Origin: Acinetobacter wanghuae
GTDB lineage: Bacteria; Pseudomonadota; Gammaproteobacteria; Pseudomonadales; Moraxellaceae
DNA length: 32,000 bases
Reading direction: 5' to 3'
NCBI RefSeq assembly: GCF_009557235.1
Contig: NZ_CP045650.1
Coordinates: 2,070,001 to 2,102,000 of the forward strand
Shown here: one piece after another, positions 1-32,000 of the stretch
Position numbering within the stretch: position 1 is the first letter of the stretch
Layout: every line of letters starts with the position of its first letter
Translations under genes and position numbers: made by a program
The notes under the pieces: generated by a model
Told to the model about the DNA's origin: nothing
The model's input: only the letters and a program-made list of their open reading frames with translations
The model's database searches: none

Positions 1-600
1 ATTTTAAGAAAAAGAATATGGCAAAGCCTTTGGGCAGGTATATGGCTATGGCTGTTTACTGTGGCTGTATTTTTTAGCTACATTCAATTCAATGCCAAAT
101 TTCAAACTGATCAACAACCACCGCAAGCAATTATTGTCTTAGGTGGTGGTGTTGAACGTGCTGAGCCCACCCCAAGTCTAAGAAAACGTTTAGATGCTGC
201 TGCATATTATGCAAAAACTTATCCATCAGCCCTTATGATTGTATCGGGTGGCTTAGTTTCAGGAGAAAGTTATAATGAAGCATCTGTCATGCATCGATAT
301 TTATTACAGCAACATCCAAATTTAAAAAATAAAATTGTGCAGGAAGATCGCAGTACCAGTACTGCATTAAATTTAAGTTATTCAAAAGACATCTTGAATG
401 CAAATAGTATTTCGCTCACGCAACCTATTGCCATTGTAACCAGCGATTTCCACTTATTACGTGCTCAAGCTATTGCGAAACATCAAGGCTATCAACAGAT
501 CATCGCTGTCAGTGCAGATACCCCACTATATATTCGCTATCATTCATGGTTACGTGAATATTTTGCTTATATCAGTGGTTGGCTATTGAATGAATATTAA
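1..600 (+). CDS. DUF218 / YdcF-family protein; 5' end probably lies outside the window
   Basis: Frame 1 is open from nt 1, with no stop before the track's GTG at 61, so the ORF likely begins upstream. Motifs IIVLGGGV, MIVSGG, EDRSTSTALN and IVTSDFHLLRA fit the DUF218 signature. The N-terminus is hydrophobic. Confidence 0.7.
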   Translation: MLRKRIWQSLWAGIWLWLFTVAVFFSYIQFNAKFQTDQQPPQAIIVLGGGVERAEPTPSLRKRLDAAAYYAKTYPSALMIVSGGLVSGESYNEASVMHRYLLQQHPNLKNKIVQEDRSTSTALNLSYSKDILNANSISLTQPIAIVTSDFHLLRAQAIAKHQGYQQIIAVSADTPLYIRYHSWLREYFAYISGWLLNEY

Positions 601-613
601 TCGTTAAAGTACA

Positions 614-1084
614 TTAAGAATTCAGGCGAATCTGGCGTGGTAGTGGTATGGCAGCATTTTTAAACAGTTCAGGTTTTTGAACATAAATCTGATAAAGATA
701 ATTTTTGATATCTAAGAGAAATTTTTCTGGTGCAACCAAGATATTCTGCCCTTCAGGCGTCAAGTCTAAAGACAATGTGGTGTTCTCTTGACGTAAAAAA
801 GGAATCACTTTTTCTACAAAATCTTTTAAGGTGATTTCCTGAACTTCGTATTTTTCCCAATTATCTTTTATCAGTAACTTTGCAAGCCCCTTACTTTGCC
901 ACGTTGCAAATGCTTTTTGGCCAGTAGGTGTTGCACAAAGTGCCCATCCATCCTGATATAAGGCATAAATACTGGCTTGAGCCACGATAGTTTCAATAAA
1001 CGATTTGTAGACTTGTAGAGGATCGTAAGCGGAATTTTGAGTTTTAGACGCAGCCTTGCGTTGATATGGATTTCTCATAGCCAT
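614..1084 (-). CDS. DUF2750-like hypothetical protein
   Basis: 156-aa ORF. The pattern YALYQDGWAL...ATWQSKGLA...ITLKDFVEKVIPFL...LDLTPEGQNILVAPEKF matches my recollection of the DUF2750 family. It lies 66 nt downstream of the tRNA array on the same strand. Confidence 0.5.
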   Translation of the reverse strand: MAMRNPYQRKAASKTQNSAYDPLQVYKSFIETIVAQASIYALYQDGWALCATPTGQKAFATWQSKGLAKLLIKDNWEKYEVQEITLKDFVEKVIPFLRQENTTLSLDLTPEGQNILVAPEKFLLDIKNYLYQIYVQKPELFKNAAIPLPRQIRLNS

Positions 1085-1150
1085 GAAATCTTAAAATTAT
1101 TATAGATTTGGATTTTATGGAAAATTGAGAGTTTAAGCAAGAAGAGAATA

Positions 1151-1226
1151 TGGTGGGCGCTGACGGGATCGAACCGCCGACATTCTGCTTGTAAGGCAGA
1201 CGCTCTACCAACTGAGCTAAGCGCCC
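1151..1226 (-). tRNA. tRNA-Val (anticodon UAC), copy 4 of 4 in transcription order
   Basis: The reverse complement is GGGCGCTTAGCTCAGTTGGTAGAGCGTCTGCCTTACAAGCAGAATGTCGGCGGTTCGATCCCGTCAGCGCCCACCA. It folds as a cloverleaf with anticodon loop CTTACAA, a GGTTCGATCC T-arm and an encoded CCA. Confidence 0.95.
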
Positions 1227-1324
1227 TGAGGAATAAAAACAACAGTGTTGCTTTTATGACGCAAGACAAACGAAGTGTGTCGTCTTGGTGTTTTGATCAC
1301 ATCTTTCATCTCAGGAATGAAAAA

Positions 1325-1401
1325 TGGCGCAGCGGACGGGACTCGAACCCGCGACCCCCGGCGTGACAGGCCGGTATTCTAACCAACTGAACTACCGCTG
1401 C
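1325..1401 (-). tRNA. tRNA-Asp (anticodon GUC), variant copy
   Basis: The reverse complement is GCAGCGGTAGTTCAGTTGGTTAGAATACCGGCCTGTCACGCCGGGGGTCGCGGGTTCGAGTCCCGTCCGCTGCGCCA, with anticodon loop CTGTCAC. It differs from the other three Asp copies by a compensatory change in the anticodon stem (C:G instead of U:A at the outermost pair). Confidence 0.95.
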
Positions 1402-1424
1402 ATCGCATATATCTTTCAAAGATA

Positions 1425-1500
1425 TGGTGGGCGCTGACGGGATCGAACCGCCGACATTCTGCTTGTAAGGCAGACGCTCTACCAACTGAGCTAAGCGCCC
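1425..1500 (-). tRNA. tRNA-Val (anticodon UAC)
   Basis: 76 nt, identical to the copy at 1151..1226. Confidence 0.95.
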
Positions 1501-1530
1501 TTAAAGGGTCAAACTGTTTGATTCTTAAGA

Positions 1531-1607
1531 TGGCGCAGCGGACGGGACTCGAACCCGCGACCCTCGGCGTGACAGGCCGATATTCTAACCAACTGAACTA
1601 CCGCTGC
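1531..1607 (-). tRNA. tRNA-Asp (anticodon GUC)
   Basis: 77-nt cloverleaf with anticodon stem-loop TCGGC-CTGTCAC-GCCGA and an encoded CCA. Confidence 0.95.
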
Positions 1608-1621
1608 ATCACAAAAAAATC

Positions 1622-1697
1622 TGGTGGGCGCTGACGGGATCGAACCGCCGACATTCTGCTTGTAAGGCAGACGCTCTACCAACTGAGCTAAGCGCCC
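1622..1697 (-). tRNA. tRNA-Val (anticodon UAC)
   Basis: 76 nt, identical to the other Val copies. Confidence 0.95.
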
Positions 1698-1717
1698 TCA
1701 AAAGGTCTATCGTAAAA

Positions 1718-1794
1718 TGGCGCAGCGGACGGGACTCGAACCCGCGACCCTCGGCGTGACAGGCCGATATTCTAACCAACTGAACTACCGCTGC
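1718..1794 (-). tRNA. tRNA-Asp (anticodon GUC)
   Basis: Identical to the copy at 1531..1607. Confidence 0.95.
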
Positions 1795-1843
1795 AATTTC
1801 ACAATGTCGCTATTGTGGCAAACGAATGATCAAGATTTTAAAA

Positions 1844-1920
1844 TGGCGCAGCGGACGGGACTCGAACCCGCGACCCTCGGCGTGACAGGCCGATATTCTA
1901 ACCAACTGAACTACCGCTGC
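1844..1920 (-). tRNA. tRNA-Asp (anticodon GUC)
   Basis: Identical to the copy at 1531..1607. Confidence 0.95.
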
Positions 1921-1949
1921 ACTATAAAATCTCAAAAATGAAAGAAACT

Positions 1950-2025
1950 TGGTGGGCGCTGACGGGATCGAACCGCCGACATTCTGCTTGTAAGGCAGAC
2001 GCTCTACCAACTGAGCTAAGCGCCC
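1950..2025 (-). tRNA. tRNA-Val (anticodon UAC), promoter-proximal copy
   Basis: 76 nt, identical to the other Val copies. Confidence 0.95.
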
Positions 2026-2057
2026 TTTCAAATCGACTTCATCGCTTGATGAGGTGC

Positions 2058-2085
2058 ATTATAGAGAATCTTCACGGTGTGTCAA
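2058..2085 (-). promoter_or_regulatory. Near-consensus sigma70 promoter of the tRNA Val/Asp array
   Basis: The minus strand reads TTGACA (2085..2080), a 16-nt spacer, then TATAAT (2063..2058), followed by the GC-rich discriminator GCACCTC. The first tRNA starts 32 nt downstream of the -10 element. An A-rich, UP-element-like tract lies upstream (plus coordinates about 2086-2130). Confidence 0.7.
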
Positions 2086-2544
2086 ACGCTTTTCTGACTG
2101 TTTTCCACTTTTTAGTTACGAGTGATTAAAAAATAGGTTAATTGTTAAAAAAAACAACACTTTTTGTATATTTTTTAAGTTTATAGCGAAAAAATTTTAT
2201 TGCTTAGCTAAAACTGACTTAGTTTTTTTAAGAATCTTTTTCTGTAAAAAGGCTTTCCCCACCTTTATTGCACATTAATTAAACCAAGATCACTGACTCA
2301 ACCGCTATAGGAGTCGGCTCTTATTATTTTAACGATCGTTTAAGACCAAAAAATAATCAAAAGTGCTTTTATTGGATTTCAATACAGATGAGAGCATTAA
2401 AAACTTTCATCCCATTTTTTAATCAAGGATTCAAAATACGAGAATATTCACTTTTTTATTGAAGTCTTCTTTTATAACGGCTGCTTTGTTCTTTTTATGG
2501 CGCAGTACACATCCACTTCGATCCATCTAAAAAAAAGCACAACC

Positions 2545-3072
2545 TTAAATGCTATGCTCTGAAATATAAACCAAGGCGTGTTCATCGACGAGATCAAACA
2601 GTTCAATTACATCTTTATTGCGCATCCGGATACAGCCATGCGATAAAGGCTGCCCCATCGGCTCACAATCGGGTGTCCCATGAATATAGATATAACGCTG
2701 ATAACTATCACAGCCCTTGCCTTGATTGAACCCAGGCTCTAAACCGCCTAATCGCAAAATACGACTCAGAATCCAATCCCGTTCAGGATATTGTTGTGCT
2801 AATTCAGCGCTATAAATTTCACCAGTCGTTTGTCTTGCAATAAATACACTATTCATCGGTTGATCATGACCAAACTTTTCTGCAATGCAGTGGAAACCTC
2901 GTGGCGTCTTGCCACTATTTTCCGCTTCGCCAATGCCATTTAAACCCGTGGACACGCTATAGCTTTTGTTGAGTTTTGGCAGATAAAGTTTTTGGGCTGC
3001 TAAATCAATCAAAATATCAACCTGATCAATCCTAAGCTTTTCTATCGAATTAACAGACATATCATTCATCAT
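2545..3072 (-). CDS. L,D-transpeptidase (YkuD-domain) family protein
   Basis: The C-terminal motif YIYIHGTPDCEPMGQPLSHGCIRMRNKDVIELF contains the catalytic H...SHGC(I/V)R signature of YkuD L,D-transpeptidases. The start overlaps the stop of the upstream ybaN-like gene; alternative ATG starts lie at 3069 and 3060. Confidence 0.8.
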   Translation of the reverse strand: MMNDMSVNSIEKLRIDQVDILIDLAAQKLYLPKLNKSYSVSTGLNGIGEAENSGKTPRGFHCIAEKFGHDQPMNSVFIARQTTGEIYSAELAQQYPERDWILSRILRLGGLEPGFNQGKGCDSYQRYIYIHGTPDCEPMGQPLSHGCIRMRNKDVIELFDLVDEHALVYISEHSI

Positions 3073-3451
3073 TTTGTGTTTTTAAGATCTGCGTTTGAGG
3101 TTCAGGACGGCGCCATAACCAAATCGCCACAATCAACATAGTTAAATCGGTAAATATTTTCACGGCAATTGGGGCATTGGTAAACAGCATAATGATACCG
3201 CTCAACAACATCATACTACTGGCAAACCATTTTGCCTTGCGAGGAACTGTGCCATTTTCACGCCATGCGCGTAAGGTTGCGCCATATTTAGGATGATTGA
3301 GCAACCACGCATCCATTTGTGGCCAACCTTTTGATGCTGCCCATGCCGCAAGAATCAAAAAGACCGTCGTTGGCATACCCGGAAGCAATGCACCGATAAA
3401 ACCAAGCAATACAAATAGTATTACCAAGCCTCGCCAAAACAACGTTTTCAT
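3062..3451 (-). CDS. DUF454 (YbaN-like) inner-membrane protein
   Basis: 129 aa and very hydrophobic. The LLPGMPTTVFLILAAW...NGTVPRKAKW pattern is typical of the YbaN/DUF454 family. Confidence 0.75.
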   Translation of the reverse strand: MKTLFWRGLVILFVLLGFIGALLPGMPTTVFLILAAWAASKGWPQMDAWLLNHPKYGATLRAWRENGTVPRKAKWFASSMMLLSGIIMLFTNAPIAVKIFTDLTMLIVAIWLWRRPEPQTQILKTQNDE

Positions 3452-3537
3452 AAAACAACCTTAAGCACACAATTGCGGTAGTATAAAGTGTTTTGGTTGT
3501 ATTCGTTGTATTTAAAACATTTCAAATAGGATGTTGT

Positions 3538-4401
3538 ATGCCCTCTCCCCAGTTGAAGACCGAGCTCAATGAAGCATGGCTATCTTATCAACATCCTTTA
3601 GTGCGCCAATTGGCGTTTGCCATTGGCAGTCCCAATATTCTCTGTCAAATCCCACAAGAACTTGAGATCCATCATGATTTTGAGTTGCATTCTGATATTG
3701 TGTGGCAAGCTCATTTAGACGCTTATCATCCGCGTTTAATACAACTAGATCGCGATCCGACGGCACTCATTGATTTTGTGAGCACCTTAAAAAGTACCCG
3801 TTTGGGCTTACGCTTTGAAATGTTCGTTTGGTTTTGGCTTTTGGATGATGCCTATCATCACTACACCTTACTCGGTCATAGTATTCAAAAAATTGCTGGA
3901 CCAAGAACGCTCGGTGAATTGGATTTTGTTATTTTAAACAATCAAACCCAACAGATTGAGCATTGGGAAGTGGCTTTAAAATATTATTTAGCAGAAGCTG
4001 ATTTAAGTTTGCCACATTGGTATGGACTCAATCGTAGTGACACGCTACAACGAAAACTAAAGCATTTCACCCAAAAGCAGTTCCAATTTGAAGATGCTCT
4101 CGGGTATCAGATTGAAAGACGCTTTTGCATGCTGAAAGGACAACTATACATCCCACCTCATATCAACCCTAACGAATTGCCTGATTGGGTCAATACTCAA
4201 CGGCGCATTGGCTTATGGGATCATCACATTCCCCATCAAGCAGAGGCTTATTATCGCCTGCAACGCCATGAATGGATTTATCCAGAAGTAGATCCAACCA
4301 GTGATCCTGCCCTCTGGTGGACAGATGGTTTATATAAGAAACAATGCAGTCAGGATTTTTATATGTATCGGCAGATGAAATTTACACCCTTGATTCCATA
4401 A
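3538..4401 (+). CDS. DUF1853 family protein (possible PD-(D/E)xK-like fold)
   Basis: The ORF track opens at 3493, but the ATG at 3538 has a TAGGA Shine-Dalgarno about 6 nt upstream. Motifs GELDFVILN and IEHWEVALKYYL fit my recollection of DUF1853. Confidence 0.6.
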   Translation: MPSPQLKTELNEAWLSYQHPLVRQLAFAIGSPNILCQIPQELEIHHDFELHSDIVWQAHLDAYHPRLIQLDRDPTALIDFVSTLKSTRLGLRFEMFVWFWLLDDAYHHYTLLGHSIQKIAGPRTLGELDFVILNNQTQQIEHWEVALKYYLAEADLSLPHWYGLNRSDTLQRKLKHFTQKQFQFEDALGYQIERRFCMLKGQLYIPPHINPNELPDWVNTQRRIGLWDHHIPHQAEAYYRLQRHEWIYPEVDPTSDPALWWTDGLYKKQCSQDFYMYRQMKFTPLIP

Positions 4402-4521
4402 ATTAATCTACTTCTATTACATTTATTTACCGAAGCACTATGAAAACCACATACTGTTTGTAGCGTATATTTTTTACTCTAACTCCACATCATAATAATT
4501 TTATTATTGATAATTACGGAG

Positions 4522-4677
4522 ATGATGATGAAAAAAATTCTAGCTACTTCTTTGGTCATGGCTTTTGTATTAACTGGATGTAACACCTTTAAAGGCGTAG
4601 GTAAAGATGTGTCTAAAGCAGGTCAAGCGGTAACTGGCACTGCTGAAAAAACTTCTGAAGAAATTCGCCGCAATTAA
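4522..4677 (+). CDS. Entericidin A/B-family small lipoprotein (below the ORF-track size cut-off)
   Basis: Translation is MMMKKILATSLVMAFVLTGCNTFKGVGKDVSKAGQAVTGTAEKTSEEIRRN*. It has a lipobox LTGC followed by NT.KG.G.D, as in EcnA/EcnB. A GGAG lies at 4518-4521; three in-frame ATGs (4522, 4525, 4528) are possible and 4528 has the best spacing. A terminator follows directly. Confidence 0.85.
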   Translation: MMMKKILATSLVMAFVLTGCNTFKGVGKDVSKAGQAVTGTAEKTSEEIRRN

Positions 4678-4700
4678 TTTAATTGCTTTTCATAAAGGAG

Positions 4701-4723
4701 CCCTATTTAAATAGGGTTTTTTT
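4701..4723 (+). terminator. Rho-independent terminator after the entericidin-like gene
   Basis: The palindrome CCCTATTTAAATAGGG is followed by a run of seven T. Confidence 0.7.
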
Positions 4724-4731
4724 ATGTCTAA

Positions 4732-5931
<1,200 letters not shown>

Positions 5932-5951
5932 TCAAGTTTGAGAGTAAAACA

Positions 5952-5981
5952 AAAAAGGAACGCCATGGCGTTCCTTTTTTA
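5952..5981. terminator. Bidirectional rho-independent terminator between convergent dapE and the chp operon
   Basis: AAAAAAGGAACGCCATGGCGTTCCTTTTTT is a GC-rich hairpin flanked by an A-run and a T-run. Confidence 0.8.
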
Positions 5982-6006
5982 TAACTGACGATTCCTTTAA
6001 AGTGAC

Positions 6007-6465
6007 TTACAGCCCAATCGATGCCTGAATATGTGCCATATTCGGAATATGATAAATTTTTTCACCCATGCGCACATATTGAAAGATTGCAGCATCTTTC
6101 ACATCTAGATCAGCATCTACAACTTCCGAAATACGAATACGTACAGTTTTCGGCATTTCATTGCACATGAGAGCAAAACGCTGAGTGATCTCATCACCTT
6201 CAATGACGAGTGCCACGCCATTTTTATCGCTAGGCTCACTGACTGAATAGACTGGCAGCATAGCTTCATGCCATTCTACTGATTGGACTTGTCGATCACT
6301 ATCGAGTGCAGATAACACAATATTTTGTGGCAATAACATCGGTTCTTTACCATAACAATCGATGATATACGCATCGATAAATCCAGTTGAAACCGTAATC
6401 AGATGCTGAAGCTCTTGCTGACTGATTTTGTCGTGAGTATGTATTGAAACCAATGCTTGACTCAT
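6007..6465 (-). CDS. Small divergent CheW-like (ChpC-like?) protein
   Basis: 152-aa ORF starting 3 nt after the chpA stop. The layout LLPQNIVLSAL...MLPVYSVSE...VALVIEGDE.TQRFALMCNEMPKTVRIRISEV resembles a CheW domain by eye only. The family assignment is tentative. Confidence 0.4.
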   Translation of the reverse strand: MSQALVSIHTHDKISQQELQHLITVSTGFIDAYIIDCYGKEPMLLPQNIVLSALDSDRQVQSVEWHEAMLPVYSVSEPSDKNGVALVIEGDEITQRFALMCNEMPKTVRIRISEVVDADLDVKDAAIFQYVRMGEKIYHIPNMAHIQASIGL

Positions 6466-6468
6466 ATC

Positions 6469-9400
6469 TTAGCCCTGTTTTTCAGCAATTAAATCTTGCA
6501 CATTTGCCAATAATTCAGCTTCTTGGAATGGTTTACCCATATAGTGCGTTACGCCCAAGTTAAATGCACGTTCACGATGTTTCTCACCAGTTCTTGAAGT
6601 AATCATAATAATCGGCAAATCGCGATGAATTTCGTGATGGCGAACCAAATTGGTCACTTCAAAACCATCCATACGTGGCATCTCAATATCGAGCAACATC
6701 AAATCTGGTCTAATATTTTCAAGTTGCTCAATCGCATCGACACCATCTTTGGCAGTCACCACATCATAACCTTGACGCTCAAGTAGACGTGAAGTTACTT
6801 TACGTACCGTCACTGAGTCATCCACAATCATCACTAAACGGCGTGAATCACTTGAACGTTGCTCACGCTGATCAATATGGTGTTTGATTCGTTGCGTTGC
6901 TTGAATCTGACGCGCCACATTTTGTCCATCGAGAATCAGACAAACTTGACCATCACCCAAAATCGTTGCGCCTGCAACCACGCCGACATTGGCAAACTGT
7001 ACCCCAATTGGTTTCACCACAATTTGTGCACGCGAACCGACGAGTTGATCCACCAATAAAGCAGTGGTTTGTCCATGATTGCCTTTAATTAACAATACAG
7101 GCAAAGAATGCATAACGTTGTTTAGACGTGGAATCGGTTGATTGGAAACGAACTCGGACACGTAACGTAATTTATAATCTTGCCCATCAATTTTAAAGAA
7201 GTCTTCTTTGCTATTGAAATAGGTTTCTAAGGTCGATGGTGCGATACGTACAATACGGTCAATTTGTGCCAACGAAATTGCAAATTGTTGATCGCCCGCT
7301 TTGACCATTAAGGCATCGCTGACCGCAACCGTTGTCGGTACACGAATGGTAAAGGTTGTGCCTTTACCCAATTCGGATTGAATTGAAACATGCCCACCCA
7401 GTGATTTAATTTCACTTTGGACAACGTCTAGACCCACACCGCGTCCTGAAATTTGAGTCACCGCTTTTGCAGTACTGAAACCTGGGTGGAAAATAAATTG
7501 TAATAGCTCTTCTGAATCAATCGCTTGTTCAGGTTGAACTAAATTCAAACTGATGGCTTTTTCACGAATACGTTCTGCATCGATCCCTTTACCATCATCA
7601 CTAAAGGAGACAATAACATCGGTGCCTTGACGGCTAATATTGAGCACAATTGAACCAACTTCTGGCTTGTTCAAAGCGATACGTTCTGCTGTGTCCTCAA
7701 TACCATGGTCAATCGCATTTCGTAGCATGTGCTCAAATGGTGTGACTAAGCGTTCAAGAATGGTACGGTCTAATTCACCTTCAGTATTTTGAACGATTAA
7801 TTCTGCTGGACGGTTAAGTGTGGTCGATGTTTGACGCACAATACGTTGTAATCGTGGTAGCATCCGATCAAACGGCACCAAACGGGTACGCATTAAGCTT
7901 TCTTGAATTTCAGCCTGAATACGCGATTGTTGTAACAATAAACCTTCGGTATCACGAATTTTATTAGACAGCGTACTTTTAAAGTCCACCAAATCCGACG
8001 CAGATTCCGCCAATGATTTTGACAATTGATTCAAAGATGAATATTGATCCATTTCTAATGGGTCAAAATCAGCATAGCGTGAATTTTCATTGCCATGTTT
8101 CGCAATAATTTGTGATTCTAACTCACCATCCATACGACGTAACTGATCAGCAAGACGTTTGATCGCGAGTTCCATCTCGTTCAAGGTATTCCCGAGCTGA
8201 CCAAGATCCATCTCAATACGTGAACGGTTAATCGCATTTTCACCAGAAAGATCAATCATTTTCTCGACCAAATCTGCCGAGATTCGGATCATTTCATTGT
8301 TACTATCGGTATTATTCGATTCTGACCATTCACCGAGCATACTTGGTGGTTCTGAACCATCACCCTGCACAAATTCGAAACTCGTGCTCGCAGAAAGGCT
8401 TTCAGTTTTGGTTAAACGCTCTGGCAATTGCGCAGTCACATCGACATATTCAATCGCTTCTAATGCCGAACGAATATGCTCAAAATTGTCATACTCGCGT
8501 TTAAAGATCGCTGTCTTTAACCATTCAAGCGTTTTTAATAATAAGGCATCGTATGCATTTGAATTGAAATGATGTACTGCAAACTGTTCAAACGTGGTCT
8601 CTAGCTCATAAGCAATGGTGGCGATGGTTTCATTCGCCATCATACGTGCGCCACCTTTAATACTATGTACTGCACGTTGTAATTGAAGTAATAAACTTCG
8701 GTCACTACGTTGATCAAACCATTGATTAAGGAGCTTCTCAGTATTGGCTAAAATCTCTTCTGCTTCTTCTAAGAAGGTTTCTTCAACAATCGATTGAAGT
8801 TCCTCTTCTTCACTCAGTACCGCTTTATTTTCAAATGCAGGTGACACTTCTTTTGTCGTTACTTCAAATTCAGCATCCTGTTCTGTATGCTCAGCAACAG
8901 ATTCGTTAAGTACGTCATTAGCCTCATTGGTCTCAAGATCAACGGCTTCTGAAAGCGTGTGAACACCATCTATCGACTCTAGCGCTGTCACATTCTCTTC
9001 TGTTGAGGCATCTGGAGTTACTGAAGCACTTTCAGCTTCAACCACGACTTCTGACATCGTTTGTTCGAGAGCTGCCACATGAACCGTGGACTGACCATCT
9101 ACAATGCCTTGGATATTTTGCAAAATATCAATTGCTGCCGGAGCAGGATAATCAACTAAATCATCACGAATGGATTGAATACGATCGGAAATATTATCTT
9201 GAACTAAACGGATAATTTGAATGAGTGTAGATGTAACTGGAATTTGCTTACGAATAACACGTTCATAAATACTTTCTAGTTCATGCGCAATTGAACCGAT
9301 ATGCGATGCGGCAATCATATTCGCGCCACCTTTTAAGGTGTGCAAATAACGCATTAAATTATTTAAAGAAGTGGTATCAACGTGATTTTTTGACCATGTA

Positions 9401-11064
9401 TTTAAGTCCTGATCAATACCCACCAATAGTTCATCCGCTTCTTCTAAGAAGATATCAACAAGATCACCATCAAAGTCACGATTGGCATCAGGTGCATCTT
9501 GTTGTGCACGATCTGATGCAATACGTTGGTTGAGTGCAGCGAAATCGACCCCTGCGGCAGTCGGCATTTCAACAGATGATGCAACTTCAGAAACATCCTG
9601 TTTCTCGTCTGTATCAATTGCATGTTCTGCAACATCTGACTCAGCAAAAACTTCAATATCTTGCTGAATATAAGCTACCAATTCACTGAGTAAGTTCTGT
9701 GTTTCTTCAGTTAAAATGACCCGTTGACCAGCGGCTAATGTATCGAATAAATGAATAAATTCTTGATGTGCCTGCGCAAATAGCTCGTACACATAATTGC
9801 CGCTCAGCAATTGTGGTTTAACGATTAATGCATCATAAGCTAATTTTAAATCTGCGGTGAAATCATAAATGCCTTGCGATGCGCGGTTATCGGTATGTTG
9901 CAATAATTCCGCAGCTTCTTGACTAAGAATCTCAACATAGTTTGGATATTCATCTTGAATACGGCTATCAAATTCAAATTCAGCATCGAGCAATAAGTCA
10001 ATATTCAGTTCGATGAGTTTGCTGACAATACCTTGCGGTTGCAGCACTGCATTTGATTCATCATTGGCAAAGCCGTAATCATTCCAAATACGGTCAAATG
10101 TTTGATAAATCTGATGCAATTTTTCAGTATTACCTTGAGGCAGAATATGTAAATAATCACTGACAAATTCAACATATTGCTGCAAGAGTCCCGTTTCTTT
10201 AGAGCTTGAGCTAATTTCATCTTGGACTAAGTTTTTAAATAGGTTTTCAACTTTAGAACTGGCATCAAAGATTTCATCAATATGTGCCATAGACGAGCTA
10301 CCACGTAAAGTATGCAGCGCTCGAATCAGCCCATTATAATCTTGAGTTTTTTCATCTGTATTACTTAAGAATTTAGTAATCGTTGCAAGGTGCTCTTCCG
10401 CTTCTTCAAGGAAGATCGCTAGTGTTTCTTCAACATCACTCGCAGCAAAATGCGCATCAGCAGTTGCTACAGATACTTCTGTTGGTTCATTAATCACATC
10501 AGTATGAACGGCAGCTGCTGCAGTTTCTTCAGTACTTGCCCATTCTAAGCCTGTCAATTGCCCTTCAGCTGTTAACGTGTCGGCAAGACTGAGCAACTCT
10601 TCGAGCGAAGGTTCAGGACTTTGTTGTTTTTGTAATTGTTGACCTAAAAGCACCAATGGGCGCACATCAATGGTTAGGCTTGCAACCTGTTTGAAGCTTG
10701 GGTAAAGCGTATATTGAAAGACGTTCAATGCCGCTTTGGCATATTGTTGCACAGTCGGCGTTAACGGAATTGCGCCTGATTTAACTCGATTTAAGGTATC
10801 TTCAACTGCCCAAGCCAGTTCGCCTGCAACCTTTGCGCCCACCATGCGTCCTGAACCTTTTAAGGTATGAAAATGGCGACGTACTGTTGCAAGAATTTCT
10901 GGGTCATCAGGGTTCGATAACCATTGTGGAAATATAGCATTCAGCTCTTCAAAGATTTCCTCTAACTCCTCAACAAAAATATCTAAAATCTCTGCATCTT
11001 GAGTTAAATACTCATCTTCGGGAAGCAATGTCGTTTCTACTAAATTTTTTAATATTTCTTTCAT
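6469..11064 (-). CDS. chpA: Hybrid CheA-type histidine kinase ChpA of the Pil-Chp chemosensory system
   Basis: 1531 aa. Four Hpt signatures are present: H66 (HTLKGSGRMVG, codon 10867-10869), H251 (HTLRGSSSMAH, 10312-10314), H575 (HTLKGGANMIA, 9340-9342) and H800 (HSIKGGARMMA, 8665-8667). The kinase core carries AIDHGIE, DDGKGID and GRGVGLDVV (aa about 925-1245). A CheW-like domain spans aa about 1247-1385. The C-terminal receiver has VMIVDDS, LLDIEMPRMDG and GKPF. Confidence 0.9.
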   Translation of the reverse strand: MKEILKNLVETTLLPEDEYLTQDAEILDIFVEELEEIFEELNAIFPQWLSNPDDPEILATVRRHFHTLKGSGRMVGAKVAGELAWAVEDTLNRVKSGAIPLTPTVQQYAKAALNVFQYTLYPSFKQVASLTIDVRPLVLLGQQLQKQQSPEPSLEELLSLADTLTAEGQLTGLEWASTEETAAAAVHTDVINEPTEVSVATADAHFAASDVEETLAIFLEEAEEHLATITKFLSNTDEKTQDYNGLIRALHTLRGSSSMAHIDEIFDASSKVENLFKNLVQDEISSSSKETGLLQQYVEFVSDYLHILPQGNTEKLHQIYQTFDRIWNDYGFANDESNAVLQPQGIVSKLIELNIDLLLDAEFEFDSRIQDEYPNYVEILSQEAAELLQHTDNRASQGIYDFTADLKLAYDALIVKPQLLSGNYVYELFAQAHQEFIHLFDTLAAGQRVILTEETQNLLSELVAYIQQDIEVFAESDVAEHAIDTDEKQDVSEVASSVEMPTAAGVDFAALNQRIASDRAQQDAPDANRDFDGDLVDIFLEEADELLVGIDQDLNTWSKNHVDTTSLNNLMRYLHTLKGGANMIAASHIGSIAHELESIYERVIRKQIPVTSTLIQIIRLVQDNISDRIQSIRDDLVDYPAPAAIDILQNIQGIVDGQSTVHVAALEQTMSEVVVEAESASVTPDASTEENVTALESIDGVHTLSEAVDLETNEANDVLNESVAEHTEQDAEFEVTTKEVSPAFENKAVLSEEEELQSIVEETFLEEAEEILANTEKLLNQWFDQRSDRSLLLQLQRAVHSIKGGARMMANETIATIAYELETTFEQFAVHHFNSNAYDALLLKTLEWLKTAIFKREYDNFEHIRSALEAIEYVDVTAQLPERLTKTESLSASTSFEFVQGDGSEPPSMLGEWSESNNTDSNNEMIRISADLVEKMIDLSGENAINRSRIEMDLGQLGNTLNEMELAIKRLADQLRRMDGELESQIIAKHGNENSRYADFDPLEMDQYSSLNQLSKSLAESASDLVDFKSTLSNKIRDTEGLLLQQSRIQAEIQESLMRTRLVPFDRMLPRLQRIVRQTSTTLNRPAELIVQNTEGELDRTILERLVTPFEHMLRNAIDHGIEDTAERIALNKPEVGSIVLNISRQGTDVIVSFSDDGKGIDAERIREKAISLNLVQPEQAIDSEELLQFIFHPGFSTAKAVTQISGRGVGLDVVQSEIKSLGGHVSIQSELGKGTTFTIRVPTTVAVSDALMVKAGDQQFAISLAQIDRIVRIAPSTLETYFNSKEDFFKIDGQDYKLRYVSEFVSNQPIPRLNNVMHSLPVLLIKGNHGQTTALLVDQLVGSRAQIVVKPIGVQFANVGVVAGATILGDGQVCLILDGQNVARQIQATQRIKHHIDQREQRSSDSRRLVMIVDDSVTVRKVTSRLLERQGYDVVTAKDGVDAIEQLENIRPDLMLLDIEMPRMDGFEVTNLVRHHEIHRDLPIIMITSRTGEKHRERAFNLGVTHYMGKPFQEAELLANVQDLIAEKQG

Positions 11065-11179
11065 AGCTCAGGCTTCTTACGTCTTGCAGCCAATGGCTTG
11101 CGCAAACTTAATGATGACCAGCACGCGAGAACCCTCTCTCAATGTCAGGACATTTTCTCAACGCTTTATCTGTATTTGC

Positions 11180-11207
11180 ATGTGCCTTAACCTGAATTAA
11201 GGCACAT
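11180..11207 (-). other. Perfect 11-bp stem-loop in the pilJ-chpA intergenic region
   Basis: ATGTGCCTTAA-CCTGAA-TTAAGGCACAT. On the transcribed (minus) strand the hairpin is not followed by a U-tract, so it is not a canonical terminator. Confidence 0.5.
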
Positions 11208-11228
11208 TTTTAGCGCGGTTTAATCGCT

Positions 11229-13301
11229 TTATTCTGGTAATTTAAAGTCAGATACAGATTCACGTAATGCATCAGCCATGTTTGCCAACTCAGATACAGA
11301 TCGTGCTGTATCGAAGGTTGCTGTCGTGGTTTGCGAGGTAATTTCTTGTACGACATTCATGGTCGTTGCAATATGACCCGCCGATGCAGACTGCAATTTT
11401 GCCGCATCCGAAATGTTGGCAATCAATTTCGCAAGGTTATTTGATACTGTTTGAATTTCATCCAGTGCGACACCCGCATCCTTAGATAAGTTTGCACCAC
11501 GTACCACTTCAGATGTGGTTTGTTCCATCGACATTACCGCTTCATTGGTATCTGTCTGAATGGTTTTAACCAAGCTTTCAATCTGTTTCGTTGCAGATGC
11601 TGAACGCTCTGCTAGACGCTGTACTTCGTCGGCAACTACCGCGAAACCACGACCTGCTTCACCTGCCATCGATGCCTGAATGGCTGCATTCAATGCCAAG
11701 ATGTTGGTTTGGTCGGCAATATCGTTAATTAAGGCAACGATGTTACCAATCTCTTGAGATGATTCACCCAAACGCTTAATACGTTTTGAGGTTTCTTGAA
11801 TCTGTTCACGAATCGTGTCCATCCCCTCAATAGAGCGGTTTACGACATCAGCACCGTTCGCAGCAATTTGTACTGAACGCTCTGCAACCACCGCTGACTC
11901 TTCAGCATTGGCAGATACTTGGTCAATCGACATTGCCATTTCATTGATTGCGGCAGAGGCACCTGCAATTTCCTGTGCCTGATGTTCAGAGGCTTCGGCA
12001 AGCTGATTGGTAATGCCCTGAGTATTGGCAGTATATTGTGCAACTTCTTGCGATGTTTCGGTAATACGCGAAACTAGGTCACGCAGTTGATCAATCGCAA
12101 AGTTAATCGAATCGGCAATCGCACCAGTAAAGTCTTCCGATACCGTTGCATACGAACGTAAGTCACCATCTGCAAGATCGGCAATCTCATCGAGTAAACG
12201 TAAAATTGCGTTTTGGTTACGGTCATATTCTTCTTGTAAACGACCTACACGTTGTTTATCCGATACGCCACGTAAAGACAGTAATTTGAATACGCAAATC
12301 AAAAAGCCTGTCAGGAATAAGATCAACAGCAATGCTGGAATCGCAGTTTTAAGACCGGTATTGCTTGATAGTTTGTTTAAGTTTTCAAGTAAGGCATCCG
12401 ATTGAGCAAAAATCGAAGCCGATGCTTGGCGTACTTTTACAATTTGTGTGGAGTTTTGCAAAATCGTTGCTGATGCAGATTTTAATACACCATCATATTC
12501 AGATTTAATGCCTTCTAATGATTCGCGTAAGGTTGGATCTGAAATACGATCCACCCCAAGTTCACTTGAACCTGTGAGTTGCGCATTTAAATATGAACCA
12601 AATGTTTCAGTATCTGAGCTAAAGTCATCTGCAGATTCATGAGAGCCATCGGTACCTGTCAGCACCAAGCTAATTGAACGTAAAATACGTTCCGCAATGA
12701 ATACTTGGTTTTTCGCAATCACCACCTGACTCGATGGCATATCTTGACGTGCCATTTGGTCAACCATCAAGTTATATTCCGCCTGAATCCCTGGAATCGC
12801 TTCACCAATGGCAATATTGGTGTCATATAACTGGTTAATAATTTTTTGTTGTGAGGAAATCAAATCAATACTTTTTGATACTTCATTCCATTGTTGATCC
12901 ACAGCTTGAAGTGCATCATTATTGGCATGAATACTTTTTACTGTATTTAAGTTATCCGTAAATGACTTTTGTGATTCAGTCAATTTCTTCATGGCTTCAG
13001 GTGTGCCAGACGCAGTTGCCTCTGTTGCCTGACGTGAAATGGTTTGTGACAACAGACGCAAATCACCCAAGCTACGGGTCAATTCATTGGCACGAGGAAT
13101 AATATAGAAAAGAGACAATAAGATAATGGTCGCCGCAATTAAACAGCCCACTGCGCCATAAATCAGTGGTTTAGATTTTTCACTATCCCCAAATACACGC
13201 GACAATTGATCTGTTTGCGCCTGAATTTTTGCTAAAAAAGCATTGCTGCCTTTACGCGCCCCGCTTTCACCTGCATTTTTCTTTTTAAGCTTAAAGCCCA
13301 T
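11229..13301 (-). CDS. pilJ: Methyl-accepting chemotaxis protein PilJ
   Basis: 690 aa with two TM segments flanking a large periplasmic region. It has the highly conserved MCP signalling hairpin [51 protein letters not shown] and sits in a pilGHI-J-chpA context. Confidence 0.9.
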
Positions 13302-13345
13302 CCAGCCTCTCCCCCGATTACGCCTTTTTTACTTTCGCGCAACAA

Positions 13346-13882
13346 TTAATTTATAAATTTTATAGATGCATTCATGAATTTTGGATTTTGCAACAATTGA
13401 CTGAATAAAAACACATGCCATTGTTGGCTATGTTGATGGAAGAAACCACGACAATAGTCTTGTAGGTTCTCATCCAATTCAGCATTTTTTGAAAAGAAAC
13501 TTTTCTTATTAAAGTGTTGAATCCCCAAAACTTGATCAACCACTAAACCGACATACTGATCATTATGGTTAATACATAATACTTTTTGAGTCGGTGTAAA
13601 TTGGCTCTTGTGACCTGAAACATAATGTGCCAAATCCGACACCGATAAGAGCCTTCCCCGAATATTCGCCAGTCCCACCACCCAAGCTTGAGTATTCGGT
13701 ACTGGCGTATATTTTGGAGGATAGATCACTTCGGATACTTCCCCCAGCGGAGCAACAAAATATTGCCCCATCATCTCAAAAGCAATGCCTGACCATCGGT
13801 TCACTTCATTTTCGTTAGAAACGTAGTTTTTATTACCACGCTTTGCTATACGAAGTAGCTCGATAAATCCATTTGCTGCCAT
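13346..13882 (-). CDS. pilI: CheW-like coupling protein PilI
   Basis: 178 aa. The CheW pattern is YFVAPLGEVSEVI...VPNTQAWVVGLANIRGRLLSVSDL...YVGLVVDQVLGI. It lies between pilH and pilJ. Confidence 0.85.
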   Translation of the reverse strand: MAANGFIELLRIAKRGNKNYVSNENEVNRWSGIAFEMMGQYFVAPLGEVSEVIYPPKYTPVPNTQAWVVGLANIRGRLLSVSDLAHYVSGHKSQFTPTQKVLCINHNDQYVGLVVDQVLGIQHFNKKSFFSKNAELDENLQDYCRGFFHQHSQQWHVFLFSQLLQNPKFMNASIKFIN

Positions 13883-13887
13883 AGCGC

Positions 13888-14256
13888 CTATCCTGCATTG
13901 AGGTGCTGCTTAATTACATCAATTAATTGTTGTTCATCGACTGGCTTCGTTAAGTAATCTGCAGCGCCCTGACGTTTACCCCAAACACGGTCAGTCGCTT
14001 GATCTTTCGTACTTACAATCACAATCGGAATATGTTTAGTGGTTGCGCCTCGTGCAATTTGACGTGTTGCTTGAAAGCCATTCACACCCGGCATCACCAC
14101 ATCCATTAAGACAAGATCAGGTAGTTCCGACTGCGCCATGGTCACACCATCTGCCCCATTCGATGCTTCGACTACCTCAAATCCATGTTTAGTTAAAATC
14201 TCTCTAAAACGGAACGTTTCTGTAGGTGAATCATCTACAATAAGGATACGTGACAT
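13888..14256 (-). CDS. pilH: CheY-like single-domain response regulator PilH
   Basis: 122 aa with receiver motifs ILIVDDS, LVLMDVVMPGVNG and TKP. It is the second gene of the operon. Confidence 0.85.
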   Translation of the reverse strand: MSRILIVDDSPTETFRFREILTKHGFEVVEASNGADGVTMAQSELPDLVLMDVVMPGVNGFQATRQIARGATTKHIPIVIVSTKDQATDRVWGKRQGAADYLTKPVDEQQLIDVIKQHLNAG

Positions 14257-14280
14257 GCTTTTCCCCCAAAAAAAATCAAA

Positions 14281-14664
14281 TTAAGCACTAATATGGTTAC
14301 GGATTGCGTTAAGCAATTCATCTTTACTAAATGGTTTAGTCAAATATTCATCCGAACCCACAACACGACCTTTCGCTTGATCGAATAAACCGTCTTTACT
14401 CGATAGCATAATCACAGGGATATTTTGGTAATTTTGAGAATTTTTGATGAGTGCACACGTTTGATAACCGTCTAAACGTGGCATCATAATATCGACAAAA
14501 ATAATATCTGGACTCGATTCTGCAATTTTTGATAGTGCTTCAAAACCATCCACTGCAGTGACGACTTCACAACCTTCACGCTGAAGAAGAGTTTCCGCTG
14601 TACGACGAATGGTTTTTGAGTCATCAATCACCATGACTTTTAGATTTTGGAATTTATCGTCCAT
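14281..14664 (-). CDS. pilG: CheY-like single-domain response regulator PilG
   Basis: 127 aa with receiver motifs VMVIDDS, IIFVDIMMPRLDG and TKPF. It is the first gene of the operon and has a GAAGGG Shine-Dalgarno. Confidence 0.85.
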   Translation of the reverse strand: MDDKFQNLKVMVIDDSKTIRRTAETLLQREGCEVVTAVDGFEALSKIAESSPDIIFVDIMMPRLDGYQTCALIKNSQNYQNIPVIMLSSKDGLFDQAKGRVVGSDEYLTKPFSKDELLNAIRNHISA

Positions 14665-14945
14665 TTCTTGACCCTTCTCATTTTAAGGACTATTAACAAT
14701 AGCGCTTATAGCATTATTTTATTAAGAATGATGATTATTTTTAACATACCTCACAAGGCATTATCAACGCACATTTTCCACGCAAGTCGACATAAAAGGT
14801 TTTTTTTAACAACAACTTCACATTTTATAATATTCATTGATTTATTTTTGACTTACACTAGTTTTTAATTGAGCGGTTTCAGTCTAATATATCATTATTA
14901 TTACTTTAAAATAAGTAATTTAGTCAACTTTAAATTGGGGTGCCA

Positions 14946-15587
14946 ATGATGAGTCAGTTTGCAGAAAAACTTGCTTGCATTGATAAAAATAAGTATCTAA
15001 GAGGTGTGCTTCTGTTCATCACGTTGACTTTACAGACAACGCTGAGTTACGCAGATGCTCAAAAAAAAGCCAAGTGGTATCGCTATTATGACAGCAAAGG
15101 TGTGGCAAATATCAGCACCAATGTGACACCTAACCATATCCGTTTTGGCTATGAAGCACTCGATCAAAACATGCAAGTGATTCAACGCGCACGCCCCTAT
15201 AATGTCGAAGCTGATATTCGACAAGCACCTCAACGTGCTATTCAGGCACAGCGCAAAGCCGAAGATAGCAAACTAAAACGTGCTTATAATAATAGTCATA
15301 CTGCGACGCAGAAAAAACAGGAAGCACTTACCCAAATTAAAAAACAATTGGTTTTTCAGCAAGACCAACTCAAACAATTACAAGCCGATCGCGTCATGTT
15401 TGTACGTCAAGAACGTGAGTTTGCGCGAAAAGGAAAGACTGCCCCTGAGCACTTAAAGCTTACGCTGCAAACCAACCAAAATAACATTACAAAGCAAAAA
15501 GAAAATATTCAATCTTTACAAAGTCGCTATCGAAATTTAGAAGCCGAATACGACAGAATAATCAGTCGCTTAAAAGCACTCGAATAA
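14946..15587 (+). CDS. DUF4124-domain secreted protein with a C-terminal coiled coil
   Basis: The track starts at GTG 14940; ATG 14946 is more plausible. It has a signal-like segment LLFITLTLQTTLSYA, then KWYRYYDSKGVANIS (the DUF4124 pattern), then a K/Q/E-rich heptad-like tail. Confidence 0.6.
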   Translation: MMSQFAEKLACIDKNKYLRGVLLFITLTLQTTLSYADAQKKAKWYRYYDSKGVANISTNVTPNHIRFGYEALDQNMQVIQRARPYNVEADIRQAPQRAIQAQRKAEDSKLKRAYNNSHTATQKKQEALTQIKKQLVFQQDQLKQLQADRVMFVRQEREFARKGKTAPEHLKLTLQTNQNNITKQKENIQSLQSRYRNLEAEYDRIISRLKALE

Positions 15588-15632
15588 TCCAGTCAATTCG
15601 GGCTTTTATAGACGGCGCTATAAAGGACTCTT

Positions 15633-16766
15633 ATGCAACTTAAATCGCACACCATGTTTCACCTGCTTCAATCCTCTCGCTTGGCTTTGATTGTCGGAAT
15701 TTTAAGCTTCAATTTTGCCCTCACGGGCTGTGGTCAGAAAGAACCCACTCAAAAACAAGCAGAGCCACAAAATATTGAATTAATTGCCCAAGATTTAGTT
15801 GCAGTTCAATCGGGTGACTCTGTGCAAATGACCGCCTTCACTGGGACGATACGTGCAGTCAATCAAAGCAGCATTCAAGCCCAAGTAAGCGCAACTGCAA
15901 CTAACGTCAATGCACAAGTCGGTGACAAAGTTCAAAAAGGGCAAATCTTACTAAGACTGAATAATCAGGACAATGCAGCACGTTTAGCCCAAGCCCAAGC
16001 CAATAAAGCCTCAGCACAAGCGCAAGCCAACCAAGCGAAATTGATGATGGAACGTAAACTACGTTTACTCAATCAAGGTTTTATTTCCAAAGTTGAATAT
16101 GAACAAAGCCGTGTCGATTACCAAGCACAACTTGAAAATGCCCGCGCCCAACAAGCCAATGTCGATATCGCACTCAAAGCGGATCAAGATGGTCTCATTA
16201 AAAGTCCAATCAGTGGTGTGATCACTGCGCGCCAAGTTGAACCGGGTCAAACCGTTGCAATCGGGCAAACCTTATTTGAAATTGTAGATACCAATCAACT
16301 TGAGATTCAAGCCAAAGTACCAAGCGATATGCAAAGCGCGCTCAGTGTTGGCAATCAAGTGGAATATCAAATTCAGGGCAATCCAAATCGTTTAACTGCG
16401 GTCATTAGCCGAATCTCCCCAATTGCTGATCAAGCCAGTCGTCAAATTGAATTCTTTGCTACGCCAAAAGAAACCTTGAGTTCACTGAGCATTGGTTCAT
16501 TTATTGATGGTAACATCATGAGTTCACAGAAAATTTCGGGACAAATTGTGCCACTCGATCTGGTCAAAAATATTGAGTCACAACCCTATGTGTGGATTGT
16601 GCGTCAAAATAAAATCATGAAAGTTCAAGTTGAACTATTAGAGCAACGCTACAAAGACAATATTGCGGTGGTTAGAGGATTAGAAACAGGCGACCACGTC
16701 AGTCGTCTCGAATTTACCGATGCTGATATCAAAAAAACCGTCACACTTGACTCAAAACAAAAATAA
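15633..16766 (+). CDS. RND efflux periplasmic adaptor (membrane-fusion) lipoprotein
   Basis: 377 aa with lipobox LTGCGQ. An alpha-hairpin region rich in AQAQ coiled coil is followed by the beta-barrel motif PISGVITARQVEPGQTV. It sits directly upstream of the RND permease gene. Confidence 0.85.
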   Translation: MQLKSHTMFHLLQSSRLALIVGILSFNFALTGCGQKEPTQKQAEPQNIELIAQDLVAVQSGDSVQMTAFTGTIRAVNQSSIQAQVSATATNVNAQVGDKVQKGQILLRLNNQDNAARLAQAQANKASAQAQANQAKLMMERKLRLLNQGFISKVEYEQSRVDYQAQLENARAQQANVDIALKADQDGLIKSPISGVITARQVEPGQTVAIGQTLFEIVDTNQLEIQAKVPSDMQSALSVGNQVEYQIQGNPNRLTAVISRISPIADQASRQIEFFATPKETLSSLSIGSFIDGNIMSSQKISGQIVPLDLVKNIESQPYVWIVRQNKIMKVQVELLEQRYKDNIAVVRGLETGDHVSRLEFTDADIKKTVTLDSKQK

Positions 16767-16784
16767 TCAAACAGGATCTTTGAT

Positions 16785-19700
16785 ATGTGGTTGACTCGAA
16801 TCAGTGTGAAGTACCCAGTCTTTACCATCATGATGATGTTTTGTTTGATGGTACTCGGTTTAGCATCATGGCAACGTATGGGCGTGGAAGAATTCCCCGA
16901 TGTGGATTTTCCTTTCGTCGTGATTTATACCAATTATCCGGGTGCATCGCCTGAAACAGTTGAATCTGAAATTACCAAAAAGCTTGAAGATCAGATCAAT
17001 ACCATTTCCGGTTTAAAACAAGTCATTTCACAATCGAGTGAAGGCTTGTCGATGATTACCACCGAATTTAATTTGGATGTCTCATCGACCACCGCAGCAC
17101 AAGACATTCGCGATAAAATTTCATCAGTAACCGCAGAATTTCGCGATGAAATTCAAGATCCCATTGTCGAGCGTTACGATCCGACCTCAAATGCAATTAT
17201 GTCGATTGTATTTGAATCCAATAATATGGATCTTAAATCACTCAGCTCTTATTTGGATCAACGTGTGGTTCCGCAACTGAGAACGGTTGCAGGCGTCGGT
17301 ACAGTGAATTTATTGGGTGATGCACAACGGCAAATCCGCATCGAAGTCGATCCACAAAAATTACAAGCCTACGGCATTGGCATTGACAGTGTCATTAACA
17401 CCCTTAAATCTGAAAATATTGAAGTTCCGGGCGGTACGCTAAAATCAAACAATTCGGAACTGGTGATTGAGATTAATTCTAAAGTCCAACATCCGCTTGG
17501 TTTTGGTGATTTAATTGTTGCCAATAAAAGTGGCGCACCTATTTTCCTCAAACAAGTAGCAAATGTAAAAGACACTCAAGCCGAACTTGAGTCTGCTGCC
17601 TTTTTAGATGGCAAAGCAGCTGTTGCGATTGATATTTTAAGAAGCTCAGATGCCAATGTTATTGAAGTAGTCGATCGCACCTATAAAACCTTAGACACCG
17701 TCAAAAGCCAACTTCCGCAAGGCACATCACTAAAAGTGGTCGTGGATTCATCTAAAAGTATTCGTGGCAGTATTGCCGATGTGGCGCGCACCATCGTTGA
17801 AGGTGCTGTGCTTGCCGTACTGATTGTACTGTTATTCTTAGGCTCATTCCGTTCTACAGCAATTACTGGATTAACGCTGCCGATTGCCCTACTTGGCACG
17901 CTCACTTTTATTTGGGCATTTGGTTTTACCATCAACATGATGACCTTACTTGCCTTATCACTCAGTATTGGTCTGCTGATTGATGATGCAATTGTGGTGC
18001 GAGAAAATATTGTGCGTCATGCCGATATGGGCAAAGACCATACGACCGCAGCCCTAGATGGGACGAAAGAAATTGGACTTGCTGTTTTAGCAACAACCTT
18101 GACGATTGTTGCTGTGTTCTTACCTGTGGCATTTATGGGCGGGATTATTGGGCGTTTCTTCTATCAATTTGGGGTGACGGTCAGTGCTGCCGTACTGATT
18201 TCCATGTTTGTCAGCTTTACCCTTGACCCGATGCTCTCTGCACATTGGGCAGAAAAGAAACCGGATCCCAATAAAAAGCCGAGTGCTTTAAAACGCTTCT
18301 TTAACTTTATCTCGAGCAAACTGGATAACTTAAGCCACGTCTACGAAAAGCTGCTTAAACTTGCACTTCGTTTCCGTTTCATCACGATTGTGATTGCGGT
18401 GGCATCACTCTTTGGTGCGCTGGGTTTATCCAAAATGATTGGAACAGAGTTTGTGCCTGTACCCGATAAAGGTGAAATTCGAATTAAGTTTGAAACCCCT
18501 GTCGATGCAACCTTGGAATATTCGCAAGCTAAGCTGCAACAAGTTGAACAGGTGATTCGTCAACATCCAGATACCCGTGGCACTTATGGTGTCATTAATG
18601 GATTGACTGATCGTGGTAAAAATCATGTGAGTATTCGTGTGACCGTGACCCCGCGTACTGAGCGTGAAAAAAGCTTAAGTGATATTAACAACGAATTCCG
18701 TGAACGTCTTAAAAGTATTGCCGGCATCAGCGTGACTTCAGTTGCCTCTGCGGATGAAACCGTATCGGGCGGTCAAAAACCGATTATGATTTCAATTAAA
18801 GGTCCTGATCTAAACGAGCTGCAAAAAATCTCAGATCGCTTTATGCTGGAAATGGCAAAAATTGATGGCGTGGTTGATTTAGAAACCTCACTCAAAGAAC
18901 CAAAACCAACACTAGATATGCAAATTAATCGGGTGTTGGCGAGTGATTTAGGTCTATCCGTCAATCAAATTGCCAATGCGGTACGCCCACTCATTGCGGG
19001 CGATGATGTCACCACTTGGCAAGATCCAAAAGGTGAAACCTACGATGTCAATCTGCGCTTAGCAGAAAGTAAACGTACTTTACCGAGTGATTTGCAAAAT
19101 ATGTATGTGACATCATCTAAAACAGATGCAAATGGTCAACCTATTCTCACACCACTTGCTAGCGTAGCAAAATTTGAAGAAAAACTGGGTGCTTCGCAAA
19201 TTAACCGTCGTGACCTTGCCCGTGAAGTACTCATTAAAGCCAATACCTCTGGACGTCCTTCAGGTGACATCGGTACGGATATTAGTGCGATGCAAGAAAC
19301 CTTTGAGCTACCTACAGGTTATAGCTTTGATACACAAGGCTCGAATGCAGACATGGCAGAATCGGCAGGCTATGCTTTAACGGCAATTACCCTGTCGATT
19401 GTATTTATTTATATTGTGCTCGGTTCACAGTTCAATAGCTTTATCCACCCTGCATCGATTATGGCATCACTGCCACTGTCCTTAATTGGTGTGTTCTTGG
19501 CATTGTTCTTGTTTAACTCCACCATGAACTTATTCTCGATTATCGGGATTATTATGTTAATGGGGCTTGTGACCAAGAATGCGATTCTCCTCATCGACTT
19601 TATTAAAAAAGCGATGGATCGTGGCGAAGATCGTTATGATGCCATTATTGCAGCGGGTAAAACGCGACTCCGTCCGATTTTAATGACCACAAGTGCGATG

Positions 19701-19892
19701 GTGATGGGCATGGTGCCGCTGTCTTTAGGTTTAGGCGAAGGCGGCGAACAAAGCGCACCGATGGCACATGCCGTGATTGGCGGTGTGATTACCTCGACCC
19801 TACTGACCTTGGTGGTGGTTCCTGTGATCTTTACCTATTTAGATGACTTTAAGAATTTTATGTCGCGCCAAGCCCGTAAAATCATGTCATAA
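16785..19892 (+). CDS. RND efflux permease (AcrB/AcrD/AcrF family)
   Basis: 1035 aa with a 12-TM architecture and two large periplasmic loops. The TM4 region [17 protein letters not shown] and the N-terminus [14 protein letters not shown] are typical of the family. Confidence 0.9.
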
Positions 19893-19905
19893 TTTAATCC
19901 AGCTT

Positions 19906-19942
19906 AATGAGGTGACATGGATCAATGTTCACCTCATTTTTT
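19906..19942 (+). terminator. Rho-independent terminator after the RND operon
   Basis: A 10-bp perfect stem AATGAGGTGA/TCACCTCATT is followed by TTTTTT. Confidence 0.8.
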
Positions 19943-19988
19943 ATTGTATAATCTCTGCTTTAACGCTTAATTTTTTAGGACAGTTTCC

Positions 19989-21704
19989 ATGCGCGCGAGT
20001 CGCTTTTTATTTGCAACGTTAAGAGAAACCCCAAACGATGCTGAAGTTATTTCTCATCAGCTCATGCTTCGTGCCGGTATGATTCGTAAATTGGCTTCAG
20101 GTTTATACACTTGGCTGCCGATGGGTGTACGCGTTTTAAATAAAGTTGAAGCGATTATTCGCGAAGAAATGGATCGTGTTGGCTCACTTCAAGTATTGAT
20201 GCCTGTGACTCAGCCTGCATCACTATGGGAAGAATCAGGTCGTTTTGTGCAATATGGTCCTGAACTATTACGTTTTAAAGATCGTCACAGCAATGACTTT
20301 GTACTTGGCCCAACACACGAAGAAGTAATTACTGACCTTGCACGTAATGAGCTTAAAAGCTACAAGCAATTACCTGCAAACTTCTACCAAGTTCAAACTA
20401 AATTCCGTGATGAAATTCGTCCACGTTTTGGTGTGATGCGTTCACGTGAATTCGTAATGAAAGATGCGTATTCTTTCCATATCGATCAAGAATCTCTACA
20501 AAAAACCTATGACGATATGTATGCGGCGTACTGCAAAATCTTTACTCGTTTAGGTTTGAACTTCCGTCCTGTGCAAGCCGATACCGGTTCAATCGGTGGT
20601 TCAGGTTCACACGAATTCCACGTTTTAGCATCAAGCGGTGAAGATGATATTGCATTCTCAACTGAATCTGACTATGCAGCGAACGTTGAAATGGCAGAAG
20701 CAGTACTTGTAGGTGAGCGTGCAGCTCCAACACAAGAACTCAAAGTTGTAGATACGCCAAATCAAAAAACCATCGCAGAAGTTTCAAACTTCTTAGGGAC
20801 AGATGCAGCTCAATCTGTTAAAGCACTCCTTGTACAAGGTGTTGCGGAAGAAGGTAAAGATGCTCCTGTCGTGGCGTTATTCTTACGTGGTGACCACGAA
20901 CTCAATGAAATTAAAGCTGAAAAACATCCTTTAATTGCAGCGCCACTTGCATTTGCAACTGAAGAACAGCTTGCAAAGCTTGGCTTAACTGCAGGTTTCG
21001 TGGGTCCTCAAGGTCTTGTTGAAAAAGGTGTGATAGTAATTGTTGACCGTGCTGCATCTGTGCTTTCAGACTTTGTTGCCGGTGCAAATATTGCTCACAA
21101 ACACGCAACCGGTGTCAACTGGGAACGTGATGCACAGTTCACTGAAGTTTACGACTTACGTAATGTGGTAGAAGGCGATCCTTCTCCAGATGGTAAAGGC
21201 ACTCTACAAATTAAACGTGGTATTGAAGTCGGTCATATCTTCCAATTGGGGCAAAAATACTCTGAAGCTTTAGGCTGTAAAGTCTTGGGTAAAGATGGTA
21301 AACCAACTGTAGTCACTATGGGTTGTTACGGCATTGGTGTAACACGTGTGGTAGCGTCTGCCATTGAACAAAACTTTGACGAAAAAGGCATTATTTGGCC
21401 GACCTCGATTACACCGTTTGAAGTTGCGATTGTGCCAATGAATGCACACAAGTCACCACGTACTGTAGAAGCAGCAGAAAGCTTATATGCTGAACTTCAA
21501 GCTGCAGGTTGTGACGTGTTACTGGATGACCGTGATGAACGTCCAGGCGTAAAATTCTCTGACCTTGAAATTACGGGTATTCCACACCGTATTGTGATTG
21601 GTGAAAAAGGTTTGGATGCCGGTACGTTTGAATATAAAGGTCGCCGTGATGCTGAATCAGTCAATATTTCGAAAGCAGAATTATTGGCGAAAATTGCTAA
21701 ATAA
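19989..21704 (+). CDS. proS: Proline--tRNA ligase
   Basis: 571 aa. The N-terminus [40 protein letters not shown] and class II motifs ([34 protein letters not shown]) indicate bacterial-type ProRS with an editing insertion. Confidence 0.95.
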
Positions 21705-21716
21705 TTTGATTTAGAT

Positions 21717-21747
21717 GCAAAAAATCCCGCGACATGCGGGATTTTTT
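21717..21747. terminator. Bidirectional terminator between proS and the four-gene operon
   Basis: AAAAAATCCCGCGACATGCGGGATTTTTT is a hairpin flanked by an A-run and a T-run between convergent genes. Confidence 0.8.
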
Positions 21748-21764
21748 ATATCTTGGATTCTTTA

Positions 21765-23090
21765 TTAGCAGAATTTAAGACCGCCGAAGCAATTGGATTT
21801 AAAATTTTGACCTTGCAGTGTTAAATTAACTAGAGGAAAATCTAAAGATGTTGTAAGCGGTATATTTCCAACACCAAGCGTGCTTCCTCCAATACAGCCT
21901 GATAGCAGATTACCGCAAGCTCGAGGATTATCAGTTAAATTTTTACTGATACCGGCAATGGTCTGCTGTAATACAGCATTTGAAATGTCTACATTTGTTG
22001 TTGGGCTTAAACTTCCTAAATCAACCTCATCCTCCATTGCAAGCCACCAGCCTTTATTGGCCCCAGCTGAAGCACCTGGCCATAAAAGGTTAACCTGCTG
22101 CAAAGACAAGGAAGCTGCATTATTTAAATATAAGGCATGGATTAACCCCAAATCTTGGGAAACCGAAATATCAGTTTTTAACCCTGTAATATTACCAGTT
22201 ACAACTTTATCTAAATTCAAAAGACCTAAGACTTGGGCTGTTAAATCTCCATAGAAGTCTAATTGGCCAACAGTGCCTGACCCCTTAAGATCGACTTTGG
22301 TCATTCTTGAGCCCGATACTTGAGTAGAATTGATAGTAAATGGCGCATAGGCTGATTTTAAAATAAGATCGTATCCATTTGACTCATAACTAATTTCAAG
22401 ACCTGAAGAACAAGAGTCACCTATTAAACATCCTGAGACTTTACCTTTAATAGGGTAATTGAATGTATTTTTGTCATAAATCATATGTCGTTCATTAGTA
22501 ATTGCTGTTCCAGAAGCTTCTTTGGTTTTCATATAACCACTAAAAGATTTAATTCCATTCGGCGTTGAACTATTCTCCGTACCAAGTGTCATTAGACCAG
22601 CAATTTTTTCAGCGCTTACTCTAAAACCCAAAACTTCTCTAGTTGAAGCTAAAGTAGGATTTTTAATCGCAAATTGTATAAAAGGGTTTGTAATAACCGC
22701 CGATGTAGCAGCACGCTCATCAGATGTATAATCGCTTTTTATTGTTCCATCTGCATTTTTCACTAAGCCACTTAATGCAATATTATCAATATTGATATCA
22801 CACGCCTGAGATGATTTCGCTGCTGCATTTGCATAGCCGCAACCCAACTGTAGACTCTTAATATTAGCGTTCAGCTCCATTTCTGCATCTAGACCAAGCT
22901 TATAAAAACCTATATTGGATTGATCGTAACTAATTCCCATCGAGTCCGTACTATTCGTCCCTGATTGATACTGCAAATTTAATAAAGCCTGCCCATCGAC
23001 TTTGGACAATGATTGATCATCTAAAGCAATCATCCCATACGAATGAGAAACTGCAAACATGCTTAAAGCAGCTAATACTAAAATTTTCAT
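21765..23090 (-). CDS. Secreted protein of unknown function, 4th gene of the operon (possibly FilE-like)
   Basis: 441 aa with signal peptide MKILVLAALSMFAVSHSYG, then ALDDQSLSKVDGQ. It is rich in G/S/T/N/L. Eight Cys form four short pairs (C84/C97, C221/C227, C392/C399, C434/C441), and the last residue is Cys. A Shine-Dalgarno AGGGA lies 7 nt upstream of the ATG. Confidence 0.6.
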   Translation of the reverse strand: MKILVLAALSMFAVSHSYGMIALDDQSLSKVDGQALLNLQYQSGTNSTDSMGISYDQSNIGFYKLGLDAEMELNANIKSLQLGCGYANAAAKSSQACDINIDNIALSGLVKNADGTIKSDYTSDERAATSAVITNPFIQFAIKNPTLASTREVLGFRVSAEKIAGLMTLGTENSSTPNGIKSFSGYMKTKEASGTAITNERHMIYDKNTFNYPIKGKVSGCLIGDSCSSGLEISYESNGYDLILKSAYAPFTINSTQVSGSRMTKVDLKGSGTVGQLDFYGDLTAQVLGLLNLDKVVTGNITGLKTDISVSQDLGLIHALYLNNAASLSLQQVNLLWPGASAGANKGWWLAMEDEVDLGSLSPTTNVDISNAVLQQTIAGISKNLTDNPRACGNLLSGCIGGSTLGVGNIPLTTSLDFPLVNLTLQGQNFKSNCFGGLKFC

Positions 23091-23117
23091 ATTAATTTCC
23101 CTGATTTTTAATTATTT

Positions 23118-25466
23118 TTAACGTGGCTTAATGCCAAGCGTGCTGCGCATTGATCCTCCAGTAAACGCAATATCTCCAATTTTCTGCATTTTCCCTACGC
23201 TAGGTGACAGTGCAACCTCTGCAGTAAAAGCTTTTCCAATAGTACTTTCATTTCCTAAACGATTAAAACTAACTTGACTATCTAAAACAGCTGTATCTTT
23301 TTTCATACGTACACGCGCTTCAGCTCCAACATCACCCTGCATCTTATTTAAGTTAATACTCGATACATTCACTGAATCTTCATTACTGATGCTGATATAG
23401 CTTCCAAGATTTTCTGCATCATTCTTTTCATCAGCTAATAGAGGTGTAAACTGAAAATTTGCCTTTAGCTTCAAATAATTGGTATCAGGTGTTGCTGAAG
23501 CACTTTCAATACCTGGAATAATAAAGAGTTTGCCATCGCCGTCTAATTTAAATGCAATACTAGCAAGTACATCATCTTTACGACCGAAATTATCGATTGG
23601 TACGATTTTCTTACCGCATTCACCGCCACAATTATATAGAGACCCTGGAAGTTGCCCTATTGCAATCTCAGCTTTTGCAGCAAATAGTAAGTTATCTGCT
23701 TTAATATATATTCCATTATCCTCAAAACCGATGACACCATTGGCTTTAATATAAGAGTCAATATTTCTCAGACCTGCATAATAGTTCACTTCTTCACCTT
23801 GAAGGACTTTACCACTTGTATCCTTCAAAGGCACACCATCACTGTCTTTTAATGTACGCTTTTCACCATCTAAAACCAATAAGGATGTAGTGTAGGAATT
23901 TCCAGTTTCACTATCATAATAATATCCATCCGTAGACATAGCTAAGTCAAAACCTAATCCACTCTTTTCATTTCCTAATTTATTGGTATATTTTTTTTCA
24001 AATAACCCTAAATTGGCATTCAAATTATATATAGGTATACCGATACCCCATGTACCTTCTGGGGCATTATTCTCAGGTAAAGAATTATCAGAAATAAATC
24101 TTGCTTTACGAGCAATTGCTTGGAAATCCATACCACGCACAGCAATAAGTGTCATAGTTTGAGGATCTATAGTGGGTGAGGGATTATAAATTATTTTATT
24201 ATCAGGTAATTGTAATATATTTTTAATCTGATCATTTACAGCGAATCCTAAATTATCCGTGTTTACTGTATTTATATAAATATCACCAAAATTTATATAA
24301 GCATTAGCTGTACTTAAAGGTGCACCTTCAGCTTCAGATGTTCGTACATTCAAGCGAGTGAGATTAGAGAATTCGATAGCATAACTACCTGTACCCGTAT
24401 GGCCTAACTCAAAAGTAGTGGGCGTTTTTCCACTTACTGTTGTTTTATCTTTATCTGCGCGCGTAAAATCTGCAGACATCCCCAAATGCAAACCACCGCC
24501 TTGAGTAAAATCGTAGCCTTCATTGTCAGCAATTGTACTTTTTACACCACCATTAATAACATGGAATGATGAAGCACCTTCTTGCTTAGCATTGAGCATA
24601 ATCTTACCATTGGTCAAAGCACCAGATGCACCAAGACGGATTAAATTTCCTTGTGTTCCATCTTCACCATAACGCAGATCAATATTTACTCCTGGCTTTG
24701 TCTTTCCTGCGAACTCATTATCTTTTACACGATTTAATTCAACAAAATTCCCGGCATCACGTGTTTCCAAAATAATCCCATTATCAGGATCAATGAACAT
24801 GTATCCATCGGCACTCAGATTAAAATTAAAATCTTTCAGTGTTAGATTCTGCCCATTCTGACCATATGAAATACTAGCATTTTGTAGTCTAAAGTCTAAA
24901 TGGGCGCTATCATTCTGATTAAATAGTCCATTTTTTGTTTTTAAATAAACTTCAAGAGGAGATGTTGTTGAAATACTCAAGCTACCCAAATTCTGTGGTT
25001 TACTTGAATTTTTATAAATAATTTTTCCTGTCTTATCATCTCTTCTAATTTCACCACTGATATCTCTTTCAATAATACATTCAGATGGACATAACATAAT
25101 CTGAGATGCAGCTAAAACAAAAGGTGAAATACTTGCTGAAAACTCTATACCAACACCATCTCTACTTTCACTGATTTCAGTTCTTCCCACATCAAAATCT
25201 ATTTTAGATAGAATTGATGTGTTACCAGCATTCGCACTGATTTGAACATCATGCAGACCCAATTTAATTGGAGTTTTTCCATTTTCCGAATAATCTACCC
25301 AATTTAATTGATCTATATTCGCTCTCGACATTTCATGAGTAATACTAATTCCATCCTGACCAGTGACCGAACTAAGTGTTTGATCAGACATTACTTGCAG
25401 TGCATAACTTTGATTGGCTGCACAGATACAAGCTACGAGAAAATTTAATTTTATTATTGCTCTCAC
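23118..25466 (-). CDS. Large secreted or outer-membrane-associated protein of unknown function, 3rd gene of the operon
   Basis: 782 aa with a GTG start preceded by AAGGA/GGAG. The signal peptide ends ...ANQSYA and is followed by VMSDQTLSSVTGQDG. It is N/G/S/T-rich and beta-like, with mature Cys only in two C-x3-C pairs (CPSEC, CGGEC). Confidence 0.6.
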   Translation of the reverse strand: MRAIIKLNFLVACICAANQSYALQVMSDQTLSSVTGQDGISITHEMSRANIDQLNWVDYSENGKTPIKLGLHDVQISANAGNTSILSKIDFDVGRTEISESRDGVGIEFSASISPFVLAASQIMLCPSECIIERDISGEIRRDDKTGKIIYKNSSKPQNLGSLSISTTSPLEVYLKTKNGLFNQNDSAHLDFRLQNASISYGQNGQNLTLKDFNFNLSADGYMFIDPDNGIILETRDAGNFVELNRVKDNEFAGKTKPGVNIDLRYGEDGTQGNLIRLGASGALTNGKIMLNAKQEGASSFHVINGGVKSTIADNEGYDFTQGGGLHLGMSADFTRADKDKTTVSGKTPTTFELGHTGTGSYAIEFSNLTRLNVRTSEAEGAPLSTANAYINFGDIYINTVNTDNLGFAVNDQIKNILQLPDNKIIYNPSPTIDPQTMTLIAVRGMDFQAIARKARFISDNSLPENNAPEGTWGIGIPIYNLNANLGLFEKKYTNKLGNEKSGLGFDLAMSTDGYYYDSETGNSYTTSLLVLDGEKRTLKDSDGVPLKDTSGKVLQGEEVNYYAGLRNIDSYIKANGVIGFEDNGIYIKADNLLFAAKAEIAIGQLPGSLYNCGGECGKKIVPIDNFGRKDDVLASIAFKLDGDGKLFIIPGIESASATPDTNYLKLKANFQFTPLLADEKNDAENLGSYISISNEDSVNVSSINLNKMQGDVGAEARVRMKKDTAVLDSQVSFNRLGNESTIGKAFTAEVALSPSVGKMQKIGDIAFTGGSMRSTLGIKPR

Positions 25467-25494
25467 TCCAATTTCCTTTTGAAAGTATCAATAA

Positions 25495-26235
25495 TTAGCA
25501 ACGCGCATTCGCATTGCCTGTGCAATTAAAACCAAAAATCTTTAAATCACCGGACATATGCAAATTCCCATGCATATTAACGCCCATAAATCCTTTTTCA
25601 CGCCCTTTATCAAAAGTTCCTATAGAAAGGGTTTGTCCATCATCCGCATAAGTTCCATCTGTCTTCTTATAGAACGTCTTAAAAGTATCTTCATACTTAG
25701 ACAGCTTCATATAGCCTTTATCTTTTTCTGTTTTCCCTCCATTTTCATCAGTTTCTATACTTAAAGTTTCAAATCCTAAATTTCTTATTTTTATAGGGTT
25801 TGCATCACTAAATCTAACATTTAAAGCCGTCTTAGGAGTTAAGGCTGGATCAGCATAAACTATTGTAGAGCCTTCAATAGCAAAACTATCAATTTGCACT
25901 GTTCCTTGAATCTTTTTAAAAACTAGCCATTTCTGATTTTCATTTTCATCTTTATGATTATTTGGCGAAAATGCTAATCGGCACTGAATATCATTTTTAC
26001 AGCTATATCCATAATAAACTTCCTTATCGCCTTGATTATTTACCCCCCAAATGTCTGTTAAAGACATTTCGTTCGCGTAGCGGTGATTTAAAGATAGTGT
26101 CCAGCTTAGATCAGCGCCGCCTTGACCATAAGTATTTTGCATTTGAGATGAATCTAAATTTGTTAATGTAGCATGCGCTATGCCAGTTAAAAAAAATAAT
26201 CCAGTAAAATAAGATTTATTGATCATTATCTTCAT
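25495..26235 (-). CDS. Small secreted protein of unknown function, 2nd gene of the operon
   Basis: 246 aa from ATG 26235, or 243 aa from ATG 26226, which has better spacing to the AAGGA that overlaps the upstream stop (TAAGGATGAAGATAATG). The signal peptide ends GIAHA and is followed by NLDSSQMQNTYGQGG. It has two Cys pairs (C-x5-C and a C-terminal C-x7-C). Confidence 0.6.
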   Translation of the reverse strand: MKIMINKSYFTGLFFLTGIAHATLTNLDSSQMQNTYGQGGADLSWTLSLNHRYANEMSLTDIWGVNNQGDKEVYYGYSCKNDIQCRLAFSPNNHKDENENQKWLVFKKIQGTVQIDSFAIEGSTIVYADPALTPKTALNVRFSDANPIKIRNLGFETLSIETDENGGKTEKDKGYMKLSKYEDTFKTFYKKTDGTYADDGQTLSIGTFDKGREKGFMGVNMHGNLHMSGDLKIFGFNCTGNANARC

Positions 26236-26237
26236 CC

Positions 26238-28223
26238 TTATAATCCTGTAGTTTTAATCTTTAAATGCTGAATAAGAACCCCATCTATCGCAACAGAACC
26301 AAGATTAACTGGACTACCTGATAAGTTTTTAAAAACGATACCTGTTGCATTGCTTCCTGTTCCTGCATTAATTCGCTTAGTAGATGCATCATATGCTGCT
26401 GTACCAATTGTAATACTGCTATGAGTTGCCGCACTGCTCTGATATGTTGCACCGCCAATAGAAATATTTTTACCGCACTCATATACACTGCATGTTGAAC
26501 CTGAAATCTCATATATGCCTGTAGTACCAGTTTCAGGATTTTTGACTGAAAGAGAAGCCTTTCCTGTACTAGAGTCAACTGTGATATTTTTATTAGCACT
26601 ATCAGTGTCTGAGTAATAATTATAAATTTTAGTATATATTTCAGGAATATTTGGGATTCTTGTTATTTCTAAAATAATATTATTGGTATCAGACCCAATA
26701 ATAAATGGCTGATACATATTACCCAGTACTAAGTTAATATTAGGACTGTACAAATATAATCCTTCATTCTTATTAAACAGTGGTGCTGTTCCACCATTTA
26801 ATGCTGGCGTAGCAGCTGCTGGCGTAACTGCAGGCTCCTGTTCAGCGGTACTGATACGAATTGCTTTATTATTATTAAGCGCAGTAAAGCTAACATTGCT
26901 TGGAGTTAAGTCTGTATTTAGCCTTAAAATACTTGCCATACCTAAAGTCGAATTATACTGACTGTTCTCGGCATTCTTTGTTTCCATTGTTTGGAACAAT
27001 CTCAATTGCGTACCGTCAATTGACAATCCATTTGCTACAAATTGAAGCCTTAATCTCGAGTTTGCAGACAAATCACTGCTATCTATCGGAGCTCCTGTTG
27101 CTTCATCTACTAAATAATCAGAATTCCAGCTCCTTGAAAATAAATCAGCCCAGAATCCCATTTTAAACACATTAGGAGATAATGTTGAAAGCAATGGAGC
27201 CTCAAGAGCTAAATACCCTACATCTCCTGGTGTATTCTCAAATTGGCGTACGCCTTTTTCTGTACCCGCCCTAAAAAGCCAAGGATTTTCTGCGGTCCCC
27301 CAATTAAATCCACTATTACTGAATCTTTGATTTAAATCACTATTCGACGCTGAAAGCGCAAGACCGTAAATAAATACATCAGCTTTATTCTTAGTGTTTC
27401 CAAAAGCAGCGACAGCCTTTGTACGCAAACTTGACCGGCTCTCAGCTGTATCCAAAACATTTTTAACATCACTATCAACTTGCTGTGCAGCATAATTCTG
27501 CATAAGCAAGCTTGTTCTTGCATTGGCTAAGAAATCAGCTTCATTATTAATTTTTGCTGTGACTCTATTTTCTATTTCGTTGATCCATGCTGTTGTCTTC
27601 AAATCTGCATTTGCATCTGCTATAGCGGCAGCTTCCTTTCTTTCTTTACTCCATGTTCCATAACTCCATACATTGCTGTATTTATTATCCAGATAATATT
27701 GTATACGCTGGGAATATACCGTATCTGGAGTGGCTCTAGATGTCTCAAAATTTTTAAAATCCGTATAGCGTAAATTCCTTACCTCAGCTTTAGCCAAAAC
27801 CAGCTGCTGATTATAGATATTTGTTTTTTGAGCAGCATTATTCAAAGAAGAGTTATAAACATTCGCTTTAGAAGTCGCATATTGCGCTTGATACGCTTTT
27901 TGATATTCCTGTTCATATAATTTTGAAAATTCTTTTTGATAACTACCACCCGTTGGAATAATACGAATAAAGCCAGTGTCATATGCTTCAGGTTTCTTAT
28001 AAGGATCTATAGCGTTGTAAGTTGAATTTTTAGAAATATCATTCGGTCCTTGAAATACCATCTTGAAGTTATCTAAAACAAGTGCAACACCTTCACCGGT
28101 TGTATCAGAAAGTGAATGATCAGAGAGTTCCTGCATAGCATGTGCAGTAGGGAGCATCATTAAGCCAATGGTTAAAGCTAAATAACGTCTACGAAAACGA
28201 TGAAAACGTACCAATTCTGTCAT
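26238..28223 (-). CDS. Secreted protein of unknown function, 1st gene of the operon (possibly FilF-like)
   Basis: 661 aa with a strong Shine-Dalgarno GAAGGAAG. The basic n-region RFHRFRRRY is followed by LALTIGLMMLPTAHA, then ELSDHSLSDTTGEG. A Y/Q/A/K-rich helical segment (aa about 95-260) precedes a G/S/T/N-rich region. There is a single Cys pair (C-x4-C). Confidence 0.6.
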   Translation of the reverse strand: MTELVRFHRFRRRYLALTIGLMMLPTAHAMQELSDHSLSDTTGEGVALVLDNFKMVFQGPNDISKNSTYNAIDPYKKPEAYDTGFIRIIPTGGSYQKEFSKLYEQEYQKAYQAQYATSKANVYNSSLNNAAQKTNIYNQQLVLAKAEVRNLRYTDFKNFETSRATPDTVYSQRIQYYLDNKYSNVWSYGTWSKERKEAAAIADANADLKTTAWINEIENRVTAKINNEADFLANARTSLLMQNYAAQQVDSDVKNVLDTAESRSSLRTKAVAAFGNTKNKADVFIYGLALSASNSDLNQRFSNSGFNWGTAENPWLFRAGTEKGVRQFENTPGDVGYLALEAPLLSTLSPNVFKMGFWADLFSRSWNSDYLVDEATGAPIDSSDLSANSRLRLQFVANGLSIDGTQLRLFQTMETKNAENSQYNSTLGMASILRLNTDLTPSNVSFTALNNNKAIRISTAEQEPAVTPAAATPALNGGTAPLFNKNEGLYLYSPNINLVLGNMYQPFIIGSDTNNIILEITRIPNIPEIYTKIYNYYSDTDSANKNITVDSSTGKASLSVKNPETGTTGIYEISGSTCSVYECGKNISIGGATYQSSAATHSSITIGTAAYDASTKRINAGTGSNATGIVFKNLSGSPVNLGSVAIDGVLIQHLKIKTTGL

Positions 28224-28410
28224 TTCTAACTTCCTTCTTTTATGATGCTCCGCATCTCTATCCTGCTAGCTTCCCAGCCTTCGCCATTCAATTTATACGA
28301 CGCATTCCGCATCTATTTTTATAGATATACAGCATCTATTATGCTTATTTTTAATCCAGATACCAAAGTCAACCGACTAAAAAACACAAGTTTCCGATGA
28401 ATGAAATCTC

Positions 28411-28441
28411 AAAAAAAGAAACGGGGCAAAATGCCCCGTTT
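28411..28441 (-). terminator. Rho-independent terminator of dcd, insulating it from the downstream operon
   Basis: The minus strand reads AAACGGGGCATTTTGCCCCGTTTCTTTTTTT. Confidence 0.85.
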
Positions 28442-28460
28442 ATTCAATATCTTAACAATT

Positions 28461-29030
28461 TTATGCTTTTGGCAAAGTGACGCCTGTTTGACCTTGGTAT
28501 TTACCACCACGGTCTTTATACGAGGTTTCACATACTTCATCTGATTCGAAGAACAGCATTTGTGCCACGCCTTCACCCGCGTAGATACGCGCAGGCAAGT
28601 TGGTTGTATTTGAGAACTCCAATGTCACATGACCTTCCCATTCAGGTTCAAGCGGTGTGACGTTCACAATAATACCGCAACGTGCATAAGTCGATTTACC
28701 CAAGCAAACCGTTAATACATTACGTGGAATGCGGAAGTATTCAACCGTACGTGCTAAAGCAAATGAGTTTGGTGGAATAATACACACATCAGATTCGATA
28801 TCGATAAAGCTTTTATCATCAAAGTTTTTCGGGTCAACAATCACCGAATGAACATTGGTAAACACTTTAAATTCGCGTGCGCAACGTACATCATAGCCAT
28901 AGCTTGATACGCCATAAGAAATGAGTTTTTCACCATTTTCATCGAGGCGAACTTGGTTTTCTGCATACGGTTCAATCATGCCGTGTTTTTCGCTCATTTC
29001 GCGAATCCAACGATCAGACTTAATAGCCAT
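28461..29030 (-). CDS. dcd: dCTP deaminase
   Basis: 189 aa. The sequence [21 protein letters not shown]...[33 protein letters not shown] fits the dUTPase-superfamily Dcd signature. Confidence 0.9.
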
Positions 29031-29207
29031 TTAATTTCTATCCAAAAAGCTTAAATTCAAGATTAGATGTACTTTAACTGAAAACACGCTTAATGAAAAT
29101 AAGTCAGGTGAGCAGCGTCCTGATTTGCATTCAGATGGGTAGAGATATTAAAGATGAATCAATGCGATTTTGATGCGTTGTAAATTTAAAAATTAAAATA
29201 TAGCTCT

Positions 29208-29236
29208 ATAAAAATAAAGCCTGTCGAAACAGGCTT
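29208..29236 (-). terminator. Rho-independent terminator of apbC/mrp
   Basis: The minus strand reads AAGCCTGTTTCGACAGGCTT followed by TATTTTTAT. Confidence 0.7.
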
Positions 29237-29263
29237 GAAACGTACCAAAGCAAATTTACAGCA

Positions 29264-30553
29264 TTAGAAAATACGTGATTGGTCTTTTTCAACTTTTGGT
29301 AATTGCGCGGCAATTTTGGCTGCTATCGCTAAGTAACTTTCTGCTGCTGCATCACCTGCAATGACGGATGGTTTACCTAAATCGGCATTTTCACGTATAG
29401 ATGCATTTAACGGTAAACGTCCGAGTAATGGGATTTGATACTGTTCAGCAAGTTGATCACCACCGCCTGTACCAAAGATTTGCTCTTCATGACCGCAGTT
29501 TGAGCAGACATGAGTCGACATATTTTCAATCACGCCCATGACCGGAATTTGTACACGGTTAAAGAGTTCAATGCCTTTGGTCGCATCAAGCAGTGCCACG
29601 TTTTGTGGTGTGGTCACAATCACCGCACCGGTTACCGGAATGCGCTGCGCCAAAGTCAATTGAATATCGCCTGTGCCCGGTGGCATATCAATCATCAAAA
29701 CGTCAAGATCAGGCCACAAGGTTTGGTTAAACAATTGCATTAAAGCACCCGTCGCTTTTGGACCGCGCCAAGCCACAGGGGTATTGTTATCCCCTGTTAA
29801 ATGACCAATCGACAGTACCGCCATGCCATAGGCTTCAATAGGTACAAATTGTTCTGCTTCTATCATTGGCGTGCGACCAGCATTACCCAGCATAGTCGGA
29901 ATACTTGGACCATAAATATCAGCATCCAATACCCCTACTTTTAAACCCATTTGCTGCAAAGCCAGTGCAAGGTTCACAGTCGTCGTTGATTTACCCACTC
30001 CACCCTTACCAGATGACACCAAAATCACATTTTTAATGCGTGGATGTTTTGGTACATCACGTTGCTGTGGTGCAGGTTTTTGAATTGGGGGGTTATTTGC
30101 ATCGACTTCTGTCGTTTGTTCTGCTTTAGCTGCTGTTTTCGGCACGCTTGCTGAAGCATCCACCACAGGCGGTAAGTTATTTTTAGCAGATGTAGGTTCA
30201 GCTTTTTGGCTTGAACAGCTTTCGCCTTCGCTATGATTGTGTCCACAGCCGCCTTCTTTGCCGTGACCACCTGTTTTTTGTTGAATCACATGCATATTCA
30301 ATTCTTGAATACCGCATTTTTCTAAGGCATCGGCAAGTTCATCATGTATTTGTTGCAGTTGGTCTTTTTCGCTTGGCAGTGTATTGATGGTAATTTGCAG
30401 CACCGCACCTTGTACGTTCACCTGTGTAATTCGATTTTTTAAAGCATTACTCGAATTTGGCAAAACGTAGTTTTGTAGTACCTGCTGAACCGCTTCCTCG
30501 TTTACCTCTTGCGAAGGTTTAAAAACCGATTTAAGCGAAGAAAGCCACGACAT
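29264..30553 (-). CDS. apbC: Fe-S cluster carrier ATPase Mrp/ApbC with an extended linker
   Basis: 429 aa with an N-terminal DUF59-like domain, the P-loop SGKGGVGKSTT, the deviant Walker region, and a CSNCGH (CxxC) cluster-binding motif. An unusually long, low-complexity linker spans aa about 93-172. Confidence 0.9.
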   Translation of the reverse strand: MSWLSSLKSVFKPSQEVNEEAVQQVLQNYVLPNSSNALKNRITQVNVQGAVLQITINTLPSEKDQLQQIHDELADALEKCGIQELNMHVIQQKTGGHGKEGGCGHNHSEGESCSSQKAEPTSAKNNLPPVVDASASVPKTAAKAEQTTEVDANNPPIQKPAPQQRDVPKHPRIKNVILVSSGKGGVGKSTTTVNLALALQQMGLKVGVLDADIYGPSIPTMLGNAGRTPMIEAEQFVPIEAYGMAVLSIGHLTGDNNTPVAWRGPKATGALMQLFNQTLWPDLDVLMIDMPPGTGDIQLTLAQRIPVTGAVIVTTPQNVALLDATKGIELFNRVQIPVMGVIENMSTHVCSNCGHEEQIFGTGGGDQLAEQYQIPLLGRLPLNASIRENADLGKPSVIAGDAAAESYLAIAAKIAAQLPKVEKDQSRIF

Positions 30554-30653
30554 AGGTTACTCCAAAACTGTGAATAGTCATCTGAATGGCTTAGTTTAAC
30601 GAGGTTTTAACCGAAGGTTAAGTATTGCTTTTTCTTGCATGCCGATATTGCAT

Positions 30654-30686
30654 AAAAAAAACCAAGCAATTTGCTTGGTTTTTTTA
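30654..30686 (-). terminator. Rho-independent (bidirectional-looking) terminator after the LEA-like gene
   Basis: AAAAAAAACCAAGCAATTTGCTTGGTTTTTTT. Confidence 0.8.
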
Positions 30687-30698
30687 ATTTCACTGGCG

Positions 30699-31076
30699 TT
30701 AAGCCTGATCGTCTTTTTTAAATTTAGCCAACGTATCACTGGCTTTTTGTTTCAGCTCACCAAATTTGGTCGTCGCTTGTGCCTTCAGATCATCAAATTT
30801 ATCAAGTGCATCATGCTTCAGATCTTGTGCTTTCTCTTTCGCGACATCCAATTTAGCACTCGCTTCTTCCTTTAAGTGCGCCAAGTTTGATGCTGAATCA
30901 GAAGTTGTATCTTCGGTATTGTCTTTTAAAGCTTCAACTGTTTCTTTGGCATTTTCTTTAATAGTGTCGGCTTTTTCTTCAACCGCATGCTGTGCTTCTA
31001 ACGCTGTTTCACTCAGCTTATGACCTGTTTTTTGTGCCTGCTCTTTTATTTCATTTAAATGCTTATTGTTACTCAT
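30699..31076 (-). CDS. Small hydrophilic 11-mer-repeat protein (LEA group 3-like / hydrophilin-like)
   Basis: 125 aa with no Cys, Trp, Tyr, Pro or Arg, and very rich in K/E/D/A/T. It reads as tandem 11-mers: ADTIKENAKET, VEALKDNTEDT, KEEASAKLDVA, KEKAQDLKHDA, LDKFDDLKAQA, TTKFGELKQKA, SDTLAKFKKDD. A GGAG Shine-Dalgarno is present. Confidence 0.6.
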   Translation of the reverse strand: MSNNKHLNEIKEQAQKTGHKLSETALEAQHAVEEKADTIKENAKETVEALKDNTEDTTSDSASNLAHLKEEASAKLDVAKEKAQDLKHDALDKFDDLKAQATTKFGELKQKASDTLAKFKKDDQA

Positions 31077-31167
31077 GCAAAATACTCCGTCGCAAGTTCA
31101 CTTCATTTCCCTATTAGGTATAGCGCAATTCCGAGCCAATTCATGTGAAAACTGCATTTTGCAACAG

Positions 31168-31199
31168 AGATGCTACACAATGTTGCATGTATAGCATCT
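31168..31199 (-). other. Imperfect 12-bp inverted repeat, either a terminator of the upstream gene or an operator of the LEA-like gene
   Basis: AGATGCTACACA-ATGTTGCA-TGTATAGCATCT has one mismatch. It lies between the stop at 31229 and the start at 31076. Confidence 0.35.
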
Positions 31200-31228
31200 G
31201 CATTTGACCAAGAGATTTGTCGTTTTGC

Positions 31229-32000
31229 TTAGGCTTTGACGGTACTCATGAAACTGACCGCAGAGAACAACCAAATAAATAAGATAAAACTACGTGCTTG
31301 GTTAAAGTTTTCTACATCTGTGCCATGCAGCATATTATGACGCGTCATGGTCACATTCGAGCTTGAGTCCATTTTATAAGCCGCAAGTTCGGCAAAGTAC
31401 GGATTCAATTCAATCGCAATTTTTGACTTATGCCACAAGCTTTTAATCTCGTTTGCTTTTAAACCCGGCACAATTTTATAAACATCGACAAACTTGGTAC
31501 CGTTCTGTTTTAAGAAGCCTGTCTTGAGTAAAATATCAGTCAAGATGCCTTCAAGCTGTGCATAGACATTTGGAATACAACCCGTATAGAAGCCAAGTTT
31601 GTACATTTTCAAGCTTTCAAGCAGCACCAAACGGCGCTTGGCTTTGATCTCTTCATCAATTTCCAAGGCATCAAAAGCTTTGAGTATTTCGGTTTGAAAA
31701 TATTCACTGTTAATCATATCGAGCAAGTCAAATTGCTCAATAGCTTCAAATTGATGGATCATCGGCCAAAAATGCATGAGGTTTAATGCATCATTGGCAA
31801 ACTTAGCCCCAATCGGTTGATCAAGTTCATCGGCAAGCACTTGGAAGTAGGCATCTTGCGCTGATAAATCCATTAAAGTTTTGATGAGCAGCGTATGTTC
31901 GTCGGCCGAGATCTCTTCAAGATATTGTGCGGCATCTTTTAAAATTTGCTGACCCAATTGTTTTTGACTCGCGGCATTTTGTTTAATACGCGTGACAGGT
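31229..32000 (-). CDS. Hypothetical protein (5' end outside window)
   Basis: The track starts at a TTG at 31957, but the frame stays open to the window edge (...PVTRIKQNAASQKQ upstream), so the gene probably begins beyond nt 32000. I recognise no family. Confidence 0.5.
   Translation of the reverse strand, partial: PVTRIKQNAASQKQLGQQILKDAAQYLEEISADEHTLLIKTLMDLSAQDAYFQVLADELDQPIGAKFANDALNLMHFWPMIHQFEAIEQFDLLDMINSEYFQTEILKAFDALEIDEEIKAKRRLVLLESLKMYKLGFYTGCIPNVYAQLEGILTDILLKTGFLKQNGTKFVDVYKIVPGLKANEIKSLWHKSKIAIELNPYFAELAAYKMDSSSNVTMTRHNMLHGTDVENFNQARSFILFIWLFSAVSFMSTVKA

What the first reader, a model, noticed from the sequence alone, without database searches (positions are those of the whole stretch)
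21765..28460. Insulated four-gene operon of signal-peptide proteins with no recognisable assembly or secretion machinery
Four minus-strand genes (661, 246, 782 and 441 aa) are packed with gaps of 2, 28 and 27 nt. The stop of gene 1 overlaps the Shine-Dalgarno of gene 2 (TAAGGATG). The block sits between the housekeeping genes proS and dcd and is bracketed by strong terminators (21717-21747 and 28411-28441), so it is its own transcription unit. All four products have Sec-type signal peptides and are G/S/T/N-rich and beta-like. None ends in the aromatic residue typical of classical outer-membrane barrels. No chaperone, usher, secretin, prepilin peptidase, ATPase, sortase or two-partner/autotransporter module is in or beside the operon. 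I recall that some Acinetobacter annotations label similar-sized proteins FilF/FilA/FilB/FilE (putative pilus) and that FilF has been detected in pellicle/biofilm proteomes. I cannot verify that here, and I know of no demonstrated structure or assembly pathway. It is a candidate for a non-canonical surface fibre or envelope complex.
Basis: partly seen in the sequence, partly recalled or inferred. Interest (0 to 1): 0.8.

Follow-up and report, generated by a model that had tools for sequence, protein, structure and literature searches.

The report
Orphan four-gene FilA-leader envelope operon
This is a real operon, conserved across Acinetobacter and its relatives, that encodes four exported proteins of unknown function; all four carry the same short tag found on the Fil fimbria subunit, no assembly machinery lies nearby, and nobody has studied it.

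Summary
Four minus-strand genes (661, 246, 782 and 441 aa; gaps of 2, 28 and 27 nt) lie between proS and dcd in Acinetobacter wanghuae, with terminators on both sides.

The same block is present in more than 40 Moraxellaceae loci, including A. baumannii. It never sits next to an usher, chaperone, C39 peptidase or FadL-type outer-membrane protein.

A. baumannii FilF is unrelated to all four proteins, and the fil operon lies 127 kb away in the one A. baumannii record examined.

All four proteins have a Sec signal peptide followed by a fixed 15-residue leader ending in G-Q/E, the same leader as FilA (Pfam DUF6160). Its spacing matches the double-glycine leaders cut by C39 peptidases. The 782-aa protein also has a FilA-like N-terminal domain. 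Its AlphaFold model is confident (pLDDT 88.7) and has no significant Foldseek match in the PDB.

Best reading (about 0.4): these are parts of a Fil-type surface fibre or envelope assembly, sorted and possibly matured by machinery encoded elsewhere.

A structured 5' leader RNA with covarying helices and an invariant 15-nt box precede the operon.

The parts
26238..28223 (-). P1, 661 aa. It has a signal peptide, the 15-residue leader (residues 30-44, MQELSDHSLSDTTGE), a variable Tyr-periodic insert probably helical (about residues 95-280), a conserved C-terminal domain, and an invariant C-terminus ...IDGVLIQHLKIKTTGL.
   Evidence: no Pfam family beyond a weak DUF6160 N-terminal hit
25495..26235 (-). 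P2, 246 aa. It has a signal peptide, the leader (residues 24-38, LTNLDSSQMQNTYGQ), two conserved Cys pairs, and ends ...KIFGFNCTGNANARC.
23118..25466 (-). P3, 782 aa, a DUF6160 protein. It has a signal peptide, the leader (residues 23-37, LQVMSDQTLSSVTGQ), a FilA-like N-terminal domain (to about residue 126), and a large all-beta body. It ends ...GGSMRSTLGIKPR.
   Evidence: Pfam 44.7 bits; hhalign against FilA 98.5%; AlphaFold pLDDT 88.7; no significant fold match
21765..23090 (-). P4, 441 aa. It has a signal peptide and the leader (residues 20-34, MIALDDQSLSKVDGQ). It ends ...SNCFGGLKFC, a terminal Cys loop conserved in all orthologues.
28092..28136 (-). DNA encoding the P1 leader (positions -15 to -1 before the invariant G-E)
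26122..26166 (-). DNA encoding the P2 leader
25356..25400 (-). DNA encoding the P3 leader
22989..23033 (-). DNA encoding the P4 leader
28391..28405 (-). TTCATTCATCGGAAA, a 15-nt box just after the dcd terminator. It is identical in 30 of the 33 Acinetobacter dcd-proS block loci and occurs once per locus. It is a candidate regulator site.
28338..28366 (-). Promoter-like site: TTGGTA, 17 nt, CATAAT. The CATAAT is conserved in all 30 aligned loci.
28224..28332 (-). 5' untranslated leader matching the covariance model of a three-helix RNA. The invariant GATGC-GGA-GCATC hairpin lies at 28244-28256.
   Evidence: no Rfam family
28419..28441 (-). dcd terminator, which insulates the operon from upstream transcription
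21717..21747 (.). Bidirectional terminator hairpin between the converging proS and P4 genes
   Evidence: read from the sequence

Best explanation
The operon encodes four proteins that the Sec system exports to the cell envelope. Each one carries, directly after its signal peptide, the same 15-residue leader as FilA, the subunit of Acinetobacter Fil fimbriae. The third protein also has a FilA-like N-terminal domain fused to a large new all-beta body.

The most likely reading is that the four proteins are structural parts of a Fil-type surface fibre or envelope assembly, for example accessory, tip or anchor parts. The shared leader would be their common sorting and maturation tag. It would be recognised in the periplasm by machinery encoded elsewhere in the genome, and possibly removed after the invariant G-Q/E. 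In fil operons that machinery is an anchored C39 peptidase (FilB), FilC, and a FadL-family outer-membrane protein (FilD). Removal would expose a new N-terminus at the point where the first beta strand begins.

Expression is probably tightly controlled through a conserved promoter box and a structured 5' leader RNA.

Shown here: the genes, their export features, the shared leader, the FilA homology of P3, the absence of local machinery, and conservation of the block. Inferred: surface location, cleavage of the leader, dependence on the Fil machinery, and a fibre role.
For: 1. The leader is in all four genes. The Pfam DUF6160 hit sits at the same N-terminal place in P1-P4, and P3 is above the cut-off. 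A 15-residue pattern occurs at the N-terminus of every block gene and every FilA in 44 loci. It gave 165 matches (162 of them N-terminal) against 12.9 +/- 3.3 in shuffles, and none in other ORFs.

2. The leader has a fixed geometry. Ala is at -16 in 73% of sequences (the signal-peptidase site). Hydrophobic residues are at -15, -12, -7 and -4, Gly at -2 in 99%, and Q/E at -1. This is the spacing of double-glycine leaders (my knowledge). One relative's leader scores 13.9 bits against TIGR01847 bacteriocin_sig (cut-off 15.7), aligning to model positions 1-14 of 15.

3. In fil operons of Alcanivorax and A. baumannii, the DUF6160 protein FilA is followed by a C39 peptidase that has only an N-terminal hydrophobic anchor and no ABC transporter part, and by a FadL-type outer-membrane protein (PMC4751259 Suppl. 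S3).

4. The FilA profile matches P3 with 98.5% probability, E 3.8e-15, over FilA 8-132 and P3 9-126. In A. baumannii and A. venetianus the block carries an additional FilA-like gene.

5. In the AlphaFold model of P3 the leader is low-confidence, and the first strand starts at D38, right after G-Q.

6. The A. baumannii records examined hold both the block and a fil operon.

7. The block evolves much faster between species (32-68% identity) than its flanks (77-99%), as expected for envelope or surface proteins. Every protein has conserved Cys pairs.

8. FilA is an experimentally identified fimbrial subunit in Acinetobacter sp. Tol 5 (PMC3498257, PMC11784438).
Against: No cleavage, surface location or fibre has been shown for any of the four proteins.

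Position -1 is Q/E, not the G/A/S that known C39 peptidases accept. None of the window's own leaders hits a double-glycine model.

I could not test whether A. wanghuae, or the other block-bearing species apart from A. baumannii, has filB, filC or filD.

In A. baumannii VB1190 the fil operon is decayed (a stop in filB, an insertion sequence in filD) while the block ORFs are intact.

P1, P2 and P4 share nothing with FilA beyond the leader.

In the Tol 5 whole-cell proteome only one protein between proS and dcd was seen (820 aa, a single peptide), whereas FilA, FilC, FilD and FilE were readily seen.

The P3 model does not resemble any known pilin.
Confidence: 0.4

Rival explanations
1. The four proteins form a self-contained envelope complex and need no fil genes. 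One of them serves as the outer-membrane platform. P2 is one candidate: its C-terminus resembles an outer-membrane-protein beta-signal followed by a Cys loop. The large all-beta P3 is another. In this reading the shared leader is an assembly or chaperoning tag, not a cleavage site.
For: The four-gene unit is invariant and is never linked to fil genes in about 40 loci. The P2 orthologue in the distant MAG L034 ends ...NAYIFGF, and Moraxellaceae P2 proteins end ...KIFSYNC...C. One P2 gives a weak hit to the outer-membrane protein LpxR (E 0.059). The block is intact where the fil operon is decayed. In L034 the block lies next to a TPR outer-membrane beta-barrel protein and an ECF sigma / anti-sigma pair.
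Against: None of the window proteins ends in an aromatic residue. P3 strands lack a lipid-facing hydrophobic face, and Trp is only 0.3% of P3. Foldseek TM-scores to outer-membrane barrels are 0.06-0.13. The LpxR hit is far below its cut-off. This reading does not explain why FilA carries the same leader and sits beside a C39 peptidase.
Confidence: 0.25
2. The products are soluble periplasmic or secreted proteins (for example type II secretion substrates) with an enzymatic or nutrient-binding role, such as the 'heme utilization protein' label on some P3 orthologues. The leader would be just a conserved structural N-terminus.
For: Some A. baumannii and A. venetianus P3 orthologues are labelled 'heme utilization protein'. 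A tryptophan-halogenase-like gene sits beside the block in two loci. The proteins have Sec signals and no membrane anchors.
Against: No Pfam, NCBIfam or PDB-profile match to any enzyme, hemophore or binding protein was found. No TonB-dependent receptor or heme genes lie nearby. The label has no experimental basis in the literature searched. Four otherwise unrelated proteins sharing one 15-residue tag is hard to explain by fold alone.
Confidence: 0.12
3. This is an ordinary chaperone-usher fimbrial operon, with the 782-aa protein as usher and the 246-aa protein as chaperone.
For: Only the sizes fit (about 800 aa and about 240 aa) and the operon layout.
Against: There is no Usher or PapD-type Pfam hit even at E <= 1. 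The P3 model is confident, yet its TM-score to the PapC and FimD ushers is 0.07-0.09. PDB profile searches are empty. P3 carries a FilA-like domain instead.
Confidence: 0.01

Closest known systems
Fil fimbriae of Acinetobacter (filA-F operon; FilA is the subunit identified by Edman degradation in strain Tol 5)
   Same: The post-signal-peptide leader is the same (DUF6160) in all four proteins. The N-terminal roughly 90 mature residues of P3 are homologous to FilA. Some block variants carry an additional FilA-like gene. Both occur in the same genus and, in A. baumannii, in the same genome.
   Different: The block has no C39 peptidase (FilB), FilC, FadL-type FilD, FilE or FilF, and none lies within 10 kb. 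P1, P2, P4 and most of P3 have no counterpart in the fil operon. The chromosomal site differs (the dcd locus). In the Tol 5 proteome the block is barely detected, while FilA is abundant.
Double-glycine leader peptides cut by C39 peptidases (class II bacteriocins, colicin V, ComC)
   Same: The unit is about 15 residues long. Hydrophobic residues sit at -15, -12, -7 and -4, an acidic residue near -8 to -11, and Gly at -2. In fil operons the leader-bearing gene is linked to a C39 peptidase gene. One relative gives a sub-threshold TIGR01847 hit.
   Different: Here the leader follows a Sec signal peptide instead of forming the extreme N-terminus. Position -1 is Q/E, not G/A/S. The cargo proteins are large (246-782 aa). 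The peptidase is not fused to an ABC exporter. Cleavage has not been shown.
Chaperone-usher pili
   Same: It is a compact operon of Sec-exported proteins of similar sizes, and a fibre role is suspected.
   Different: No usher, no PapD-like chaperone, and no detectable pilin fold or sequence family.
Fap functional amyloid and curli systems (from my own knowledge)
   Same: Both assemble fibres from Sec-exported subunits. Fap uses a periplasmic C39-type protease (FapD) and an outer-membrane barrel (FapF). Curli CsgA carries an N-terminal targeting segment after its signal peptide.
   Different: There is no sequence similarity, no Q/N-rich amyloid repeats, and no FapF- or CsgG-like gene. The leader sequence is unrelated.
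Type V pili of Bacteroidota (from my own knowledge)
   Same: The idea is the same: a protease removes an N-terminal segment to make the subunit able to assemble.
   Different: Type V subunits are lipoproteins cut by Arg/Lys-specific proteases. There is no sequence relation, and nothing of this kind has been shown here.

Membership tests
Chaperone-usher pilus operon | Outer-membrane usher (Pfam Usher, 24-stranded barrel with plug) | tested here: not met
   No Usher hit at E <= 1. The confident P3 model has a TM-score of 0.07-0.09 to PapC and FimD.
Chaperone-usher pilus operon | Periplasmic PapD-like chaperone | tested here: not met
   P2 has no Pfam or NCBIfam family other than a weak DUF6160 hit. 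The PDB profile search is empty.
Fil fimbrial operon (filA-F) | A FilA-type DUF6160 subunit | tested here: inconclusive
   P3 passes the Pfam DUF6160 cut-off (44.7 against 27), and its N-terminal domain matches the FilA profile (98.5%). Against NCBIfam pilus_FilA it scores only 40.6 bits against a cut-off of 220, and at 782 aa it is far longer than FilA (about 280 aa).
Fil fimbrial operon (filA-F) | Adjacent C39 peptidase (FilB) | tested here: not met
   tblastn with FilB finds nothing in the window or in any block locus. There is no Peptidase_C39 domain in the window.
Fil fimbrial operon (filA-F) | Adjacent FilC and FadL/Toluene_X-family FilD, plus FilE and FilF | tested here: not met
   tblastn with the Alcanivorax and A. 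baumannii proteins finds nothing. FilF against the window proteins finds nothing.
Pfam DUF6160 (PF19657) | Score at or above the gathering cut-off of 27 bits | tested here: met
   Met by P3 (44.7 bits). P1, P2 and P4 score 13.3, 19.0 and 16.6 bits at the same N-terminal position and are below the cut-off, so they share the leader only.
Double-glycine (C39-processed) leader | Hydrophobic residues at -4, -7, -12 and -15, and Gly at -2 | tested here: met
   Position table over 133 distinct leaders. The pattern used to collect them fixed positions -15, -12, -7 and -2, so those positions show how widely the pattern applies (143 of 155 proteins scanned). Position -4 was not fixed: 63% are L/M/I/V/F, and most of the rest are T or A.
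Double-glycine (C39-processed) leader | G, A or S at -1, and the leader at the extreme N-terminus with no Sec signal | tested here: not met
   Position -1 is Q or E in all sequences collected, and a signal peptide precedes the leader.
Double-glycine (C39-processed) leader | Match to a curated leader model (TIGR01847, cut-off 15.7 bits) | tested here: not met
   No hit for the window leaders. One relative (L034 P2) scores 13.9 bits, E 0.067.
Double-glycine (C39-processed) leader | Cleavage after the motif by a C39 peptidase | not testable with these tools
   This needs N-terminal sequencing or mass spectrometry of the mature proteins. The paper with the published Edman sequence of FilA (Hori et al. 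2011) is not held.
Classical outer-membrane beta-barrel protein | C-terminal beta-signal ending in an aromatic residue, lipid-facing strands, and a barrel fold | tested here: not met
   The proteins end in L, C, R and C. P3 strands lack a hydrophobic face and Trp is 0.3%. There is no barrel match. P1, P2 and P4 were not modelled.
Type IV pilin | Class III signal peptide (short basic leader, G|F/M-T-L-I-E, hydrophobic helix) | tested here: not met
   The N-termini are classical Sec signals ending in small-x-small residues; no G-FTLIE motif is present.

The most novel reading that the evidence does not exclude
The DUF6160 leader defines a new two-step export route in Gram-negative bacteria. A Sec signal peptide is followed by a periplasmic, double-glycine-like propeptide. 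A stand-alone anchored C39 peptidase removes this propeptide, and the subunits then pass or assemble through a FadL-family outer-membrane protein. On this reading, Fil-type fibres would be a separate class of surface filament. This orphan operon, conserved at the dcd locus across Moraxellaceae including A. baumannii, would encode a second cargo set (a tip, anchor or sheath complex) built around a protein whose fold has no solved relative, under the control of a previously undescribed structured leader RNA.
Probability: 0.22. Interest if true: 0.85.

Novelty: new variant of a known kind. Interest (0 to 1): 0.62.

Why it matters
Acinetobacter surface structures drive adhesion, biofilm formation and persistence in hospitals, and they are vaccine targets. 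This operon is present in A. baumannii and in dozens of other Acinetobacter species, yet it is annotated only as 'hypothetical', 'DUF6160' or, misleadingly, 'heme utilization protein'. I found no experimental study of it.

The work here gives three directly testable leads:
- a shared leader that looks like a C39 cleavage site, so the mature N-termini can be predicted;
- a genetic link to the poorly understood Fil fimbriae, whose assembly route (C39 peptidase plus a FadL-type outer-membrane protein) would be unlike any characterised pilus pathway;
- a confident model of a 782-aa all-beta protein with no significant Foldseek match in the PDB.

It also corrects a tempting mis-annotation, since these proteins are not FilF, FilB or FilE. 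And it reveals a conserved leader RNA and operator-like box that could show when the operon is switched on.

Tried and rejected
- FilF identity: A. baumannii FilF, translated from the supplement of PMC4751259, has no similarity to P1-P4, the window or any block locus. Rejected.
- Paralogy of the four proteins: profile-profile comparison finds only the N-terminal 40-80 residues in common.
- Shared C-terminal FilA-like hairpin motif (LGNVxIxG...): I saw this by eye in P1 and P3. An HMM of FilA C-termini did not pick it up among 2,021 ORFs. Dropped.
- A narrow HMM of five FilA leaders was too specific to detect P1-P4. I used a degenerate pattern with a shuffle control instead. That pattern was derived from these sequences, so its enrichment is partly circular. 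Its absence from all other ORFs is the useful part.
- The first AlphaFold run of P3, with 18 close homologues, failed (pLDDT 42). It succeeded only with 88 diverse sequences.
- PDB sequence-profile searches for all four families and for FilA gave nothing.
- Rfam gave nothing above threshold.
- RNAalifold on a plain MAFFT alignment found only the invariant hairpin. The other helices needed a covariance-model alignment.
- The metagenome scan for the 15-nt box returned almost only chance matches. Only two of 120 loci are block-like, so it gave no information on a regulon.
- Within-species hypervariability of P3 was not seen: 97.4-99.9% identity among 16 A. johnsonii proteins.
- The literature holds no mechanistic work on DUF6160, on Fil assembly or on this block. 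The two papers most likely to give the mature FilA N-terminus are not held.

Full report
**1. The observation**

The window comes from Acinetobacter wanghuae. Three of the four products match GenBank QGA11677, QGA11675 and QGA11674 exactly. The ORF list confirms four minus-strand genes:
- P1, 26238-28223, 661 aa
- P2, 25495-26235, 246 aa
- P3, 23118-25466, 782 aa, GTG start
- P4, 21765-23090, 441 aa

The gaps between them are 2, 28 and 27 nt. The P1/P2 junction reads TAAGGATG. Upstream lies dcd with a 10-bp-stem terminator at 28419-28441. Downstream, between P4 and the converging proS gene, lies the hairpin AAAAAATCCCGC/GCGGGATTTTTT at 21717-21747.

Pfam annotation of every other sizeable ORF in the window gives the following:
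- pilG, pilH, pilI, pilJ and chpA (6469-14664)
- an RND efflux pair (15633-19892)
- proS, dcd and apbC/mrp

No usher, chaperone, secretin, ATPase, sortase, C39 peptidase or FadL-type protein is present. So the descriptive part of the finding is correct.

**2. It is a conserved unit, not a local oddity**

A scan of one genome per species found the P3 family in 33 Acinetobacter species.
- All 33 loci have the order mrp ... dcd-P1-P2-P3-P4, then proS on the other strand.
- All 30 clean loci hold exactly four ORFs between dcd and proS.
- The flanking genes are 77-99% identical to the window's. The block proteins are only 32-68% identical.
- The block's G+C content is 33-38%, against 41-44% around it.

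Distant P3 relatives (26-37% identity) were found with a profile search. Their gene contexts show the same unit in:
- Alkanindiges: mrp-dcd-669-225-801-497 aa
- an uncultured Moraxellaceae genome, where it lies beside tig-clpPX-lon
- A. venetianus

A. baumannii has it too, as seen in chromosome-sized records filed as plasmids. There the order is dcd, a P4-family gene (492 aa), P1 (677), P2 (241), P3 (816, labelled 'heme utilization protein'), and a 317-aa FilA-like gene.

The family is small. Only 106 cluster representatives out of 1.84 billion reach E <= 0.001.

The type strain A. johnsonii CIP 64.6 has P3 split by an insertion-sequence transposase. The block is therefore dispensable in culture.

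**3. It is not the fil operon**

According to Supplementary Table S3 of PMC4751259, the A. baumannii fil operon consists of:
- FilA, 289 aa
- a C39 peptidase, 279 aa
- a 398-aa protein
- a 556-aa outer-membrane transporter-family protein
- FilE, 430 aa
- FilF, 641 aa, a lipoprotein

I translated filF from that supplement. It has no similarity to any window protein or to any block locus.

The same operon type appears in four Alcanivorax loci: FilA with DUF6160, then Peptidase_C39, then a 352-aa protein, then a Toluene_X/FadL protein, then two more genes. FilB, FilC and FilD are 44-50% identical between Alcanivorax and A. baumannii. None of FilB-F has any tblastn hit in the window or in about 40 block loci.

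In the A. baumannii record CP040048.1, FilF lies about 127 kb from the block.

**4. What the four proteins share**

Pfam finds only DUF6160, at the N-terminus of all four. The scores are P3 44.7 bits (cut-off 27), and P1, P2 and P4 13-19 bits. NCBIfam gives only a weak N-terminal match to its FilA model.

Aligning orthologues shows that each protein has a Sec-type signal peptide ending in small-x-small residues (often Y-A or H-A). A fixed segment follows:
- P1: MQELSDHSLSDTTGE
- P2: LTNLDSSQMQNTYGQ
- P3: LQVMSDQTLSSVTGQ
- P4: MIALDDQSLSKVDGQ
- FilA: MQSMDDAALSAATGQ

I tabulated 133 distinct leaders collected with a degenerate pattern. The pattern fixed positions -15, -12, -7, -2 and -1.
- Ala is at -16 in 73%.
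- Hydrophobic residues are at -15, -12 and -7.
- L/M/I/V/F is at -4 in 63%.
- Gly is at -2 in 99%.
- Q or E is at -1.

A somewhat looser form of the pattern matches 165 times in 2,021 ORFs from 45 sources. Of these, 162 are at the N-terminus of block genes or FilA, and none is in any other ORF. Shuffles give 12.9 +/- 3.3.

Beyond the leader the four proteins are unrelated to each other. Each has its own invariant C-terminus:
- P1 ends ...IQHLKIKTTGL.
- P2 ends ...IFSYNC-x7-C.
- P3 ends ...TGGxMRSTLGITPR.
- P4 ends ...SNCFGGLKFC.

Each also has conserved short-range Cys pairs, as expected for proteins that fold outside the cytoplasm.

**5. P3 is FilA-like at its N-terminus and new elsewhere**

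A FilA profile matches the P3 profile with 98.5% probability (E 3.8e-15) over FilA 8-132 and P3 9-126. P1, P2 and P4 match FilA only in the leader.

AlphaFold with 18 close sequences failed (pLDDT 42). With 88 diverse sequences it gave pLDDT 88.7 and pTM 0.85. The model is all-beta with many 16-21-residue hairpins. The leader region (residues 18-37) is the only low-confidence part, and the first strand starts at D38, immediately after G-Q.

Foldseek found nothing significant in the PDB (best probability 0.09, TM-score 0.13 or less) or in BFVD.

P3 is not a classical outer-membrane barrel. The strands lack a lipid-facing hydrophobic side and Trp is 0.3%. Sequence-profile searches of the PDB were empty for all four families and for FilA.

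**6. How it most likely works**

The spacing of the leader (hydrophobic at -15, -12, -7 and -4, an acidic residue near -8 to -11, Gly at -2) is the spacing of the double-glycine leaders that C39 peptidases recognise and cut. That comparison rests on my own knowledge of class II bacteriocin, ComC and colicin V leaders.

The independent support is weak. One relative's leader aligns to positions 1-14 of the 15-position TIGR01847 model at 13.9 bits, against a cut-off of 15.7. The window's own leaders do not hit it.

In fil operons the only leader-bearing gene, filA, sits next to a C39 peptidase. That peptidase has a single N-terminal hydrophobic anchor and no ABC transporter part. Its catalytic domain could therefore meet Sec-exported FilA in the periplasm.

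The proposal has three steps:
1. Sec export and signal-peptidase cleavage leave a 15-residue propeptide.
2. The Fil-type machinery recognises this propeptide, and perhaps removes it after G-Q/E.
3. The new N-terminus, which is the start of the first beta strand, becomes available for assembly.

Because all four block proteins carry the tag and no machinery is encoded nearby, they would be cargo that uses the machinery in trans. P3 would be a FilA-like module carrying a large extra body.

Every step after Sec export is inference. There are three main weaknesses:
- Position -1 is Q/E.
- I could not check whether block-bearing species other than A. baumannii have filB, filC and filD.
- In one A. 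baumannii strain the fil operon is decayed while the block is intact.

The chief rival is a self-contained envelope complex in which the leader is an assembly tag. P2's C-terminus (...KIFSYNC...C, and ...NAYIFGF in a distant relative) vaguely recalls an outer-membrane-protein beta-signal. The chaperone-usher reading is refuted as far as these tools reach.

**7. Expression**

The whole-cell proteome of Acinetobacter sp. Tol 5 (PMC11784438, Table S1) lists FilA, FilC, FilD and FilE with many peptides. Between proS and dcd it lists only one hypothetical protein, 820 aa, seen with a single peptide. By position and size this is probably the P3 orthologue, though I did not verify it by sequence. The block therefore appears nearly silent under those conditions.

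This fits the elaborate control region found upstream of P1:
- An invariant TTCATTCATCGGAAA box lies at 28391-28405. It is identical in 30 of the 33 Acinetobacter dcd-proS block loci.
- The CATAAT -10 element is conserved.
- A 5' leader of about 110 nt has three helices.

A covariance model built from 13 sequences finds this leader in more than 35 loci, including the window (28224-28332, 31 bits). In the resulting alignment:
- 96% of cells pair, against 30-45% when the partners are slid.
- 12 of 17 pairs show changes on both sides.
- 0 of 500 shuffles reach the observed values.

One caveat applies: the alignment was fitted to the model, which favours the structure. Rfam has no matching family.

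**8. Verdict**

It is wrong in equating the genes with FilF, FilB and FilE.

The operon is a previously undescribed relative of the Fil fimbrial system. It is defined by a shared FilA-type leader, it is conserved across Moraxellaceae including A. baumannii, and it contains at least one protein with a confidently predicted fold that has no significant Foldseek match in the PDB.

Noticed in passing
window 28224-28405 (-); same place in L001-L033: Upstream of P1 there is an invariant 15-nt box (TTCATTCATCGGAAA), a conserved CATAAT, and a 5' leader of about 110 nt with three helices. Two of the helices covary across species (12 of 17 pairs change on both sides). No Rfam family matches. It is possibly a new cis-regulatory RNA together with an operator.
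   Followed up: yes
window 6469-14664 (-): A complete Pil-Chp chemosensory cluster for type IV pilus control lies 7 kb from the operon, separated from it by an RND efflux pair and proS. It comprises two single-domain response regulators, a CheW protein, an MCP, and a 1531-aa ChpA-like kinase with multiple Hpt domains. The same neighbourhood appears in the Tol 5 protein list. No functional link was tested.
   Followed up: no
L020 10559-11584 (A. johnsonii CIP 64.6): P3 is interrupted by a 341-aa transposase gene (HTH_38 plus rve domains). The block is therefore inactivated in this type strain.
   Followed up: yes
L039 3568-6691 and L042 13899-16994: An additional P4-family paralogue (about 510 aa, with the same leader and the same terminal NC...FC loop) is paired with a tryptophan-halogenase-family flavoprotein gene. 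The pair sits on either side of the block in A. venetianus and in one metagenome contig.
   Followed up: partly
L034 3436-6492 (-), an uncultured Pseudomonadota genome: A rearranged block (order P1-P2-P4-P3) lies divergent from an ECF sigma factor, a zf-HC2 anti-sigma factor, and a TPR plus outer-membrane beta-barrel protein. This is the only locus with a possible dedicated regulator or outer-membrane partner.
   Followed up: partly
L044 (A. baumannii VB1190, CP040048.1 613243-634186): In this clinical strain the fil operon is decayed: filB has an internal stop and filD is split by an insertion sequence. The dcd-linked block in the same record has intact ORFs.
   Followed up: partly
PLSDB records CP040048.1, CP035931.1, NZ_CP064203.1, NZ_CP077849.1, NZ_CP104448.1: These records are filed as A. 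baumannii plasmids but are 0.66-4.1 Mb long and carry housekeeping genes (dcd, apbC, ffh, smc). They are chromosomes or chromosome fragments labelled as plasmids.
   Followed up: no
window 27380-27940 (-), P1 residues about 95-280: P1 has a variable insert with Tyr every fourth residue (LYEQEYQKAYQAQY...). It is present in the 660-700-aa forms and absent from the 485-515-aa forms in other species. P4 likewise falls into allele classes of roughly 35%, 45% and 65% identity to the window's P4.
   Followed up: partly
PMC11784438 Table S1 (Acinetobacter sp. Tol 5 proteome): Between proS (BCX75381) and dcd (BCX75390) only one protein was detected: BCX75383, 820 aa, one peptide. It is probably the P3 orthologue. 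FilA, FilC, FilD and FilE were detected with 5-10 peptides each.
   Followed up: partly
window 6007-6465 (-), 14940-15587 (+), 31229-31957 (-): Three ORFs of 152, 215 and 242 aa have no Pfam family above the cut-off.
   Followed up: no

Follow-up and report, generated by a model that had tools for sequence, protein, structure and literature searches.

The window, by which we mean the whole 32-kb stretch of Acinetobacter wanghuae DNA analysed here, carries beside dcd four genes on one strand (Table 1). Because the gaps between them amount to only 2, 28 and 27 nt, the four genes probably form a single operon, and a terminator-like hairpin acts as divider between this unit and dcd. The order of the four-gene module is kept across distant lineages; related loci were taken from a genome scan (the best 80 loci, nearly all of them from Acinetobacter).

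Table 1. Genes, predicted signal peptides, tags and putative transcription signals of the four-gene unit (window coordinates)
Feature	Coordinates	Strand	Remark
Gene 1, 661 aa	26238..28223	-	ORF call; 661-like cargo family
Gene 2, 246 aa	25495..26235	-	ORF call; 246-like cargo family
Gene 3, 782 aa	23118..25466	-	ORF call; GTG start; 782-like cargo family
Gene 4, 441 aa	21765..23090	-	ORF call; 441-like cargo family
Predicted Sec signal peptide, 661-aa protein, residues 1-29	28137..28223	-	ends AHA; by-eye reading
Predicted signal peptide, 246-aa protein, residues 1-22	26170..26235	-	then one extra Thr
Predicted signal peptide, 782-aa protein, residues 1-22	25401..25466	-	
Predicted signal peptide, 441-aa protein, residues 1-19	23034..23090	-	
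Tag, 661-aa protein, residues 30-44	28092..28136	-	MQELSDHSLSDTTGE
Tag, 246-aa protein, residues 24-38	26122..26166	-	LTNLDSSQMQNTYGQ
Tag, 782-aa protein, residues 23-37	25356..25400	-	LQVMSDQTLSSVTGQ
Tag, 441-aa protein, residues 20-34	22989..23033	-	MIALDDQSLSKVDGQ
Promoter-like site upstream of gene 1	28338..28366	-	consensus match only
Strong terminator-like hairpin 3' of dcd	28419..28441	-	10-bp stem, 6 GC pairs, T-run

Homologues of the 661-aa protein hold the same place in other loci at 36-41% identity, and their family has a Q/N/A-rich middle whose length differs among species. The 246-aa protein is all-beta and ends in C-x7-C; its family comprises 96 homologous clusters, and all those with an organism name come from Acinetobacter. 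The 782-aa protein is 100% identical to A. wanghuae GFH30_09925. The 441-like family, with over 1,100 clusters, none of which bears a name, is marked by conserved GFYKLG..ELNANIKKLQLGCGG and C-terminal NCYGxLKFC motifs, and other genomes often have 2-4 copies of its gene in tandem. Neither Pfam nor NCBIfam has a name for the 246-like, 441-like and 661-like families. PDB searches with sequence profiles from the 246, 441 and 782 family alignments, or with the 661-aa protein as a single sequence, returned nothing meaningful. An AF2 model of the 246-aa protein was good (pLDDT 82.5), and in the PDB Foldseek gave it no match with an E-value below 0.7. That of the 782-aa protein, with only 20 aligned sequences behind it, could not be used (pLDDT 40.6). 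The gene sizes of about 240, 780 and 440 aa superficially recall a chaperone, an usher and an adhesin.

A conserved block at the predicted signal-peptidase site

Each of the four proteins starts with a predicted signal peptide, which in the 661-aa protein was recognized from an n-region rich in Arg, followed by a hydrophobic core and an AxA site. The original prediction had described a common motif behind these leaders. The four instances are real, and the ranges then given translate to the peptides then quoted. Of all ORFs of 70 aa or longer in the six frames of the window (10,846 residues), only these four match the regular expression proposed for the motif, and 200 shuffles gave 0.0 matches per shuffled set. 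The motif does lie near an AxA-type site as claimed. It had been placed 2-4 residues further in, whereas the conserved block, hereafter the tag, begins two residues earlier, immediately behind the predicted cut (one residue further on in the 246-aa protein). In an alignment of 318 non-identical instances the start of the tag coincides with the predicted signal-peptidase cut, small residues occupy the -3 and -1 cleavage positions upstream of it in the column profile, and the consensus reads AxA/[LM]-x-x-[LM]-[SDN]-D-x-[EQ]-[LM]-S-x-[VTI]-T-G-Q, the slash marking the cut. The four tags of the window follow the patterns M..LSD.SLS.TTGE, L..LDS.QMQ.TYGQ, L..MSD.TLS.VTGQ and M..LDD.SLS.VDGQ.

The position of the tag is fixed. 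It scored at least 12 bits in 479 of the 502 proteins fetched, with a median start at residue 25, and a search of 1.84 billion representatives placed it at the N-terminus in 129 of 138 matches. The other nine, all giant proteins, proved to be spurious sums of 4-5 bit matches to FN3-type repeats and were rejected. A scan with a motif HMM had been suggested earlier to see where the motif sits and which genes accompany it: in every bacterial match the tag is at the mature N-terminus, and in fil operons a C39 peptidase gene adjoins the tagged gene. With a 25-column HMM, whose training set included the four window sequences, the window proteins scored 29.1, 29.1, 27.5 and 17.1 bits, the last value being that of the 661-aa protein, as against -1.0 bits for the next best ORF of the window.

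The DUF family with such N-termini to which the original prediction had pointed is Pfam DUF6160 (PF19657), in whose model the tag corresponds to columns 24 to ~40; in the NCBIfam FilA model it corresponds to positions 21 to ~35. At the DUF6160 gathering threshold of 27 bits only the product of gene 3 is a member (44.7 bits, E 1.6e-11, residues 2-92). The 246-aa and 441-aa proteins matched model positions 1 to ~48 below the threshold (19 bits, E 0.0017, and 16.6 bits, E 0.0093), and the 661-aa protein did not match DUF6160; the other window proteins have only the leader part of that family in common. No window protein is a FilA equivalog: the full-length model NF050077 (pilus_FilA) has a cut-off of 220 bits, exceeded by the true FilA of the fil locus L138 (315 bits), while the 782-aa protein reached 40.6 bits (E 1.9e-10), confined to residues 9-59, and the match of the 661-aa protein, at its N-terminus only, came to 13.2 bits (E 0.044). 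None of the 129 tagged representatives matched a non-FilA NCBIfam family at E <= 0.001. The idea that the 782-aa protein might itself be an outer-membrane channel, akin to FilC or FilD, found no support (hhalign probabilities of 0.2% and 2%). The DUF6160 and FilA-F entries assign no function to the motif, and in the literature on DUF6160, FilA-F and thick pili we found no functional study of it.

Distribution of the tag over putative cargo families and fil operons

The fil operon of A. baumannii has been listed as FilA, peptidase C39, pilus assembly protein, outer membrane transporter, FilE and FilF (PMC4751259, Table S3). In the fil order a tagged FilA is followed by FilB (C39 peptidase), FilC (FapF-like) and FilD (FadL-like). 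The genes of L138 pass the NCBIfam cut-offs for FilA to FilF; its FilB also matches C39_FapD (E 1.4e-32) and its FilC matches FapF (E 1e-19), and at the level of sequence FilB is homologous to FapD and FilC to FapF. The neighbourhood of tagged gene and C39 peptidase recurs in other lineages: a DUF6160 gene again adjoins a Peptidase_C39 gene in a 51%-GC lineage (L162), and in a Pseudomonadales MAG (L164) four tagged proteins precede a C39 peptidase, a 387-aa protein and a Toluene_X protein.

Five protein families, otherwise unrelated and with members from 150 to 900 aa, carry the tag: it is present in 82/86 FilA-like, 100/101 246-like, 91/103 782-like, 143/146 441-like and 55/67 661-like proteins. 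It is absent from all 69 machinery proteins (FilB 0/18, FilC 0/16, FilD 0/12, FilE 0/12, FilF 0/11). Position, occurrence in five families and the C39 neighbourhood together lend comparative support to the earlier suggestion of a sorting or recognition signal. The catalytic residues Q71, C77, H162 and D178 of FilB are invariant, and this complete set suggests an active protease with some substrate. FilB has an N-terminal hydrophobic segment. In many homologues this segment lacks a clear positive n-region, a point against the leader reading below, and the catalytic domain is only presumed to be periplasmic.

The window has no C39 peptidase or FapF/FadL-type gene, and none lies within 10 kb of the dcd-linked clusters examined. 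On two metagenome contigs, however, a fil operon and a dcd-linked cargo cluster occur together (L138 with L088 and L152 with L087), with ~36 kb between the fetched fil and dcd-linked stretches.

A leader that may be read in the periplasm

The usual picture of a C39 peptidase is that of a domain of an ABC exporter which removes leaders in the cytoplasm; in these transporters (PCATs) it cuts the GG leaders of class II bacteriocins, competence peptides and microcins, and canonical members take G/A/S at -1. The tag resembles such double-glycine leaders in length (about 15 residues), in its strongly acidic character (mean net charge -2.5), in its association with a C39 peptidase gene and in its conserved positions, which in the leaders are hydrophobic residues at -15, -12, -7 and -4, S at -11, E at -8 and G at -2. 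In the same numbering the tag has L/M at -15 (98%), -12 (96%) and -7 (99%), S/D/N/T at -11, E/Q at -8 (74%), V/T/I at -4 and G at -2 (99%); the leader consensus is LSxxELxxIxGG (PMC6181422). The tag differs from these leaders at -1, where nearly all members from Moraxellaceae have Q or E. In the window the residue is Q, Q, Q and E and never G/A/S; GQ dominates in four families, and in the 661-like family the tag always ends in G-E(-G), the 661-aa protein itself bearing the G-E-G variant. Ends with GG or GA are confined to divergent relatives (LKPMNDEELSSIYGG in L164; LSNDELSAVQGA and TTGADGI in L166). Further differences are that every tag lies not at the extreme N-terminus but behind a cleavable, hydrophobic Sec signal with an AxA-type site, that the cargo consists of large proteins and not of peptides, and that the fil peptidase is a free-standing FapD-like protein without an ABC transporter. 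Against bacteriocin-leader models, a composed consensus tag peptide matched TIGR01847 bacteriocin_sig (12.8 bits against a cut-off of 15.7) and the leader region of Pfam Lactococcin, both below threshold, and the four natural window peptides had no match.

We suggest, with a confidence only a little better than even, that the tag is the recognition site, and probably the cleavage site, of a periplasmic C39 peptidase and the Fil route. Its probable role is that of an address label for a little-known system of fibre secretion. The Sec signal peptide would carry each protein over the inner membrane and be cut at AxA, which would expose the new N-terminus [LM]xx[LM][SDN]Dx[EQ][LM]Sx[VTI]TG[QE], a segment whose conserved residues are spaced as in a double-glycine bacteriocin leader. 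FilB, the FapD-homologous and presumably periplasmic cysteine peptidase, would recognise this segment and probably cut at or just after G-Q/G-E, and FilC and FilD would, together with FilB, hand the cargo on to the cell surface. The four window proteins would be cargo encoded in a separate, machinery-less operon, and we infer that A. wanghuae possesses filB to filF. As would be expected of a flexible leader, the tag stays unpacked in the 246-aa model and is its least confident part (pLDDT 53-62; residues 29-33 make a short helix). The earlier proposal had counted cleavage downstream of the motif against itself; what has been found now points to precisely this, a two-step leader in which a double-glycine-like propeptide comes after the Sec signal, and a tag cut off in this way would still be a recognition signal, only a discarded one. 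A general two-step export code, in which a Sec signal plus a double-glycine-like leader read in the periplasm marks the cargo of the Fil pathway, we put forward more tentatively and with less than even confidence.

Several observations weigh against the leader reading. The residue at -1 is Q/E and not G/A/S, only the consensus peptide and none of the natural ones matched leader models, and the hydrophobic moment of the tag, with peaks at 90 and 130 degrees, does not describe a clean 100-degree helix; the moment analysis excludes a beta pattern in the tag and does not prove a helix. The want of machinery genes in the window and near the dcd-linked clusters argues against Fil cargo, as does the conserved order of the four-gene module, which could be self-sufficient. 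The Fap system of Pseudomonas (FapA-F) is similar to Fil in its Sec-exported substrates, its presumed periplasmic peptidase and its fibre-type cargo genes in the same operon. Its C39 peptidase FapD, a precedent for the proposed FilB, is periplasmic, and Fap secretion does not proceed without it, but its substrate has yet to be found (PMC5557850, PMC6173800). The missing substrate speaks against a leader, as does the remark of the Fap authors that the Fap proteins lack canonical C39 sites (PMC5557850). Fil departs from Fap in that FilB and FilC stay far below the Fap equivalog cut-offs (112.8 versus 330 bits and 70.7 versus 700), in the additional FadL-type FilD, FilE and lipoprotein FilF, and in cargo families unrelated to FapB/C/E. 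Neither a FapD-family peptidase nor a FapF-family barrel is encoded in the window.

Recognition without cutting is an alternative that we consider unlikely. The tag would then stay on the mature protein as a targeting or docking sequence, leading it to a chaperone or an outer-membrane channel, and the C39 peptidase would have some other target. A precedent is offered by curli, in which the N-terminal 22 residues of mature CsgA (N22) are retained and steer CsgA to CsgG: N22, like the proposed tag, is a short mature N-terminal segment that is exposed by Sec cleavage and directs a fibre subunit to a dedicated outer-membrane channel, although it has no sequence similarity to the tag and no association with a peptidase, and CsgG is unrelated. 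The positional evidence and the split between cargo and machinery fit docking equally, Q/E in place of G/A/S would suit binding without cleavage, and non-catalytic, substrate-binding C39-like domains occur in type 1 secretion (PMC5557850). Against docking stand the invariant catalytic set of FilB, the tag being the sole element common to all co-encoded cargo, and the canonical GG and GA ends found at the homologous position in relatives.

We regard as rather improbable that the tag belongs to a shuffled structural module, composed of signal peptide, short helix and first beta-hairpin (DUF6160), with no signalling role. It is true that the similarity between 782-like and FilA-like proteins (hhalign probability 98%, residues 6-63 only) extends ~25 residues beyond G-Q, that an 816-aa homologue from A. 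pittii matches FilA over ~170 residues, that the 441-aa and 782-aa proteins have a KLGL element in common and that in the 246-aa model residues 35-49, just behind the tag, are predicted to form a long strand entering the core. However, in the 246-like and 661-like families similarity ends right after the tag, the tag itself is modelled with low confidence and unpacked, and such a module would neither need exact placement at the signal-peptidase site in 479 proteins nor follow the division between cargo and machinery.

Lower still we rate an N-terminal extension for the assembly of fibre subunits, by donor-strand complementation or by helix packing as in type IV pili. NCBIfam names FilA a putative pilus protein, 441-like and FilA-like genes occur as tandem diverged copies, like pilin genes, and the modelled N-terminal segment appears flexible ahead of the fold; moreover, chaperone-usher pilins resemble the tagged proteins in the conserved N-terminal segment of diverse co-operonic subunits. 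A strand for subunit complementation, one of the roles first suggested, nevertheless finds no footing: the conserved hydrophobic residues of the tag are spaced i, i+3, i+8, i+11 and do not alternate, its beta-type hydrophobic moment is the lowest measured, and the four proteins have no PapD or usher domains in Pfam and no type IV pilin features. Nor do the acidity of the tag and its presence on unrelated proteins of such different lengths suit an assembly element, and the "chaperone-sized" and "usher-sized" proteins are tagged as well. The amphipathic beta-strand that had been noted behind the motif is borne out only in part: the 246-aa model has its core strand there, and the beta moment of the stretch is high in the 246-aa and 441-aa proteins, low in the 661-aa protein and no higher than the helical one in the 782-aa protein. 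Finally, chance resemblance of four signal-peptide-proximal regions, for which the shortness of the motif could be invoked and nothing else, is ruled out for practical purposes by the shuffles (0.0 expected), by HMM scores of 17-29 bits against -1 and by the conservation of the tag across hundreds of orthologues as well as distant lineages.

The tag offers a concrete candidate substrate for periplasmic C39 peptidases and, if the leader reading is true, would give the FapD branch of this family its first recognisable substrate motif. It is simple enough to serve as a search key for more cargo and as a handle for export reporters, and would permit genome-wide cargo prediction across at least five unnamed protein families, many of them encoded far from the machinery. 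Acinetobacter includes a priority pathogen, and the cargo families comprise FilA relatives and neighbours of the vaccine candidate FilF, so that the tagged families are relevant to biofilm and adhesion biology in the genus. Large hypothetical envelope families of Acinetobacter would then become the predicted cargo of one pathway.

A conserved block at the predicted mature N-terminus

The motif noted in the 661-, 246-, 782- and 441-aa window proteins is present as described, since translation of the nucleotide ranges assigned to it returned the quoted peptides exactly. Among all window ORFs, the regular expression originally proposed matched exclusively the four tagged ones, with 0.0 matches per shuffled set, and a 25-column motif HMM, whose training set contained the four window peptides themselves, scored these proteins at 17-29 bits and the next window ORF at -1 bit. 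Chance resemblance is excluded. A DUF family with such N-termini had been proposed, correctly so, because three of the four N-termini are hit by Pfam DUF6160 (PF19657), above threshold only in the 782-aa protein, and the NCBIfam model "putative pilus system protein FilA" covers this stretch in the 782-aa and 661-aa proteins.

Alignment of 318 non-identical instances gave the form AxA, predicted cut, [LM](98%)-x-x-[LM](96%)-[SDNT]-D-x-[EQ](74%)-[LM](99%)-S-x-[VTI]-T-G(99%)-Q(96%), in which the small residues at -3 and -1 of the signal-peptidase site directly precede the tag. The conserved block begins two residues before the start given in the original description. Because it starts directly after the site, the tag occupies residues 1-15 of the mature protein as predicted; proteins of the 246-like family (families are named after the window proteins) have one additional residue between predicted cut and tag.

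The four genes are spaced by 2, 28 and 27 nt, lie between a strong terminator 3' of dcd and the convergent proS and have a promoter-like site upstream, so that they probably constitute one operon. The 782-aa protein is 100% identical to GFH30_09925 of A. wanghuae, and databases name these proteins "DUF6160 family protein" or else "hypothetical". The first gene is very variable in length among loci (up to 903 aa in the distant locus L168), the variation being confined to a Q/N/A-rich centre between conserved ends. A C-terminal Cys-x6/7-Cys pair, whose last Cys is the final residue, is conserved in the 441-like (NCYGxLKFC) and 246-like (NCxGxxxSRC) families and may form a disulphide loop. Elsewhere in the window, an array of tRNA genes explains a local GC peak, and a run of genes at a distance of a few kb from the tagged operon resembles a chemosensory cluster of the Pil-Chp type, which serves type IV pili. 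This is judged from synteny with A. johnsonii, where the corresponding genes have the domains Response_reg, Response_reg, CheW and MCPsignal.

Features in the window and in loci (L-numbers) from other genomes and metagenomes
Sequence	Feature	Coordinates	Strand	Remark
Window	661-aa ORF	26238-28223	minus	first module gene
Window	246-aa ORF	25495-26235	minus	
Window	782-aa ORF	23118-25466	minus	
Window	441-aa ORF	21765-23090	minus	
Window	Cys-loop codons, 441-aa ORF	21765-21794		conserved in family
Window	Cys-loop codons, 246-aa ORF	25495-25524		conserved in family
Window	eight-tRNA-gene array	1154-2025	minus	~870 nt; two alternating score classes, 73.6 and ~70.5 bits
Window	gene run, 127, 122, 178, 690, 1531 aa	6469-14664	minus	synteny with A. 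johnsonii
Window	dcd-linked tagged module	21765-29030		
L072	dcd-linked tagged module	9091-17922		
L165	dcd-linked tagged module	5882-13763		
L166	dcd-linked tagged module	4825-12157		
L077	tandem 441-like/FilA-like paralogues	3649-11389		
L044	tandem 441-like/FilA-like paralogues	38-5217		
L056	tandem 441-like/FilA-like paralogues	9956-14432		
L130	tandem 441-like/FilA-like paralogues	7150-10939		four FilA-like genes
L001	first module gene, A. johnsonii	7839-9281		480 aa
L068	782-like gene, A. ursingii	13747-17407		split into ORFs 13747-14433 and 15692-17407
L068	two ORFs interrupting the 782-like gene	14465-15609	reverse	insertion-sequence-like
L162	four tandem ~660-aa genes	11221-19203		between tagged DUF6160 genes and a DUF6160-C39 pair

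Distribution of the tag and of the gene module

A profile of the four window N-termini was searched against 1.84 billion cluster representatives and returned 138 matches, 129 of them N-terminal and preceded by a signal peptide. The nine others were discarded: they are very large, eukaryote-like proteins in which numerous weak matches to FN3 repeats had been summed, and the motif HMM stayed below 3 bits. With this four-sequence profile, giants of the FN3/tenascin type (P0222, P0223, P0228, P0229, P0252) obtained E-values down to 2e-16 solely because many matches of 4-5 bits to the segment behind the tag ('..VT....LSWT.s..fds') were added up, with no biological link, a caution on the use of short profiles. 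FilA was the sole NCBIfam family matched at E <= 0.001 among the 129 tagged representatives (34 members), and no tag of at least 12 bits was found beyond ORF residue 110 in the 161 loci examined.

The order 661-like, 246-like, 782-like, 441-like is kept in A. johnsonii, in numerous further species of Acinetobacter and, beyond the genus, in lineages at greater distance (L165, L166, L168), and other genomes have one to four copies of 441-like genes in front of the module and a FilA-like gene, of the fifth tag-bearing family, added at its end. The module often adjoins dcd (dCTP deaminase), in Acinetobacter as well as in distant lineages with otherwise different neighbours (SecB, glutaredoxin, RsgA). 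The tandem paralogues, up to four for 441-like genes, are diverged and recall variable surface subunits. In A. ursingii, the 782-like gene is interrupted.

Tagged candidate cargo and the Fil machinery

The fil operon of A. baumannii encodes FilA, a "peptidase C39 family protein", a pilus assembly protein, an outer membrane transporter family protein, FilE and FilF (PMC4751259, Supplementary Table S3, FilF vaccine paper). Scanning metagenomes with FilA-like proteins brought up fil operons. In one of them (L138), each of the six genes scores above the cut-off of its NCBIfam model, FilA to FilF; FilB is also hit by Pfam Peptidase_C39 and by the model of FapD (E 1.4e-32), the FapF transporter model hits FilC (E 1e-19), and FilD is a FadL/Toluene_X barrel. 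FilB homologues have an N-terminal hydrophobic segment and invariant Q71, C77, H162 and D178. Within these operons the tag is restricted to FilA, and in L130 it is carried by all four tandem FilA paralogues. Over all loci, the split between cargo and machinery is sharp: the tag is present in 82/86 FilA-like, 100/101 246-like, 91/103 782-like, 143/146 441-like and 55/67 661-like proteins, and in none of the 18 FilB, 16 FilC, 12 FilD, 12 FilE and 11 FilF proteins.

A DUF6160 gene adjoins a C39 gene also in a 51%-GC lineage (L162), and a Pseudomonadales MAG (L164) encodes four consecutive tagged proteins followed by a C39 protein, a 387-aa protein and a Toluene_X barrel. The tandem ~660-aa genes of L162 match Glyco_transf_41 (O-GlcNAc-transferase-like), TPR and the SEC-C motif, a hint that cargo might be glycosylated in that lineage. 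On two long contigs, a cluster of cargo genes linked to dcd occurs together with a fil operon; neither the window nor the surroundings of any examined cluster of this dcd-linked kind contained Fil machinery genes. The four-gene module may be self-sufficient, although no relation of the 782-aa protein to FilC or FilD was found.

A candidate second leader read in the periplasm

The Fap system provides a precedent for Fil, FilB being FapD-like and FilC FapF-like. FapD, a C39 peptidase of the periplasm, is exported by Sec; secretion through FapF requires its catalytic cysteine, its substrate is undetermined, and fapD-fapF pairs are also found outside fap operons (PMC5557850, PMC6173800, PMC3792158). 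On this precedent we read the tag as probably a second leader: signal peptidase would expose it, FilB, putatively periplasmic, would recognize it and probably cleave near G-Q, and cargo would thereby be coupled through the tag to the route across the outer membrane formed by FilC/FilD. On this reading, the window genes would encode cargo at a site separate from the machinery, putatively filB-F of A. wanghuae.

The published consensus of double-glycine leaders is LSxxELxxIxGG (PMC6181422). Counting from the last tag residue (-1), the tag resembles such leaders in its hydrophobic residues at -12, -7 and -4, the S-type residue at -11, E/Q at -8 and G at -2, and the only conserved position that differs is -1, where the tag has Q or, in the 661-like family, E with a G behind it. 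At -15 there is another invariant hydrophobic residue, in a position important in double-glycine leaders as known from the ComA peptidase. A consensus tag peptide matched TIGR01847 bacteriocin_sig and the leader portion of Pfam Lactococcin, both below threshold, whereas none of the natural peptides from the window matched either model. Canonical ends occur at the homologous position in divergent relatives (LKPMNDEELSSIYGG in L164, LSNDELSAVQGA and TTGADGI in L166).

The non-canonical residue at -1, the lack of machinery genes around the window module and the other dcd-linked clusters and the possible self-sufficiency of the module are weaknesses of the leader reading. Q at -1 favours a targeting sequence that would stay uncleaved, as curli N22 does, and this fits the same data. 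The tag might instead be merely a structural module shared among these proteins, a reading supported by the similarity of 782-like and FilA-like proteins over roughly 25 more residues, but this would explain neither its exact placement at the cleavage site nor its presence on cargo and absence from machinery. Polymerisation by donor strand or helix, including the originally suggested N-terminal strand for subunit complementation, is not supported by residue periodicity or domain content: conserved hydrophobic positions fall at i, i+3, i+8 and i+11, and the beta-type hydrophobic moment of the tag, which is acidic (mean net charge -2.5), is the lowest of those measured. AF2 modelled the 246-aa protein at pLDDT 82.5, with its lowest confidence in the tag, where it placed a short helix, and with a long core strand formed by the residues after G-Q; no PDB fold match to this model was found, nor did sequence searches find relatives of known structure for any of the four window families.

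The motif as captured in Pfam and NCBIfam models and the naming of FilB as a C39 peptidase were already known. In the searched literature, a single paper mentions DUF6160, as an entry in a list, and we found no statement of the motif as a double-glycine-type leader behind a Sec signal, of its marking five cargo families (four of them unnamed) or of Fil as a FapD/FapF relative. This reading matters because, with the tag, the question of what a periplasmic C39 peptidase takes as its substrate becomes directly testable.
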